DNA of 64,000 bases. Source: an uncultured virus (IMG/VR IMGVR_UViG_3300011334_000440). Taxonomy: Duplodnaviria > Heunggongvirae > Uroviricota > Caudoviricetes. Every line of letters starts with the position of its first letter. The first letter of the stretch is position 1. This document shows positions 1-64,000 of the stretch, piece after piece. Under the pieces are notes generated by a model. The model made no database searches. It was not told where the DNA came from and saw only the letters and a program-made list of their open reading frames with translations. Position numbers and translations under genes: made by a program. The stretch is from the IMG/VR virus record IMGVR_UViG_3300011334_000440. One strand, 5' to 3'.

Positions 1-389
1 TTAAGACTTTGAAAATAAATCCCAAAGGCATCGGCTCGATCTGGCTTCTTTCCGCGACCTCTGTCCCATGTAGGACTTTTAACGAAATCTGGGCTCCAAG
101 CAGATCTCGGGAACGGGTTCTCTTTCTTGCCGAACGTTTCATCACCTATGTATACCACCCAAGCTGCGCACCAAGGAGCCCTTGTTCCTTCTAGCCCTAC
201 TGAGGCTAGGATCTTGTCCACCAAGGGCCCGGAGTTTCTGCCGACTTCTCGCCATCCAATGGTTCCCCGAGCCACTTCAATAAGTCGCGATAATCTTTCT
301 CCTCGCGTCGGTACGACTCCTTCAGCAATTGCTTCTCGGGTACCCAGCAAAGATATAAACGCCAGAACCAACGCATAGATTATCCGCAT
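1..389 (-). CDS. CHAP-domain endolysin with N-terminal signal/anchor sequence (3' truncated by window edge; absent from ORF track)
   Basis: Manual translation from ATG at 389: MRIIYALVLAFISLLGTREAIAEG...IEVARGTIGWREVGRNSGPLVDKILASVG...APWCAAWVVY...; PWCAAW is the CHAP catalytic Cys motif; frame stays open to position 1; start overlaps stop of the upstream holin-like gene. Confidence 0.8.
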   Translation of the reverse strand, partial: MRIIYALVLAFISLLGTREAIAEGVVPTRGERLSRLIEVARGTIGWREVGRNSGPLVDKILASVGLEGTRAPWCAAWVVYIGDETFGKKENPFPRSAWSPDFVKSPTWDRGRGKKPDRADAFGIYFQSL

Positions 390-721
390 AACAAGGCGAA
401 AGCCAGAACAAGGCCAATAAATACGGTGACCAGTATGGTCGCCCGTACTTGCCCGGTTAACTCTCTCCAGTCATCCTCCAAAGCGTTGTTGTCCATGTAT
501 CGATCCAGAAACTTAAACTCAACATTGATTATTAGCCAGGCTAATGTCACTGCAAAGAGTAGCTTAACACCCGCAAACAGCACGACATGAAGAGCGCCAA
601 GGTCTACCACACCCGCTCCGGGGTCAATGGCATGAAGGATCGGGCCAAGTCCTAAGAATAGGGCAATGCCACATGATAAAGCGCCCAGCCCTTGGACGTT
701 ATCCTTTAGCCACTTTTTCAC
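380..721 (-). CDS. Holin-like membrane protein (3 hydrophobic segments)
   Basis: 113 aa, three predicted TM helices, lies between spanin-like gene and endolysin. Confidence 0.6.
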   Translation of the reverse strand: MKKWLKDNVQGLGALSCGIALFLGLGPILHAIDPGAGVVDLGALHVVLFAGVKLLFAVTLAWLIINVEFKFLDRYMDNNALEDDWRELTGQVRATILVTVFIGLVLAFALLCG

Positions 722-1108
722 TTAAAACAGTTTAAGAAAGGGGAAGAAATTACGCAAGGCCAAAAATGCGGGTAGTAGAAGCATCCCGCCGATGCCAATC
801 AAACGCCACTTCCAAAGCATACCAACCGCTTTGCTGTACTTGGCCTCAAGATATTCAAGTCTCTCGGCCATCTCCGAACGTTCTTTGAAGTTCTTATCGA
901 CCTGAGATTGAAGCTTTAGGATCTGATCTTTAGTATTGTCGAGTTCATCCGCCACGGGCTTACAGGCAGGGATTGAACGAGCTATGGCTTGAGCTTTTAA
1001 GACTGAATCAGTTGTGGCCTGAAGGGTCAACGAACCGGAGGAAGTCGTTCGTGTTGTAGAGGCGCAAGATGCAAGGGCGAGGCAGAGGATGATTAGAGGA
1101 ATGTTCAT
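722..1108 (-). CDS. Candidate unimolecular spanin (lipoprotein with C-terminal TM helix)
   Basis: Likely start ATG 1108 overlapping the upstream TGA; MNIPLIILCLALASC lipobox, central coiled coil, C-terminal hydrophobic helix; lysis context. Confidence 0.6.
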   Translation of the reverse strand: MNIPLIILCLALASCASTTRTTSSGSLTLQATTDSVLKAQAIARSIPACKPVADELDNTKDQILKLQSQVDKNFKERSEMAERLEYLEAKYSKAVGMLWKWRLIGIGGMLLLPAFLALRNFFPFLKLF

Positions 1109-2160
1109 CAAGCGGTGGTGATGGTGACTGTTGGGCCAGTTCCAAGTGTATAAGTCCATCCAGTTGGAGGAATAATAAGGGGATTTGTGCTAGGATTTGT
1201 TGCTTCTATAACCAAGCCTCCTTCTTCCCCAGAAGAATACTGAACCAATGCCCAAGTTTCTTCTACATCATAATTAAAGGTCAACCTTTGAAGAGATATG
1301 CCTTCGGTTGGATTATAAACGGCATAAAATGTGTATGCAGGATAATCACTCCTAGCATAGTTAATTGAAGAGGTGTCTCCAAATGTAACGATTACATTTG
1401 TGGTGGTAGCAACAACAATTGCGGGGGCAATGGCATATTTATCCATCAGATACGCCTCAACTTTCTGGCGTTCTGGGGTTGTAACCGCCCTATTGTAAAC
1501 AATGATTTCAGCTATTTTTCCATTTAGCCAATAGCTACTTGCCTGTTCACTATTTACATCGCTACTATCTCCTCCAATAAACATTTTTGTGCCATCATTG
1601 GCGAAATCATTATAGAAAGTTGTGTCTCCAACTTGTGAGCCGTTTTGATATAATGTAAAATTATAGTTGTTATTTGTTGCTGATGCTATATTTTTAGTAT
1701 TATCTAAAACAAATCCAGCTAACATAATTCCATCCGTATTGGAATTTGATATGTTAAATTGATTGTCAGTTATAGCAAGAATATAATTTCCCGCACCGCC
1801 TTGGGTTAAAAAAGTTCCTCCTGCTCCATCTGAAACACGAAAGGCAACGAATATAGAATTATTGGAATTTATATTAAAATTAATTGAGGGGATTACAAAT
1901 GAGTTTCCGACCCCATCAAATAAAATAGATGGTTTATTATTAAATTGAGCATCGGTGCTAACAAATGTTGGGCGATAAGACCCTGCTGCTGTTGCATTAT
2001 TTCCATTCCCACTCTGATCTGCCCAAGATGTTACATTTGCACCAGAAAGAGTAACGCCGGCATCAGCCTTGAGCCATAGCGATAGGCCAGAGGAAGGGAT
2101 CAGGGGAGCTGAAGCAACCCTAGTCTGCGGTAACGATAAGCCTAAGCCGAGTTTCGGCAT
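1108..2160 (-). CDS. LamG/concanavalin A-like domain virion protein (possible receptor binding/decoration)
   Basis: LWLKADAG...W.DQSGNGN.A and 'IGG...LNGKIAEIIVYNRA...ERQKVEAYL..KY' LamG-like signatures; AT-rich core. Confidence 0.7.
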   Translation of the reverse strand: MPKLGLGLSLPQTRVASAPLIPSSGLSLWLKADAGVTLSGANVTSWADQSGNGNNATAAGSYRPTFVSTDAQFNNKPSILFDGVGNSFVIPSINFNINSNNSIFVAFRVSDGAGGTFLTQGGAGNYILAITDNQFNISNSNTDGIMLAGFVLDNTKNIASATNNNYNFTLYQNGSQVGDTTFYNDFANDGTKMFIGGDSSDVNSEQASSYWLNGKIAEIIVYNRAVTTPERQKVEAYLMDKYAIAPAIVVATTTNVIVTFGDTSSINYARSDYPAYTFYAVYNPTEGISLQRLTFNYDVEETWALVQYSSGEEGGLVIEATNPSTNPLIIPPTGWTYTLGTGPTVTITTA

Positions 2161-2166
2161 GGCAGT

Positions 2167-2478
2167 TTATGCCTTGTAGCAGATTACAAACTGACTGCCG
2201 CCTATTTCAATATAAGTAAAAGGACCGTAAAGAATCGTTCCGGCTGGCACAGAGATTGCATTGTCAACTAATGGGAAAAATGGGGAAGCAGCGCCAGCAC
2301 CTTCAACTGTTTCCAAACCGTTAAAAACAGTATCTGTTATACATTGAATCGCCGCAAAATTTCCCGAAGCACTTTCGCCGCCAATAACACAAACACAACC
2401 ACGCTGGCCAAGAGCCACAAGCGCGGCATCGGTTTCTTGGGTTACAGACGGAGCGAGATTTTCATCAAAGAATGACAT
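2167..2478 (-). CDS. Hypothetical protein (possibly structural, beta-rich)
   Basis: 103-aa ORF with GGAG SD and its own promoter candidate. Confidence 0.6.
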   Translation of the reverse strand: MSFFDENLAPSVTQETDAALVALGQRGCVCVIGGESASGNFAAIQCITDTVFNGLETVEGAGAASPFFPLVDNAISVPAGTILYGPFTYIEIGGSQFVICYKA

Positions 2479-2489
2479 ATAGTTCTCCT

Positions 2490-2517
2490 ATTGTGTGGTC
2501 TTATTTTTGTTTGTCAA
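2490..2517 (-). promoter_or_regulatory. sigma70-type promoter candidate TTGACA-N16-CACAAT
   Basis: Read on minus strand; 11 nt upstream of ATG 2478. Confidence 0.5.
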
Positions 2518-2729
2518 CTGTTCTTACCGAAAATCTTCGACCAAAAGAATTCAGCAAACGTGGAAATCATAAGAGTCATGACTGCTACGACTCCATACCC
2601 CATATGAATATGTTTCTCAACCTTACCGATTCGCTGATCGTGTTTATCTCGGTCGTCGAGCAATGAATCAAGCTTCTCGTCCATGCGAGCGGTGCGCTCA
2701 AGGAGGGTAACTAGATGGTCATTTTCCAT
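2514..2729 (-). CDS. Small coiled-coil + TM protein (XhlA/holin-like)
   Basis: N-terminal coiled coil 'LERTARMDEKLD...RIGKVE' followed by a single TM helix. Confidence 0.55.
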   Translation of the reverse strand: MENDHLVTLLERTARMDEKLDSLLDDRDKHDQRIGKVEKHIHMGYGVVAVMTLMISTFAEFFWSKIFGKNS

Positions 2730-2982
2730 GACTAAAAATCCTATCTAGGGTTGGGTATAGCCGTGATTTCATCTTATTGGCAGTATAGCTCTGGACACCA
2801 AGCAAAGGCAAGAATAGCTCGAAACACATCTCAAACGATTCCCGCTCAAAACAGGCTTTTGGCCTGGCAGGCTTCTTGCCGGCGTCAAGATCCTGAAGAT
2901 CGTTCCAGGCTTGCTTGACAACCGCCAAGATGAGCTTGTCCACGGCTTTACGCCATTTCGTTCGACGACATTCCTTTTTCAA
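2719..2982 (-). CDS. Hypothetical protein (true start probably GTG near 2944)
   Basis: ORF fills the gap between neighbouring minus-strand genes. Confidence 0.45.
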   Translation of the reverse strand: MKKECRRTKWRKAVDKLILAVVKQAWNDLQDLDAGKKPARPKACFERESFEMCFELFLPLLGVQSYTANKMKSRLYPTLDRIFSHGK

Positions 2983-3196
2983 CGGCTTGAACCATGCTCA
3001 TGTCTTCTTCTGGCATTTCGGTTTCAGTTTCAACTTCGACTTCTTCACCGGGGGAAACTGCTACACCTTCAACTGCCGAGAGATACATGGTCGGTCCTTT
3101 AAAATAGCCGCTGGCCATGAAGTCGAATGCATCGCCTTCAGCAACACCTTCCGGAGGTGTAAAGCCTTTTGGTACGGGAAACGATATGTTTTTCAT
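2948..3196 (-). CDS. Hypothetical acidic protein
   Basis: 82-aa ORF in the late operon. Confidence 0.6.
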   Translation of the reverse strand: MKNISFPVPKGFTPPEGVAEGDAFDFMASGYFKGPTMYLSAVEGVAVSPGEEVEVETETEMPEEDMSMVQAVEKGMSSNEMA

Positions 3197-3225
3197 ATTA
3201 GATGTCTTTCTTTAGAAAATAGTGT

Positions 3226-3258
3226 GATCCCCCCAAGGGATAGAACCTTGAGGGGACC
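3226..3258 (-). terminator. GC-rich hairpin after capsid/decoration genes (terminator or stabilising stem)
   Basis: TCCCCTCAAGG...CCTTGGGGGGA inverted repeat; T-tract offset by several nt. Confidence 0.45.
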
Positions 3259-3268
3259 AATTAGTTAT

Positions 3269-3574
3269 TTAGCTAGCTGCGTTCAGATTACGTAGCAACG
3301 TGATGACGGTATTCAACTTGCCGACAATCGTCGCAATGTCATTAGCAGAATAAGCACTGTTAGTGACTGTTGACGTGACGCTAGGTGTACCGGCGTTGGT
3401 GAGCACAATCGGACTGATAGTCGAGACTGTGTCGCCAGACGCTCCTCCAGCGGAGGAACCAATCGTCGCCAGGGTACTGCCTGATGTGCCCCATTCGGGT
3501 CCGTTATTAACGGCACCACGAATTTGAGCTGCCAGGACGTTATCCTGAGTACGCGTTTGAAGGGGGGAACTCAT
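3269..3574 (-). CDS. Putative head decoration/fibre protein
   Basis: Directly downstream of capsid gene, strong AGAAAGGAG SD, S/T/G/A-rich, C-terminal 'IATIVGKLNTVITLLR' helix. Confidence 0.55.
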   Translation of the reverse strand: MSSPLQTRTQDNVLAAQIRGAVNNGPEWGTSGSTLATIGSSAGGASGDTVSTISPIVLTNAGTPSVTSTVTNSAYSANDIATIVGKLNTVITLLRNLNAAS

Positions 3575-3594
3575 GAGAGATCTCCTTTCTTCAA

Positions 3595-5010
3595 TTAGCT
3601 AACGTAGTCAAGGCTGATGGCAGGCCGTGTGTGCAGGATGACGTAGCCATACTGTGGGAACACGGGCCGAGCACCACTGGCCATCACCCCGCGGAAGTAT
3701 CCGACATTGCCGTCCGGATTAAACGCCCGATCAAGGATGTTGACCCACTTGAACTCACCGCGGTAATTCTGGGAGTTGAAGCCCATCTTGTTACCAACGG
3801 AGATCGGGCTAGGAACCACGGAGCGCATAACATCTTGATGGAAGATGTAGCTAACTTCGTAGGAAGCCGTCTCGTAAGCGGGGTTAATATTGTAAGCAGA
3901 ACCACGGGTGGTCGTTTCCTTGCGGAAGGGGAACACACGGATGAGCTTGTCATTGGTCGTATCGAACACGTTGAAGCGTGGGGGATACGCATCGATTGAG
4001 TGGTAGAAACCACCGTAAGAACGCTCGATGCCGAGAGGCGTGAGCAATTCATTCGGTTTGGCATACCGGAAGTCCTGTCGAATGTCGGCATTCAACCGGA
4101 TCAGGTTTTCGCTGGTTTCGGCACCGCAGATGAGCATGAACACAGGGGCTCCGTTTTCACGGCCCATGGCTTGCGTACCCGCGCCGTCGCGGATCAGCTT
4201 CATGTACAACCGTTTTAGGATACCTTGCGTCAGCTGGCTCTGAGGAAGAGCGGTAGCGGCGAACGCACCCGAGTTACAAGTTCCGGTACCAGTGGTAACG
4301 GCATTGTAAACACCAACCAAGTCAGTCACGCTGATGCTGAAAGCATTCGAGCCAACTGAATTGACGGGGAGAATACCAATGGTGGAAGCGCTGGGGATAA
4401 CGAGGTTACCTTCAGCTGCAACCTGCTCGGTGAAGAGCTGGCGATAGCGATCCTGCCAAACCAAGGAGGTCGACTCAGCGAGGACATCCATGATGTTGGA
4501 GAGCTGTTCTTTACGTTTAACGGCAAAGCGCAGATCTTCCAGGGCGATATCAGGGGAATCAACCGACGCCCACTTCAGGCTGTACTGACGGAGCTTTTGG
4601 CCCCAAGTAACGCCAGTGAGGGGAATCGGGAGTGCGTTTCCAGCCGTCGACGAGGGTGAGCTCGAGGACACGGGAGGAGTTGTTCCACCAGACAAAGTCT
4701 GAGTGTAAGCATTGAATCCGGTGTAGGTCTGGTCAATTGGATTCGATCCGAGATTGCGCCATCCGTATCCCGCGTCTCCGGTAATATCACCAGCGGTATA
4801 ACCGTTGGCGGTAGAAGCAGCGATGCTGCTGGAGGGGTAGAAACGTTCGAAGGTGACCGAACTGATCACATCGCCCATCTCCTCGGGGAATTGTTCCTGT
4901 TTAGTGAGTTTGAGCCAGGCAGAAGTGTCAACGGTCCGGCGATAAATCTCCGGTCCGATACGCCCAGCTTCTTTAACGAGCAACTGCTCGATAGAGTAAG
5001 TAGTAGCCAT
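3595..5010 (-). CDS. Major capsid protein
   Basis: 471 aa, follows portal and scaffold, strong SD, dedicated promoter and long leader; assignment mainly by synteny. Confidence 0.8.
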   Translation of the reverse strand: MATTYSIEQLLVKEAGRIGPEIYRRTVDTSAWLKLTKQEQFPEEMGDVISSVTFERFYPSSSIAASTANGYTAGDITGDAGYGWRNLGSNPIDQTYTGFNAYTQTLSGGTTPPVSSSSPSSTAGNALPIPLTGVTWGQKLRQYSLKWASVDSPDIALEDLRFAVKRKEQLSNIMDVLAESTSLVWQDRYRQLFTEQVAAEGNLVIPSASTIGILPVNSVGSNAFSISVTDLVGVYNAVTTGTGTCNSGAFAATALPQSQLTQGILKRLYMKLIRDGAGTQAMGRENGAPVFMLICGAETSENLIRLNADIRQDFRYAKPNELLTPLGIERSYGGFYHSIDAYPPRFNVFDTTNDKLIRVFPFRKETTTRGSAYNINPAYETASYEVSYIFHQDVMRSVVPSPISVGNKMGFNSQNYRGEFKWVNILDRAFNPDGNVGYFRGVMASGARPVFPQYGYVILHTRPAISLDYVS

Positions 5011-5029
5011 AGTAGTTATTTCCTTTCGA

Positions 5030-5233
5030 CCTTTCCCCCTGCTCGCGCAAAGGGTAGGTTATGATTTATAATGATTCTGCCAGTCCCTATCGGGGCTATC
5101 CAGTTTCACTATATCTTCAAAACTTTTCCCTGGCGGCATCCCAGAGCTTTTAATGCCCGATTTCTGCTAGACCATCTCAATCTTTATAGGTCTTGTTCAG
5201 TAAGGATCTCAATCTTTATACCTGCACTGAACT
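5030..5233 (-). ncRNA. Structured 5' leader of capsid mRNA with twin identical-loop hairpins
   Basis: Stems GTTCAGT.CAGG/CCT.ACTGAAC and AGACC/GGTCT both close the loop TATAAAGATTGAGAT; further stems ATCGGGC/GCCCCGAT and CTGG/CCAG. Confidence 0.6.
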
Positions 5234-5238
5234 AGTTA

Positions 5239-5266
5239 AAAGTATCAACCGGATGGAACGTGTCAA
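5239..5266 (-). promoter_or_regulatory. sigma70-type promoter for the capsid gene, TTGACA-N16-TACTTT with extended TG
   Basis: Perfect -35 and TGnTAnnnT; predicted start coincides with first hairpin. Confidence 0.65.
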
Positions 5267-5281
5267 TAGCTTTTAACAAAT

Positions 5282-6481
5282 TTATTTCATTCCTCGTTCG
5301 AGGGCGTCGACAAAGCTAACGTCAGCCGGGACTTCTACCCCGCCACCTTTCGCTCCACCAGATGAAGGAATCGTAGATCGAAGCTCTTTAGTGAGCTTCT
5401 CCAGCTCAGAAATGCGAGTCTGGGTCTTGGCCACATAATCTTGGAATACGTTCATAACCACAGGCATAGCTGCCGCATTAAAGGTCAATTTGGCTTTAGC
5501 CCGGGGGTCAAGCTCAGTGTTCTCAATCTGCATGGCCTGCTGTTGAATGCTATTTAAAGTGCTATTCCAAGCTTCATTTCCCTCGATAGGGCGTAAGAGA
5601 GCATTTTCTTTTTGCAGGTTTTGCCACTCGGAATCATAAGCAGTTTTAACTTCTGATTCCATTCTTTGCTGGAAAGCCGTCGCTTCTTTCTGCTCTTCGG
5701 CTTGGATCATCTGCAACACAGTATTAACATCTTTAGTTAGAACTTCTCGTCTTTCAAAGACCTTTTGAAGTTCCTCTGCCTTGCTTCGAATGGCCAAGGA
5801 ATCTACTGGATCGAATGCGCTTGTAGCTTCTTTTAGCAGGGCACGGCGTTTGGCTGGGTCTGGCTCAACCATTGCGGCGTAGATATTCCGAGGATCGACT
5901 CCCTCGTAAAGCTTGCTGATATCAGAAACTTCTTTCTGAATGCCGTTCAGGGGCTCAGTAACTGCCTGCTTGTATTCTTTAGTGGACTCCAACCTGGAGA
6001 ACTTCAGCTCATTCTCATACTCATCTCGCTCCTGTTTGAGAGTGTTTAGCTGATTCTGCAAATCAATCTGCTCCACCGAATTAGTCGGGGCATCAGAAAC
6101 TTTTCCTTCCATTTCTTTTAACTTTGTACGAGCTTCGCGCAAATCTTTAGTCAGGCGGGCCCAAGCTGTCTGAGCTTCGGGCTTGAGATTTTCTGGAGCT
6201 TTAATATCCAAGTCATCGGAAACAGCTTCAGTCTTTGTGACTTCTTCCTGTCCAGTCATCCGCCGGGTCAGAATATCCAAAGGATTGGTTGTGGAGGAAG
6301 CGTCGGTCTTGGCCACCTCAACGGGTTTCGTGATCTCAGCTGGGGCTGTTACAGCGGTTGCAACAGGAGCCTCTGCTACGGGAGCTTTATTTAGAGCTTC
6401 AAATCCGGCATCAAATGCATCGGCAAAACTAACATTTTCCGATCCTGTTGCTGTGGGTTCTGCGATCGCTGTTTCACTCAT
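5282..6481 (-). CDS. Capsid scaffolding protein
   Basis: Acidic, Ala/Pro-rich N-terminus and long coiled coils; between portal and capsid genes. Confidence 0.7.
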   Translation of the reverse strand: MSETAIAEPTATGSENVSFADAFDAGFEALNKAPVAEAPVATAVTAPAEITKPVEVAKTDASSTTNPLDILTRRMTGQEEVTKTEAVSDDLDIKAPENLKPEAQTAWARLTKDLREARTKLKEMEGKVSDAPTNSVEQIDLQNQLNTLKQERDEYENELKFSRLESTKEYKQAVTEPLNGIQKEVSDISKLYEGVDPRNIYAAMVEPDPAKRRALLKEATSAFDPVDSLAIRSKAEELQKVFERREVLTKDVNTVLQMIQAEEQKEATAFQQRMESEVKTAYDSEWQNLQKENALLRPIEGNEAWNSTLNSIQQQAMQIENTELDPRAKAKLTFNAAAMPVVMNVFQDYVAKTQTRISELEKLTKELRSTIPSSGGAKGGGVEVPADVSFVDALERGMK

Positions 6482-6496
6482 AGTTTATTTTCCTTA

Positions 6497-6787
6497 TTAC
6501 TGATTTGTTTCTTCTATTTTGGTTTCCCAAGGTTCTGGCAAGTTTGAAGGCTCGCCTGGTTCTTCTGACAGTGTGGACAGTACGCGTATTACCTCAAAAT
6601 AACCCTCTCTTCGGGCATTTAGAGTTGCGTTCCAGTCAATAAAATCAACATTCGGGGGAGGAAGGGTTGCGGATGGGATGCCTAAATTTAATAGGACTTG
6701 TATCAAAGATTCGCCGGCTTCTGATTTACGGAAAGCTTTCCAGGCGTTCTTAAGATCGGTTCGTTTATTCCAATCGGTTAACGTCAT
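6497..6787 (-). CDS. Small protein downstream of portal (Bbp19-like position)
   Basis: 'F..SEAG..L...L...ARREG...V' pattern and synteny seen in podovirus head modules. Confidence 0.55.
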   Translation of the reverse strand: MTLTDWNKRTDLKNAWKAFRKSEAGESLIQVLLNLGIPSATLPPPNVDFIDWNATLNARREGYFEVIRVLSTLSEEPGEPSNLPEPWETKIEETNQ

Positions 6788-9054
6788 GCTTTTGGTGCGT
6801 TGGGTGTACTCATCGCGGAACGAAGATTAGCTGCGGCTTGCGCATCTTGTAAAGCTAATTTTTGTTTTAATTCCGCTTCTTTGAAGCGCGCATCAAGCTG
6901 TGCTCTCTCCTGCTTAAGTTGCATGTCTAGTTGATGCTCCTGCATTTTCATCTGCATCTGAGGTGAGATGCCCTGCACTTGACCCTGCTCTAAAGCGACT
7001 TGCTGTTGTTGTTCGTTGGCGACCCGGATATCCTGCTCGACATCCCTCTGTAAATTCACAACGGCTTCACGTAAAAGATTCATCGCGAGTTTAGCCTGGC
7101 CAATTTCCTGTTGCTTTGTTTTATCGTCAACAATTCTGACGAGGTGTTCATTTGAGTGCTCGTATACCATAGTCAGGAACATCATGGTCGCCTGCTTGTC
7201 CTGAATCTGATTATTCTGGACGGCCTGAACAATGGGTTGAGTTTCTTTCAAATGCACAGCCAAATGAATGCCGTGGTTTTCGTTCGGCATTACTGTTACT
7301 TGTCTACCGGCTTGCATCGAACCATTCTCAAGTTCTGCAATTTTGGCATCGGCCGGAATACGATTTTTAACATTCGGATTGGGTAGATAGCGGTCAACCT
7401 GATCGTAGCCAACACGGGCGGCCACGCGGTCCCGAATTGCATTGATCTGACCAAGCTCATCAAATCTGGGTAGCATCTGCATGAACTCGTTAAAAGCGGA
7501 CAAGCGGGCTGCGGGAGATCCAAGTCCAACCGCTTTTACAGCGTCAACATCATAAACAGCTTTAACTGCTTCCCACGGAACGCCACGTTCCTCGAGCCTG
7601 CTACGGAATTTTTTGGCTTCGTCAGATCCTTCCTCACCGGGAACCCATGTATCGCGTTGAAGCCTCCGGAACTGCTCGCGAAGCAAGCGTCCCCAAGGGA
7701 CATAAAACAAATTCATGGAATTCGTGGTAAGGATTGCTTCGTTGGCAACCTGAGCTTCTACTTCGGTTGCCGTCCGGGGATTGCCAGTGGGGGCGTTCAT
7801 TTGAGTTCTGTAAGAGCCAGTATTGCTCTGACGAACCATTGCCATTTCGTTTACAATGGGTTGAACATTCGCCGCAAGATTCGGGTACTGTGTCTGAACA
7901 ACATTTAATCCTGGGGGCAAGAAAGAGAGGGGCCCGGAGTAAGCCATGGTCATCTTAGATACGTCTTCAGCGCTCTGCGGTTGTAAGAGAACTGAAGTCT
8001 GCAACATGGCTCCGTCAGCCATGGCGCAACGCAAACGATTAGTCATCTGAATGTGCGGGAAAATCTTATAGCCTAAACCCCGAATTGAATGATAAAGACC
8101 ATTGCCAACGCCATAAGTAAAGATATGGAAAGCTTCTGAAGCGGACTTAAATCTATGAAGTTTTTTAAACAAGAAGTCGCCGGAACCGTCACGAAGTCCA
8201 ATCGCGTGAGAGTAAGACCCATCGAACTCTCTTACGTAATAGTGAACAACGTGAACTTCTTTTGCCCGAACGTGAGCGAAATAAAGGTCGTTCGACTTTA
8301 ACTGTCTTTGTAGTTCTTCCCAGTTAAGGCCGTCGGTAGGAAAGGTTGTGGTGGCATTGCGAATTGCGTTTCTCACTGCGTCCACATTCCAACCAGCTTG
8401 TTCTGCAATCTTTGGATTCTCGATATACTGGTAAAGTTCGTGAACCAAATAGATTCTTCGAATAGCGGCGAACTCTACTTTGTCTTCCGTAGCGGGAGTT
8501 CCGCGAGGGATGAAGAAGTCTCCGATTGGACAAACGGTCCACTGCCAGTTGCGCTCATCTTCAAAGTAAGCAATACCCAAGCCTTGGGATACAAAGTAAT
8601 AGGAAAGCAACTGCTGTTTAAAATAAAAGCTGGGCCAATCCTTTGTCACAAGACGTGTGAACTCTTCTGCAATTATAGACGCATACTCTTCACGCTGGCT
8701 TTCATCGCCAAATCTGGTTCTAATATTAACAAGTCGGTCAACGGAAGTGACCAAATCGTTGTATGATGTGAGGGCTTTTTCCAGATCTGCCCCGGCTTCA
8801 CCGAAGTTCAGATTGGCTCTATAACTTTGACCGAGTCTACGGAGAACAATTGGATCATAAGGAGCGGCTCCGTCAAACATGTCCATGATGCGGGCGCGAT
8901 CACGGGCTCCCTGTTCGTCCGCCAAGTATAACTGTTGATATATGGAGAAAAGTCCGCTCTGGTCGGTAATTCTAGTTTTTGGTGCTTTTCCGTTTTCGGA
9001 TAGCGTTTTTAGGTCATCGTCAGGAACGGAATTCGTGTTGTATTTGGGTTCCAC
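6784..9054 (-). CDS. Portal protein (start probably GTG 9054)
   Basis: About 756 aa, follows TerL, 'RTATEV' motif and Gln-rich C-terminal coiled coil like P22-type portal barrels. Confidence 0.85.
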   Translation of the reverse strand: MEPKYNTNSVPDDDLKTLSENGKAPKTRITDQSGLFSIYQQLYLADEQGARDRARIMDMFDGAAPYDPIVLRRLGQSYRANLNFGEAGADLEKALTSYNDLVTSVDRLVNIRTRFGDESQREEYASIIAEEFTRLVTKDWPSFYFKQQLLSYYFVSQGLGIAYFEDERNWQWTVCPIGDFFIPRGTPATEDKVEFAAIRRIYLVHELYQYIENPKIAEQAGWNVDAVRNAIRNATTTFPTDGLNWEELQRQLKSNDLYFAHVRAKEVHVVHYYVREFDGSYSHAIGLRDGSGDFLFKKLHRFKSASEAFHIFTYGVGNGLYHSIRGLGYKIFPHIQMTNRLRCAMADGAMLQTSVLLQPQSAEDVSKMTMAYSGPLSFLPPGLNVVQTQYPNLAANVQPIVNEMAMVRQSNTGSYRTQMNAPTGNPRTATEVEAQVANEAILTTNSMNLFYVPWGRLLREQFRRLQRDTWVPGEEGSDEAKKFRSRLEERGVPWEAVKAVYDVDAVKAVGLGSPAARLSAFNEFMQMLPRFDELGQINAIRDRVAARVGYDQVDRYLPNPNVKNRIPADAKIAELENGSMQAGRQVTVMPNENHGIHLAVHLKETQPIVQAVQNNQIQDKQATMMFLTMVYEHSNEHLVRIVDDKTKQQEIGQAKLAMNLLREAVVNLQRDVEQDIRVANEQQQQVALEQGQVQGISPQMQMKMQEHQLDMQLKQERAQLDARFKEAELKQKLALQDAQAAANLRSAMSTPNAPKA

Positions 9055-9064
9055 AAGTCCGACT

Positions 9065-9093
9065 AGTATGGGGGAAGCCAATATTCCTGTCAA
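9065..9093 (-). promoter_or_regulatory. sigma70-type promoter TTGACA-N17-CATACT upstream of portal
   Basis: Read directly; 10 nt before GTG 9054. Confidence 0.55.
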
Positions 9094-9102
9094 TCATCCT
9101 TT

Positions 9103-10836
9103 TTAAGAATTCAAAAAGGAGGATTCGGATACGGCCGCGTCTAGCTTCTTAGCTTGCGCCTGCCAAGACGATCGAAGTTTACCGCCAACTAGAGAGCCCG
9201 CTGAGATGCCAAGTTTTTGTCTGGCTAGGTCTAGGCCGAGAAAGAAGGCATCTGCTAAATCGGGCGACTTACCTAAACGTAATTTATAATCTCTCTTGGG
9301 TTCAACTGTTACTTTGCCCCCCGCTGTAGTATTGTATTTCCTGCCAGTCATTTCTTTTGCAAGATCTGGTACAATCCCCCTCAACTGCCCCGACCTCATG
9401 TACTCCACGCCGGAAAACCAGAGTTCTGTAACTCGATTGGTATACTTGTCTAAGCCGCGAATAGGGTTGGTTATACTGACGGGAAGTGTTGAGGCTTTTT
9501 CACCAAACTTGATTCGTAAAACTCGGTTCGACCATATTTCGGATAAAATGTCGCAAAAAGGGTCTCCTGCTCCGGTGGCATCGATGGCCAATCTTTCGGG
9601 GGGCACGCCGGACTCTTGGCAGACTCGCATGACTTCTTTAGCAATTTGAAAGTTGCGGGGCTCTGCTTTAGTTACGTCTTCACGAAGATTGTGAAATTTA
9701 TGTAATGCGACCGCCGGACCAGACTCTTCGGTTTGGCCGTACTTAAGAATGGCTAACACAGATCTATCTCCTCCGTTGGTAAACGCAGGGTCAAATCCGG
9801 CCAGGTAAAGAGGAGGCTGAGACCATCTTGGCTCTTTAGTGACATCATACTTCCTAAAGTCGGCTTCTGAATATATGCCTTCCTCTGCGCCAACGGGTGC
9901 GGGGAAGCTCCGTATAAATCTCCAGAAAGACAGGGAGTTCTCGCCTTCGTTATCAATTGCGTACTTAACCTGCTTGGAGGTTAATAAAAAAGGCCATTTG
10001 TCGTCGTGTTCAATGTTTGGTGTCTTTAATCCGTCAAGGTGAATACACTTTCCCGTTTTTGTTTCCCATTCCTCGGCATCGACTGTAATAGAATTCCATC
10101 CATCTTTGGGTGTCGAAAATACTCCGAACGGATCATATTGAGAATTAAAGTTCCCTAGGGCAACGCATTGGAAGTGGGGATTTGCATTAAGATTGGAGAT
10201 GGCTTCAAAAACGGAATTAGTAACGTCCGTTGCCTCGTCGATAATCAGGAACACTCTCTTGTTCTTTAACCCAATAAGTTTTGCCGTGGCCTCTTTTTCT
10301 TTGTCTGGGCTTGAGGGAACTAGGGTAATTGATGAACGATCTGATGCTTCGCCGGATTCGGATACGTCGAGAACAATCTTTCCCATGGAGTCCACCAACT
10401 TTCCAGGAAGTCCTGGAACCTGCATATACCTCTCGCGGATAGAACCCCATAATCGTTTACGAGCTTCTCGAACGCTGGTAGTTGTTACAAGCACGAGAGT
10501 TTCATGCGGGGCGCAAAGCCAATTTACTAACCCCCACATAGCCATTGTCGAAGTTTTTGCGGAAGACTTTGGCCCGGAAATGGCCAAATAATTTTCCTCG
10601 CAAGCTCGTTCAATCATCCATTCCGCCCAAGGATGCCAGTGAAAACCATTCTTGCTTTTTGTTTTATGGTAGGGCCAAAGAAGATTTACTATATTCTTAA
10701 AATGCTGGGCTTTGCCCAAGCCTCCGTCTTCGGGCTTCAATCCCATTTTGAAGGCCAACAATTCAATGTCGAGGTCTCCGGCTCCGTCTGGCCAGGACTT
10801 TCCATATTTTTCTATAGGCAAGGGACTACTCTGCAT
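9103..10836 (-). CDS. terL: Terminase large subunit
   Basis: Walker A-like GPKSSAKT, Walker B LIIDEA, coupling motif LGN, RNase H-like GFDPA...GGD and C-terminal SPDLADA. Confidence 0.92.
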   Translation of the reverse strand: MQSSPLPIEKYGKSWPDGAGDLDIELLAFKMGLKPEDGGLGKAQHFKNIVNLLWPYHKTKSKNGFHWHPWAEWMIERACEENYLAISGPKSSAKTSTMAMWGLVNWLCAPHETLVLVTTTSVREARKRLWGSIRERYMQVPGLPGKLVDSMGKIVLDVSESGEASDRSSITLVPSSPDKEKEATAKLIGLKNKRVFLIIDEATDVTNSVFEAISNLNANPHFQCVALGNFNSQYDPFGVFSTPKDGWNSITVDAEEWETKTGKCIHLDGLKTPNIEHDDKWPFLLTSKQVKYAIDNEGENSLSFWRFIRSFPAPVGAEEGIYSEADFRKYDVTKEPRWSQPPLYLAGFDPAFTNGGDRSVLAILKYGQTEESGPAVALHKFHNLREDVTKAEPRNFQIAKEVMRVCQESGVPPERLAIDATGAGDPFCDILSEIWSNRVLRIKFGEKASTLPVSITNPIRGLDKYTNRVTELWFSGVEYMRSGQLRGIVPDLAKEMTGRKYNTTAGGKVTVEPKRDYKLRLGKSPDLADAFFLGLDLARQKLGISAGSLVGGKLRSSWQAQAKKLDAAVSESSFLNS

Positions 10837-10842
10837 AATTGC

Positions 10843-10870
10843 TTGACAGTTGTCAATTTGAGTTCACTCT
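10843..10870 (+). promoter_or_regulatory. Promoter TTGACA-N16-CACTCT overlapping palindrome TTGACAGTTGTCAA at the packaging/replication divergence
   Basis: 14-bp inverted repeat at 10843-10856 between divergent operons. Confidence 0.55.
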
Positions 10871-10899
10871 ACCCAGCACGATGAACATACCCCTAAAAA

Positions 10900-11301
10900 A
10901 TGAACAGTTGTACAAAAGGCAAAGTCGGAGAGCGTGAGTGGCGCGACGTCCTCAAGGCGAAGGGCTTCGAAGCGCGCCGTGGTCGGCAGTTTTCCGGGAG
11001 TCCGGAATCGCCCGACGTTGTCAGCAACCTCCCTTTTCACTTTGAAGTCAAACGGGTTGAGGCACTCAACATTAACAAAGCTATGGAACAGGCCAAACGA
11101 GACAGTGGCAAGAGTGTGCCAGTTGTGGCCCATAGAAAAAACAAGTGCGCGTGGCTTGTTACGATGGTTGCGGAAGATTGGCTTGAACTAGTTCGTGAAA
11201 AGCATTCAGACGCTTGTTCAACTGCACCCGTGGCAGGAGAAATCAAAAAGTATTATACTTCAGGCAATTCGGAACCACTCGATCGCGCTGGATTGCTCTG
11301 A
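10900..11301 (+). CDS. Hjc-type Holliday junction resolvase (PD-(D/E)XK)
   Basis: KGKVGERE...G(F)EARR...SPD...FEVK pattern. Confidence 0.8.
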   Translation: MNSCTKGKVGEREWRDVLKAKGFEARRGRQFSGSPESPDVVSNLPFHFEVKRVEALNINKAMEQAKRDSGKSVPVVAHRKNKCAWLVTMVAEDWLELVREKHSDACSTAPVAGEIKKYYTSGNSEPLDRAGLL

Positions 11302-12499
11302 TACTGGTACCGGAAAAACTGTCACGGCTTGCGCTGTGGCAAAAGAACTTGGTTTTGAATTCGCCATCATCGCTCCCAAGATTGTACTTCCAGCATGGAA
11401 AAATTGGTGTAGCACTTTTGGGCTACAACCTAAATTCGTTTTAAACTATGAAAAACTTCGAACTGGGAATACCGAATTTATAAAAAAGCTCGGGAACAAA
11501 CAATGGGATTGGGGTCATAAGGGCAAAACCTTCCTCTATATCTTTGACGAGGTTCATCGCTGTAAGAGTTACAAATCACAGAACGGGGCGATGCTAGAAG
11601 CCGCGGCTGGGTCGAACGTTCTCATGCTGTCTGCTACTGCCGCGGGGAGTCCTATGGATATGCGTTTTACTGGTCGACTTCTCGGTCTACACAATGGGGT
11701 TGATTATTTTAAATGGCTACATAAGAACGGTGTAGTCAAGGCTCCGTGGGGAGGAATGACGTTCCGCGGGGGTAAGCGTGTGCTGACTGACATCCACTCG
11801 AAGATATTTCCAGCTAAAGGAGTTCGGGTGCGTATCAGCGAGTTGGGGGATGCTTTCCCAAGTAACCAGGTTAACGCAGAGGTATTAGATATTTCACCCA
11901 AGATAGGTGAGCTTTACCAGAAGGTTGAAGAGGAAATTCTGGAGCTGAAGGATCGGTCTCGTGCTGATATAGATCCAGAGAATCCGTTGACAAAACGGTT
12001 GCGAATGAGGCAGGAAATTGAATTGCTCCGAGTGCCAGTCATTACGGAAATGGCGGAAGAGTTTATCGAGGAAGGTAAGAGCATTGTTTGTTTTGTAAAC
12101 TTTAGACAGACGCTCGATGCTATCGGGGAAAGAATGAAAAAACATAAACCAGTTTATATTCTCGGCGACCAAACAACCGAAGAAAGAGAGTCGGCCATTG
12201 CTTCTTTCCAGGCAAATAAATCATATTTGATCATCTGCCAAATTGCAGCCGGTGGTGTGGGCGTAAGTCTTCACGATCTTCATGGAAGACCAAGGGTTTC
12301 TCTTATTAGTCCTACGTATTCTGCCGTGGATCTCAAGCAAGCTCTCGGTCGTATTCACCGCACGGGAGCTAAAACTCCCGCGCTACAATACATCCTATTC
12401 GCTGCTAACTCAGTTGAAGAGGAAGTAAGTAAATCAGTCAAAACAAAACTTCGGAATATTGATTTACTGAATGACGGTGATTTAATCACGCACAATTAG
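11195..12499 (+). CDS. SF2 (SNF2/DEAD-like) helicase
   Basis: DTGTGKT, DEVH, SAT, GGVGVSL, QALGRIHR motifs. Confidence 0.92.
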   Translation: MKSIQTLVQLHPWQEKSKSIILQAIRNHSIALDCSDTGTGKTVTACAVAKELGFEFAIIAPKIVLPAWKNWCSTFGLQPKFVLNYEKLRTGNTEFIKKLGNKQWDWGHKGKTFLYIFDEVHRCKSYKSQNGAMLEAAAGSNVLMLSATAAGSPMDMRFTGRLLGLHNGVDYFKWLHKNGVVKAPWGGMTFRGGKRVLTDIHSKIFPAKGVRVRISELGDAFPSNQVNAEVLDISPKIGELYQKVEEEILELKDRSRADIDPENPLTKRLRMRQEIELLRVPVITEMAEEFIEEGKSIVCFVNFRQTLDAIGERMKKHKPVYILGDQTTEERESAIASFQANKSYLIICQIAAGGVGVSLHDLHGRPRVSLISPTYSAVDLKQALGRIHRTGAKTPALQYILFAANSVEEEVSKSVKTKLRNIDLLNDGDLITHN

Positions 12500-12502
12500 C
12501 AC

Positions 12503-12530
12503 TTGACGATTACGTTTTTAGAGACACAAT
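12503..12530 (+). promoter_or_regulatory. sigma70-type promoter TTGACG-N16-CACAAT
   Basis: Intergenic, 13 nt before ATG 12544. Confidence 0.55.
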
Positions 12531-12543
12531 CCACGGCACGCTG

Positions 12544-12780
12544 ATGGATACGCAACACGCAAGATACAGCCCGAGCACTCTAAAGAGCCGGGAATTATGT
12601 CCGGGATATGAACCTAAACGGGACGGGGAGGTTCACATAGTGACACAACGTGGAACTGCTATGCATCACGCTTGTGAAATGAGTGACTTTGAAGATTTGA
12701 ATGCCGACGAAACCAAACTCGTAATGAAATGTTTAGATTACATTGAACGTTTGCGAGCGGAGTTAGCTACCGATGCTTGA
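12544..12780 (+). CDS. N-terminal part of Cas4-like/DUF2800 PD-(D/E)XK exonuclease
   Basis: HARYSPS...CPG...RGTAMHHACE is the usual N-terminus of this family. Confidence 0.7.
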   Translation: MDTQHARYSPSTLKSRELCPGYEPKRDGEVHIVTQRGTAMHHACEMSDFEDLNADETKLVMKCLDYIERLRAELATDA

Positions 12781-13645
12781 CCTCAAAGAAATTAAGCTGG
12801 AGGTTTTTGATCAATGGGGTTTTGTTGATCGATTGATGATTCGTGGGGATAAGGCTCATCTTGTTGATTATAAATTCGGTTTTAATCCCGTGGACGATGC
12901 AGAGCATAACGCTCAAATGTGGGCTTATACTCTCGGTGTTTTTGATAAACACGATTATATTAAAGAAGTTACTGTACATATTTTACAGCCCCGTCTAGAT
13001 CTTATCTTCACTCACACATTCACCCGTGAGGGTGACTACCAAAAAATACACAAACGAATAAAAGGAATCATTGACAAATGCAAAAATCACACCGAAGCCG
13101 ACTATACGCCTGGAGATCAGTGCGTTTACTGCCACAAATTAGCAGACTGTCCAGCAGTCCACGGAGCCACCATGCAGATTGTTAAAGCTTATGACATGGC
13201 TCACGACGCGCAGTTACCAGAACTATTTCAACCTAGCCAGTTGTCCACTCCTGAACGTAGGGCGCAAGCCCAGCGTATTGCAATGGTCATGGAGGCTTGG
13301 TGTTCCAGCGTTCGTAAACATAATTTAGAATTTGCTAAAGAGGGTGGTGAAATCCCAGGTTATGGATTGAAAGAAATTCAGGGCCGAAGGGAAATCAAAG
13401 ACTCTGAGAAAGCTTGGGATTTGGTGAAGGGTAAACTTACTCCCGAGGAGTTTAGCTCCGCGTGCGAGATTAAGTTCACAGATTTGGCCGATCTAGTTGC
13501 GGCCAAGGCGCCTCGCGGTCAGAAGACCGTGGCGAAAGAACAACTGGAAGATGACCTCATCGCTGCTGAAGCAATGACGCGTGGTGAGCCATCTTATCAA
13601 CTAAGAAAAAATAAAGAAATAAAAGAGATAAAACAAATAAAATGA
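12773..13645 (+). CDS. C-terminal part of Cas4-like/DUF2800 PD-(D/E)XK exonuclease
   Basis: GFVD...VDYKFG...NAQMWAY and CVYC-x5-C cysteine cluster. Confidence 0.8.
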   Translation: MLDLKEIKLEVFDQWGFVDRLMIRGDKAHLVDYKFGFNPVDDAEHNAQMWAYTLGVFDKHDYIKEVTVHILQPRLDLIFTHTFTREGDYQKIHKRIKGIIDKCKNHTEADYTPGDQCVYCHKLADCPAVHGATMQIVKAYDMAHDAQLPELFQPSQLSTPERRAQAQRIAMVMEAWCSSVRKHNLEFAKEGGEIPGYGLKEIQGRREIKDSEKAWDLVKGKLTPEEFSSACEIKFTDLADLVAAKAPRGQKTVAKEQLEDDLIAAEAMTRGEPSYQLRKNKEIKEIKQIK

Positions 13646-14358
13646 AAACATCATTCAGTAAGAAAGATAAGGAAGCCGTAGAGGCAACCGAAGATAAAGC
13701 GTTGGTTGTGGCGGGGAACAGGTCTCCTTCCATCACTAACCGTAACGCTGGGGTGGACGGAGAGTTTAAAGCTTCCGACTTCCTCATTCCGAGGATCAAC
13801 CTTGTCGGCAAGACGGGTAACCTCAGTAATAACTTCCAACCAGGTTCCTTTGTGTTCAACAAAGAAATGGTTGTTGGGAGCAAGGACTCCGCAATGGAGG
13901 CCATCATCACTCACATCCAAAAGAAATACATTCAGGAAATCCCTTACGGGACGGATGTCATTCCGAAGATTTTTGCCTCGCAAGCCGAGGTGGAAGCTGC
14001 GGGTGGAACTTTGGATATCTCAGAATCCGAAGATGTGGATCGGTATATTCCGTTCCTTGTCTTGACTCTTTTGGTTGCAGAGCCGAAAGATAAGAATCCG
14101 ATCTTCTCGCTTGAAGGTCCGGATAAGAAAAACTACGCGCTGGCGCAGTACAACCTCACTAAGAGTGCGTATCGCGGAGCGGGTCGTCAGTTGCTGACCG
14201 ACAGTCAGACCGTCCTTCGTGGCGGGTTGACCAAGGGTCGGTATCAAGTGAGCAGCAAGCTAAACACCAACACGATGGGTAGCTGGTTTACGCCCACGTT
14301 CAAGTTGGCTGGGACAAACAATGACGAATTCCAGGCTTGGGCTTCTAGCTTGATCTAA
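13642..14358 (+). CDS. Putative single-stranded DNA-binding protein
   Basis: Position between exonuclease and PolA; 'DFLIPRINLV' and 'GSWFTP' motifs seen in phage SSB-like proteins. Confidence 0.5.
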   Translation: MKTSFSKKDKEAVEATEDKALVVAGNRSPSITNRNAGVDGEFKASDFLIPRINLVGKTGNLSNNFQPGSFVFNKEMVVGSKDSAMEAIITHIQKKYIQEIPYGTDVIPKIFASQAEVEAAGGTLDISESEDVDRYIPFLVLTLLVAEPKDKNPIFSLEGPDKKNYALAQYNLTKSAYRGAGRQLLTDSQTVLRGGLTKGRYQVSSKLNTNTMGSWFTPTFKLAGTNNDEFQAWASSLI

Positions 14359-14372
14359 GTAGATGAAAAAGG

Positions 14373-14453
14373 GGAGACGTTCCGGCATGGTGCGACGCGA
14401 GAGGCGTCGACAGGTTAGGTGTGTCCTGCCGCGTGAAACACCGGACGTCCTCC
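14373..14453 (+). ncRNA. Candidate structured RNA/ssDNA element (multi-stem junction)
   Basis: Closing stem GGAGACGTTCCGG/CCGGACGTCCTCC enclosing CGACGC-GAGA-GGCGTCG, CAGG/CCTG and GTG-AAA-CAC hairpins. Confidence 0.45.
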
Positions 14454-14523
14454 GCCAAATGGTTAAGTTTTTTTCTGAACTGCTCGAATCAAAATTTCAA
14501 AATGTAACGCAAGTAAAGGGTGT

Positions 14524-14826
14524 ATGGATCAAAACAAAATAGTTCCACCTTCAATTCATGAGGTGGCTTCGGAAGCCTTCACTACTGTCACTAAAATTAT
14601 GGAAAAAGGTTCTGATAAGAGTTCATTTGGCGAGTGGTTTTATAAGGACTCTCGTCGTTATAATTCCGATAGAGCAATTAGCCATATTTGTAGAGCTATG
14701 ATGCAGATTGATGGTAATAGGCAAGACCCGGATTTAGGGGGAGAGACATCTATCGATCACCTAGAACGAGCCTTAGTAAGGGCGGCCTTTCTATTGTTTA
14801 AATGCAAAAGGGGGAAAATAGAATGA
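14524..14826 (+). CDS. DUF5664-like (dATP/dGTP diphosphohydrolase N-terminal-like) protein
   Basis: 'MEKGSDK...EW...RAISH...D..GE...HL..A..R..FL' resembles the family pattern. Confidence 0.45.
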   Translation: MDQNKIVPPSIHEVASEAFTTVTKIMEKGSDKSSFGEWFYKDSRRYNSDRAISHICRAMMQIDGNRQDPDLGGETSIDHLERALVRAAFLLFKCKRGKIE

Positions 14827-15005
14827 TCGATTCATTTTTGTTATGGGTATTTGTTTGGATTAGTAAGCGTTGGTTTAACTCCGTTGTTTTTGGAACTGAT
14901 CCAGAAACAGATAGAGCCTCATCTATTTCATTCTTTGAAAATGAGGAGCATGCTCAACAATATTTAGAGTTAATTCAAAAAGGAAAAGAGGCAAAACAAA
15001 AATGA
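14823..15005 (+). CDS. Hypothetical protein
   Basis: ATGA-coupled to upstream gene. Confidence 0.5.
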   Translation: MIDSFLLWVFVWISKRWFNSVVFGTDPETDRASSISFFENEEHAQQYLELIQKGKEAKQK

Positions 15006-15193
15006 TATTTCATTGGGTTTGGAAGAAAACTGGGTTTCCTTATTTGGAATCCCCTAAAACAGAAACAAAAAGCACGACCATGCCAAAAAAGAAAGGTAAG
15101 GTGTCAAGTGGAAAATCTAAACGCTCTAGAAAAAGATAGACTTGCTCAAGAGATTGTTGCAGAATTGGATTACCTTTTAAAGGAAGGATTTTT

Positions 15194-15559
15194 ATGTCTA
15201 AAGAACACCAAGGAACCTCGCATTGTTTTAAACCCGAAGGTGAGCATATGAGCATAGACGCACTTATCGATGCGGATGCAATGCGTAAACAACCGGAATA
15301 CATGCAAAGAGAGCTCCACAGAGTTCATCAGTTTTACAAGCGAGTAACAGATCTGGCAGAAACAAACCATAAAACCGCCTCTACTCTTGTGGAAGAGAAT
15401 GGGCGGTTAGAGAATGAGAACGATGGACTAAAGGAGTTCTGCCAGGAACTCCTTGCGTCTATGGCAGACCTTGAGCAGGAATGTTCGCAATTCCGCCACA
15501 AGGTTAGGTCAGCCGTGCTCGAACTACTACCACATCAGAAAGAACAAAAAAATGATTGA
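15194..15559 (+). CDS. Hypothetical coiled-coil protein
   Basis: AAGGA SD, heptad pattern. Confidence 0.6.
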   Translation: MSKEHQGTSHCFKPEGEHMSIDALIDADAMRKQPEYMQRELHRVHQFYKRVTDLAETNHKTASTLVEENGRLENENDGLKEFCQELLASMADLEQECSQFRHKVRSAVLELLPHQKEQKND

Positions 15560-15896
15560 ATTAGCAATACAAATTAAAAATGAAATTGGAACTGACAAGA
15601 TTAGCGTGGAAATGCTTCCCCGTGATGGCGAGGCAAATATCATAGAGAAGGACGTGCTGAACGGTCTTTTCCCACACCTTGTTGATCTTTTAAACGGACT
15701 TCTCGGGGGAGAGGGATTCCGCAAAATGGAGAAACTGGCTCAAGAAGTTCCTCCGCTAGAATCTCGTATCGTTGATAAAAACGGAGCTCCTGCATCTATA
15801 CCTATGGATGAGGAATATCTTTTGAAAAAAGGTTTGATCGAGCCAGAGGGCGGCGTTCAACCTATTGAAAAGAGCTCGGTAAATATCATAAGCTAA
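15552..15896 (+). CDS. Hypothetical protein
   Basis: Start overlaps upstream stop; operon continuity. Confidence 0.55.
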   Translation: MIELAIQIKNEIGTDKISVEMLPRDGEANIIEKDVLNGLFPHLVDLLNGLLGGEGFRKMEKLAQEVPPLESRIVDKNGAPASIPMDEEYLLKKGLIEPEGGVQPIEKSSVNIIS

Positions 15897-16192
15897 TGTC
15901 TCCTGCCAGTGAAAAACTGGCCGATCAATTCACCGTGATACCTTACCCATTCGTGGGTGAGCATCGCGATGTAATCGAGGCTGAATATGCGGCACTACTT
16001 AATGGTGGGATAAGACCAACCGAAGTAGCCGATCTTATTCTTCATGCCTTGGAGATATTATTAAACAAAAGAAAAAAAGCTGAAGGAACGAACACTTATG
16101 ATGAAACTACGGCTCAGGTGTCTGATATGCTTGGGCGCCTTGTGGTTTTTGAAGAAATGTTCTCAAATAAAAAACCAAAAAAATTAAAATGA
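15896..16192 (+). CDS. Hypothetical protein
   Basis: TAATG and ATGA couplings on both sides. Confidence 0.55.
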   Translation: MSPASEKLADQFTVIPYPFVGEHRDVIEAEYAALLNGGIRPTEVADLILHALEILLNKRKKAEGTNTYDETTAQVSDMLGRLVVFEEMFSNKKPKKLK

Positions 16193-17979
16193 ATACATAT
16201 GCGATTGACTTTGAAACATATTACGACAAGGAAACATCAATTACAACGCTTGGGCAGTGGCATTACTTGCGTAGCCCAGCCTCAGACATCTACATGGTCG
16301 CTATTCAGGGCCCGGATGTTGACTACGTGGGTTGTCCCAAAAAAGCCCCGTGGGTGAAGATTGGCGGCCATAAATGGGTGGCTCATAACTACAGTTTCGA
16401 CGGCGCGGTACTCGAGAGGTTGCGGGAGCAGGGATGTGTTCAATCCAAGCCTGTAGCTTGGGACTGTACCGCAAACCTTTCGGTTGCCGTGGGTGCACCA
16501 AGGAATTTGTTGGGTGCCTCCAGGGAATTGCTTGATCGGCATATTGACAAAGATCCGCGCGATAAGATGCATTCTAAGAAGTGGAGCGATGTCGAGGGTA
16601 CTGAATTTGGAAAAGAAGTACTAGAGTATGCTCGTCAAGACGCCAGGGCATGTCTTGGTATCTATGAGAAGTTCTCCGGCGATATGCTTTCGGCAGAGTC
16701 CGAGCTGTCGAGACACACTATTGAGATGGGTTGGAGAGGTATTCAAGTTGATACTAACGCGGTCGGAGAGGGTATAAAGACGCTACAGCGTGTTACTTGG
16801 GAGTCAGAGAATAAATTACCCTGGATCGATGAGACGGATGGAGTGGTCTTATCTACGAAGGCATTTCGCAGGGAATGTGCTAAAGCTGGTATTCCGTGGC
16901 CTACCTCTCTAGCGGAGAACTCTGAAGAGTGCGCATTGTGGGAATCCCAGTACGGTGAGAAGGTTCCTTTTGTTGGGATCATGCGTGACTGGCGTAAAGC
17001 AAATTCTTTGCTGGCTAAGTTAAAGGTCATGCAAGGTCGCATCAAACCAGACGGAACTATGAGTTACGGATTGAAATACATGGGGGCTCATACTGGTCGT
17101 TGGTCTGGTGATTCGAAGTTCAACGTTCAGAATCTTCCTCGCAATGAAATGTTCGGAGTAGACCTTAGAGGTTGCATTGTACCCCGGCCGGGTAAGAAGT
17201 TTGTCATATGTGACTTGGCTCAGATCGAGCCACGGGTACTTGCTTGGTTGTCTGGTAACGAAGGACTTTTGGACGCAATCAGAAACGGTTACGGCATCTA
17301 CGAGGCAGCGGCCAAGAACATGGGTCTATGGGATGGTGAGAAGGGAACGCTTAAGAAGGCGGATGCCCCGCTATATCAGTTGGTGAAGGCCATGGTGCTC
17401 GGACTTGGGTATGGAGCGGGAGCCAAAAAGTTTGCGTTGATCGCCAAGATGCAATACGGAATCGACATGACGGAGACCAAGTCAAATATGATTGTTAATG
17501 ATTTCCGCACGAGAAATCAGCCGATTCTTGATCTATGGAGGAAGTTGGAGGGAGACTTCCAGCGCGCCAAGGCGGACAAGCAATTCGAGGTGGGTCTACC
17601 CAGCGGGCGTGTCCTTACATATCGCAACATCATGTCTCAATGGCCTGACAAACAGAAGTATGACAAAAGTGGTAAGGCTAGGAAAGCTGCGTGGACAGCA
17701 AGCGTGGAGAGGGGTGGTCCACAGATCCCATTCTATGGTGGGAAACTATGCGAGAACCTTGTCCAGGCTGTAGCCCGTGATGTCATGGGTGCGGCAGTAT
17801 TGCGTCTAGAAAAGGCTGGATGTCCTGTTGTGATGCACATTCACGACGAAGCGGTTTGCGAAGTTGACAATTCAGTTCCGGCTGGTGAGATTGAACGTCT
17901 CATGAGCGTCTGTCCTGAATGGTTGGACGGGTGTCCAATAGGTGCGGAAGCGACCGACGCAGTGAGGTACAAAAAATGA
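16189..17979 (+). CDS. polA: Family A DNA polymerase with 3'-5' exonuclease
   Basis: ExoI IDFETY, AHN..FD, Y...DA; TGRWS; motif A DLAQIEPR; motif B KAMVLGLGYG; motif C HIHDE. Confidence 0.95.
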   Translation: MNTYAIDFETYYDKETSITTLGQWHYLRSPASDIYMVAIQGPDVDYVGCPKKAPWVKIGGHKWVAHNYSFDGAVLERLREQGCVQSKPVAWDCTANLSVAVGAPRNLLGASRELLDRHIDKDPRDKMHSKKWSDVEGTEFGKEVLEYARQDARACLGIYEKFSGDMLSAESELSRHTIEMGWRGIQVDTNAVGEGIKTLQRVTWESENKLPWIDETDGVVLSTKAFRRECAKAGIPWPTSLAENSEECALWESQYGEKVPFVGIMRDWRKANSLLAKLKVMQGRIKPDGTMSYGLKYMGAHTGRWSGDSKFNVQNLPRNEMFGVDLRGCIVPRPGKKFVICDLAQIEPRVLAWLSGNEGLLDAIRNGYGIYEAAAKNMGLWDGEKGTLKKADAPLYQLVKAMVLGLGYGAGAKKFALIAKMQYGIDMTETKSNMIVNDFRTRNQPILDLWRKLEGDFQRAKADKQFEVGLPSGRVLTYRNIMSQWPDKQKYDKSGKARKAAWTASVERGGPQIPFYGGKLCENLVQAVARDVMGAAVLRLEKAGCPVVMHIHDEAVCEVDNSVPAGEIERLMSVCPEWLDGCPIGAEATDAVRYKK

Positions 17980-20105
17980 ACCTCTTTCGTATACCTAACT
18001 TATCGTCGTCGATTGCCAGCTCATGCACACCTTGGGATGGTAATGTAAACCAGCCACCTAGTCTTGAGCCAGAAGTTGCAAAGCGTTGGGCCGTTCAGAA
18101 TTCAACTGACGGAATGTTCGTCAGCGGATTCGAGGGTCGTGCCGCGGCAATGCGTGTTACTAGGGATAATCCCCCGGCTAAGATGCATGCATTCATTGCC
18201 GACTATGATTGCGAGCTTACGTCCGAAGAGTTCATCTCTGGGATTGGGGCTCGCGCCAAAGCTGGGTTGAAGCCAATGTTTGCCCACCGCACTCCGAGTG
18301 GAGGTGCGCGGGTTATCTGGATGTTTGAGACTCCAATGCAGATCCCAGTTGGTCTGCTGCCGGCGTTCTTAAAGCGAGTTGCTAAAGAGCTAGGAGCAAA
18401 GCGTTTGTTTGCCGGGCTTGATGACAATCATGTTAAGCCCGAGCAGTACTACGCTTGGTACTTGCCAATGACCAAAGTAGGAGATGTCCCTTTAAGGACA
18501 GAGACTTTGTATAGCTGGTTTGCTTCGACGATCGATGCTGACCACAAGTACCGCGGGGAGGGCCCTGTTGAGATCCCGATGGATCGTGTACGTAATCGCG
18601 TACAGGAAATGTACCCCGACAAGTTACTGGGCAATCTTGAAGTCAACGGCAGAACAAATGCGTTCTGGACTGTGACTTCAGATAACCCTACAGCTTGCGT
18701 TGTTACCCCAACGGGTATCGTCAGTTTCTCACAGGATAAGAGTTTCTATAGCTGGGCTGAAATTCTTGGTGCTGGCTGGGTTAAGGAGTTTGAAGAGGAT
18801 CGTTTAGGCGCACCTCTTTCCAACTATTACTTCGACGGAAAGCGATACTGGAGACAAGACGGCCGTGGCATTTGGCGCGATACAGACTCCGAAACTACCC
18901 GCAAGGACATTGCTGGTATCTACGGACTATCTCTTGCACCAATGCAACGAGGTGGAATGTGCGAAGTCGATCAGACTGTTTTGCGTGTGCGTGAAACACG
19001 ACGGGTTGACGATGCCGGCCCAATCTTATTTAGCAAAGAGGAAGTCGTTTACATGGGCGGACGTACCGTTCTCAACATCTCGCGGGTCAAAGTTCTAGAA
19101 CCTAGGACTGAAGTCTGTGAGAAGTGGGGCGATGGATTTCCTTGGATTGCTAAGTTCCTCGACGGGTTCTTTCAGCCTCACGACTCGCTTCAATATTTCC
19201 TGGCGTGGCTACATCACTTTTATGTGTCAGCTAAATCGGGGAAGCAATCGCAGGGTCAGGCGATCTTTATTGCCGGTCCGGTGGGGGTCGGTAAGACCCT
19301 TATGGGTACTCAGATCGTATCCAGACTGATGGGTGGTGGCTGTGATGCCTCGGGGCATATCTCCGGGGAGAGCGAGTTTAACTCGGAGATGTTTGAGGTG
19401 GGCGTACTCAACGTCGATGATACTATCGCCTCAACTAGCCACGAGAAGCACTTGCTCTTCTCCAATACGGTGAAGAAGTTTGTTGCCAATCGTCGCCATC
19501 GTTACCGGGCTATGTGGAAGAATCCTGCCACCATCGAGTGGTCGGGTCGGGTGTTTGTCACCTTGAATGATGACCCTGACTCCATGCGGGCGGTTCCATA
19601 CACAGACGCAAGTATATTAGATAAGCTAATGCTATTTAAGGCTTCGTCTAAAGGTATGGACTTCCCTCAGTCTCAGGAGCTACAGCGCATTCTTGACGGT
19701 GAGTTGCCTGCGTTTGCCAGATGGTTGACTGACTTTGAAATCCCTGAGGAGCTTAAGTGTTCCAATCGGTTTCAGGTTAAGTGCTACCACCACGCCGATA
19801 TCCTTGAGGATACCCGGACTACCCATCCTAACCATGCCTTCTCGGAGTTGCTGGACGAATTCCTTATTGGATTTAATCAGGCCAACCCAAAGGAAAGGAC
19901 GTGGAAGGGCTCGGCCACCCAGCTGCTTAATCAGATGCTGAATGACCAGAGTCTTACCAATCTTACCCGCCATTATGCCTCTACACCGGAGAAGATGGGC
20001 CAGCGGTTAGCCAAATTGATGACGACAAAGGGCATTGAGCGTGTGACGATCCAAGGTAAGGTACTTTGGAAAATCCCGGTTGACGAGGCGGCTCCGGCTG
20101 TTTAA
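17976..20105 (+). CDS. Primase fused to SF3 (D5/DUF5906-like) helicase
   Basis: N-terminal ADYD and TPSGG-R primase-like motifs; Walker A GPVGVGKT, Walker B NVDD, motif C TLN; ATGA-coupled to polA. Confidence 0.8.
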   Translation: MNLFRIPNLSSSIASSCTPWDGNVNQPPSLEPEVAKRWAVQNSTDGMFVSGFEGRAAAMRVTRDNPPAKMHAFIADYDCELTSEEFISGIGARAKAGLKPMFAHRTPSGGARVIWMFETPMQIPVGLLPAFLKRVAKELGAKRLFAGLDDNHVKPEQYYAWYLPMTKVGDVPLRTETLYSWFASTIDADHKYRGEGPVEIPMDRVRNRVQEMYPDKLLGNLEVNGRTNAFWTVTSDNPTACVVTPTGIVSFSQDKSFYSWAEILGAGWVKEFEEDRLGAPLSNYYFDGKRYWRQDGRGIWRDTDSETTRKDIAGIYGLSLAPMQRGGMCEVDQTVLRVRETRRVDDAGPILFSKEEVVYMGGRTVLNISRVKVLEPRTEVCEKWGDGFPWIAKFLDGFFQPHDSLQYFLAWLHHFYVSAKSGKQSQGQAIFIAGPVGVGKTLMGTQIVSRLMGGGCDASGHISGESEFNSEMFEVGVLNVDDTIASTSHEKHLLFSNTVKKFVANRRHRYRAMWKNPATIEWSGRVFVTLNDDPDSMRAVPYTDASILDKLMLFKASSKGMDFPQSQELQRILDGELPAFARWLTDFEIPEELKCSNRFQVKCYHHADILEDTRTTHPNHAFSELLDEFLIGFNQANPKERTWKGSATQLLNQMLNDQSLTNLTRHYASTPEKMGQRLAKLMTTKGIERVTIQGKVLWKIPVDEAAPAV

Positions 20106-20132
20106 GTTGGTTTCACGCTGGAAACACTGCTT

Positions 20133-20537
20133 ATGAGAAATATAGTCATAGCCTTAGCTGTGCTGTTTTCAGTTCCTACGTTGGCCTCCAATGTATTAAT
20201 TGAAACACAGCCTAAAAAGCCTGCCAAGAAAATCAAGGTAAGGCTCACAGCCTATTGGTGTGGTCAGGACCCAGATACTTCAAGGTTCAAGTCCTCGACT
20301 GGGTATACCCTAAAGTCTGGCAGGACATGCGCGGTTGACCCAAGGATCATACCGTATGGCAGTACCGTTATCATCAATGGCAAGGAGTTTAAAGCGATCG
20401 ATACGGGCGCAGCAGTTATTGCCAAGAAAGCGTCGCGCGGTAAACTCCCTGTCGTGGATCTTTTCTATAAAACAGAACGTCAGGCTATGGTTGCGCTGGG
20501 TAATATGCCAATGCATCCATGGGTGGAGATTCGATAA
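20133..20537 (+). CDS. Secreted 3D-domain (MltA-like) protein
   Basis: Signal peptide; TAY, AVDPRIIPYGS, AIDTG, VDLF contain the three conserved aspartates. Confidence 0.85.
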   Translation: MRNIVIALAVLFSVPTLASNVLIETQPKKPAKKIKVRLTAYWCGQDPDTSRFKSSTGYTLKSGRTCAVDPRIIPYGSTVIINGKEFKAIDTGAAVIAKKASRGKLPVVDLFYKTERQAMVALGNMPMHPWVEIR

Positions 20538-21199
20538 TGGCGACAGCAAAACTTATCTTTGGCAATTGTGGCGGTGGCGAAGGATGTTGCGAATGTGATT
20601 GTGACAGAATAACGGATACGTGTGGCTGTAAATATAGTTTAAGGGTAAACATTAGGGTAAATTTGAGCTGGCGAAATGTGGATCCTCTGGGGGACGGTTT
20701 GCGGAGCTTAAATATCAACGGAACAATAGGTGGAACAGAAAATGTTATATTTTCTCCAGGTGCCTCAGTAAATTTAACCAGGCCTTGTTCTGTTTATGAA
20801 TCCTCAAATTCATTCAACTCCGCTAATAAAGACTATTGTTGTGATAACCCTAACAATGCTACTTGCGAACAAACAACTATCGCGGCTGGAGGTTGCGGCC
20901 AACCTGAAACTTGTTCCGCTAGCGGAGAATTCCGTGAAGAAGAAACCATACGTCGTTCACCGGAAACTAGCTTCTTTTTTATGCAAGGAATACTTAATAA
21001 GAACAAACAGATTGTAATATCTTCTGTGGTGATGTTTGTGGGAAATAACATTGGCTTCGCGGGGCCAAATCCCAGTGGAACATACTCTGTAAATATTATA
21101 TTTCCGGGGGGATCGCAAACCGTAAAGTTATTGAATACCGCATCACCTAATCTTCCTGGTAAAACTCTAACTCTCTCGGGAGCCATACAACTAACTTAA
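20537..21199 (+). CDS. Cysteine-rich hypothetical protein
   Basis: CGGGEGCCECDCD...CGC; AT-rich; TAATG-coupled. Confidence 0.55.
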   Translation: MATAKLIFGNCGGGEGCCECDCDRITDTCGCKYSLRVNIRVNLSWRNVDPLGDGLRSLNINGTIGGTENVIFSPGASVNLTRPCSVYESSNSFNSANKDYCCDNPNNATCEQTTIAAGGCGQPETCSASGEFREEETIRRSPETSFFFMQGILNKNKQIVISSVVMFVGNNIGFAGPNPSGTYSVNIIFPGGSQTVKLLNTASPNLPGKTLTLSGAIQLT

Positions 21200-21204
21200 T
21201 ATAT

Positions 21205-21582
21205 ATGTTTTTTTCCAAGGAACAATTCGAAAACATGTCGGAAGAAATCAAGAGACGTTTGATTGAGGTGGGAGGGGTAATTACAGAATCGGGTGGTATT
21301 ATTCTTAACGAAAACAAAAATATACAAGGGCAACTCAACCCAAATTTTCCAACTCAAGTTAAAAATTTTGCTGGGTCGATGGGTACATGGGCTGGGTCTG
21401 GATTCAAAAGGGTCCAGCAACATGTCTATGAGAAGCGTCTTGCTATCTGCCGTAAGTGCCAGTTCTGGCAAGAGAATGGTAACATGGGCATGGGAAAGTG
21501 CTTGAAGTGCGGATGTGGAAAGGGTAAACATTGGTTACCCCACGAGCAGTGTCCAATTGGTCTATGGGGTAAAGAACAATGA
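21205..21582 (+). CDS. Hypothetical protein with C-terminal Cys cluster (DUF6171-like)
   Basis: RLAICRKC...KCLKCGC...CPIGLW. Confidence 0.65.
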   Translation: MFFSKEQFENMSEEIKRRLIEVGGVITESGGIILNENKNIQGQLNPNFPTQVKNFAGSMGTWAGSGFKRVQQHVYEKRLAICRKCQFWQENGNMGMGKCLKCGCGKGKHWLPHEQCPIGLWGKEQ

Positions 21583-21845
21583 GTAAAAAAATTTTATCAG
21601 CAAAGCGGGTTCCATTGTCCCCAGAGATTGGGAGGCTGCCGGCCATTAAGATTGTGGGAGAACGTAAGGTTGACTATGTACAATTAGACCTTGACGTGGA
21701 CGACGAAGCGATGGCAGTATTGGCGGAAGCTGGATGGGAAGCCATTCAGAAAGACAGGGACGCTTTGGTGAGCTACGCGATCACGAAAGCACTAACTGAC
21801 CTTGTCAAAAACGAGAAAGAAAAAGATGCAAGACACATTGCTTAA
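21579..21845 (+). CDS. Hypothetical protein
   Basis: ATGA-coupled 88-aa ORF. Confidence 0.55.
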   Translation: MSKKILSAKRVPLSPEIGRLPAIKIVGERKVDYVQLDLDVDDEAMAVLAEAGWEAIQKDRDALVSYAITKALTDLVKNEKEKDARHIA

Positions 21846-21990
21846 GGCATTTCTCGGGGCAGTAGCCGCGTTGCTTGGAGGTGCCATATGTATATTTATA
21901 GCCGTGGTTTGGTTTCGGTGTTGGGAATATTTGCGGTCGTTCTTTCGTCGTTTGCGGCAGCAGAAGAAAAGCAAATTCTCCCGTCGGTAG
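21826..21990 (+). CDS. Small single-TM protein with basic tail
   Basis: Hydrophobic helix then RRLRQQKKSK; overlaps protease start by about 100 nt. Confidence 0.35.
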   Translation: MQDTLLKAFLGAVAALLGGAICIFIAVVWFRCWEYLRSFFRRLRQQKKSKFSRR

Positions 21991-22844
21991 TCCGGATTCA
22001 AGTTGTAACAACGGGCGGAACTATCCGCGGGACAGGATTCGCGGTAGAGGGTGGGATTGTAACGGCAGCCCACATAGTAGAGAAGTCCAATCAGGTAAGC
22101 GTATTGTGCGACGATGGGGATGACACCATTGTATTCGACGGGGACGTAGTGCGAAAAGATACGCTTCTGGACTTGGCGTTTATACGGGTCAAAAATGATT
22201 TTGAAAAAACAATCAATCTACCACCAGTAAAGTTTGCCACAGCTTTTCCTGTAAAGCCGGGCATGCCTGTTTACGCTATCGGCAACTCTTTGGGATTTAC
22301 ACGCTCTATCTCTGCGGGGATTGTATCGGCGTCGGGTAAGAAGTCTGGCGAGCGTTTCCTATACTCGGACGTTCTGGTGCGGAAGGGTAATTCGGGCGGA
22401 CCGCTAATTAATTTTAACGGAGAAGTTATTGCTATGACTTTAGGGACAATCGACATGTCTCCTGCCGGGGAATCAAAGACTAAGGACCCGGCGCCTGAGT
22501 TCGCATACTGCATCCCTGCGGCGGACATCGTGGAGTTTCTTGAGGCTGATAAGACCAATCAGAAGTATGACGGATTTTTGGGCGTAATTGGAAAGCCAGT
22601 AACGACGGGATATAACCAGCCGGGGTGTGACCAGGGGCTACAGATCACCCGCACAGTGCGTTCTTGCGGTCTCCAGCCCGGCGACATTGTCTATATGCTG
22701 GCGGACACACCTATCACATCGCAGCGTGATATGGTCAGGGTTATCCGATCGTTGCCCCCGGGTACGTTTGCCAAAGCCGATATTATAAGGAACGGGCAAT
22801 TCAAAACGGTAGAAGTGTCGATTGTAAAGAACAATGACCTTTGA
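21888..22844 (+). CDS. HtrA/DegP-like trypsin serine protease with PDZ-like C-terminus
   Basis: Signal/TM N-terminus; GTGF, TAAH (His), DLA (Asp), GNSGGPL (Ser); FLGV...GLQPGDIV...RNG PDZ pattern. Confidence 0.88.
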   Translation: MYIYSRGLVSVLGIFAVVLSSFAAAEEKQILPSVVRIQVVTTGGTIRGTGFAVEGGIVTAAHIVEKSNQVSVLCDDGDDTIVFDGDVVRKDTLLDLAFIRVKNDFEKTINLPPVKFATAFPVKPGMPVYAIGNSLGFTRSISAGIVSASGKKSGERFLYSDVLVRKGNSGGPLINFNGEVIAMTLGTIDMSPAGESKTKDPAPEFAYCIPAADIVEFLEADKTNQKYDGFLGVIGKPVTTGYNQPGCDQGLQITRTVRSCGLQPGDIVYMLADTPITSQRDMVRVIRSLPPGTFAKADIIRNGQFKTVEVSIVKNNDL

Positions 22845-23397
22845 TACGCGAACAGACCTGGTTAGGAACCTGGTTAGATCGGGAGGAGTAATCGCGGAGG
22901 TCGGAGTCCTCAACGGAGAGTTTTCAAAGGAACTTATCAACATCCTCAATCCTTCCAGGATCTATATGATCGACCGATTCGAGGGCAACTGCTTCTCGGG
23001 CGACCGGGATGGAAACAACGGAGCAGTTTACGATCTAAATGCGGCTCACAGCAGTCTTGTGGAATATGCTAAGTCGAATCCAGCGGTAACTGTTTTGAAG
23101 GGGGACAGTTCAACGTTGCTAGGCGCGTTGGAGGCTGACTCACTGGATATGGTCTACTTGGACGGTGACCATGAGTACTCGGGATGCAGGAGGGACGTAA
23201 TTGCGTCCTGGAGGCTCTTAAAGGCCGGTGGATGGCTTATGGGCCACGACTACGCTACCAACATGGACAAAGCCCTAAATAACTATGTCTTTGGCGTAAG
23301 GAAGGCCATCGACGAATTCTGTCAGGACTATAACCAAACCATCCACGCCCTTGGAAACGATGGTATGGTATCCTTTGCTATTAAGATCTCTAAGTAA
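22834..23397 (+). CDS. Class I SAM-dependent methyltransferase (Methyltransf_24-like)
   Basis: AEVGV..G.FS, YMID, DMVYLDGDHEY, LKAGG..MGHDY. Confidence 0.85.
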   Translation: MTFDTRTDLVRNLVRSGGVIAEVGVLNGEFSKELINILNPSRIYMIDRFEGNCFSGDRDGNNGAVYDLNAAHSSLVEYAKSNPAVTVLKGDSSTLLGALEADSLDMVYLDGDHEYSGCRRDVIASWRLLKAGGWLMGHDYATNMDKALNNYVFGVRKAIDEFCQDYNQTIHALGNDGMVSFAIKISK

Positions 23398-23483
23398 TTG
23401 AATTAAAGGTGGAAGCACTTATGCTTTCAGCAAAAGGACTTACGTAAGGTATATGTAGGAGTTGTAAGTCCTTGATGCATGGA

Positions 23484-23803
23484 TAGGGTGGGGGGTCGAA
23501 TTCATGGTCAAATTGTTCTATGTGGTTGATATTTAAGATTCTATGATTCGAAGGGTGGTAGGGTGGGGGGTGTAGGGGTGGTTTTGAACTCGTTGTTCCT
23601 ACAGCTTTGTGTGTGTGGCGTGTGTGTGCAAACACCCGGAACGAGTTGGGATACCCCCACCCAGTGGGACCACCCCCACCCTCTCTTTCTTTATATTTAT
23701 ATATATTAATAGTAAACATACACTTAGACAAGGACCCAAGGCTCGAAATTTGGGTGGGGGTACCCTTTTTTGACCCCCCACCCTAGGCGACACCCCCACC
23801 CTA
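23484..23803. repeat. Seven GGGTGGGGG/CCCCCACCC motifs around an AT-rich core (origin-like region)
   Basis: Copies at 23486, 23561, 23752 (+) and 23654, 23673, 23775, 23793 (-); AT-only run about 23690-23711; no credible ORF. Confidence 0.75.
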
Positions 23804-23902
23804 AATCGTAGCCCTTTGGGGATATAGTTGAGGTATTCTGGTCTTAATGGGCATCCCTATACCAAAAGTTATTACGTGTGTAAGAACTGCTACCCTTAGC
23901 TT

Positions 23903-24634
23903 TTAGCTAGGCTCGATCTTATTAAAGGCATCCGCCCGAGCTTTGACCAACGAAGCCATCTCCCCATACTTATCGACCATGGTCTTCTTGAATCCACAGA
24001 AATGGTGCAATTGCTTGGATAAGTCGAATTCGTTGTAGCCAGCGAACAGTTGTACCTTTTGGGCTATGTCGTGGCACCTGCCCACCTCAAAGTCTGTCGA
24101 CAGGCAGATACCGTAGTTGTAGGAGGACTGCTCTAGGATAGCGTCATCTGGTAGTATCGTTTGAATATGGGGCTCGAACAGGGATCTAACCCTAGCTGTA
24201 AACGCTAGGTCTTTGAATCCGAACGTGCCGGCGTTTAGCCCTTTTAGCATAGTAAACTTTAACCTATCCAGATTTGGCGCTCGCTTGTACTGAAACCACT
24301 CGTGGCTCATATCGTGCCGCTCTTCGGTTACAATCGTGAAGTCTTTGGTTGGGTCAATCAGATCCATTGGGTTGCCGAAGTAGATAATGTCCGGATCGAG
24401 AAACAGATAGTAGTCATATCCTTTAGGGATAAGTTCTGAGTACTTGAGAAAACCGCCGTACAGGTAGTCCTTTGAATCTACGATTGTTTTGTGTTTGAAT
24501 CCTTCTGGCCCCGGCTTGTTGGACATTACGCAGAAGTCGACGTTATCCGGTAGAGTCATGTTCGCGACAAGCAGATCGATACATTTGTGAGACTCCTCAT
24601 TGAAGTCAGTCGCCGTATAGACCAGAACTCTCAC
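23903..24634 (-). CDS. GT-A fold glycosyltransferase (GT8-like), moron-like orientation
   Basis: FLDPDII (DxD), LNAG, EQ..YN, HFCG; own promoter. Confidence 0.7.
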   Translation of the reverse strand: MRVLVYTATDFNEESHKCIDLLVANMTLPDNVDFCVMSNKPGPEGFKHKTIVDSKDYLYGGFLKYSELIPKGYDYYLFLDPDIIYFGNPMDLIDPTKDFTIVTEERHDMSHEWFQYKRAPNLDRLKFTMLKGLNAGTFGFKDLAFTARVRSLFEPHIQTILPDDAILEQSSYNYGICLSTDFEVGRCHDIAQKVQLFAGYNEFDLSKQLHHFCGFKKTMVDKYGEMASLVKARADAFNKIEPS

Positions 24635-24641
24635 GCGGCCG

Positions 24642-24684
24642 ATTGTATTTTGCCCTTTACAAAAGTCAAAGGGATTGAGACACT
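24642..24684. promoter_or_regulatory. Overlapping divergent promoters: minus TTGACT-N16-TACAAT; plus TTTACA-N17-GACACT
   Basis: -10 boxes lie 7 nt before GTG 24634 and 9 nt before ATG 24694. Confidence 0.6.
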
Positions 24685-24693
24685 GTACGGACG

Positions 24694-24912
24694 ATGAAGG
24701 CGACCCTTGAGTTTAATCTCCCCGAGGAGGAGACCAATTTTAGATATGCTATGAGCGCACACGATATGGCGATGATTCTTACGGATCTTGGAATCTTTCT
24801 CCGTTCGAAGATTAAACATGAAATCTCAGACCCCGACCGACTCAATGCCTATGAGAATGTGCGCGACGAACTTCAATCTTTGCTTGATGATCGAAACGTT
24901 ACCCTTCCATGA
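24694..24912 (+). CDS. Hypothetical phage protein
   Basis: MKATLEFNLPEE N-terminus is a recurrent phage hypothetical pattern. Confidence 0.65.
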   Translation: MKATLEFNLPEEETNFRYAMSAHDMAMILTDLGIFLRSKIKHEISDPDRLNAYENVRDELQSLLDDRNVTLP

Positions 24913-25133
24913 AGCATCGAATCTTATCCCATCTGTATTACGCTCTGGGGCACGTATGGAGTTACTTCATGTGTTGGACTGGTTTTGGTTACCGCTTTTA
25001 TTCTTGGGCGATGGAGAATTCCATTAACCACGATATTGACCGCTCGCTTTGGAAGCCGGCGCCCGAAAAGAAAATGGCTCGGTACCGGACAACAACCTTC
25101 GGTAAAAAGAAAAGGAAAACCAAAAAGAAATGA
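24909..25133 (+). CDS. Hypothetical protein
   Basis: ATGA-coupled on both sides. Confidence 0.55.
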   Translation: MKHRILSHLYYALGHVWSYFMCWTGFGYRFYSWAMENSINHDIDRSLWKPAPEKKMARYRTTTFGKKKRKTKKK

Positions 25134-25885
25134 AACAACCCAAGATCGTAACTATTGGCACCCCCGCTTACGGCGGTCAGGTAACCAGCGGCTTTGCCAC
25201 CGCACTAGCCGCATCAGTTAGCTTGTTCCAGAGCTACAACATGGAACTGCACTGCATTCTTTTGACCGGTCACTCCGTGATTCAGATGGCCCGCAACCGG
25301 GTACTTCGCGAGTTCCTTAAGACGGATAGCGAGATGCTCGTCTGGATTGATTCGGACATTTCATGGAACCCAATGGATTTGCTTAAGCTTTGCTTGCACG
25401 ACGAGGAAGTAGTTGGCGCAACTTATCGAAAGAAGGTTGCCACCACCACCGAGTTCACAGTCCAATTGAAGCGCGGAAACCTTGACCCCGACAAGCGCGG
25501 CCTGCTCGAGGTCGACCGTATCGGAACCGGATTCCTTCGCGTGACCCGTAAAGCCCTTGAAGATTTGACCAAGGACTGCAATCATCTCGACCTACACAAC
25601 AAAGCCAGCGAGTCCCATACGATTGGCGGATCGGGCAAGTATCAGGACTCTCAGACCGACTATATCCACAATGTATTTGAAGTCGGGATTTACAAAGGCG
25701 AGTTCCTTTCTGAGGACTTCATCTTTTGCGAGAAACTCAAAGAGAAGGGCTACAAGATTATGATGGATACCAAAATTGATCTTGGCCATGAAGGGCCCTA
25801 CACATACCGCGGAAGCATTTCCCATTTCCTGAACTACCTCAAAGAAACGGATGGCAAACCCGATGGTAAAAACAAAGTGGATTGA
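25130..25885 (+). CDS. GT-A fold glycosyltransferase (GT2-like)
   Basis: IGTPAY, ARN, WIDSDI (DxD), GTGF, SEDFIFC, H.G motifs. Confidence 0.8.
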   Translation: MKQPKIVTIGTPAYGGQVTSGFATALAASVSLFQSYNMELHCILLTGHSVIQMARNRVLREFLKTDSEMLVWIDSDISWNPMDLLKLCLHDEEVVGATYRKKVATTTEFTVQLKRGNLDPDKRGLLEVDRIGTGFLRVTRKALEDLTKDCNHLDLHNKASESHTIGGSGKYQDSQTDYIHNVFEVGIYKGEFLSEDFIFCEKLKEKGYKIMMDTKIDLGHEGPYTYRGSISHFLNYLKETDGKPDGKNKVD

Positions 25886-26276
25886 CCTAGCCATGCGGCT
25901 GGCCGACGCCGCGGCAAAGACAAGTCAGGATCAGTTCGTCCGAGTCGGTGCAGCGGTACTCCGGGAAGACGGCTCCGTATGCGGGATTGGCTATAACGGA
26001 TATCCCCCGGGCTTTGAACTAACCAAACAGGAATCCTTGGACCGCGATTACCGGCGGGACTTTATGGTTCACGCCGAAATCAATGCCCTTGCTTACAGTC
26101 GCCCCGGCGAACCCCATCTTTTGGCCGTCACCTACCCGCCTTGCAAAGCCTGCGTTCTAGAAGCCGTTCGGTATAACGTGAAATACATCGCCTACCGCGA
26201 AAATGAGGATCGCCCCATATTTCCGTCCGACTATTTGGCTGCCCGACTTGGCGTTACTTTGATCGCCGAAAAATAA
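25851..26276 (+). CDS. dCMP deaminase
   Basis: VGA, GYNG, HAEINA, PCKAC zinc-binding motifs. Confidence 0.88.
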   Translation: MANPMVKTKWIDLAMRLADAAAKTSQDQFVRVGAAVLREDGSVCGIGYNGYPPGFELTKQESLDRDYRRDFMVHAEINALAYSRPGEPHLLAVTYPPCKACVLEAVRYNVKYIAYRENEDRPIFPSDYLAARLGVTLIAEK

Positions 26277-26423
26277 AAAATAAAATAAATTTTTAAAGTA
26301 CATATACTCTATTTGTAAAATCGCCGTAGGGGGGTGGGGGAGGGGGTGCGTATAGGGGTTGTCCCGCAAACCCACACCTCCGATAGGGGGAGGGGGAGGG
26401 GGAAACCAAAAGGAAACATAACA

Positions 26424-26849
26424 ATGGAAACATCAATCGTAACTCAAGCATCAATCGAAATCAAAGCGAAACGCACGGCCAAATCTGGACGGACACTTAA
26501 GGCAGTGTTCGGAAACTGGAACGGCGAAGCCTTGGTCACTGAAGCAGGGAGACTTGCTTCACGAAAAGACTTTGGTGCGATCACCGATACCAAGGGAGTG
26601 CAACTCGCCTCTCGCTATGACGAGGCGGTCAACTCCTTTAACACCCTAGGCAAAGCCCGCCTCTCCTTTGAGTCCACCGAAATTGCGAGTGGCAAACGGG
26701 AGATGAAACGCATCTACACCAACCCCAAGACTGGACGCACCATCTTGGAAACCGCACCCGCCAATAAGGATGCCTCCCTTATTAAGACAATGAAGGAAGC
26801 AGGATGCACAGAAGCACAAATCGAGGCGGTACTAGCCAAGCGTAAATAA
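26424..26849 (+). CDS. Hypothetical basic protein, first gene of the early-like region
   Basis: AAAGGAAAC SD; flanked by G-rich element and terminator. Confidence 0.7.
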   Translation: METSIVTQASIEIKAKRTAKSGRTLKAVFGNWNGEALVTEAGRLASRKDFGAITDTKGVQLASRYDEAVNSFNTLGKARLSFESTEIASGKREMKRIYTNPKTGRTILETAPANKDASLIKTMKEAGCTEAQIEAVLAKRK

Positions 26850-26859
26850 CGCAAGAGGC

Positions 26860-26894
26860 GGAGGGGGGAGAGAAATCTCCCCCCTCCCCTTTTT
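26860..26894 (+). terminator. Rho-independent terminator
   Basis: GGAGGGGGGAGA-GAAA-TCTCCCCCCTCC stem followed by T-tract. Confidence 0.85.
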
Positions 26895-26936
26895 ATTTCA
26901 ATGAATCCAAGAATCTAAGAATCTATGATACCAAGC

Positions 26937-27401
26937 TTAACTAGCTGTAATGTCGATGACAGGCTTCATCGCATCGTCGTTTCGAAGGACTGCCAAATTG
27001 ACGATCGTTTTCCCGTTGCTTCCTTGATTCTGCGAAGCCAAGCCCAATGCGGGTCGAGCTATCTTGTCCACTTTCTCCAAGACATCGATATGTTCACGCA
27101 ATTCCTTCCTGCTTCCAGGCATCTCGGATTCGAGGACGTCCAAACTATGGTCTACTTGATTAGCGATCCTCGACAGATAAAGAGCCTGCTTATCGGTGGC
27201 AGTCTGAACAATCTGCTTATCAACTCTCTGTTTTATCTGAACAATATTCTCCAACTTCCGTGCAACCCACTTGCATCTCCTCGATCTACTATCCAAAGTG
27301 TTGATGCTGATACCATACTGCGATGCAATGAAGCTACGACTCTTGCCTCCAACGAAGTCTCTTTCTACTGCTTTCCAGTCTATAGCCAAGGCTTTAGGCA
27401 T
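26937..27401 (-). CDS. terS: Terminase small subunit (N-terminal HTH)
   Basis: 'IDWKAVERDFVGGKS...IASQYGISINTL.SRSRR.KW' HTH typical of TerS, then helical oligomerisation region. Confidence 0.65.
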   Translation of the reverse strand: MPKALAIDWKAVERDFVGGKSRSFIASQYGISINTLDSRSRRCKWVARKLENIVQIKQRVDKQIVQTATDKQALYLSRIANQVDHSLDVLESEMPGSRKELREHIDVLEKVDKIARPALGLASQNQGSNGKTIVNLAVLRNDDAMKPVIDITAS

Positions 27402-27407
27402 AAGCCA

Positions 27408-27436
27408 AGCTTATCGGACATTGTGCATAAGGTCAA
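27408..27436 (-). promoter_or_regulatory. Promoter TTGACC-N17-TAAGCT, 6 nt before terS ATG (leaderless)
   Basis: Read directly; no SD possible. Confidence 0.5.
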
Positions 27437-27598
27437 TGCATCTTTGAATCAAGGATTCAATGATTCCGTGCATCCTGTGCACCAGCTTTCATCTTCCAAT
27501 ATCCATCCCCCCTACCTATCGGGTCGTTCCCGTATGGGGAGGGGGACATCGGTGCGTATAAGGAGTATGGAAGCAACCCTAACCCAAGGAGAAAACAA

Positions 27599-28084
27599 AT
27601 GAGTAACACATACCTTCAAGACTTCGGTCTGCTACGCAAGCAGATGAACGATCGAGAGGTCAACGATCCTATGTCTGGCAGTGCTAGATGGGAGGACTTG
27701 CAGATGGACTTGAGACAACCCCATATCCCAAAGCCTCGTCGGGACAATATGCCTTCCAACCGCAAGCTCACGATTGCTGGTGTAACCATCGATATCAAGA
27801 AGCCCGATGCCAAGCTGACTGTGAGTCTGGGATTCGTCAGCGGTGGGGTTCCCAAGTATGCGTTGTCCAGTCCCAAGGCTACGACTTACCGCACTCGGTT
27901 GCAGGATAGCCGATGCCAAGTCCGTGACCCCAAGGAGACGGAGCTTTACTGCCCCTATGGTTCGGTGGCCGAGGCTATCCGTCGGTATGTCCGCAAGGCT
28001 AGGTTTGCCACCATCCCAAGCGTGGCTGACAAGTACCGCGAGAAGATCAGATTGCTATGGCCAGCACGGAGGGTCGGGCGATGA
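27599..28084 (+). CDS. Hypothetical early protein
   Basis: AAGGAG SD. Confidence 0.6.
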   Translation: MSNTYLQDFGLLRKQMNDREVNDPMSGSARWEDLQMDLRQPHIPKPRRDNMPSNRKLTIAGVTIDIKKPDAKLTVSLGFVSGGVPKYALSSPKATTYRTRLQDSRCQVRDPKETELYCPYGSVAEAIRRYVRKARFATIPSVADKYREKIRLLWPARRVGR

Positions 28085-28332
28085 ACTGCGATTACTGCAA
28101 CGACCCGATCGAAGCTGAGCGTGTGAACCTAGGCTTCTCCAAGTGCAAGGGCTGTGCGTTCCTGCACCCTGAAGCCAAGGTGCTTGGGGCGATGGTTTAC
28201 TTGGATAAGACTGGCGGGGCAATCAATGTGATGAGTCCCGAAAGCTTTGATAACTACAAACGAATTTCGCGTAGGGTCGGTCAGCGTTCGGCACTAAGGA
28301 ATGTGCTGGACAATGGCGGTCGCTCGCAATAA
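28081..28332 (+). CDS. C4 zinc-finger protein (DksA/TraR-like N-terminus)
   Basis: CDYC..PIEAER....CKGC matches the CxxC..I...R...CxxC finger. Confidence 0.55.
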   Translation: MNCDYCNDPIEAERVNLGFSKCKGCAFLHPEAKVLGAMVYLDKTGGAINVMSPESFDNYKRISRRVGQRSALRNVLDNGGRSQ

Positions 28333-28351
28333 CCAAAAGGAAAACAAAACA

Positions 28352-28477
28352 ATGCAAACTGAAATGGTAGATTGCCCCGTGTGCAAAGGCACGGGCTTGG
28401 ATTGGAACAATGTATGGCCGACTGGCATGGCCTCGCACTGCGAGGAATGCGATGGCTACGGCGAGGTAACCAAATGA
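28352..28477 (+). CDS. 41-aa DnaJ-type zinc-finger peptide (not in ORF track)
   Basis: MQTEMVDCPVCKGTG...CEECDGYGEVTK; AAAGGAAA SD. Confidence 0.6.
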   Translation: MQTEMVDCPVCKGTGLDWNNVWPTGMASHCEECDGYGEVTK

Positions 28478-28839
28478 GCGTGATACTACCAATCGATGCT
28501 TACATCCAACTCAACGGCATTGAGTACTACGGAAAGGTGGTCAAGGACGGAACCCGTAACCACCACCCTATGTCCGAGTATGTCGGCAAGCGTGTGTTTG
28601 ATGTATCCAAGATTCAGTCAGACGAGTCATGGACTCATTGGTATGTCTTCGAATCCGAGATGCCATTGCCCAACTTCTATGACTCTACGTTTGTTCACTC
28701 GCTGGACTATGCGAGCTGGATAGATGTGGACAGGGATGACTGCGACGCACCTGGACGGATGTTCAGACGCAGAGCTTACATCTCAAAGATGGGTCAGTGG
28801 AAGATGGTCATCACCCAAAGCGGAGGGCGTGACATATGA
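28474..28839 (+). CDS. Hypothetical protein
   Basis: ATGA-coupled. Confidence 0.55.
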   Translation: MSVILPIDAYIQLNGIEYYGKVVKDGTRNHHPMSEYVGKRVFDVSKIQSDESWTHWYVFESEMPLPNFYDSTFVHSLDYASWIDVDRDDCDAPGRMFRRRAYISKMGQWKMVITQSGGRDI

Positions 28840-29120
28840 GAGGTAGACCTATCGATCTTAGACACGTCGTGACCAATGCAGTTCGGGCCCACTATGGGCG
28901 AAGACTGAATGTGGTCGACTGGAAGAACAACATCAATATGGCTAACCGCCAGAGCCGAACGACCATTGCAATCAAGCGGAAGGAAGGCTTGGAGTATCAG
29001 TATGCGTTGACCGATATTCATCGGAGCATCATCAAGAAAGTTATGATGACACCCGATGAAGCTTATCAACGAAACAAGGTAACCAAGAAGCTTGGGCTTG
29101 CTTGGGTTATGTGCGGATGA
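28836..29120 (+). CDS. Hypothetical protein
   Basis: GGAGG SD, ATGA-coupled. Confidence 0.55.
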   Translation: MRGRPIDLRHVVTNAVRAHYGRRLNVVDWKNNINMANRQSRTTIAIKRKEGLEYQYALTDIHRSIIKKVMMTPDEAYQRNKVTKKLGLAWVMCG

Positions 29121-29205
29121 GTACCGAGACAATCAATCTATGGTACTGGCTGTTCGCACAGACCCCATCACCAAAGCTTCATCACGGTAATAACTAAGGA
29201 GGAAT

Positions 29206-29385
29206 ATGAAAACCAAACTATATAAGAAAATGCTGGAAATCTACTACAAGAAGGGAGCGAGCGGAGTATATCATTATGCCAATCGCCATCCCAAGCAGTT
29301 TGAGCCAACTGATAAGTGGTGCGTTCAGTGTGAGGTGCTGACTCCTCGCATCATTCGAAGAGAAGGTTGCGCCGTTTGCGGATAG
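29206..29385 (+). CDS. 59-aa CxxC...CxxC protein (not in ORF track)
   Basis: AAGGAGG SD; CVQC...CAVC. Confidence 0.55.
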   Translation: MKTKLYKKMLEIYYKKGASGVYHYANRHPKQFEPTDKWCVQCEVLTPRIIRREGCAVCG

Positions 29386-29390
29386 ACACA

Positions 29391-29437
29391 GTGCCCCCCT
29401 AACACGGGGGCACAAGTCTGGCCGCTAGGCTGGAAAC
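29391..29437 (+). promoter_or_regulatory. Double-hairpin element, copy 1
   Basis: GTGCCCCC/GGGGGCAC stem then AGTCTGGCC-GCTA-GGCTGGAAAC. Confidence 0.6.
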
Positions 29438-29471
29438 GAAAGTAACACTAACCAAGAAGGAATCAGTAAAT

Positions 29472-29705
29472 ATGAAACTGAATAACGAAGGTAAGATAGT
29501 CATTGAAGTGAAACACGGCGTGTCATCGGACGGGAGTCTGAACGGCCGTTACTATATGGCCAGCATTGAAGGCTGGACTGGTGAGGGCTTGACCGAGGAG
29601 GACGCGGTGCGCGATGTGCATCAGTCCCGTGCGGAAGCCTTGACCAAGCTGCACCACAATAACCGCGTGTTTGGAACGCGCCTAAACTTCGAGGTGGTCT
29701 CGTGA
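29472..29705 (+). CDS. Hypothetical protein (HicB-like beta-beta-alpha pattern possible)
   Basis: 'YYMASIEG..GEGLTEEDAV'. Confidence 0.5.
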   Translation: MKLNNEGKIVIEVKHGVSSDGSLNGRYYMASIEGWTGEGLTEEDAVRDVHQSRAEALTKLHHNNRVFGTRLNFEVVS

Positions 29706-29775
29706 GTTGGGCGGAGTTCTTTGAGGTGATGACGATCATCATCCAACTTGTCTGCGCGTTTCTAGTCATTCCCGC

Positions 29776-30192
29776 TTGCGTAGTAGCAGGCGTGATTCTG
29801 ATCAACCGCCTTCTCAAGATGGCGTTGGAGGAGATCAGTTGAAAGCTGGCGACAAGTTATGGGTTGATGCCCAAATGATTGAGATCTTAAAGGGTCACAA
29901 TCTTGGGCGGAAGTTCCGCCTGAACACTGGCGTGGTCGAGGTAGCTGGCGACATCTACACCGATGACACAATGCTTCCAAAGGAATTGAATGTGAAAGTC
30001 GGTGACGCCCGCTGGGTCAGCCTGCCTTTGGGTGAGCTGGAACGTCCGTGGCGTTACCCAACCTTCCGCCGTTTGCTTGCGGTTATCCGCTCGTGGACTG
30101 GTGACTGGTTGTTCCGTGCCCGCAAGCTCGAGCAGGGAATCAGTATTGAAGAAACAATTAACAATGAGGAGAACGACAATGATCAAAGTTAA
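29776..30192 (+). CDS. Hypothetical protein (start uncertain, perhaps TTG near 29839)
   Basis: GGAGGAG SD upstream of TTG. Confidence 0.45.
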   Translation: MRSSRRDSDQPPSQDGVGGDQLKAGDKLWVDAQMIEILKGHNLGRKFRLNTGVVEVAGDIYTDDTMLPKELNVKVGDARWVSLPLGELERPWRYPTFRRLLAVIRSWTGDWLFRARKLEQGISIEETINNEENDNDQS

Positions 30193-30364
30193 GCTTGGTT
30201 GGGGGTGGATGCGTTTCCACTTCTTCGCGAACAAATTCAACAATGCCATCGTGGCTAACGTGGAGTTTCGGCCTCTCGGCTTTGAACTCTATCGCGGTAG
30301 TCATTCGGTAATGATCTACTTGGAGCTTGTCATCGGTACACTGATGATCAAGTTGGCGCGATGA
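30179..30364 (+). CDS. Hypothetical protein
   Basis: GAGGAG SD. Confidence 0.45.
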   Translation: MIKVKLGWGWMRFHFFANKFNNAIVANVEFRPLGFELYRGSHSVMIYLELVIGTLMIKLAR

Positions 30365-30524
30365 AAGCTGACAAATACTTAGATACTTGTACAGAAGCAG
30401 AGTGTGAGTTTGTATACGAGAGGTTTTACGGCCAATCGACGCACGAATTGGTTGAAGATCTACTAAGTTACATTGACCACGAACCTATCAAACAATTAGT
30501 CGAAAACTATAGAAAGGAAACAAA

Positions 30525-30914
30525 ATGAGTTACCCAATCGAAGTAGTAGCCGAGAAGGGAACGCTCCAGCGCAGGCTGGGGCTAACCCCTATCGACCGAA
30601 CCTCAACGGCAGACTTCCCGAAAGGGAAGGTGACCATCAGAACAAACAGAGTTCCCACCACAGAAGAGGGCGGAGCTTATGCGTTCTATTACTCAAACCC
30701 CAAAGGTTGGAGAGCAGTGTGTCACGTCGGCCCTGTCTATGAGTACACAGCCAAAGGAAGGGTTGCCAGTGATGAAATGTATTATCACTTCAACTCTGGA
30801 GTCTTGAAGAAAAGTGAACTCGACGCATTCGTTACAACCATCAAGGCCATTGAAGCCAAAGTCGATGCCTTAATGAGAAAGGAATCCAATGGATTTCAAG
30901 AAGAAATCAGTTAG
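30525..30914 (+). CDS. Hypothetical protein
   Basis: AGAAAGGAAAC SD. Confidence 0.6.
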   Translation: MSYPIEVVAEKGTLQRRLGLTPIDRTSTADFPKGKVTIRTNRVPTTEEGGAYAFYYSNPKGWRAVCHVGPVYEYTAKGRVASDEMYYHFNSGVLKKSELDAFVTTIKAIEAKVDALMRKESNGFQEEIS

Positions 30915-31263
30915 TCAGAAGCTGACCAGAGATGAGTTCAAGCGTCTTCTTCATAAGAAGCCGACCAAAGCCCAGCTCAAGAGGCTCAAGATACTTGACT
31001 TCATCGACATCTATGCCGATGACGAGCACAAGGATAATATTCTCCTAGCCGATGGCTTGGACGAAGCTTTCCTCGGGCTTGCTCATCGGGATGGTGAACA
31101 CGGGAAGCAGGTGGCGGTGTATGCAATCTATTCCTGTATCTACACACTTCAACTCAAGAATAAGTGGAAGTGGGAAGAAGCTGAAGACTACTTTCACTTC
31201 AACACCCGCTGGGCTTATGTTGGCGAGTACACTCCGATGTTCATCGAGGAGATGATGCGATGA
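30889..31263 (+). CDS. Conserved phage hypothetical protein
   Basis: 'ADGLDEAFLG...AVY...EEA.DYF.FN...AYVGE.TP.F' recurrent phage motif. Confidence 0.7.
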   Translation: MDFKKKSVSQKLTRDEFKRLLHKKPTKAQLKRLKILDFIDIYADDEHKDNILLADGLDEAFLGLAHRDGEHGKQVAVYAIYSCIYTLQLKNKWKWEEAEDYFHFNTRWAYVGEYTPMFIEEMMR

Positions 31264-31508
31264 ATGCCAAGCTTACCCCTCAGGAAGTCAGGCAAGGCGA
31301 CACCGTGTGGTGGCGCGGAAGCTTTGGCAACGAAGGCTGGGAGAAAGCCAAGGTCAAGCGTATTGAACTTGTCCGTCCAGGCCAGAAAGAGAATGGAGTC
31401 CTTGTGCCTTGGGTGCCTACAACCATTATCGAGAACTGCGTTTTCGATTTGGACAACGGGCATTGGGCATATGGCTATCAAATCAAACCAGTGGAGGAAA
31501 CTGTATGA
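31260..31508 (+). CDS. Hypothetical SH3/KOW-like protein
   Basis: VRQGDTVWWRG...AKV..IE...GHWAYGYQI. Confidence 0.55.
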   Translation: MNAKLTPQEVRQGDTVWWRGSFGNEGWEKAKVKRIELVRPGQKENGVLVPWVPTTIIENCVFDLDNGHWAYGYQIKPVEETV

Positions 31509-31885
31509 GTACACCAAACTTTTATAACAATAGTGATTGCTTCGAAATTACTGAGAAGGATAGGTTGGAAGGTTTCGAGCATTGGCTATTGGTAGACAAA
31601 GAAAACAGAGCAATCCAGCAAGCAATGGATAAGGCTGACGGATTAATAGTCCTTCAGAGAATCCATACGCTTAAGGATGGCAGGCGTGTTCACAAGGTTG
31701 TGGATACTGGTTCCCTCGAGATTGACGGTGTTGACGGCAGAGATGCTCCAGACTTCTCCGACGCCTACTTCAGTGCTGGTCAGTTCAAAGACGGAACTAA
31801 GATGAGCGATGAAGAACTCAACGAGCTGGCTGATGAACATCCCGATCTTTTAAACGAGATGATTTATCACCACGCATCGGACTAA
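31505..31885 (+). CDS. Hypothetical protein
   Basis: 'IDGVD.RD.PDFSDAY...DG...DEEL.EL' recurrent phage motif. Confidence 0.6.
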   Translation: MSTPNFYNNSDCFEITEKDRLEGFEHWLLVDKENRAIQQAMDKADGLIVLQRIHTLKDGRRVHKVVDTGSLEIDGVDGRDAPDFSDAYFSAGQFKDGTKMSDEELNELADEHPDLLNEMIYHHASD

Positions 31886-31904
31886 ACAAAAGAAAGGAAA
31901 CAAT

Positions 31905-32207
31905 ATGAAAAAGAAAAAAGCAACGGCAACAGAAAGAGTTATGACGATCGACAGGAAAGACGGAAACCTTAACGGAGTTCCATTTATTCAGTTCCTTGTA
32001 GCGATGCAAGGGCTGGAAGCATTGAATCGTGGAATGATGTTAACTCGAACAGCTACCCCAAGTCGCTGTATGGAAATCATATCGCAAATCACTGGTCAGA
32101 GGTACAAGCGAACTGAGAGGAACAAAGCGTTATATGATGCCGAAGTAATCATGCATGCGATTCGTGAAGAGAAGAGACGGCTTGCCGAGGACGCGGCCCT
32201 CGCATGA
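31905..32207 (+). CDS. Hypothetical protein
   Basis: AGAAAGGAAAC SD. Confidence 0.6.
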   Translation: MKKKKATATERVMTIDRKDGNLNGVPFIQFLVAMQGLEALNRGMMLTRTATPSRCMEIISQITGQRYKRTERNKALYDAEVIMHAIREEKRRLAEDAALA

Positions 32208-32530
32208 GAATCGAAGTTGAGAAGGATGATGTGAAGTTCGAATACGAGGGCAAGAAGTATTCGGTAACTGGCACAGCCATCCACAACACCGAGAAGGAAG
32301 ATGTTGGAATCGGACCTTATGAGTTCTGGGGTTCGCGTGGTTATGACAGCCAAATTGTCAACCAAAGCGAGTTCTCTGAATGTGAGTTCGATAGCTTGGC
32401 AATCTATCCAGACGAGGGGATGGAAGAAGTTCCTAACCCTTCGAAAGAACTTGTTGAAGCCGCACAGGAAGCCTTGTATGACGCGACTCAAGAAATCGCG
32501 GAAGATAGGGCGGCTGAACTGGCTGACTAA
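32204..32530 (+). CDS. Hypothetical acidic protein
   Basis: 'GIGPYEFWG..GYD' motif; very acidic. Confidence 0.6.
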   Translation: MRIEVEKDDVKFEYEGKKYSVTGTAIHNTEKEDVGIGPYEFWGSRGYDSQIVNQSEFSECEFDSLAIYPDEGMEEVPNPSKELVEAAQEALYDATQEIAEDRAAELAD

Positions 32531-32544
32531 GAAAGGAGGTGTAT

Positions 32545-32736
32545 ATGGCTAAATTTGAATTACAAATCGAAAGCAATAACCAGGCGTTCGAGTTTCCAGA
32601 TCATGAAATCTCAAGGATTCTCAAAGACCTGTCTGAACAGGTCGCTGAAACTCCTTTGCATGTTTGGAGGAGACACGAATTCCTTATTCGGGATACGAAT
32701 GGGAACAGAGTAGGCACTGCAAATTGGTCTAGATGA
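32545..32736 (+). CDS. Hypothetical protein
   Basis: AGAAAGGAGG SD; 'N.AF...EI.RIL...RD.NGN.VG' recurrent phage motif. Confidence 0.65.
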   Translation: MAKFELQIESNNQAFEFPDHEISRILKDLSEQVAETPLHVWRRHEFLIRDTNGNRVGTANWSR

Positions 32737-32744
32737 CAGACCCT

Positions 32745-32789
32745 CGTGGCCTCGCAAGGGCCACGCAGTCTGGCCGATAGGCTGGAAAC
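32745..32789 (+). promoter_or_regulatory. Double-hairpin element, copy 2
   Basis: CGTGGCC/GGCCACG stem then AGTCTGGCC-GATA-GGCTGGAAAC. Confidence 0.6.
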
Positions 32790-32803
32790 AAACGAAAACC
32801 AAA

Positions 32804-33136
32804 ATGAAAGGACACAATATGGAACTAACAATACCATCAGAAGTGGTAGATGAGTTCGGTCGGGCGACCGAGTGGCTCAAGCTATCCAACGAGAAACGCA
32901 AAGAGTATCGGACTCTATTCCTAGAATCCGCGAAGCATGGAACTAAAAGCTGGGTAGGCCAGCACTTCACGGTTCAGATGGATGAGCACGATAAGGCAAG
33001 GCTCGCAAAGCCATTGCTTAAGTCTAACCTGCTCAAATACTTGACCGCAGATCAAGTTAACTACGTGCTGGAAGCTTCGACAGTAGAGTCGGAAGAATGG
33101 CACTTCACCGCTCGGAGGATTCCGACAGGTGAGTGA
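32804..33136 (+). CDS. Hypothetical protein
   Basis: Follows double-hairpin element; start may be ATG 32819. Confidence 0.55.
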   Translation: MKGHNMELTIPSEVVDEFGRATEWLKLSNEKRKEYRTLFLESAKHGTKSWVGQHFTVQMDEHDKARLAKPLLKSNLLKYLTADQVNYVLEASTVESEEWHFTARRIPTGE

Positions 33137-33338
33137 GGCTGTAAAGATTGCAAACGAGATAACAAAGTGGGATGGTTACGCTTTGTTTGACAAAGACAAT
33201 GTATTACTCAACGACCAGTTATTCACACACTACGAACGGGCGCAGAAAATTGCTGCCTGTTACGAGAATGGTGAAGCCATCATCTGGAGAGTTGAACTGA
33301 ACAGAAAGGAGAAAGTCAATGATAATCACGTCATCTAG
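33129..33338 (+). CDS. Hypothetical protein
   Basis: Overlapping start/stop couplings. Confidence 0.5.
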   Translation: MSEAVKIANEITKWDGYALFDKDNVLLNDQLFTHYERAQKIAACYENGEAIIWRVELNRKEKVNDNHVI

Positions 33339-35661
33339 AAACACGCCAGTATCAAGCGGGGTTAGCGATACCATCGATTACAAGATCGATGTGTCCAACC
33401 TCGGTCATATCGCCAGTATCCTACGCAAAGCTTACTCTGACCCGATCAGAGCGGTTGTGCGTGAGTACGGCACCAATGCCTGCGAGGGTCACATCCTTAA
33501 CGGCAAGACGGACAAACCCATCCAAGTCGTGCTTCCAACTGGCATGAAGCCAGTCTTCACGATTCGTGACTTCGGCCCTGGACTTGGCAGGGTCAAGTTC
33601 CAGGAGTTGTTCTGCTCGTATGGCGGTAGCGACAAGCGGACAAGCAACGCCTTCACGGGCTGTCTTGGCATCGGTTGCAAATCGTATGGCGCGTACACAG
33701 ACGCGGTTACGGTCACCGATTACAATGGCGTCACCGCGCACAAAGATGGGGTCAAGTACATCTGGAACTGCCATATCGACGAGAGTGAGGTGGGCAAGGC
33801 ATCGCTGTTAAGCGAGACCAAGACCAACGAACCCTCTGGTGTTGAAATCTCGATTCCAGTTCGGCCTCAAGACATTATGCGGTTTCGTAGCACTGCGATT
33901 CAAGTCTATCGTGTCTTTGATGTTCGGCCCGACATCCTGAACTTGACGGCAGAAGAGAAGAAAGAGTATGCCAGCCTTGGCCACAAGGAAGGCATCATCA
34001 AGGGCAAGAACTGGGCTTTCAATGGTGAGGGCACTAGCTGGCTCCAGATGGGTCTTGTGCTTTATCCGCTCAAGTCCGACTTCTCTGGCTCACCAGTAAT
34101 CAAGCAGTTGATTGACGCTGGAGTCTACGTGCGGGTGGAGCTTGGCGATGTCCAAGTTGCTCCCTCTCGTGAGGACTTGCAGTATTCGCAGAAGACAATT
34201 CAAGGCTTGGTCAAGAATCTTAATCCAGTCATTGACTCGATGGGTTCGACTTTGCTTGCTGACATTCAGTCTGCTCCAGATTACTTCCAAGCTCACTTGA
34301 TCTTGAGGAAGTTCACTGGTACTGGTGGATATAGTTCTTCCAGCTTCCGTGAAGGTATCGTCAAGAAGCTGAAAGGAAGGCTGAAGTGGAAGGGAATCGA
34401 TATGCATGAGGATAATCGAATTCCTTTGTGCGCATCACCACTTGCGAAAGACCAAACTGAAACCGAGTTGCTTAAGTCTCACGGTATCAGCGTCATGCGT
34501 CTAAGCAAGCGAAGCTGGGGTAAGGCTAAGTTCAATGTTGATCGTGAGGTCGACGAACTGATGGTTAGCAAAGACTCAATCGTAATGATCAACGATACTG
34601 GCACTGGTTCAGGTGAAGCTCGCGTTCGTCACTGGCTGATAAACGGCGGGCCATCTGGAGCAGATGTAACTATCATCAACTACAAAAACGGTGGCAAGGA
34701 GTTCCTTAACAAGACTCTCCCGTGGTTTGTAACGATGAAATTCCAACAGGTGTCGTCTCTGCCTATGCCCCCACCGAAACAGAAAGGTGTGGATGCAGAC
34801 GGAGTTGAGGTTGAATACGACAAGAATGTCAAGCACACCAAGGGGAATGTGTTTGGATTGCTCGGCAAGTACCAACGCCAAGAAAAACGCAGTGACTATT
34901 GGGGAATCTCCGCGTTACCCAAAGATGGTAAGAAAGTCTATGTCACGCTCGACCAATTCAAGTGGTCAATGCCTGGAAGTAAGTTTGAGATGGACGAGTA
35001 TTGGCCTCTGTATCGGGCAAGAAATTACTTGAAGTCGATTGGGTATTGCGATCAAGTCTATGGAGTGAAACAAGCTGATATCGATAAAAAGATTGATGCA
35101 ACTTGGACTAAATTACAGGATGCAATCGAGCAAGGGACGGAAGCTTTCCTCAAAGCTAACCCCGACAAGGCTCAGAAGATTGCTGATCGTTACGCTGTCT
35201 TGAGTTTCTTCCATTCCAAGCAAGCGTACACCTCAGATCGCTTGAAGAAGGAAGGTTGCTTCTTCGAGCGATCTACCCTTGATCGTTGGGTCAGCCCAAA
35301 GACTGGCGCGTTAAAAGATGTCAAATCTGACAGCCCGCTCCGAATCTTTATGGATAAGGTTATGGATATGGTTGGTGGATACGTTGAGTCAGATGAGAAA
35401 GACTTGCCAGCTTGGCTTGAAGAACCAAGAAACTCTTGGAGTCTTGGTCGAACAGATTCGGATGATAAGAACGGTGTTTATCAACGGCTCAAAGCGTCGT
35501 TGCCTAAACCTTCTTATGATCTGAAAGGTGAGGGAACTAAAATAGCTTCGAGGTACCCATTACTTTGCCACAGTAACTGGCAATCAGATGTAATGGAATA
35601 TCCAACCGAACACACTGTCGAGTATGTGCATCTTGTAGATGCAGCTCGCAAAACAAAATAA
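33319..35661 (+). CDS. rIIA: rIIA-like protein with N-terminal GHKL (Hsp90-like) ATPase
   Basis: YSDPIRAVVREYGTNA, IRDFGPGL, S.K..SN...GCLGIGCKS, T.EPSGVEI; followed by rIIB-like gene. Confidence 0.85.
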   Translation: MIITSSRNTPVSSGVSDTIDYKIDVSNLGHIASILRKAYSDPIRAVVREYGTNACEGHILNGKTDKPIQVVLPTGMKPVFTIRDFGPGLGRVKFQELFCSYGGSDKRTSNAFTGCLGIGCKSYGAYTDAVTVTDYNGVTAHKDGVKYIWNCHIDESEVGKASLLSETKTNEPSGVEISIPVRPQDIMRFRSTAIQVYRVFDVRPDILNLTAEEKKEYASLGHKEGIIKGKNWAFNGEGTSWLQMGLVLYPLKSDFSGSPVIKQLIDAGVYVRVELGDVQVAPSREDLQYSQKTIQGLVKNLNPVIDSMGSTLLADIQSAPDYFQAHLILRKFTGTGGYSSSSFREGIVKKLKGRLKWKGIDMHEDNRIPLCASPLAKDQTETELLKSHGISVMRLSKRSWGKAKFNVDREVDELMVSKDSIVMINDTGTGSGEARVRHWLINGGPSGADVTIINYKNGGKEFLNKTLPWFVTMKFQQVSSLPMPPPKQKGVDADGVEVEYDKNVKHTKGNVFGLLGKYQRQEKRSDYWGISALPKDGKKVYVTLDQFKWSMPGSKFEMDEYWPLYRARNYLKSIGYCDQVYGVKQADIDKKIDATWTKLQDAIEQGTEAFLKANPDKAQKIADRYAVLSFFHSKQAYTSDRLKKEGCFFERSTLDRWVSPKTGALKDVKSDSPLRIFMDKVMDMVGGYVESDEKDLPAWLEEPRNSWSLGRTDSDDKNGVYQRLKASLPKPSYDLKGEGTKIASRYPLLCHSNWQSDVMEYPTEHTVEYVHLVDAARKTK

Positions 35662-35683
35662 AAAACGAAAGGACACAGTAAGT

Positions 35684-36535
35684 ATGAACTACATCATAAC
35701 TGACGAAACAATAACAGCGGTCATCAACGGGAAGTCTTACACTCTCCGTCGTGACCACGCAAATGCAAAGATGGTAATTAACGCGATCGCAGAAGGTCGC
35801 GCGGAGGGTGACATCGAGGAATTGATGGACATCACCAAGGCACTCAATGCGTACCTTGGAAACTCCGTTGAAGTCAAAGACGGTTCGGTGTATCACCGCG
35901 GTGAGGTCGTTGACGAGCGTATCGCCAGACGAATCCTCGCCTTTATGGAGGAATCTCTCCCAGTAGAACCGATGACTCGGTTCTTGGAGAACCTCTACAA
36001 CAACCCGAGCCACAATAGTCGCGCTCAACTCTACCAGTTCTTGGAGCACAAGAACATGCCTCTCACTGAAGATGGCTGTTTCTTGGCTTACAAGTCAGTT
36101 GACGAAAACTATATGGACCACCACACTGGCAAGTTCTCGAACAGAGTTGGCCAAGTGTTGACCATTGCTCGACGCAGTGTGGATGATAATCCCGAGAACG
36201 GATGTTCTTACGGATTCCACGCTGGATCGCTCGAGTACGCTGGTAACTTCGGTGGCTCCGATCGTCGGGTCGTGATCGTCAAGATCAACCCCGAGGATGT
36301 GGTGTCGGTACCCAACGATTGCGAGTTCCAGAAGCTTCGCACTGCCAAGTACGAAGTTGTCGCGGACTACACGGGCCCGCTACCCAAGACATACGCTGAG
36401 TCGTATGACTCCACAGAAGATGACATCTATGAAGAGGACGATGTCGAAACCGATGAAGCTGACAGCGATGACAGCCTTGTTACGGCAATCCGTACCGCGG
36501 CTCGTCAGTTGCTCGACGCAGTAGCGAATCGCTAA
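35684..36535 (+). CDS. rIIB: rIIB-like protein
   Basis: FL.NL..NPS....QLY.FL, TEDGCFLAYK.V, CS.GFH, VKINPEDVVSVP.D....K.R...YEV. Confidence 0.85.
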   Translation: MNYIITDETITAVINGKSYTLRRDHANAKMVINAIAEGRAEGDIEELMDITKALNAYLGNSVEVKDGSVYHRGEVVDERIARRILAFMEESLPVEPMTRFLENLYNNPSHNSRAQLYQFLEHKNMPLTEDGCFLAYKSVDENYMDHHTGKFSNRVGQVLTIARRSVDDNPENGCSYGFHAGSLEYAGNFGGSDRRVVIVKINPEDVVSVPNDCEFQKLRTAKYEVVADYTGPLPKTYAESYDSTEDDIYEEDDVETDEADSDDSLVTAIRTAARQLLDAVANR

Positions 36536-36541
36536 CCGTTC

Positions 36542-36570
36542 GGGGCGGGTGGGCAAATCCCATCCGCCCC
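36542..36570 (+). terminator. GC-rich hairpin after rIIB (no clear T-tract)
   Basis: GGGGCGGGTGGG/CCCATCCGCCCC inverted repeat. Confidence 0.5.
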
Positions 36571-36585
36571 ACTTGAAAGGAAATT

Positions 36586-36825
36586 ATGATCTACACAGTA
36601 AGTCAACTAAAAAAGAAGTTATCTCTCTTCGAACCTTCCGATGTCCTTTACGTTATGTTTTGGGCTAAAGATGAGTTTGAGGATAACTTCGAGGACCAAA
36701 AAATAACCAACAGAATGTGGTATCAAGCCTTGGAAAACCTTGATTCCGAAAACGAAGACCAATACATAAAAGAAAGTATTGAGACAGAAATCCAAAACCT
36801 AATTGATGAGAAGGAGACTGTATGA
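36586..36825 (+). CDS. Hypothetical acidic protein
   Basis: GAAAGGAAA SD. Confidence 0.55.
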   Translation: MIYTVSQLKKKLSLFEPSDVLYVMFWAKDEFEDNFEDQKITNRMWYQALENLDSENEDQYIKESIETEIQNLIDEKETV

Positions 36826-36976
36826 AAATTAAATATATGACAAAAGAAAACCTAATTAAGAAACTTGAAGACTTGAGGACGTCTTATCCGAAAACGGATG
36901 AGCGACCTGCGAAAGGCGACGAATCCGCTAGCCTATACGCAAGACACATTGTGGAAGAACTAGCGAGGAGATCATA

Positions 36977-37249
36977 ATGGAAGCCGTGTACACAGGTAAG
37001 CAAGCTCGTGACATAGCAGGAACTAAGTTCCCCTATGGATTGGGCTGGCACAAAGACGATGCATCCATCATCGAAACATTGAAGCTTCGAGGCGGAGACG
37101 CTTCGGTTCTTCTTGCCGAATGGTGCGAGGCAACTGGATTGGACAGCAATAGCAATCTGGTTCGCAAGGAACGATTCGAAGGCAAGAAACCTTGGAATCA
37201 AAAAGATGAGAACAAGAAGATCTACACTCGTGAACTCAAACTTGCTTAA
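36977..37249 (+). CDS. Hypothetical protein
   Basis: GAGGAG SD. Confidence 0.55.
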   Translation: MEAVYTGKQARDIAGTKFPYGLGWHKDDASIIETLKLRGGDASVLLAEWCEATGLDSNSNLVRKERFEGKKPWNQKDENKKIYTRELKLA

Positions 37250-37907
37250 AGATAAAGGGGGCGTGGACTCTGCCTTTAAAAATAAGAAAGAGGCAGAGAA
37301 GATAGTCGGTACCCTATCCAAACCCTCTAAAATGCCGGGGTTCGCATACTCGACCCCAGCTAAACGCTGCCTCATTGGGCAGAAGATGAGGAAGGTTGCG
37401 GGTAGTATCTGTGCGTTTTGTTACGCACTGAAGGGGCGTTACGTGTTTCCAAACGTCGTGGCGGCGATGGAAAAACGTTTCAGCTCTCTTACCGACCCGC
37501 TCTGGGTAAGTGCGATCTCGCATCTAATCAGCAAAACTAAGAATTCTTATTTTCGCTGGCACGATTCGGGAGATCTCCAGGGTATATGGCATCTAAAGAA
37601 TATTGTTGAGGTAGCAAATAACCTGCCAAACATTTTCTTTTGGTTGCCGACTCGGGAGTATGCCTTCGTATCGAGTTATATTGAGCAAGGTGGATTGGTT
37701 CCAGACAATCTGTGCATTCGGTTGTCGGCTCTAATGATGGATGGCCCTGCCCCAGTGGGCATTGCCAAACGTCTTGGGTTGACAGTGTCGGGTGCCAGCA
37801 TGACTGGTAACTTCAACTGTCCATCGTCAAAACAAGGAAACAACTGCGGTTCATGCCGCAAATGTTGGGACAAAAATGTATTCGCAATTGATTACAAAAA
37901 GCATTAA
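37113..37907 (+). CDS. GP88-family (mycobacteriophage gp88-like) Cys-rich protein; true start probably downstream, near 37240-37265
   Basis: SKMPG, C...C..CYA.KG.Y, FRWHDSGD, WLPTRE, C-terminal CP...C..CRKCW. Confidence 0.75.
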   Translation: MPNGARQLDWTAIAIWFARNDSKARNLGIKKMRTRRSTLVNSNLLKDKGGVDSAFKNKKEAEKIVGTLSKPSKMPGFAYSTPAKRCLIGQKMRKVAGSICAFCYALKGRYVFPNVVAAMEKRFSSLTDPLWVSAISHLISKTKNSYFRWHDSGDLQGIWHLKNIVEVANNLPNIFFWLPTREYAFVSSYIEQGGLVPDNLCIRLSALMMDGPAPVGIAKRLGLTVSGASMTGNFNCPSSKQGNNCGSCRKCWDKNVFAIDYKKH

Positions 37908-38039
37908 ATCGTTAACCTTAAGTTTACTTTTGGTTAACGCAATGATGGACTGCGTTCCTGATAAGTTCTGGCCTGTGTGGGCTAGACCTGGGAACGACAA
38001 CATCATATCCAGAATTAAAATATTTGGAGAAAGGCACGT

Positions 38040-38258
38040 ATGAGTCTAATAAATCGAGCATCAGTTAAGCGGTCAGCTCTGGACCTGGCAAATGCCAAGT
38101 TCAAGGAGCGGAACAAGACGAGGCTGGAGATGGGCATTGCCCCTATGAAGTCTGCCCCGTCGAGAGTTAGTAGTGAATTCATTGATACCTTCGAAGCCAA
38201 GGTCATTGGCTTGTTGGGTTCTATGGTTCACGAGCACAAGTCAGGAGCAACACTATGA
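38040..38258 (+). CDS. Small protein with possible truncated histone fold
   Basis: LINRASVK (alpha1) ... RVSSEFIDTFEAKV..LL..MV (L1/alpha2) ... GATL (L2); AGAAAGG SD. Confidence 0.45.
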   Translation: MSLINRASVKRSALDLANAKFKERNKTRLEMGIAPMKSAPSRVSSEFIDTFEAKVIGLLGSMVHEHKSGATL

Positions 38259-38479
38259 ATTGTTATTGTATTACAAAACCAACGGAACAAAAGTTCCTAT
38301 CGATCGATGAGAAATGGGTAGACTTTATCACGGGTATTCGTGAAGATTCTATCCGAGGCTACACCTCCGAGGAGATGGAGACCTTGAATAACGATGCAAC
38401 GAAGCATGGAGGCGAGGTGCGACAGCATCCGTCTCCCGACGGAGTCACACTTCCCTTGTTTTATGACTGGGGTACGTGA
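38255..38479 (+). CDS. Hypothetical protein
   Basis: AGGAG SD, ATGA-coupled. Confidence 0.5.
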   Translation: MNCYCITKPTEQKFLSIDEKWVDFITGIREDSIRGYTSEEMETLNNDATKHGGEVRQHPSPDGVTLPLFYDWGT

Positions 38480-39101
38480 AGTATTTGAGGGACTGAAGTC
38501 CCGAGAGGTTAGCCGTTACGTCAACTACTGGGACAAGATTAAGCCCAAGTCCCGTGAAGACGAATGGCGCTTCTGGATTTTCTCGATTCTCGCGGCCAAC
38601 TTCGGTTGGAAGCAGAACGTGAAAGCCTTTAATGCAATCAAGAATCGCGACTCGTGGAAGTCCGACCTTGGCAAGTTACAGTTCGAACTGTATCAAACCA
38701 AGACTGGACTGTGGCGGACAAAGGCCGTGAGCATCTGGAAGTTTGACCAGATGTTCTCAGCCAAGCCCCACATCTTCGAGCGTTATCCCAATGAGCCGTT
38801 GATGCAATACCGTGATAGGATTGCAGACAACGTACCAGGATTAGCGATTGCTAAGTCAAGCTTCTATGTGGAAATGAAACATCACGAGGAGTCAAACGTT
38901 GTTTGCCTCGATCGTCGTGTGCTCAAGTCAATCCACAAGAGGGACAGGAACGTGAACAGGACTGACTACCTCGCGCTTGAGAACGAGTGGCAGATCTGCT
39001 CACAGGAATACGGTATCCCAGCGGCTACCGCCAGGTTCATCTGGTGGGATAAGTTGCAGGGGTATAAAAATAGTCGGTACTGGAGTGAGGTATTAGAATG
39101 A
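38463..39101 (+). CDS. HhH-superfamily DNA glycosylase-like protein (Ogg/endonuclease III-like)
   Basis: FSILAAN, R..I..NVPGLAIAKSSF (HhH with Lys), VCLDRRV (Asp), Y...E. Confidence 0.6.
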   Translation: MTGVREVFEGLKSREVSRYVNYWDKIKPKSREDEWRFWIFSILAANFGWKQNVKAFNAIKNRDSWKSDLGKLQFELYQTKTGLWRTKAVSIWKFDQMFSAKPHIFERYPNEPLMQYRDRIADNVPGLAIAKSSFYVEMKHHEESNVVCLDRRVLKSIHKRDRNVNRTDYLALENEWQICSQEYGIPAATARFIWWDKLQGYKNSRYWSEVLE

Positions 39102-39307
39102 ATATGAAAAAAGTAAATGGTGAGATTCTTTGGGGCGCTGGCGACAGCATCCACAAGATCTCGTTTAATGCAGAAGTGGACACAGCCAAGGAAAAGGTTG
39201 ACAACCTTAAACTTGAACTGGACCCTCAGTTCCTTGATGACGTTCTTCAGAACGTGTACAAGGCGGGTGCAGATGAAGCCCTCCGATTGGCCGCTGTCCA
39301 AGGATGA
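39098..39307 (+). CDS. Hypothetical protein
   Basis: ATGA-coupled. Confidence 0.5.
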   Translation: MNMKKVNGEILWGAGDSIHKISFNAEVDTAKEKVDNLKLELDPQFLDDVLQNVYKAGADEALRLAAVQG

Positions 39308-39463
39308 AAAGTAAACTAAGTCTAGCATCGAAAGTGTTGGAGAGTGTTTACTTATTCTTCACACTCGTGGGGTTGATGGTGGTATGTTGGTCCGTCTACT
39401 CGATGGCCCTCGGTACTTACGTCAAGACCTGCGAAACGATTCAAAAGAAACTATTGATGCGGT

Positions 39464-39626
39464 GATGATTTAGAAATGTTCGCCTATCCACGTTTCGAAG
39501 TCATCTAATTTATTCCCGAGTTCCTCGGGGGTGATGATACCAAGGGAACAAGCACGTGCAAATTGCAAAATATCCGTGACTTGTTCTGGAAGTATCGCCA
39601 ACTCCGGGGACTCGGGAATATTTTTT
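39464..39626 (+). ncRNA. Candidate structured RNA: short hairpin plus about 110-nt rod ending in a T-tract
   Basis: TATTCCCGAGT/ACTCGGGAATA, TGATGATAC/GTATCGCCA, GGAACAAG/CTTGTTCT, CACG/CGTG stacked stems; G-U pairs favour the plus strand. Confidence 0.55.
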
Positions 39627-39752
39627 AACACAGTTTCATCCTTCTACCTATAAGTATACATACAGTTTTGATAATTGAAAGCGTGACGAGGCATGTAAGC
39701 CAAATAATATCACGCTTCTTGTTCCTCATTTTTCCAGTTTGCACCAGCCATA

Positions 39753-39780
39753 TTGACTTGGCAACCCTGCCAGTCAGCAT
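39753..39780 (+). promoter_or_regulatory. Promoter TTGACT-N16-CAGCAT, 6 nt before GTG 39787
   Basis: Read directly; weak -10. Confidence 0.4.
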
Positions 39781-39786
39781 TGAATT

Positions 39787-40047
39787 GTGCCAAAGAAGCT
39801 CGCAGAAGCAAAGTTCGGTGAACTTTCCGAACAGTTCCTCCGTGTATTACTCGCCGCAGCTGCGGTCGATGGTAAATCGGAAGAGCTGGTTATTACCCGA
39901 AAAGCTTTCCACGATCTACACGAGAAGTTGAAGGAAGGTTATAATCCAGAGATAGATGTTTGGTTTGAGGACAATGAGCTCCACGTTGCTTTAGCCTGGA
40001 GCGAGGTACCTATTGTTGGGTTTAGAAAAATCTGTGGCCAAAAATAA
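39787..40047 (+). CDS. Hypothetical protein
   Basis: 86-aa ORF behind promoter candidate. Confidence 0.5.
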   Translation: MPKKLAEAKFGELSEQFLRVLLAAAAVDGKSEELVITRKAFHDLHEKLKEGYNPEIDVWFEDNELHVALAWSEVPIVGFRKICGQK

Positions 40048-40141
40048 AAAGAAAAAAGTTAAGAGCTTGATCGATCATTCGCATCGACCACGCCAGGGAT
40101 TGCTCGACAAGGTTGCCAAGCTGGCGTTATATCACAAGTAA

Positions 40142-41458
40142 TTAGCGGGTTATCTCTTCCCAATCTAGCGAAGCAAACAGATCAGAGTTATTGTTATTGG
40201 CCGCCATTACAATACTTATTTCAAACCTATCCCCAGTTATACCGTTTCTTTCTAACTGGTTTGCGAATAAAGTTTCTTTATTAATACTAACACTACCACC
40301 AGTTTGCTGGGTAGTACTAAAAAAACCAGAAGCGATAACTCTCCCACCAGTTACTGATGTACCAGAGATATTATATTCGACTGCGCTATCAGAACCAGCG
40401 CTTACCCATGCTCCCCCAGATGTAGTAGCAGCATTTTTAATCTGCCAATTAAAAGTATCTCCAGCAGTTTTGCCAAGCAAAGAGATTGCTGAAACAATAG
40501 CAATCGCGTCAAGCCTGTCGGGAGAAGACTTAAGTCTTATAGATAAAACTGGATAAAATACTCCAGCAGTTGTGAGCCTGCGCGGAGACCCCACGGCAGT
40601 TCCAATAGACTGATGCGCCCCCCTCAACTCATAACCACCTTCCGATATTACACTTGAACAGATTTGTTTTAAGATACTAGCTCCAGAAGTAGTCCCAGTA
40701 TTTGTTATCTCGTACCTCAAGGGTAGGCAGGCCGTTGTTATATAGGTTGAAGCGAGCAGATTCGCGTGGTGAAACGAGTGGCACACTATGAATTGGCCAT
40801 TGATTACGAACCCCATCCTCACTGTCCCGACGCCAAGCCACTCAATATCCATCCAGAGAATTTGAGCTTTAGTAATATCGAGGGTTAGACCAGAGGCGCC
40901 AGTACCATCGAGCTTGTCCCCATTCCAATCAGCTTGAGCTACCAAGGTCTCGGTCATAGAACCAGTTACCAACGATCTCTCTACTAAATAAAGTGCGTTC
41001 CCATAAAGCTCAAAATACATTCCATTATCGTCCCCGTAGTATCCAACCCTTTGCCTTAGGTTATCTTTGGCTGGATTCATAACAAAAGTATTCATCACTA
41101 GTAAGGATTTTCCCGGTTGATAGGCGAATACTTTAGTTGTTTCTCGGATTACTTCTGCACCACTAGTACCATCCACATTCAAGTCGACGAGACCTTGGCT
41201 GGAATTAAACACCGCAGAAGCTGTGCCAGATGTGTACGTAGACCAAAGACCGTTGTCTTGGAACCTATGGTTAGAATCAAATAAAGTTAAAGGTGCTACT
41301 GTACGCAACCTTCCGAAAGCATCGGTCGGGAACGATCCAATAATACCGCCACTCCCACCAGTTGAAAGGTTATCAAGACTACTGGAGATCTTCTGGAGAC
41401 TACGGACTTCCGTATCAGTCTTTAGAGGAGTATTATTTTCTGGAAAATATTCAGGCAT
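40142..41458 (-). CDS. Putative virion structural protein (beta-rich, lectin-like)
   Basis: 'DAFGRLR...TLFD', 'YQPGKS', 'WLGVG.VR.G' motifs recurrent in aquatic phage structural proteins. Confidence 0.6.
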   Translation of the reverse strand: MPEYFPENNTPLKTDTEVRSLQKISSSLDNLSTGGSGGIIGSFPTDAFGRLRTVAPLTLFDSNHRFQDNGLWSTYTSGTASAVFNSSQGLVDLNVDGTSGAEVIRETTKVFAYQPGKSLLVMNTFVMNPAKDNLRQRVGYYGDDNGMYFELYGNALYLVERSLVTGSMTETLVAQADWNGDKLDGTGASGLTLDITKAQILWMDIEWLGVGTVRMGFVINGQFIVCHSFHHANLLASTYITTACLPLRYEITNTGTTSGASILKQICSSVISEGGYELRGAHQSIGTAVGSPRRLTTAGVFYPVLSIRLKSSPDRLDAIAIVSAISLLGKTAGDTFNWQIKNAATTSGGAWVSAGSDSAVEYNISGTSVTGGRVIASGFFSTTQQTGGSVSINKETLFANQLERNGITGDRFEISIVMAANNNNSDLFASLDWEEITR

Positions 41459-41461
41459 AAA

Positions 41462-41887
41462 CTATGCCTGTTCTTCTACTGCCTCTACAAAACTTTTCTT
41501 TGCGTTTTCCTTCGAATCATCGAGTGGTCCGCCAACGATCCATGCCTTGCAGGTCCGTTTAGAGGCGCACTTAAAATCAAAAGCTTCACAGTACCCAAGG
41601 TCGCTAGCCTCAATAATCAACCATTCATCGCCTTGATCCTGGCCAAGCCCTTGGGCGATACAGTTCTTGATACGGGTAGTTACATTAAAAGCTGCACAGT
41701 TTCCACAACGGGACTTCTTAGCTTCTTCAGGAGTATTACCAAACTCTTCAGCCAGCTTTGCCCAGTACTCATCGTTGGGTTCATTGGGATTCATCGGGCC
41801 GTACATGGCCGTTGTAATCGCTTTCTTGCGGTTGGCAAGGTTAGCTGCGATGTCTTGAGTCTCCCGCGGACAAGCTTTTGCGGGCAT
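41462..41887 (-). CDS. Cys-containing hypothetical protein (HiPIP-like cysteine spacing)
   Basis: CGNCAAF...GYC...FKC...RTCKAW. Confidence 0.6.
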   Translation of the reverse strand: MPAKACPRETQDIAANLANRKKAITTAMYGPMNPNEPNDEYWAKLAEEFGNTPEEAKKSRCGNCAAFNVTTRIKNCIAQGLGQDQGDEWLIIEASDLGYCEAFDFKCASKRTCKAWIVGGPLDDSKENAKKSFVEAVEEQA

Positions 41888-41888
41888 A

Positions 41889-42032
41889 TTATTTACCTAG
41901 TCCACGTTTGGCTCTTGCTTGAAATTCTTTTTTACCAAGTTTCTTGCGGCCAATCCAGGCAGCTAAAGCTCTAGGGTCATCAGCACCTTTAGAAGCTAGG
42001 CTCTTAACTAATTTTTTATAACCCATCTCCAT
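41889..42032 (-). CDS. 47-aa basic protein ending RGLGK (not in ORF track)
   Basis: MEMGYKKLVKSLASKGADDPRALAAWIGRKKLGKKEFQARAKRGLGK. Confidence 0.65.
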   Translation of the reverse strand: MEMGYKKLVKSLASKGADDPRALAAWIGRKKLGKKEFQARAKRGLGK

Positions 42033-42172
42033 TAGTATTTTCCTAGCCCACGTCCCTTGTTGGATACGCTACCCATAACATATGGCTTTTTCTTCTCCAC
42101 TTTAAGAGATGGCGACTTGTTTGTCGGCATCTTTGCGTTCTTTTGATTTAGGTTAATGGAAAGATTTTTCAT
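42032..42172 (-). CDS. 46-aa basic protein ending RGLGKY (not in ORF track)
   Basis: MKNLSINLNQKNAKMPTNKSPSLKVEKKKPYVMGSVSNKGRGLGKY. Confidence 0.6.
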   Translation of the reverse strand: MKNLSINLNQKNAKMPTNKSPSLKVEKKKPYVMGSVSNKGRGLGKY

Positions 42173-42173
42173 A

Positions 42174-42329
42174 TTATTTACCTTTCGACTTACCAGCCGC
42201 GGTTAACGCAATAGCGATGATCTGGGCCCGAGGACGAACCTTGCCTTCAGCGCCACGGGCTTTACCTTTTTTCTTGTTATCAGCGTAAAGTTCGCTGATG
42301 TTAGCAGAGACATTTTTTCCTAGAGGCAT
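42174..42329 (-). CDS. 51-aa basic protein starting MPLGK (not in ORF track)
   Basis: MPLGKNVSANISELYADNKKKGKARGAEGKVRPRAQIIAIALTAAGKSKGK; 'S.NI.E...Q..AIAL..AGK' is a recurrent phage micro-protein. Confidence 0.7.
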   Translation of the reverse strand: MPLGKNVSANISELYADNKKKGKARGAEGKVRPRAQIIAIALTAAGKSKGK

Positions 42330-42335
42330 GGGTCT

Positions 42336-42364
42336 ATGTTATAGGGTATGGGGTTGGGGGTCAA
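42336..42364 (-). promoter_or_regulatory. Promoter TTGACC-N17-TAACAT, 6 nt before ATG 42329 (leaderless)
   Basis: Read directly. Confidence 0.55.
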
Positions 42365-42564
42365 GAGCCCTTTTCGAGTTCATCCTCAATGCCATCCGAA
42401 TCCTTGTCCTTAAAGCTTTGAGGGTCGCGGGAGAATATTTTATTAGCCAGCAGGTACTTTTCTTCGGCTGACATCTCCGTCCATGATTCAGTCCTACCCC
42501 TTGGCCTCCAAAGAATTAGGGCTACTACAATACCAACAAAAAATATTACGGGCCAAAAAATCAT
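42361..42564 (-). CDS. Small membrane protein
   Basis: MIFWPVIFFVGIVVALILW N-terminal TM; ATGA-coupled. Confidence 0.55.
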   Translation of the reverse strand: MIFWPVIFFVGIVVALILWRPRGRTESWTEMSAEEKYLLANKIFSRDPQSFKDKDSDGIEDELEKGS

Positions 42565-42791
42565 TTGCCTAACCCCGTTTTTTTCTTCCAGCTTATACGT
42601 TCTGAACTTGTCTTTTTCTTTGCCGACGAATTGCACATAGACTTGGTCGGCCGGCAGGCCGGATAACTCTCACCGCTGTCAGCTGATTCCCGTCCACACG
42701 GGCCACCAGTCTTGCAGTTAATCCACCCCTTTCCTTTGTTGCGGGAGAACCAACCATGTAGCCCTTTTTTCTTCTCAAGGTCAAAGGCCAT
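42561..42791 (-). CDS. Small basic protein ending TGLGK
   Basis: 'GL..WF...W.....GGPCGR....YPACRP' recurrent phage motif. Confidence 0.7.
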   Translation of the reverse strand: MAFDLEKKKGLHGWFSRNKGKGWINCKTGGPCGRESADSGESYPACRPTKSMCNSSAKKKTSSERISWKKKTGLGK

Positions 42792-42940
42792 TATTTCTTC
42801 CCCTTATTACCCCAATTAGCTGCTCCAACTTTACGACACTGAACGACCGCGCCACTAGCGTAAGCAGATGGCCATACTTTATAGCGAGCCTTTACCTTTT
42901 GAGTGCAAGCATCGCCTGCCTTTTTCTTCCCCAAAGGCAT
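42791..42940 (-). CDS. 49-aa basic protein starting MPLGK
   Basis: 'DAC..KVK.RYKVWPSAYASGA.V.CRK.GA.NWG' recurrent phage motif. Confidence 0.7.
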   Translation of the reverse strand: MPLGKKKAGDACTQKVKARYKVWPSAYASGAVVQCRKVGAANWGNKGKK

Positions 42941-42941
42941 A

Positions 42942-43238
42942 TTAGTATTTCCCCTTTCGGTTTGAAGGACTAGATTGAGTCGAGCCACCGGGTCCAGCCC
43001 ATAAATTTTTACAAGCCCAATACTTCGCGCTTAACTTAGTCCCGGGGTTATCGCAGTTATGGCGAGCTCGGAAAGATTTGCGGGCGGCCGCCGAATAGTT
43101 GTGTCCATATCCTTTAGCCCCAAAGTGTACGAGCCTCTCCTTGCCACCCTCACAGGCTTTGACCATACGCTTCTTACCTGGCCTTGTGCTAGGCCGAGGT
43201 TGATTGCAGGGCATGCTGGCTTTTCCTAGACCCGGCAT
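42942..43238 (-). CDS. Small basic protein starting MPGLGK
   Basis: 'VHFG..GY...RKSFRARH.C...SA.YWAC..LW' recurrent phage motif. Confidence 0.75.
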   Translation of the reverse strand: MPGLGKASMPCNQPRPSTRPGKKRMVKACEGGKERLVHFGAKGYGHNYSAAARKSFRARHNCDNPGTKLSAKYWACKNLWAGPGGSTQSSPSNRKGKY

Positions 43239-43795
43239 TATCTTTCTCCCGCTCCGCCAGCGATCTTCGAATCTTTGATTCTTTGCCCAATAACATTTGG
43301 ATCGAGCATCATCTTACTAACGTCCTTATAAATGTTCTTCATAATACCAGCGTACTTATTGGGATCCTCTGTAAAGTATCCAGCTTTACCCATCATCCTA
43401 GCATAAGACTCTGGGTCTTTTTGTTTGACGGCTTCTTGGTATCTCTTGGACTTTAGAAACTCTGGCCACTGTTGAAAGAAAGCGGAGGGTGACTCATAAG
43501 CCGCAAACTTGCTTTTCTCCATGCGTCGGTTAGCTCCGTAACCTTCGGCGGATTCAGCTTCGACGGATGGTTGACCTGGCTTTGCTTTTACACCAGCAAA
43601 ATTGTTGGCCTGCATTGCCAGTCCTGACTTTCCCCAACCAGACTCCAGAGCTGTTTGACTTAGTAAAAGTTTCGGGTCCATTCCAATCCGTTCACCAGCA
43701 ACAACGGCATCAGCGGCAGCTTTCTTGAAGTAGTCAATCTTCTTCTGGTATTCCGGACCATAGGTACTACGGAAATATTCGTTTAGATCGGCCAT
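43238..43795 (-). CDS. GH73 (FlgJ-like) glucosaminidase/muramidase, probably virion-associated
   Basis: QTALESGWG, NNFAGVKA, GYFTEDP.Y motifs. Confidence 0.85.
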   Translation of the reverse strand: MADLNEYFRSTYGPEYQKKIDYFKKAAADAVVAGERIGMDPKLLLSQTALESGWGKSGLAMQANNFAGVKAKPGQPSVEAESAEGYGANRRMEKSKFAAYESPSAFFQQWPEFLKSKRYQEAVKQKDPESYARMMGKAGYFTEDPNKYAGIMKNIYKDVSKMMLDPNVIGQRIKDSKIAGGAGER

Positions 43796-43808
43796 AACAA
43801 AAGTCTAC

Positions 43809-46800
43809 TTACTGTCTTTCTGGATACAAGATACCTTCTTGATTTTTCTCAGAAAGAACTTGATATAGAATTGCTTTTTTAATTGGATTTACGATTGACC
43901 GTGTCACCTCTCTAAACTGACCCGGGCTCATTGCTTCCAGTTGAGGGATGAATTGCGCTAGTTGTTCTTGAATAATCGGGCCAGACCTCATCATCCACTC
44001 ATACTTCTCATCTGTCGATAGCTCTCGTTTGAGATTGTAGAAATCATCGGCTGTCAACTGCTCGCCCTTGGCTTGAGCATCCTGAATCATCTCAAGCATG
44101 GCGAAGTCTTTGAGAGGGCCAGCATCCCAATCCAATGAGGAACGCTTGGACGCAAACATGGAAATGAGCTTATCGTGAATTGCCTGCGGGGTTCTATCCC
44201 CATCGTCATAAGCTTTAGAGTCAACGCCCGTAGTTGTTAGTCGGCGCCAGAAAGGAATGGTGTTCGTTAACTGTGTTTTGGTATTGCCACCGAGGAAATT
44301 AAGATCTGGTCTACCAACCTTTGAAGCAAAAGGAACAGACTGAGCAAACGTAGATAGAAGATTTTGTTGATACGGACGAGCGGAGGGTGAACCATATATC
44401 CCATTGAATACCTGCTCAAAATCTCGAAGAGTTGCGTAGCCCGGGATCAAACCTCCAGCGACGTTGCCCAAGGTTTTACTTAAATTGGTCATGATGCCCA
44501 TTGCATCTCGTTGTCCAACCCCTGGAGAAGTAAGCGACATTATCTGACGGATTCCAGAAAGAGCCGCCATGTCTAGAACACCATACATAGCGAGGAGCGC
44601 TCCGGTGCCACCCCCCAATAGGATAGACTCTGCCACGGATCGTTTCTCATATCGGATAGATTCGGTAATAGCGCCCGCGAGAAGCAGAGGTCCGGATAAC
44701 CCAACCGGAAAAGCTTCAAAACTAAAGAATGCTGGTTTACCTTGGCTGAATCTCCCCAACTGAATGGAGCGAAGTTTTCCTCCCGCGGCGAAGAAGGCTT
44801 CGCGTTGAGCTGGATCTGCCGGTCCCTTGAAGTGAATGTTGAAATAGGGGTCATCTTCTCCTCCCATAGCTTCCTTAAGGAGGAAGAAAAGACCGGTGGT
44901 AATGGCATATCCGGCCCACATTTTTCCAAGCAGAAGATCGTGTTCGACTGTCCCCGGGACGGCTGGGGGGCGGTAGTATTTGGTGTCCTTCAGACTAGCT
45001 GCGGAGCCACGATACAATCTTACGGTGGACATCAAGGGGAGAAAATTTAAAACTTCATTGGCCAAGCTTGATCCAGTTTTTAAGAACTTGATAAACAGCC
45101 TTAGTGGCCACGCCTTGGCAGAGATACTTGTCAAGCCATCGGCAAGCAATCCGAACCATCCTTCAAAGTTATTTGTAAATGTAGACTGAGCCGCAAAAGT
45201 TTTTGCCTTCTCTGTTAAATTTTTAACGATCTCTTCATCCGGCCTACCCTGCTCCAAAATCTCTTCTACACGTAAGGATTCCTGCTCGGGTGTTAAGTTA
45301 AATTCTTTTGCCTCGGAAGCGGCCTTGGCTTCTGCACGCTTTCTGGCTTCGGGGCTTTGATTTAAAAGGCGAGCAACTTCGGTTTCAATCTCATCGTTTG
45401 TCTGGAGACCTTGCGCGATTGCAATGTTGGTGGCTTCTGCAATCTCATACATTTTGCGGGAAGAAATTTTATTGATTGCGTCACCAGCCGCCATAGCCCG
45501 ACCGAAGAAAATGAACGGGGCGAGGGCTCCGTACTTACTGCTAAGATACTTAGAGTCTAGTGGGATTCGGTATTCCTGGCCAAGCACATTTACGGGCAAC
45601 TCAGGTTGAACAGCTCCAGGTTTACCCGCTCGGTAATCTTCTCCTTGTTTTACAATCGCTTCCCAGATATTGACTCCGCCCAATTCCTGGGTCAAAGCAT
45701 CTTGAATATTTGAATAATCTCCGTTAAAAAATACATTAGCAGCCGCGTTTAGTGCTGGTTTTTCTCCCACAAAAATAGCTGAGTTAAGGGCTATTGCTGC
45801 GTCTATGTAGCCTTTAGCCGTTGCCTTGTCTCCCCGGGCTCCTTTTATCCAACCAACTGCACCCAGAAGCGCAGCATTGAGCTGATTGCTCATGACCGAT
45901 GACCAAGCATTAATTCCAATTGTCCCGACTCCAGCTAACAAGTTAGAAGTTTGGTAGTTTACCAGTAACTCTCCCCACACTTGAGGCGATACCAACTTTA
46001 CATACTGATACATATCAGAAATCTTTTTGTTTCGAATCATTCCGACCGGATAGAGGGGTAGGTCTTCAATTAACTTATTGAGCTTCTTGCGTTCTTCTTC
46101 TCTAAGCTCGGGTAACCCAAGTTGAGAATGCATCTGCGCAAACACTTCGCTATCTGTTAAAACCCCAAGGTTAGTGGCCTCAATCAATCTATCTAGAGCT
46201 GAACGCATCTTGCGCGTCTTCTTTTCTTTTTTCGCCTCAAACCCTTTCTTAATTCTCTCGAGTTCCTTCTTACGCTCGCTGGCAATAAGCTCAGTCAAAC
46301 CTTCGCGCAAAAAGTCGGTTACTTCTTTCTTCTGTGCTTCGTTGAGTGTTGTGTTCTGAGTGAGCAACGCGCCCATTTTATTTTCAAAATCCATGATATC
46401 GCCCTTGCTCGAGCGTATGAGACCACGAACATTTGTTTGGGGTCCGCCAATTGATTCAAGGGATCGAACTGCCTGCTTTAGGCTTGATACTGTAAACGGA
46501 CGGCCAAAGGCTTCGTCGATGAAGGGCTCGAGGCCAGAAAGTTCCTCTTCGCTATAAACTTCTTTTAAGGAGTCGCGCACATTGTCGATGAACTCCATGA
46601 CGTCGGGATACTTTTCAATCCTATCTCGAAGAACTTCAGCTTCAGTTGGCTTTGGCTCTGGTGTATAGGTAGGTTGAAGCCCACCCTGTTCCTTTGTCCT
46701 CTGCGCGATCAGTCTGCGAATTCGGGCGGCAAACTCTTCGAGCTGATCTTTTTTCTTTGGCTCTTGTTGGAGACGGGTTGCTTGCTTTTGCAAAGCTTCT

Positions 46801-49800
46801 GCTGATGCCTCCGCCAAAGCTTCGAGCCTTGAGCTAGCTTCGGTCGGGATTGCAACAGGAGCCTGATCTTTGGCCTTTGCCTTGGCGTCGATAACACGAC
46901 GGATCGCTTCTCCCCGGGTTGCGGGTGGCTGAATGCCTTCACGGGCGCGGGCTTCTCCGAGAGCCTGAGCCGAGAAAATTTCAAGAGCGTTAGTCAGGGC
47001 GGCGTCAAAATAAAGATCGAGTTTACGGCGAACGTTTTCTTGATTCTTGGCATCACGCAAAGCTGGTGTCAGCATAAGCAAACTTTTAATCTGATCTTCG
47101 GAAGCTGCCGTTACGCTAGGGTTCTCGGAGCGTTTAATGATCTCAAGTATCATTCGGCTCAGTGCGGTGGTTTGTTCCGGGTTAAGGCGAATGCCATCAG
47201 CATCACTTCCCTCAACTTCAGGTGCGGCGGCGAGATCCGCCCCAAGAAACTTGGATCCATCGGCTACTGCCTGCTCACTGCTAATATATTCTGCTACTGC
47301 CACCTCTAGTTCCGCAACAGTTGCTTCCTTTTTATTTAGTTCGACAATCTTCATAAGCTTTTCGATAGTCGACTTAGTCTTTTTACTCGTGATCAGTTTT
47401 TCTACGGCCCGACGACTTGAGTCAATAAGACCAGAAGAAATGTCGCTTTCTTCATTTGCAAATCCGGCTAATCTTCCCCGAATCGCAGAATCAATTTGTC
47501 TTCCAACGAACATCTTCATGGCTTCTGGATTGTTAGAGAGTTCGCCAAGCGCGTTCCATAGATCAATGGTGCGTCCGGGTTCGGTTCCATATTTCTTGCT
47601 TAATAAAAGCATTACCTCTGCCAACTGTTCCTTAGCGTATAAATCTGTCTTGGCTTTTTCTCCGAGGGCCTTGGCTAACTCAAATCCAATTGCGCCCTGC
47701 AACGGTAAAGAACTCTTGATGTTTCCACTCAAGAAAGCACTAAGAGAATTCTGTACACCGTTAGTTGCTATGTAAGATCTGGCATCAACAAATTGTTGAT
47801 CGCGAGGTATTGATTGATAATACCAAGCATCCAATAATTTATCTTTCTTTTCCCCTTCGGGTAGCACGTCAACAAACTTGGTGATGATATTCTTTATAGC
47901 TCGGCTCTCGCGAATCTCGGGGGCTGGCGCCGGAGAAATAACTTTGGCAAACTTCCCATACCCAGCATCACGAAGAGCTGCAATTAAAGGGCCTGGGCTA
48001 GTATAACGTTGGCCGTTATAGTTAACTACTTCCTGTCGTTCAAACAATCGGATAACGGCATTGGCTGTAGCCTTCGCTTCCGAAGAGGCTGTCGTTGGGA
48101 CGGCTATGTTGCCGGGAATCTTAACACGATACTGTTGGTATGTTGGTTCAGTCTCAAAGCTTTGTTCGTTACTGGTGACTTCAGCGGGTGCGGAAGTTGC
48201 AACAAAAGCTGCGACAGGCAACGACCTTCCAGCTTCTTCCATATTCTCCGCCAACTCAAGGGCTTTATTGGCAATGGCTGGAAGACTTGCCCGGCCTCCG
48301 TCCATGACGGCTTGAGTTGCAGATCGGAAAAGATCCCTCTCGTCAGCCGTAATAATCCCACGGCGTCGGCTAATATCGAGAGCATCTAGCCACTCCTCTA
48401 CGCCAACGGTCTTGAATAAATCGTCAGCAACCGTTACTCCAAGTACGCCTTCAGTTCTTCCCTCAAGATGATTCTCAATCATGCGGTAGATTCTTAGGTC
48501 ATAAGAATCAAATACGGTTGATGGACGCGGAGCAGTTGGAGAAGTGCCGGGGGCTGGAGCTGGTATAGCTAGAGTCTCTCCGGCTTGAATAAATTCGCTT
48601 GATGTTTTGCGTAGGGAAGAGATTGCTTCCTCGATGCTTTGACGCATTACCAATCGATCCTTTGCGTTCGGGGCCAATCCTAATCCACGCTTGACCACTG
48701 TAGCCATGCTGTCAAACCACACGCCAAGTCTCGCAAGAACAGATTTATTCTCCGATTTTAAAATATCCTTGAGACGCTGAGTCGCCCGAGCAATGTCGTT
48801 TGCATTAATAGAGCTAACTTGCTCTGTGATACCACCTGTTAATTTCAACTGGGATAGCTGACGAATTCCCTCCATGGCTACAAGATAAGAGTTATTCGAC
48901 AGAGCTTTGATTTGTGCTTGCACACTGGGGTTGGTAATGTCGGACCCTAAGGAAGAGTGGTAAAGTCTTCCAATCGCTAGTTTGGAGGCTTGTGACAGCG
49001 AGTCACCGATTGCGGTGAGTTCTTCTATAGGATCAAGACCAAGCTCGCGGTAATACCGGAGCGTCTCCATGTGGATTGTTTCTTCGATCAATGCCTGAGT
49101 CAAATAAGATTTATAAGCTTCAGGAGAAAGTCTATTCTTTCCTTTCTCTAGAAGTGTTGGATTCATTACAATAGTGTCAGAATCATTATCTGATCCAACA
49201 ACAACAGCCATCGAGTGGGTGAAGTTAGGATCAATTCTTACGTTGTAGTTGTGAGCTTGGCCCTTGGCATCGCGGAATGTAATTACATTGTTGTTGTAAT
49301 CTTTTCCGAGAACTGACTTTAAAATGTCATCGGTAGTTGTGATTTGTTCAGGTGTTGCCTCGACTGTGGACTTTACTGGAGCTACAGTCTCGGTAGGCTT
49401 AATTTCTTCAGCCTTCAGACCTTCAAACCCAGCACCAGTGGTGGCATCCAATAAGCGAAGCTTGGCTCGCATCCTGTCAATGTTCTGCTGATCGACCTCG
49501 GCTTTTGATTCCAAGAAGATAAGATTGGGTCGGCTTGCGCTATCAGTACGCCATACCCGATAAACAAGCTGAACGGCCTGAATCGCGCTGACGGGTGGCG
49601 ACATGATAATCATATCCCGAGGCTTGTCGCCGAACTTATCATCCAACTCAATTCCAGTCCCGCCCATCTCCTTGGTGGCGATCAGAACATCAGCTGCATT
49701 CTCATTGAAGGCGGCCAAGGCTTGTTCTTTTGTCTGGCCCGATCCTGTGTACATCTTTGCAATTCTTAGATCTGGAGCAAGACGAAGGATTGCCGCCTCT

Positions 49801-52800
49801 ACCGCAGCTGAAGTAGGGTCAACCGTTTCTCCGCGGGCATTTGTCTCAGAAACAAATCCTACATAGATAACTGGCTTTCGCCCTTGGCGAATAGATTTGA
49901 TTGCCCGTTTCGCTGCGGAATCTACTTTATATTCTTCTAGTGCGCGTTTCTGGGCAGATACTAGCTTTCGCAATGAAGCAATGTCGGTATTCTGTGTACC
50001 GCCATACATGTTCTTAATATCTTCAAGTTGCTTGGTGATCGCGGAATCAAGTGGAACATCTTGGAACTCGACATTTACTCCGTCCAATTTGAGTGAGCGG
50101 GAACGCAGGATTCCATTCTTTACCAGTCCGTCAAGATAAACCTCGAGACGATCTTGCATCTCTGTTTCGGTAACTCCAGGCGATAGCGTCCAATAAGATT
50201 TCTTTCCGCCCCGAAGATATTGTTTTTCAAAACCAAGTCTCTTGATCAAGGCATCGGGGGATTCGGTATCAAAAATACCAAGTCGGCCAAGCGAAAGAAG
50301 CTGATCGGGTGTTTCAAACGGAGTTCCAGAAGCCATCAATACCCTACCGGCTTTCTGTGAAATATCATTCATCAAGATCGACCAGGCGCGGCTCTTGCCC
50401 TCTTGAATTGCTTTGTGCAGATTCCGTCCGGAATGTTGTTCGTCAAAAATAACAACCGTCTTTGCGTCTACTAACGGAAGAATATTTTCTAAATACTGTG
50501 AGGTGTAAGTTGAGACAACTACTTTTCCGGGCACATTCTCAATCGGAAGACCGCGACCACTCTCACCTTTACCTCCACGAGCGGCAATCGGAACGCCCAT
50601 CAATCCCGCATCTTTCTCAATCGAACCGCCAATTGTGTTAAGATCCCAGTTCGGAGTTACCGCATCGGGGGCCGTCAAATAAAATACATTGAATCCTTTG
50701 TTGAGATAGTATTTAGCTGTTGCTAGTAATACTCGAGTCTTGCCAGTTCCGGGACCATTAGCCAAGTAAAAAGCTTTGTGCTTGGAGCTTTCCATCGTGG
50801 TGATGGATGCCGCCACATCTTGCTTCTGTTCGGGGGATAAAAGTCTGACTGTATCCGATCCAATCGGATCTAGAACTTTCTCGCTGTAAGGTTTGCCTAA
50901 CTGGTTGCGGGATTCGACGAAGGACTTTGGGATGGGGACGCCACGAGCGCGTTCAGCTCCAGGTCTCCCGACTCCGGTTGCCCCACCTGTAACAGCTGGT
51001 CCCACTTCTTTCCGCTCAGGGGGAACGGTTTCTTTAAGAACTCGCTTTGTGATGGCAGCACGTTCGGCTTGGATTTCAGCGAGTTTCTGGCGAGCTTCCT
51101 CACGTCGATCATCGGCTGTTTTGGCTTGGGGTTTTGGGGTTGGTTTAGTTGTTGGTTCTTCATATGTTCCCTCCTCGTTTATTTTAATTCCGCTATCGGC
51201 CAGAATCTGGTCGTTGACCTTTAGCAGATTTGATCGGAAGGTGGCGGCAATATTATTCTTTGCCTGACCCTCTTCCATTGTTTGAGAAGCCAGATAAGGC
51301 TCCGCAAGTTTGTTTAATTTGTCGATATAGTCATCGGACTGGGCCTTGGAAATGTTTCCGTCATCGAGGGAGGTTTTTAAATTGCTATCGACAGCCTCGG
51401 ATAATTCGGTGATGCTCTCGGGAGAAAGTTTAGAATCTACTGTAGATTCCAGAAATCCCTCGAAAGCTCGCAGCATATTAACGGAGCGGGAGGTTTGAGT
51501 TTGCTCAAGTAAAGCTTTGGCTGAAGCTAGTTCCACATCATCAAAGAAATCATCGGCCTGAAGTTTTCGGAACCGCTCGATTGCCGGCTGAATTTGTTTA
51601 GCCGTTAGATTTCCTTCGCGAACAATTCCTTCTGGTTCCACGACTTCTCGAACTGGAAGAGTTCCAGCTTGCTGATTCTTACGGAACTCGGCCTGTAATG
51701 CCGAAACAAACTTCTGCTGAACGGCCGGCTTTAGCGCATTGATGTTGTCAATGGTAGTCCCAATCTTAGCTGCATCCTGAGCGCTGGCTCCTTTACCGGA
51801 AGCAACGGAGTCAAATGCGAGTCTCTCCGCTTCCGTCCCTAGGGACTGCCTAAAGGGAGCTTGGAGATTCTGGGCGAGAATGGATAGGGCTTCCTGCCTC
51901 TGAGCTGGCGAGGGAACGTCAGAGGGACTGGTAATTTGGTTATCTACTTCTGTGGCACCAATCTGATCTAGAGCTTCGTTGATAGCCCCGGCTACAGCGG
52001 GATTGATTCCCTGCTCTTCGGCCAGAGTCTCGGAGTCGACGGCGTTTACCCGAAGTCCTGGAGTCTCAAGGCTGACAGCCGCGCCAATGCCCACACCAGC
52101 CCGCATCCGGGGAACTGCCCTGCGGATAAAATCGCGGAGTCGGCTATTAAAGATCGTGCTTAAGGATAGATTGTTCTTGCCCTGTCTAAGTTCGTATAAG
52201 AAGCTGTTGATCGTCGCGGCGGATACTTCATCTGCAATATTGTATTTTTGATATCCGGCGAGAGACTTACTTTGCAAATAAGATTTCTTGCGATTTACGT
52301 AAGCCAGAAGAGTTTCGGCTGGGGTCATTATGTTGCGACCATTCTCATCAATCGCGCCAAGACTTTGGAGTAGCTCGATTGTCGCGGGATTCTTTAAGTT
52401 AAATACGACGCCAAGGGCTTGGCTCGAATTCTCTCGATCGTCCGGCTCAAGCTTTTGGTATTTCTGGAAAGCCTCGCTTTCGGGATTATTGATTGGCAGG
52501 ACGATATCCGGTCTAGCCTCCAATTCGGGGGCAAGCTCACCGGTTCTAGCTTCTTTTGTGGCTTCACTCTCGAATTGCTGAACTAATTTAGATACCGACT
52601 CTTCTCCACGGACTAGACGGGCGGCCTGTCCCTCAACCTGCATGGCCTGAAGTCTTGCAAGTTGTTCCCGCATGGCGACGGCTTCATCCGCTGGAGCTTC
52701 TTTTATTTTGGTCTCAAGAACATTGATTTGATCTTGAAGTTTTTTAGCGTTGATCTCTGCTGGTTTCTCCTGCTCAATCAGCTCTTGGCCTTTAGCTAGC

Positions 52801-54929
52801 TGGCTTTCTAGAGCAACTTCATAATCGGTTGGCCCGAGATATTTTCGGGCAACTTCCTCGATGGCATCATCCGTTCCAGCTTTCTCAAGCTCAGAATTCA
52901 TCTGATCAATCTCGTCAGTCTCAAGCCCGATCTCTTCCGCTCGCATGACAAACTGATCCTTCAACTCTTGCTTAAATTCAATTGCTGGAGTTCCCTGTAA
53001 CCAATTACCGGCGTCCGTTTTTACATTGGTTACTGAATAGGTCTTTCCATCCTCAGACAGTTCACCAATGACACGACCCTGACTCTCGAGCCACTGAATC
53101 TTCGAAGCATTGGCCGGAGAATTATCCAGCTCGATGGTCGTGGCGCCTTTCTCAAATACACCAATCAACTCATTAAGTGCAGAAAGTTTTTCTTCTTCGG
53201 TTTCAGGAACTCTGGTTTCAATAGTTGGCGGTACACCAATCTGTCCCTCCGCTTTTGTAATCTCTTGCGAAAGCATGGATTCAACCGATCCTTGTTTAGC
53301 AGATTCTACTGCTTCATCTGCTACCTTTGTTGTCTCGGGAGTGGTTACCGTATCAAGAGAAGAACGAACATTGACGGCGTCAAAGAGGGCTTGGGCTTTC
53401 GGGGAAGTTAAAGACTGACGAAGCTGGGTCATTTGCTCCATCTTTTGTTGGTCATTAAGATTTGGATCAACCTTAATGTTTGATACTGTTTGCTCTAAAG
53501 ATTTTGCAAATCGATCGTCTGCTAGTTTATATATCTTGGCTCGACGAACTGCGATAGAGGCGGCTCCGGCAACTCCTGGGATCGCCATGCCGAGTCCAAT
53601 ACCTCCCGATACAGCCAAGTTCTGGAGCAGGGGCTCAACGGGATCTTGCCCACGTAGGATGGCTTCAATTTCTTCTGATGCGGTTTCTCCGAGAGTAGTT
53701 CCCACCACTCTGCCCGTGCTCCCAACTAGGGGGGCTAACGCAGGAATTTTCGTGGCCAAGGCTTTTGCGGCTACGTGGTTGGCCAGAGCGTTATCGATCG
53801 AGTTTTCTAATTTGTTTCCAGCTCCTTCAGCTAAACCCAGAACAGCACTCTCGCTGAATATGGAGGACAAGCGTTGGGGGACGGTTAGATTCCGTGGGTC
53901 GCCCTCGAAAGATTGCGATGCTCCGATGGTTGCATACGTTGCTCCCTTGGATAGAACAGTCGGAACTTTAATAGCTTGATCCGCAATCTGGCCAGCTTTA
54001 CCCAATAACTTTGTGGCGCCAGCACCAACTCCAATAAACGAACCCACAGATCCGAGGGCTGCCCCGGCAAGAGTCCCAGTCATGTAATCTTTTTGAATTG
54101 TATTGTTGATCGAGTTTGATAGGGCGGCCCGGCGAGCAACCTGATCGGGATTGTTCTCGTCAACTATGATGTCACCGAGAGAAACAAAAGGTAGGAAGGC
54201 GTCGCCGGATTGAATCGCAAAGTTTCGCAGGCTGGCTGATCCCAATTTTTTAGAACGATCGCTTTCGAGATCCCGAAGATAGTTTTCGGCCATTGCCAAA
54301 TTCATTCCAAGCTTGGCTGTTAGAGGTCCTGTGCCGAAAGCCATCCCCGGTTTTTCGTCCTTAGGGGCAATTGATTTTCCGCTAGTTAGTTCGTCTTCGT
54401 AAAAATTTCCAAGCTCCAAAGCTTTGGCTGCCTGTGCTGGATCGGTGATTGTTCCTACATAGTTACGGGCAGCAAAACTTTTTTGCGTTGCTTCAGCCTC
54501 CTCATTTGTAATCCCAAGGCCACCTTGCAAGTAAGCTCCAATAGTTTTACCAACACCAAGAAGGGCAAGTTTGGTTAGTTCACCCCAGTCACCTTTTTTC
54601 TCTGCATCTAAAATCTTTTGGTTGGACTCAATCGAATAGTTACGGACATTGTTTTGAACGTCTTCCCAAGCCTGAGTGTTAAACGGAAGTTTCTTTTCCT
54701 TAAATCGCGTAGCCAGTCCACCTATGAGATCGGTCGACTGCGGGTCATCCCTAAGGGCAATTAGATTTTGAGCTTGAGCCAAGTTAGTGGGCGGGGCTGA
54801 AAACAGAGAGTTAATCTCTTGCTCGGGGGTAACTCCGGAAGGAGCAAACAAGGCGTCAATAGCTTGTTGCTCACCCTGGGGGAGACTAGCTATATCAAGC
54901 TCTGTCTCGGGGTTAAATGGATCCGCCAT
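43809..54929 (-). CDS. Giant internal virion/ejection protein (3706 aa), polyvalent type, with SF2 helicase module
   Basis: Follows tail and internal virion genes; internal GPGTGKT, IFDEQH, SGTP, GGTGIEL, QLVYRVWR; EETIH zincin-like motif; long helical C-terminus. Confidence 0.8.
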   Translation of the reverse strand: MADPFNPETELDIASLPQGEQQAIDALFAPSGVTPEQEINSLFSAPPTNLAQAQNLIALRDDPQSTDLIGGLATRFKEKKLPFNTQAWEDVQNNVRNYSIESNQKILDAEKKGDWGELTKLALLGVGKTIGAYLQGGLGITNEEAEATQKSFAARNYVGTITDPAQAAKALELGNFYEDELTSGKSIAPKDEKPGMAFGTGPLTAKLGMNLAMAENYLRDLESDRSKKLGSASLRNFAIQSGDAFLPFVSLGDIIVDENNPDQVARRAALSNSINNTIQKDYMTGTLAGAALGSVGSFIGVGAGATKLLGKAGQIADQAIKVPTVLSKGATYATIGASQSFEGDPRNLTVPQRLSSIFSESAVLGLAEGAGNKLENSIDNALANHVAAKALATKIPALAPLVGSTGRVVGTTLGETASEEIEAILRGQDPVEPLLQNLAVSGGIGLGMAIPGVAGAASIAVRRAKIYKLADDRFAKSLEQTVSNIKVDPNLNDQQKMEQMTQLRQSLTSPKAQALFDAVNVRSSLDTVTTPETTKVADEAVESAKQGSVESMLSQEITKAEGQIGVPPTIETRVPETEEEKLSALNELIGVFEKGATTIELDNSPANASKIQWLESQGRVIGELSEDGKTYSVTNVKTDAGNWLQGTPAIEFKQELKDQFVMRAEEIGLETDEIDQMNSELEKAGTDDAIEEVARKYLGPTDYEVALESQLAKGQELIEQEKPAEINAKKLQDQINVLETKIKEAPADEAVAMREQLARLQAMQVEGQAARLVRGEESVSKLVQQFESEATKEARTGELAPELEARPDIVLPINNPESEAFQKYQKLEPDDRENSSQALGVVFNLKNPATIELLQSLGAIDENGRNIMTPAETLLAYVNRKKSYLQSKSLAGYQKYNIADEVSAATINSFLYELRQGKNNLSLSTIFNSRLRDFIRRAVPRMRAGVGIGAAVSLETPGLRVNAVDSETLAEEQGINPAVAGAINEALDQIGATEVDNQITSPSDVPSPAQRQEALSILAQNLQAPFRQSLGTEAERLAFDSVASGKGASAQDAAKIGTTIDNINALKPAVQQKFVSALQAEFRKNQQAGTLPVREVVEPEGIVREGNLTAKQIQPAIERFRKLQADDFFDDVELASAKALLEQTQTSRSVNMLRAFEGFLESTVDSKLSPESITELSEAVDSNLKTSLDDGNISKAQSDDYIDKLNKLAEPYLASQTMEEGQAKNNIAATFRSNLLKVNDQILADSGIKINEEGTYEEPTTKPTPKPQAKTADDRREEARQKLAEIQAERAAITKRVLKETVPPERKEVGPAVTGGATGVGRPGAERARGVPIPKSFVESRNQLGKPYSEKVLDPIGSDTVRLLSPEQKQDVAASITTMESSKHKAFYLANGPGTGKTRVLLATAKYYLNKGFNVFYLTAPDAVTPNWDLNTIGGSIEKDAGLMGVPIAARGGKGESGRGLPIENVPGKVVVSTYTSQYLENILPLVDAKTVVIFDEQHSGRNLHKAIQEGKSRAWSILMNDISQKAGRVLMASGTPFETPDQLLSLGRLGIFDTESPDALIKRLGFEKQYLRGGKKSYWTLSPGVTETEMQDRLEVYLDGLVKNGILRSRSLKLDGVNVEFQDVPLDSAITKQLEDIKNMYGGTQNTDIASLRKLVSAQKRALEEYKVDSAAKRAIKSIRQGRKPVIYVGFVSETNARGETVDPTSAAVEAAILRLAPDLRIAKMYTGSGQTKEQALAAFNENAADVLIATKEMGGTGIELDDKFGDKPRDMIIMSPPVSAIQAVQLVYRVWRTDSASRPNLIFLESKAEVDQQNIDRMRAKLRLLDATTGAGFEGLKAEEIKPTETVAPVKSTVEATPEQITTTDDILKSVLGKDYNNNVITFRDAKGQAHNYNVRIDPNFTHSMAVVVGSDNDSDTIVMNPTLLEKGKNRLSPEAYKSYLTQALIEETIHMETLRYYRELGLDPIEELTAIGDSLSQASKLAIGRLYHSSLGSDITNPSVQAQIKALSNNSYLVAMEGIRQLSQLKLTGGITEQVSSINANDIARATQRLKDILKSENKSVLARLGVWFDSMATVVKRGLGLAPNAKDRLVMRQSIEEAISSLRKTSSEFIQAGETLAIPAPAPGTSPTAPRPSTVFDSYDLRIYRMIENHLEGRTEGVLGVTVADDLFKTVGVEEWLDALDISRRRGIITADERDLFRSATQAVMDGGRASLPAIANKALELAENMEEAGRSLPVAAFVATSAPAEVTSNEQSFETEPTYQQYRVKIPGNIAVPTTASSEAKATANAVIRLFERQEVVNYNGQRYTSPGPLIAALRDAGYGKFAKVISPAPAPEIRESRAIKNIITKFVDVLPEGEKKDKLLDAWYYQSIPRDQQFVDARSYIATNGVQNSLSAFLSGNIKSSLPLQGAIGFELAKALGEKAKTDLYAKEQLAEVMLLLSKKYGTEPGRTIDLWNALGELSNNPEAMKMFVGRQIDSAIRGRLAGFANEESDISSGLIDSSRRAVEKLITSKKTKSTIEKLMKIVELNKKEATVAELEVAVAEYISSEQAVADGSKFLGADLAAAPEVEGSDADGIRLNPEQTTALSRMILEIIKRSENPSVTAASEDQIKSLLMLTPALRDAKNQENVRRKLDLYFDAALTNALEIFSAQALGEARAREGIQPPATRGEAIRRVIDAKAKAKDQAPVAIPTEASSRLEALAEASAEALQKQATRLQQEPKKKDQLEEFAARIRRLIAQRTKEQGGLQPTYTPEPKPTEAEVLRDRIEKYPDVMEFIDNVRDSLKEVYSEEELSGLEPFIDEAFGRPFTVSSLKQAVRSLESIGGPQTNVRGLIRSSKGDIMDFENKMGALLTQNTTLNEAQKKEVTDFLREGLTELIASERKKELERIKKGFEAKKEKKTRKMRSALDRLIEATNLGVLTDSEVFAQMHSQLGLPELREEERKKLNKLIEDLPLYPVGMIRNKKISDMYQYVKLVSPQVWGELLVNYQTSNLLAGVGTIGINAWSSVMSNQLNAALLGAVGWIKGARGDKATAKGYIDAAIALNSAIFVGEKPALNAAANVFFNGDYSNIQDALTQELGGVNIWEAIVKQGEDYRAGKPGAVQPELPVNVLGQEYRIPLDSKYLSSKYGALAPFIFFGRAMAAGDAINKISSRKMYEIAEATNIAIAQGLQTNDEIETEVARLLNQSPEARKRAEAKAASEAKEFNLTPEQESLRVEEILEQGRPDEEIVKNLTEKAKTFAAQSTFTNNFEGWFGLLADGLTSISAKAWPLRLFIKFLKTGSSLANEVLNFLPLMSTVRLYRGSAASLKDTKYYRPPAVPGTVEHDLLLGKMWAGYAITTGLFFLLKEAMGGEDDPYFNIHFKGPADPAQREAFFAAGGKLRSIQLGRFSQGKPAFFSFEAFPVGLSGPLLLAGAITESIRYEKRSVAESILLGGGTGALLAMYGVLDMAALSGIRQIMSLTSPGVGQRDAMGIMTNLSKTLGNVAGGLIPGYATLRDFEQVFNGIYGSPSARPYQQNLLSTFAQSVPFASKVGRPDLNFLGGNTKTQLTNTIPFWRRLTTTGVDSKAYDDGDRTPQAIHDKLISMFASKRSSLDWDAGPLKDFAMLEMIQDAQAKGEQLTADDFYNLKRELSTDEKYEWMMRSGPIIQEQLAQFIPQLEAMSPGQFREVTRSIVNPIKKAILYQVLSEKNQEGILYPERQ

Positions 54930-54964
54930 GGCTGGTATAATTCAAGGGATTATTCAGCCGTTCG

Positions 54965-56527
54965 TCAACGATTTTGTCCTGATTCGTCATATTGTTTTCC
55001 CGGTGAAACCACGCTAGAGGGAAGATCGACTCCGGGAATGGTGTATCCCCGGGCTTTTAGGGTTGCCAAAATCTCTCGGGCCGGTCTGCCGTAGATAACG
55101 GCATTCGGGTCTCGGCGATACGCTTCGGCAATGGTGGCTATAGTGGAATCCAAAATTTGGGTTGGTTGATTTCTTGGGGTTATTGGAATGGAAGCGGTTC
55201 CCGATGTTCTGGGGGCTGTCCCTCCGGGAGCAGTTGCTACATTCGAAGAATCGTTGGGGATGAACTCGAGTTTCTTTATGTTCGGATTGGCCGGGGCTTC
55301 GGAGAGTGCTTTCCCGAGCATAGCTTGCATTGCGTTATAATCTCCACTCATTGCCCTAGTTAACATCTGATCGTAGTCAACAATTTCTTTTTGTTTGACT
55401 TTTGTTAACATCCCGGTTCTTCGGTCGATATCTCTATCGGTAAGGTTCATGTTGGGCATGGATCTCACAAAAGTTGCCCTCTTCTCTCCGGTGATCGGAT
55501 CGGTCGTCTCTACTCCTAAACTTGCGTTCTTCTGCACCAAGTTTTTTTGATCGACAGTAAATTTTGTTTTCATCTCGTCGAGATATGCTTGCTGACTGTC
55601 CTTAGTGATATCTTTTGCGAGACCACTAAGCTGATAGAAAGCGTCAGGATTCTCAATTCTGTCTTTCCAATTCGGAAACTGTTTCTTAATAACATCGTAT
55701 CTGGCTTGGTATTTTGGGTCGAGAATATTTCCAGCTGCTCCGTCAGAATTTAACTGTGTGATACCATTAAGTACTGCATCATCGCGTAGCTTTGCTAAGG
55801 CAGCATTTGTTTTAGCCACAGCCTCAGAAAATTTATTAACTGTAGTATCTGTCATACCAAGACTGGCAAACTGTGCCTCAATGTCATTTAGTGCCGCACT
55901 TACATCGTCAGGAGCCATACGATCAACGGGAAGATTTGATACCCTTACTAGAAGTGCGTCGGCTTGCGGTTTTTTTTGTCTATTAGCTACTAGGTCATCG
56001 ACCTTTCGTTTTCTTTCCTCGGCGATATCAAGCCTGTCGAGCATTGTCATTTTTGTTAGACTTGACAGAGCTGTATTGTCGAGTGCCGCTTCAGCCATGG
56101 CGATCTGGTCCGGATCCCCGGAATTCCTCGCATCTCGAATATAAGAATAGATTCTCCCCGACTCAGCATCTTCTTTATTCTTTCTGTCAATCTCGTCTAT
56201 CTTTTGTCGTTTTTCTTCTTGCGCGAGCTCAAATTGATCCGACGCTAAGCGATCGGCTGCGGCTTGACGCTGTCGATTGTAAGCAAGACTTTCCAATTCG
56301 CGTTGATTTTTTATACCCTCAAGTTCAATTCTTTGGCTATCGAGATCGGCTTGCCTGGCTTGATTATCTCTTTGAGCCGCAAGTTGAGCATACCCTAAGC
56401 TTACTTGAGCTGTCGCCTGTTGTTCTTGTTGAAACAACTGCTGCTTTTTTAAATAGTCCTCGCGAAGATCTCCAATGATTCCGCGGACCTGACTTACATA
56501 ATCCGGAGCGTTAGGTGAGAGAGCCAT
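54965..56527 (-). CDS. Putative internal virion (ejection) protein, coiled coil
   Basis: Q/A/R-rich helical protein directly upstream of the giant gene. Confidence 0.6.
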   Translation of the reverse strand: MALSPNAPDYVSQVRGIIGDLREDYLKKQQLFQQEQQATAQVSLGYAQLAAQRDNQARQADLDSQRIELEGIKNQRELESLAYNRQRQAAADRLASDQFELAQEEKRQKIDEIDRKNKEDAESGRIYSYIRDARNSGDPDQIAMAEAALDNTALSSLTKMTMLDRLDIAEERKRKVDDLVANRQKKPQADALLVRVSNLPVDRMAPDDVSAALNDIEAQFASLGMTDTTVNKFSEAVAKTNAALAKLRDDAVLNGITQLNSDGAAGNILDPKYQARYDVIKKQFPNWKDRIENPDAFYQLSGLAKDITKDSQQAYLDEMKTKFTVDQKNLVQKNASLGVETTDPITGEKRATFVRSMPNMNLTDRDIDRRTGMLTKVKQKEIVDYDQMLTRAMSGDYNAMQAMLGKALSEAPANPNIKKLEFIPNDSSNVATAPGGTAPRTSGTASIPITPRNQPTQILDSTIATIAEAYRRDPNAVIYGRPAREILATLKARGYTIPGVDLPSSVVSPGKQYDESGQNR

Positions 56528-56530
56528 TGC

Positions 56531-57532
56531 TTATCCCATTATTCCGAAAGGTGTTTGTCTTTGACCGGGGGCAAGAGGTCTAGTTGTGACTCTTGATCCC
56601 GGTTGATAACCAACGAAAGAACCAGTCTTAATATCGAACTGACCGGGCAGAGCTTGAGTCTGATAAGCATTAAGCAAGTTCTGGTTGGCAATCTGTTGAT
56701 TGACGGAGGCTTGGTTGGCCGCCGTATCAAATACACTGCCAACAGCAATCGGAGTCATAGCCTGCATCGCTTGTTGCGCCAACATGGAAGACTTACTCAA
56801 CAGATCCGCTCCTTGCTGCTGAACTTGCAATGAGCCCAATCCTAAATCACGGGCCAATAGATTGCGCCCAATTCCGGACCTACCACCAAGACCAGAGCTG
56901 AATCCAAGGGCCGCGGCTCCACGTCCAATCTGCCCAACCATATCACGAGAAAGTTGGCCAGTGGCCATCGTGGCTCCGGCTTGCGATAGTGCTCGTGTTC
57001 CGGCTTCAGTCTGCGGGGCGAACTGTCTATACTGTTCCGCAAAAGGTTTGTTAGCTTCCATGGCTCTCTTGCCCATCTCTTCATAGTTAAGATTCAAGTC
57101 CGTTAAGGTTGGGGCTGGTCCCAAATAAAACTCTAAAGGTGCGGGTTGTCCCATAGAAATTGCTCCACCACCTCCTCCTCCGCCACCGCCCCCTCCGCTC
57201 CTCGGTCTGCTCCCTCCGCTAATCCCGCTTGGATTATCTCGTTGAGAGGCCGCCGCTCGTGCAGTAGCAATTCCGGGTCCAGTATATGTTTTATTGAAAG
57301 CGTCTTGTTGCGCCCTCCATTCGTTCCAATTTTGGCCTGGAGCGCGGGGAATTTCTCCGTAGGACATACTTGCTGGATTCCTAGATTCTTGTAACGAACG
57401 GTCATATGAGTATTGTTCATAGGATTTACCTGAACCCATGAAATTGCCGCTAGGACGATTGGTTGCCCCGGAAGATCCCCCGGAATAACCTTTCGCAGCA
57501 TTCGCAAAAATTGAACTATAATCAGTCGCCAT
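56531..57532 (-). CDS. Putative internal virion (pilot/ejection) protein, Gly/Gln/Ala-rich
   Basis: Low-complexity N-terminus, poly-Gly linker; synteny with podovirus ejection genes. Confidence 0.55.
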   Translation of the reverse strand: MATDYSSIFANAAKGYSGGSSGATNRPSGNFMGSGKSYEQYSYDRSLQESRNPASMSYGEIPRAPGQNWNEWRAQQDAFNKTYTGPGIATARAAASQRDNPSGISGGSRPRSGGGGGGGGGGGAISMGQPAPLEFYLGPAPTLTDLNLNYEEMGKRAMEANKPFAEQYRQFAPQTEAGTRALSQAGATMATGQLSRDMVGQIGRGAAALGFSSGLGGRSGIGRNLLARDLGLGSLQVQQQGADLLSKSSMLAQQAMQAMTPIAVGSVFDTAANQASVNQQIANQNLLNAYQTQALPGQFDIKTGSFVGYQPGSRVTTRPLAPGQRQTPFGIMG

Positions 57533-57535
57533 AAA

Positions 57536-58777
57536 TTATGCCATCGCGGGGACTTCACCCATCGCGAATGCCTCCATTTGAATCTGGGGTCTGCCAATGT
57601 TAGCTCCTTCGACCTCTTTGAGTTCTTCACGCAAGAGTTCGACAGCCTTCTCCTCGTACTTCATGGCTTCGTCCAGGTTATTGTTTTCTTCTTTTTCGAT
57701 GGCTATCGCCATCATCTTTAAAGCTCCTAAATTGGTCACGATCAAATCGTCGTCATCGGTAATCACGGGGATAAACTTACGCTTCGCAAGCACGGTCACG
57801 GTAACACCTTCTTCTCTTTCATGACCAGGAATTGCATATCGTCGATACTGGGGCAACGTCTCGTCGGGCGCAAGTATGGCGATACAGTATTCAGCGCCCG
57901 TGGTCGGATCGACTGCATAGACGCGGACCCAACCTTTCGTTGCAGTTTTGTTTATTGCATCGATGGATCGGAAAGCATTAACTGTGGTGCGGGGGAGTTC
58001 TGTGAAAGTTCCATAATCCCAAACAGATAACCATGGGTAAGCGGCAGTAGTGCCAAGACTTACATCTTCGCTATAAAGTCCCGTATAAACACTACTAGTA
58101 ATATACCAAGTCAACCCAGGATCGACAGCCATCGTGACTTCATCGGTAGGATCTTGCTGGTTTATAAATTTATATTTTGGATAACCATTTTGCGTGCCAA
58201 TCCAAAAATAAACTCCATTGTAGGGAGCTCTTCCCCCAGTTAAACCAGAAACCAACACGCTGGAATTACCAGACCCAGCACTCAAGTTCAAACGCTCACC
58301 ATCAATGTAAGCTCCATTTTCCTGAGTCTGGACTCGGTTGTTGTAGGTATCCGATCCACGGAACAAAATGGTTGAGGTAGCGTCTTCAATTAGGTCAGTA
58401 TATACGCGGATATATTTTTGAGACTCAATCGAACGAAAGCATGGTACATAACCCCTGTCTTGCAATTGTCTCCACGCCCCGGCGGGGGACATTCCCGGAC
58501 CATTAGCCATAAACTCATACCACTGGTTATAAACTTGGGCGGCCGCGCCGTCGTAGTTATATCCCAAAATAGTTTCAAACTCGCGGGGCAACGTAATACA
58601 TCCACCATAAACGCAAACGGAATAACGCCCATAAGTTCCGGCGTACAATCCCTTATTGAGTAAACGTTCTTGGGCTTCGTTGGTGCGTGCGAGCAACTGA
58701 GGATCAGTCGCGCACATCCCGTTCTGGGTAACGCGGGCCAGTTGTTCTTTAACCGATCCGTAAGTACGACGGATCAT
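57536..58777 (-). CDS. Putative tail adaptor (tail tubular protein A-like)
   Basis: N-terminal helices '...NEAQERL', C-terminal 'A...EE.A...L..E' pattern; tail gene context. Confidence 0.5.
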   Translation of the reverse strand: MIRRTYGSVKEQLARVTQNGMCATDPQLLARTNEAQERLLNKGLYAGTYGRYSVCVYGGCITLPREFETILGYNYDGAAAQVYNQWYEFMANGPGMSPAGAWRQLQDRGYVPCFRSIESQKYIRVYTDLIEDATSTILFRGSDTYNNRVQTQENGAYIDGERLNLSAGSGNSSVLVSGLTGGRAPYNGVYFWIGTQNGYPKYKFINQQDPTDEVTMAVDPGLTWYITSSVYTGLYSEDVSLGTTAAYPWLSVWDYGTFTELPRTTVNAFRSIDAINKTATKGWVRVYAVDPTTGAEYCIAILAPDETLPQYRRYAIPGHEREEGVTVTVLAKRKFIPVITDDDDLIVTNLGALKMMAIAIEKEENNNLDEAMKYEEKAVELLREELKEVEGANIGRPQIQMEAFAMGEVPAMA

Positions 58778-59199
58778 TCGTAATACCCCACGTATACCTT
58801 ATACTGCGCGTTTGTCGGAGCTACGGGAAGTGTCGGGGTCAATCTTGTAATCCCGTCCACAACATAAGTTGTATTTCCGATCCCCCAAGGTGACGAAACT
58901 GTGGCGTTGGCGTCAGTTAAAACGATATCACCAAAATTAAAAGGTGAGAATTCTTTCCACGAGCCCTCAGTATAAAGTCTTATTGCTTTTGGGAATCCCG
59001 CAACTCCGGCTTCTGTTTGAAACCAAACCTTATCATTGTCTTGCGAAGACGGGGTAGCACCAGAAACAACAACTGAACTAAGATTTGAGCCTGCATTTAC
59101 AGAGAGATATGACTGCAATAGTTGCAACAGACCCTGCATATTGGCGGGATATCCGGTGTTCTGGGGGACGGTACCAGCGGATATTGTGTAAACGGCCAT
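58774..59199 (-). CDS. Tail-associated protein, paralogue 1
   Basis: Colinear similarity with 59233-59685. Confidence 0.6.
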   Translation of the reverse strand: MAVYTISAGTVPQNTGYPANMQGLLQLLQSYLSVNAGSNLSSVVVSGATPSSQDNDKVWFQTEAGVAGFPKAIRLYTEGSWKEFSPFNFGDIVLTDANATVSSPWGIGNTTYVVDGITRLTPTLPVAPTNAQYKVYVGYYE

Positions 59200-59208
59200 A
59201 GCTTAATT

Positions 59209-59236
59209 AGATTAACGTGTTGCTATTTTGTGTCAA
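59209..59236 (-). promoter_or_regulatory. Promoter TTGACA-N16-TAATCT, 9 nt before ATG 59199
   Basis: Near-consensus boxes; -35 overlaps upstream stop codon. Confidence 0.6.
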
Positions 59237-59685
59237 CTCTTTGAATCCCAATACCCAATATATGTTTTATACTTAAGTCCGTCTGGCGGGGTGGGGGCTG
59301 CGGTTGGGGTATAATTTGGTAGACCCGTGTCTAGGGGAAAGCTGTAGGTAAATCCTTCCTCACCCCAAGGCGGGGATATAACTGCTTCTGCCGAAACAAG
59401 AATCCTATCTCCTTGGGACAATTGAGCGAATTCCCTCCACTCCCCATTCACATATGATCTTACTACTTTTGGCTCTCCGTATCCGGATACAGACTGTTTT
59501 GTTTGGAACCACAACCTCCCCTGATTCGTAGCTATTGGGGCCAAATCACTAACAGTATAAGACTGCGGGTTGCCGGGAATATTAAGCGTTGTGTAACCAG
59601 CGACAAGATTCAAGAGGGGCTGAATTGTAGGAGGGTAACACGTATTTGCCGGCACGGTTGCCATAGTTAGGGGATATTCGTTCAT
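59233..59685 (-). CDS. Tail-associated protein, paralogue 2
   Basis: Colinear similarity with 58774-59199. Confidence 0.6.
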   Translation of the reverse strand: MNEYPLTMATVPANTCYPPTIQPLLNLVAGYTTLNIPGNPQSYTVSDLAPIATNQGRLWFQTKQSVSGYGEPKVVRSYVNGEWREFAQLSQGDRILVSAEAVISPPWGEEGFTYSFPLDTGLPNYTPTAAPTPPDGLKYKTYIGYWDSKS

Positions 59686-59702
59686 AAATTAGACTATAAT
59701 GT

Positions 59703-60392
59703 TTAGATTTCTGCTGCAAGAAGTTTCCAGTTTCTTTGGGATCCGCTAACACATACACTTACCTCTTTTGGAGTATATCTTAGCCCATCTGGACCTATAA
59801 TTTCTGGACCGGCTTGGTAAAAAGTTTCCTGTCCTCCGCCAAGACCTAATATTAAATGAGTTTCGTTTAAAGTTACTCCCCCAATGCTACCATCCAATTT
59901 TAATTCTGTTGGTGTGATAGACCACTCATCGTTTCCTGATTTACCTTTTAATCCTGTTATGCCGTCTTTTAAAAAAATCCCATCACCACTCGCGTTTGCT
60001 ACAGTATCAAACCAGTTAATACTGCCTATTGCACCACCATTACAATCAGTACATCCAGAGGCTACTTTGCTGGCGAACAAAAGTGGTGGTTCTGGGTAAT
60101 TATCGGCTTCAGGTGGAACGCATTGCTTACAAAAGTTAGAACTCGCTCCGCTTACGGGTACAGGAGCTGGCCCTGGGGCTACAACTTCGGGGGTCGGAAC
60201 TTCTGGATTGCTTCCCGGGGGTGGCGTCGGATCTGGGGGAGTTACGGTTGGAGCATTATTGACTGGTCCAAATTTTTGTGGAGCTACGACGCGATTAAAC
60301 CCAGGCAAAATAAGAAGATCTACGGTTCCTCCACCAAAACCCGGTAAACCGGAAGGAAGCGGATCTCCAGAATACTCCAATCTATCAGACAT
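59703..60392 (-). CDS. Hypothetical tail-region protein with Pro-rich linker and CxxC pairs
   Basis: PTVTPPDPTPPPG...; CKQC, CTDC. Confidence 0.55.
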   Translation of the reverse strand: MSDRLEYSGDPLPSGLPGFGGGTVDLLILPGFNRVVAPQKFGPVNNAPTVTPPDPTPPPGSNPEVPTPEVVAPGPAPVPVSGASSNFCKQCVPPEADNYPEPPLLFASKVASGCTDCNGGAIGSINWFDTVANASGDGIFLKDGITGLKGKSGNDEWSITPTELKLDGSIGGVTLNETHLILGLGGGQETFYQAGPEIIGPDGLRYTPKEVSVCVSGSQRNWKLLAAEI

Positions 60393-60393
60393 A

Positions 60394-62328
60394 TTAACAT
60401 TCTCCTAGGTCGCTGATATCTTTCCTAGAAGCATGGAATTTAAAAATCGCAAGTTTTGCGTATCCAATCCAAGATACTCTAGGCTGAAACAAATAACCGA
60501 ATCGGGCTTTCCTAGATACACCGATCACACAGGAATCTGATGGCTTTACTGTGCGAATCGTCCTATACCCCAGACCAAGATCGGGCGGAGAACACGAATC
60601 TAATTCATTTGTTTGCGTGTCGAAATCAATAGTCCCGCTTTGGATTGGGAAATAAGACGGATAATAATCTGGAGTAAAATCGAGAGCCCAAGAAACAGAC
60701 CCGTAAATATCTGAAAAACTAATATCAGCTCGGACTAGTTCTTTAATTTCGTCCGGGGATTGAAAAGCCATTCTTCGGCATTCAACTTGGGCGGATACGG
60801 GAATAGAGGTTGTTCCATTCTGTCCATCTGGAACAGTGTCTGAATAGTCATCTGTAGTGATTTCATACAATGCATTGTTTCCATCAGAGCCGCAGACTAA
60901 AGCAAAAGCTCTGCGGACTCCTTCAAAGTTGCCGACAACAAATTTACAAACCTGCAACCCAGTCCACTCTCCATCATAAACCGGTGGATAGTTTCCTTCA
61001 TACACTCCTGGATTAAAATCCTGCGTTATAATTTTTGTAAAGACAATGTTGTAAGAGGAAGAACTTCCGTTCACTTTTTGAATTTTGGGGGTGCAGGCAT
61101 ATAATGCTCTGTAATCAAAATAAGCGGCTGTTGATAAATTCACCCACCGCTCAGTATCATAATTAATGACTCGATCGGCCTCAACGCTGTCAACAAGGGT
61201 TACGTTAGCACTTTTTGAAAATTGTATAGTTTGAACTAGTGATCGAATACCATCCATCGACCGGAAATAAACATCGTTATTTGTAACAACCATACAATCT
61301 GGGGAAGCGCCTCCCCCGTTGAGAAACATTTTTCTTTGCATTCCGGGGGTAGATTGCCAAAGTGTTCTATCGAAAATATTTGCCCGAATAGCGGAAACCT
61401 CATTTTTTGTAAATACAATCAAGTCTCCTTGTCCGGTCGAGGTGTCTGATCCGGGTAGAAAGGTAAGACCCGTGATCTCCGAGTCAAAGGAAAAGCTTCC
61501 TCCGCCGCTTAAATACTGTGTTTCCGAGAAGCGCACTTCAGATCCTTGATAGCTTCCAGCTAAATCTCCAGCGAATAATTGATTTCCATTGGCTACCCAC
61601 AATCGACCATTCCCAAAAGCCATGATGTTACCAACTGGAATTGCCACATTTACTTGAAGGGGGCCCGGGGGAAAAAATTTGACCGTTGCGAGTGCAGTTA
61701 AAGTGCAATTTTTGCTGAGTGTAATTGCAGTAGAAGTATCAACTGAAACAATAACTGTATTGTCTTGAATCCCTCTGGCCGCCTGTACTAGCATTCCCGG
61801 GAATAACCCAGCCGTCGAAGATACATTGACTCTTGGGTTATTTATACCCATCGTAATTTCAAGCTCCACGTAAGAGGCTAATTCTTCTAATATATTCTTT
61901 GATCGGAAAGAACTAGCTCCTGTGTAAACAATCGCTGGATTTACGCCGTCCTGAGTTACTAGATAATTATTTGCTGAAATCATTGATGCTCGTCTTGATA
62001 CATAATTATTTGTTTCTTCCGCTGGAGTAATATCAAGAACAGCTGCACTCGATTCTGTTGCTTGAACATTGTACAATCGCCCATCAATGAATGCTACTAA
62101 CTCTTCGGTGGATGGAGTTTTAAAATAAGAAGCCGCCTGAATGACGCCATTGGGTAGGGCTTTCACAAATCGAAATCCAGGACGTGTTTTTGGGTATCCC
62201 CCACGAACACATACATTTACCCCCCAGGAATATTGATTTGGCGGGAGAAGGGCGGGATCAACGCTAGAATTCGCACCACCGATGAAGGTGGCGATACCTT
62301 CCATCAGGCGATTTGGATCGTTGATCAT
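60394..62328 (-). CDS. Tail nozzle/stabilisation protein (P22 gp10 / tail tubular B-like)
   Basis: F.GG.N...P..LP....N......G....RPG N-terminus, beta-propeller-like composition, GRLWVA. Confidence 0.65.
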   Translation of the reverse strand: MINDPNRLMEGIATFIGGANSSVDPALLPPNQYSWGVNVCVRGGYPKTRPGFRFVKALPNGVIQAASYFKTPSTEELVAFIDGRLYNVQATESSAAVLDITPAEETNNYVSRRASMISANNYLVTQDGVNPAIVYTGASSFRSKNILEELASYVELEITMGINNPRVNVSSTAGLFPGMLVQAARGIQDNTVIVSVDTSTAITLSKNCTLTALATVKFFPPGPLQVNVAIPVGNIMAFGNGRLWVANGNQLFAGDLAGSYQGSEVRFSETQYLSGGGSFSFDSEITGLTFLPGSDTSTGQGDLIVFTKNEVSAIRANIFDRTLWQSTPGMQRKMFLNGGGASPDCMVVTNNDVYFRSMDGIRSLVQTIQFSKSANVTLVDSVEADRVINYDTERWVNLSTAAYFDYRALYACTPKIQKVNGSSSSYNIVFTKIITQDFNPGVYEGNYPPVYDGEWTGLQVCKFVVGNFEGVRRAFALVCGSDGNNALYEITTDDYSDTVPDGQNGTTSIPVSAQVECRRMAFQSPDEIKELVRADISFSDIYGSVSWALDFTPDYYPSYFPIQSGTIDFDTQTNELDSCSPPDLGLGYRTIRTVKPSDSCVIGVSRKARFGYLFQPRVSWIGYAKLAIFKFHASRKDISDLGEC

Positions 62329-63998
62329 GAGGACGCAATTGCTTTGGTTACCAGTACCCCCACATTATAAACTTGAGCGGTCCCAACTGCGTTAGATGTT
62401 CCGTTTGAAATTACAACCGTAACTACATCTGCCGCGCTTACATATCCAAACAATGTGGTATAAGTTGGATTATTGGCTGGAACACTGGTATATGTCACTT
62501 GCACAAAATCGCCAACCTCGGCGTCTGTTACGGATATGGTAAAAGAATTTACCGAATTAGCGCCGGGGTCAATTGAGCTGGAGGCTCCTGTTGCGTATTT
62601 AAATTTTGTTAGGGTGGCATTTGAATCCCCCGCGGCAGCAATACGAAACCCTGAGTCTGATTGAGTAATGCCAACAACATCTAAGGCTGTAGCGGGAGAA
62701 GCTATATTGATGCCCACTTTATGATTCGTAGTATCTACAATGAAATTATCTGAAGATACAGTGAGATCTCCAGAGATATTTGCATCTCCCGTGACGTCTA
62801 AAGCGGCTGTTGGGTTTTCCGTATTTACTCCAAGACCAACTCCAGGTTTTGCATATAATAAAGTTCCTACATTTACATTGCCCGTAAAAGCGGCCGTACC
62901 ATTTACATCTAAAGTTTTAGAGGGCGTGGAATCATTGATTCCAACTCTAGTATTAGTTGTATCAACTTGTAATACACCGCCCGCGACTGACACATCCCCA
63001 GATACGCCGAGGGTTGTCAGGGCAGAAGCTCCGCTAACAGCTAAATCTCCGGTCACATCTAGGGCAACGGTGGGGGTTGTTTTATTAATGCCAACAAAAT
63101 TTCCGGATACGTCCACTTTAAGAACATTTGTATCAACTGATAGATTTCCACTAATTGCTGTAGCCCCAACAACATCAAGAGCAACTGTTGGGGTTGTTTT
63201 ATTAATGCCAACAAAGTTTCCGGTTGTATCGACTTTAAGAACGTTTGTATCAACAGCTAGGTCTCCGCTAATCGATGTAGCTCCCGTGACATCCAGCTCG
63301 ACTGTTGGCGATGCTGTTTTAATTCCAACACGGTTTGTAGTAGCGTTGACAATCAGGGGGACTCCGCTTGATGCCCCAAGAACTTTCAAAACTTCTACCC
63401 CGTTCGCTCCGCTTGGATTAACGAGCAGAGTTGTCGTTTGAGCCGCTCCGTTAACGTGAAGTAATTTGGCTGGGGCATTTGTTCCAACCCCAACCCTACC
63501 GGTTGCACCATCTACAACAAAAGTTTGATCGGATATAGAAGACTCAACAACAAAATCAGCACTACTTCCTGAAGAATTGACGGTTGCGCCAACCGTGAAC
63601 TCAGCGGTCTGCTGGGCTCTAAAAGTTCCATTAACGTCCAAAGAAGTTTGTGGAGAGCTGGTAAGAACACCAACTCTGTCTGAACTACCCTCTGTAAATA
63701 GTAAGTATTGTTGTCCGTTTCCTTCTACCCTAAAATCAAACGAGCCACTATTTTCGTTGACCGTTACATTCCCGTTTAATTGTGAAGGTCCGTTTACTGT
63801 TAATTGGGTGAGTGGATCCGAATACGTGGCGGAAGCGGATGGAGAAACCTTCAAACCAGAGTCAACTGTTTCGCCCTCATTTATCCCGTCTGTTCTTACC
63901 AGATCAGTATTTACTTCGTTTGTTCCGCCTAAAGAATTTACTGTATAAAACCCTGCCCCAGAAATATAAATTGTCTGCCCGACGGCAATCCACGCACT
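62325..63998 (-). CDS. Tail fibre protein (5' truncated; frame open to window end)
   Basis: Multiple VGI...P...LDV.G repeats; upstream of the track's TTG the frame reads SAWIAVGQTIYISGAGFYTV... without stops. Confidence 0.85.
   Translation of the reverse strand, partial: SAWIAVGQTIYISGAGFYTVNSLGGTNEVNTDLVRTDGINEGETVDSGLKVSPSASATYSDPLTQLTVNGPSQLNGNVTVNENSGSFDFRVEGNGQQYLLFTEGSSDRVGVLTSSPQTSLDVNGTFRAQQTAEFTVGATVNSSGSSADFVVESSISDQTFVVDGATGRVGVGTNAPAKLLHVNGAAQTTTLLVNPSGANGVEVLKVLGASSGVPLIVNATTNRVGIKTASPTVELDVTGATSISGDLAVDTNVLKVDTTGNFVGINKTTPTVALDVVGATAISGNLSVDTNVLKVDVSGNFVGINKTTPTVALDVTGDLAVSGASALTTLGVSGDVSVAGGVLQVDTTNTRVGINDSTPSKTLDVNGTAAFTGNVNVGTLLYAKPGVGLGVNTENPTAALDVTGDANISGDLTVSSDNFIVDTTNHKVGINIASPATALDVVGITQSDSGFRIAAAGDSNATLTKFKYATGASSSIDPGANSVNSFTISVTDAEVGDFVQVTYTSVPANNPTYTTLFGYVSAADVVTVVISNGTSNAVGTAQVYNVGVLVTKAIASS
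63040..63290. repeat. 117-bp (39-aa) tandem repeat units in the tail fibre
   Basis: GGGGTTGTTTTATTAATGCCAACAAA and ACTTTAAGAAC.TTTGTATCAAC recur at 117-bp spacing. Confidence 0.85.
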
Positions 63999-64000
63999 CT

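Follow-up and report, generated by a model that had tools for sequence, protein, structure and literature searches.

A giant open reading frame closes an ejection-type gene block

The window, i.e., the whole 64,000-nucleotide stretch of viral DNA that we analysed (IMG/VR record IMGVR_UViG_3300011334_000440), holds a giant open reading frame at the end of a block of three genes (Table 1). An initial annotation, made from the sequence alone, had reported a 3706-aa frame at this place without naming the strand; we found it free of stops, on the minus strand. The genome of this uncultured phage was assembled as one contig, 65,968 bases long, whose ends overlap by 136 bases, and is therefore probably complete. 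The sequencing runs that contain the stretch are labelled as river and lake metagenomes.

Table 1. Features of the giant gene and of its neighbours in the window (aa, residues of the giant).
Feature	Residues	Positions	Strand	Basis or remark
333-aa gene, gp14 slot		56531..57532	minus	cysteine-free, Gly/Ser/Ala-rich; no family match
520-aa gene, gp15 slot		54965..56527	minus	cysteine-free; fast-evolving; no family match
Giant open reading frame, 3,706 aa		43809..54929	minus	largest and last gene of the three-gene ejection-type block; 0 Cys
N-terminal module	aa 1-470	53520..54929	minus	conserved, Gly/Ala-rich; 15% invariant columns
Acidic variable middle	aa 471-1354	50868..53519	minus	no notable family match
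SF2 ATPase, Strawberry-notch-like, both RecA lobes	aa 1355-1835	49425..50867	minus	motifs, Pfam, conservation
Walker A GPGTGKT	aa 1392-1398	50736-50756	minus	
DEQH	aa 1496-1499	50433-50444	minus	
SGTP	aa 1534-1537	50319-50330	minus	
GGTG	aa 1756-1759	49653-49664	minus	
Motif VI QLVYRVWR	aa 1787-1794	49548-49571	minus	
Linker and cassette hot spot 1	aa ~1840-1870	49320..49412	minus	empty in query
Zincin-like domain	aa 1870-2110	48600..49322	minus	motif conservation; 0 Pfam matches
EETIH	aa 1949-1953	49071-49085	minus	
Glu2020	aa 2020	48870-48872	minus	invariant downstream Glu
Two small conserved segments	aa 2135-2330	47940..48527	minus	conservation among relatives
Pro-rich linker and cassette hot spot 2	aa ~2333	47895..47957	minus	empty in query
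Charged spacer, probably helical	aa 2340-2680	46890..47912	minus	composition; common mainly to the clade
C-terminal module, putative ejection module	aa 2681-3706	43812..46889	minus	profile homology to internal virion protein D / Syn5 gp45 (phrog_6651)
185-aa glucosaminidase		43238..43795	minus	PF01832, E 6e-23; directly behind the giant; cysteine-free

The neighbours of the giant were in part, and the tail genes entirely, named by position only. On this basis, the 333-aa gene, whose counterparts in relatives have 331-723 aa, is a candidate outer-membrane pore, and the 520-aa gene a candidate periplasmic tunnel. A 769-aa frame without family match was taken as the portal, also by position. The glucosaminidase is optional, as it is found in the loci of some relatives and missing in others; it may be an endolysin, or may take over the wall cutting that T7 gp16 performs with a domain of its own. 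We compared the gene order in 27 loci, some of them duplicates, and found that the succession of an adaptor candidate, a small gene, a gene of ~520 aa, and the giant is conserved wherever the loci cover it. None of the 8 frames of 550 aa or more in the genome encodes an RNA polymerase of the T7 type or any other.

To collect relatives, we used aa 1340-2110 as a query and retrieved 66 proteins, among which 53 (query included) have 47-100% identity and lengths of 2,045-4,629 aa. Contigs from two further river runs span 30/30 and 29/30 bins of the giant gene without frameshift. Because of these matching proteins and contigs, an assembly artefact is excluded as the source of the giant gene. For the analysis of conservation, the 53 proteins from this search of the helicase-zincin region were joined by five more distant full-length members found with the C-terminus, giving a family of 58.

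Other searches had negative outcomes. One RNA run reached 7/30 bins, with divergent contigs, and gave no evidence of expression; promoter and terminator scans stayed at or below chance. GTDB contigs gave no link to a host or prophage, NCBIfam and PADLOC added nothing, and viral contigs scanned with the distant family gave no loci. With tblastn, the 50,697 phage records gave no match for the 471-, 644-, and 413-aa genes, and no isolated phage among them matches the helicase-zincin region. In the PDB, neither the protein nor two profiles had a meaningful sequence match, nor did the MW202801 protein, Syn5 gp45, or ProddE protein D; the best matches were designed repeats or had E > 0.008.

The SF2 ATPase and the zincin-like domain

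The initial annotation had placed a complete set of SF2 motifs at about 49440-50860, where we located all of them; an equally ordered set occurs in 0/1000 shuffles. Once excised, the region scores above the Pfam cut-offs of AAA_34 (30.9 bits for a cut-off of 27) and ResIII (30.8 bits for 22.5), which bears out the proposed likeness to Strawberry notch and places the domain in the SWI2/SNF2 group of SF2. In one relative, P0047, AAA_34 reaches up to 38.3 bits. The C-terminal lobe matches Helicase_C_4 at 16.8-19.7 bits, below the cut-off of 30.5. At the sequence level, Pfam gave no match behind the helicase to SnoC-wHTH, the winged helix named by Iyer et al. The Lys of Walker A is invariant in the 55 rows that cover it, as are the Asp-Glu of Walker B (56/56 rows) and the Gln and both Arg of motif VI (58/58). 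When compared with three close loci (two further ones were saturated), the helicase has a dN/dS of 0.013-0.029, the lowest or near lowest within the protein. The region is thus under strong purifying selection.

The genome encodes another SF2 protein in its replication region (11195-12499). It resembles the C-terminal helicase lobe of the giant with only 25% identity over 169 aa (E 6e-10), and the two are separate helicases, as had been suggested. The comparison with P0042, which is 94% identical to the query in the N-terminus and about 50% in the helicase, reveals that the modules of the giant recombine among relatives.

The second motif of the initial annotation, a zincin-like EETIH near 49070-49090, is also present. 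A hydrophobic-hydrophobic-[HE]ExxH motif is found in 16/1000 shuffles, and hence needs conservation to count. E1950 and H1953 are present in 58/58 family members, and E2020 is invariant in 37/37 rows and also retained in five distant members. The first ligand is Glu in 48/58 and His in 10/58, never another residue, so that ten relatives have the canonical HExxH and the query does not. On a quick tree, the switch between Glu and His, whose codons differ by two bases, needs 5 changes; well-supported branches impose at least 3 of them, and a Glu clade contains two nested His members. This suggests a retained metal site. The zincin region has 5% of invariant columns, the lowest share among the named domains, and no Pfam family match; its profile found nothing outside the clade, i.e., neither among the distant proteins nor in N4 gp50. 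The zincin assignment is thus a putative one, drawn from motifs and conservation. The residue pattern fits a three-stranded sheet and two helices by eye only.

Variable regions and gene cassettes

The N-terminal module has uncharged hydrophobic segments in the family-averaged hydropathy (aa 287-305, 395-413, and 443-461), and is a candidate for the membrane-inserting part. It has no Pfam match, and its neighbours in the Atlas are hypothetical proteins of phages. The variable middle that follows terminates in a Pro- and charge-rich linker (aa 1255-1345).

To assess the diversity of the giants, we counted inserts of at least 60 aa in 52 relatives and found them mainly at aa 1842 and aa 2333. The first hot spot is occupied in 8/52 relatives (84-171 aa) and the second in 16/52 (101-845 aa). 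In the first, locus L002 carries an FtsK-gamma-like domain (PF09397, E 6.6e-5, below cut-off). In the second, P0049 has a GHKL ATPase above cut-off and P0096 an ART-PolyVal domain (E 7e-7). For the ART-like HGT cassette, the sole match was PARP at E 0.056. The labels ParB-like, used for a cassette type of the second hot spot, and GNAT-like are tentative ones drawn from motifs, and Pfam gave no confirmation of them. Several other inserts carry no family name. Hence, the family combines disparate domains in one chain: the SF2 ATPase and the zincin motif, joined in relatives by the GHKL and ART-PolyVal cassettes.

Homology of the C-terminal module to internal virion protein D

The last 857 aa of the giant match 628 clusters at E <= 0.001; in the best 150 of these 628, the match lies near the ends of proteins 343-4,629 aa long. 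A single GenBank record, MW202801, was matched by the C-terminus. Its protein closes a set of three cysteine-free genes that follows a P22-type stabilization gene, and in turn matches 47 phage records that are largely annotated as internal virion protein. Taking the C-terminal 900 aa of 137 distant relatives, we built a profile of this chassis and computed E-values with Z = 1e6. It matches Syn5 gp45 (E 1e-21), HTVC011P D (4e-26), and ProddE D (1e-37), as well as aa 2681-3693 of the query, the latter match being partly circular because the relatives were collected with the query. It gave no match to T7 gp16, other triad proteins, fibre proteins, or four reversed controls. The Syn5 gp45 family, phrog_6651, is matched by 19/23 distant relatives and has no direct match to the query's own C-terminus. 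Taken together, these profile matches indicate that the C-terminal module is homologous to internal virion protein D, with a link that passes via intermediates. The C-terminus that the initial annotation had described as long and helical corresponds to this conserved module. The module has moderately hydrophobic segments at aa 3332-3350, 3407-3425, and 3436-3454 (family-averaged), so that both end modules have such segments, reminiscent of the two membrane regions of T7 gp16 (PMC8954989).

The giant has no cysteine in 3,706 aa, where the composition of 27 other genes in the genome would predict 44, and the 333- and 520-aa genes have none either; 59 relatives have 11 Cys in 226,763 aa. Among the controls, cysteine is absent from N4 gp50 (3,342 of 3,500 aa), gp51, and gp52, T7 gp15 and gp16, Syn5 gp44 and gp45, and HTVC011P C and D; the gp14-type proteins have one and ProddE protein D has three. 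The virion polymerases of N4 and DEV are described as cysteine-free (PMC11445570). Cysteine is equally absent from five further short genes of the query genome. In Syn5, HTVC011P, ProddE, and MW202801, the corresponding protein occupies the same slot, the last and largest of a small-medium-large triad. These data favour the view of the initial annotation that the giant is a polyvalent protein of the virion: the cysteine-free triad, the homology to internal virion protein D, and the exchangeable cassettes suggest this location. Comparable giants were detected in virions, namely JC1 gp69 (PMC9144972) and phi24B gp47 (bioRxiv 10.64898/2026.04.10.717836).

The helicase has a contrasted distribution among the proteins with this C-terminus. 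Within the clade, we scored the best 2,278 candidates of a search with the C-terminus, and the 51 close C-terminus matches are all in the helicase-bearing set, three of them ending at contig ends. An independent C-terminus search found the helicase in 10/10 of the full-length top matches. Among 138 distant carriers of the chassis, an SF2 domain was found in 8 with our own models and in one more by PHROG (9/138), a lower bound; all 8 belong to the 103 proteins with an initial Met and more than 1,500 aa. Sampled distant carriers (26 and 13 proteins) have ART-PolyVal, Kinase-PolyVal, LPD3, 2H/Acb1, or methylase domains, and most of them no named domain. The helicase is thus fixed in the clade and rare in distant carriers. 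Since other domains take its place there, it behaves as cargo on the chassis.

Possible roles of the giant in genome entry

Judging from its sequence and its neighbours, the giant is most likely an ejection protein of the polyvalent class in the gp16 slot. Of the roles that the initial annotation had offered for the helicase, DNA pulling, remodelling, and defence evasion may each apply. We incline, with limited confidence, to a reading in which the giant is ejected third, closes the inner-membrane channel, and brings an active SF2 domain to the incoming DNA, for protection or clearing at an early stage. The giant would be the third and largest ejection protein (the slot of T7 gp16 or N4 gp50) of a short-tailed phage with a Gram-negative host, packed in the head and following the 333- and 520-aa proteins out via the tail. 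At the inner membrane, the channel would be completed by the hydrophobic modules at both ends of the giant, while the middle would refold in the cytoplasm. There, the SF2 ATPase would load onto the entering genome and track along the DNA, and would during the first minutes strip away or repel proteins of the host, such as nucleoid proteins and sensors of the restriction or another type; a pull on the DNA, if any, would be an aid and not the sole motor. The zincin-like domain would bind metal via E/H-E-x-x-H and Glu2020 and would act as a structural or regulatory hinge, as in the N4 virion RNA polymerase, with cutting as an option. Relatives would insert further effectors at the two linkers. 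Some observations weigh against this reading: the lack of cysteine is non-exclusive, the C-terminal link to virion proteins passes via intermediates, and the fixation of the helicase in the clade is more in line with an essential motor than with an optional shield.

Such a motor is the closest alternative. A membrane-tethered SF2 translocase would be dedicated to ejection and reel the 66-kb genome into the cell, a task proposed for the polymerase domain of the N4 and DEV virion polymerases; we consider this role possible and rather unlikely. By analogy, SF2 would sit at the cytoplasmic mouth of the channel as a transcription-independent motor. The N4 layout would then have arisen a second time, on a chassis of the gp16 type, with a helicase where N4 has its polymerase and with a zincin-like hinge whose first metal ligand can be Glu or His; we hold this version to be equally tentative. 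The domain order (membrane N-terminus, linker, motor, zincin, helical tail) and the size are similar to those of N4 gp50 (PMC13434306), and DEV gp71 has been proposed as a pulling motor (PMC11445570). The absence of an RNA polymerase among the large frames, the presence of the helicase in every close C-terminus match as far as the contigs reach and in all the top full-length ones, its retention in P0042 despite the exchange of the block by recombination, and the lack of a methylase partner point in the same direction, and in one relative the FtsK-gamma-like domain lies directly behind SF2. However, this last match is below cut-off and concerns one locus only, the sequence has no homology to N4 gp50, and about 130/138 distant chassis carriers eject without detectable SF2, which means that host RNA polymerase or the chassis itself can suffice.

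We regard as improbable that the giant is a self-cutting polyprotein, in which an active zincin protease would free the helicase and the cassettes once these are ejected, as in the model proposed by Iyer et al. (2017). The catalytic Glu, the second His, and the downstream Glu are all invariant, 10/58 members have the canonical HExxH, the first ligand switches between Glu and His only, and the domain is located between both cassette linkers. Yet the first His is absent in 48/58 members, the region is the least conserved of the named domains, and N4 gp50, which bears HExxH, is packaged uncut (PMC5512222). Self-cleavage is compatible with both preceding readings, to which it can be added as a step.

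It is very improbable that the SF2 module is inactive or a non-hydrolysing DNA clamp. Motif VI reads QxxYRxxR, with Tyr instead of the usual Gly in 56/58 members, while more distant kin retain QGxGRxxR, and the C-terminal lobe falls below the Pfam cut-offs. Nevertheless, the catalytic residues are all invariant, the two remaining members have one Gly and one Met at the Tyr site with the rest of the motif unchanged, and the module is under the strongest, or nearly the strongest, purifying selection within the protein. Finally, in view of the position in the structural block, the cysteine-free triad, and the homology to internal virion protein D, we give almost no credit to a late-made replication or packaging factor outside the virion, which the resemblance of the C-terminal helicase lobe to the replication-region SF2 might suggest.

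To our knowledge, the final pulling of DNA in the entry of short-tailed phages and its energy source are an open question, to which the known answers are host or phage RNA polymerase. A soluble ATPase of 480 residues with intact motifs, fixed in a clade and placed in the putative ejection protein of polymerase-less phages, bears on an ATP-driven alternative. Should the helicase be another early effector, the finding adds neatly to a known class. A large, previously unnamed family of C-terminal modules in 628 clusters is now tied to cultured phages through their internal virion protein D, and the clade provides a natural E/H switch at a zincin ligand.

Comparison with known systems

The giant is similar to the polyvalent proteins of Iyer et al. 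(2017; PMC5512222): it is a large multidomain protein encoded among late virion genes, it combines an SF2 of the SWI2/SNF2-Strawberry-notch type with a zincin-like domain, and its relatives swap cassettes of the ART, GHKL, and FtsK-wHTH types. It differs from them by the lack of the methylase-LPD36 dyad and of any named LPD domain, by a zincin that is mostly EExxH, and, in the query, by two empty cassette sites. LPD38 at the C-terminus (Atlas score 0.96) and LPD22 at the N-terminus (0.93) have low recognition value and no Pfam confirmation, and we retain them as leads only. In the largely open papers that we searched, we found neither an EEXXH metallopeptidase nor an ejection protein with an SNF2 or helicase domain; Iyer et al. 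(2017), whose supplements may list relatives, was the only source for a strawberry notch virion helicase of a phage.

The initial annotation had also likened the giant to P1 DarB, a resemblance that fails on one domain. DarB is defined by a methylase-LPD36 dyad in front of SF2 (Iyer et al., PMC5512222), and neither the query nor the 11 relatives scanned match a methylase family; the NPP[YF]/DPP[YF] motif is missing in 57/58 members, the exception being a single stray DPPF in P0046. Membership in DarB is ruled out by the missing adenine methylase, and because of it the precedent of DarB in anti-restriction does not carry over. Nor is there a DarB-like PHROG match. What the giant shares with P1 DarB and the giants of the Bcep22/JC1 type is that a helicase-bearing giant closes the virion module behind a small gene and one of ~510 aa; in JC1, the products of all three (gp67, gp68, and gp69) were found in virions (PMC9144972).

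With internal virion protein D of T7-like phages from marine and fresh waters (Syn5 gp45, HTVC011P, and ProddE), the giant has in common the C-terminal module, the place of the third triad gene, and little or no cysteine. It is three times longer, however, with enzyme cargo in the middle. Unlike T7-like phages, the query phage has no T7-type RNA polymerase, and T7 gp16 is not detectably similar. N4 gp50 and DEV gp71 are similar to the giant in size, likewise lack cysteine, and share its place in the triad and its succession of domains. The giant has an SF2 ATPase for their polymerase and no homologous module, so the likeness is an analogy only; the lack of a polymerase domain and of homology to N4 gp50 excludes it from the virion RNA polymerases. 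The general design, an ejected polyvalent giant, is already known, and the helicase without its usual methylase partner sets this one apart. To the known class, the present analysis adds a giant that lacks the methylase, a helicase fixed in its clade, the switch between Glu and His at the first zincin ligand, and a chassis tied to internal virion protein D.

Cargo of the giant protein and its relatives

The second lobe of the helicase in the giant protein is similar to the SF2 helicase of the replication region, and the helicase cargo of the giant may derive from the group of phage helicases to which the latter belongs. The cargo of relatives includes cassettes. The 845-aa cassette at hot spot 2, a proline-rich linker of the giant, had no match in a Pfam search. 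In the clade relatives P0049 and P0051, the HEITH of the 700-aa cassette is the second zincin motif of the protein and has the canonical form. Matching by sequence pattern only also revealed EExxH-type motifs in P0102, P0117 and P0119, distant carriers of the chassis (the C-terminal ejection module), and HExxH in many other distant carriers.

Features of the phage (window coordinates unless a locus or protein is named)
Feature	Location	Remarks
Capsid, nozzle, adaptor and portal candidates	3595-9093 and 57536-62328	
Replication-region SF2 helicase	11195-12499	GTG start codon
Trypsin-like protease with PDZ domain	21888-22844	HtrA-like; non-structural arm of the phage
rIIA and rIIB	33319-36535	
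Gp88-family and 8-oxoguanine glycosylase-like genes	37113-39101	
Glucosaminidase	43238-43795	3' of the giant
Small ejection-slot genes (gp14/gp15 slots)	54965-57532	
845-aa cassette, hot spot 2	L033, about 7287-9806; P0046	IEELQSD motif
700-aa cassette	P0049, P0051, aa about 2400-3050	GHKL ATPase and HEITH zincin motif

Affiliation of the phage and variation among relatives

Judging from sequence comparisons, the phage is a member of an uncultured group, since its capsid, nozzle and adaptor candidates had no match in 50,697 phage records and family searches with the portal candidate returned none. It is probably a podovirus, and carries an rIIA/rIIB pair.

The glucosaminidase gene is optional among relatives: it was found in L005, L008, L030, L032 and L033, and is cleanly absent from L002, L003, L004, L006 and one contig of sequencing run X13. 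The ejection block of L006 has one additional cysteine-free gene.

Across loci L001-L032, both small ejection-slot genes diverge far more quickly than the adjoining genes. Identity of the 520-aa gene falls to 26-45% in many loci, where the adaptor candidate is 70-84% identical. This rapid divergence of the two genes possibly reflects adjustment to the host envelope.
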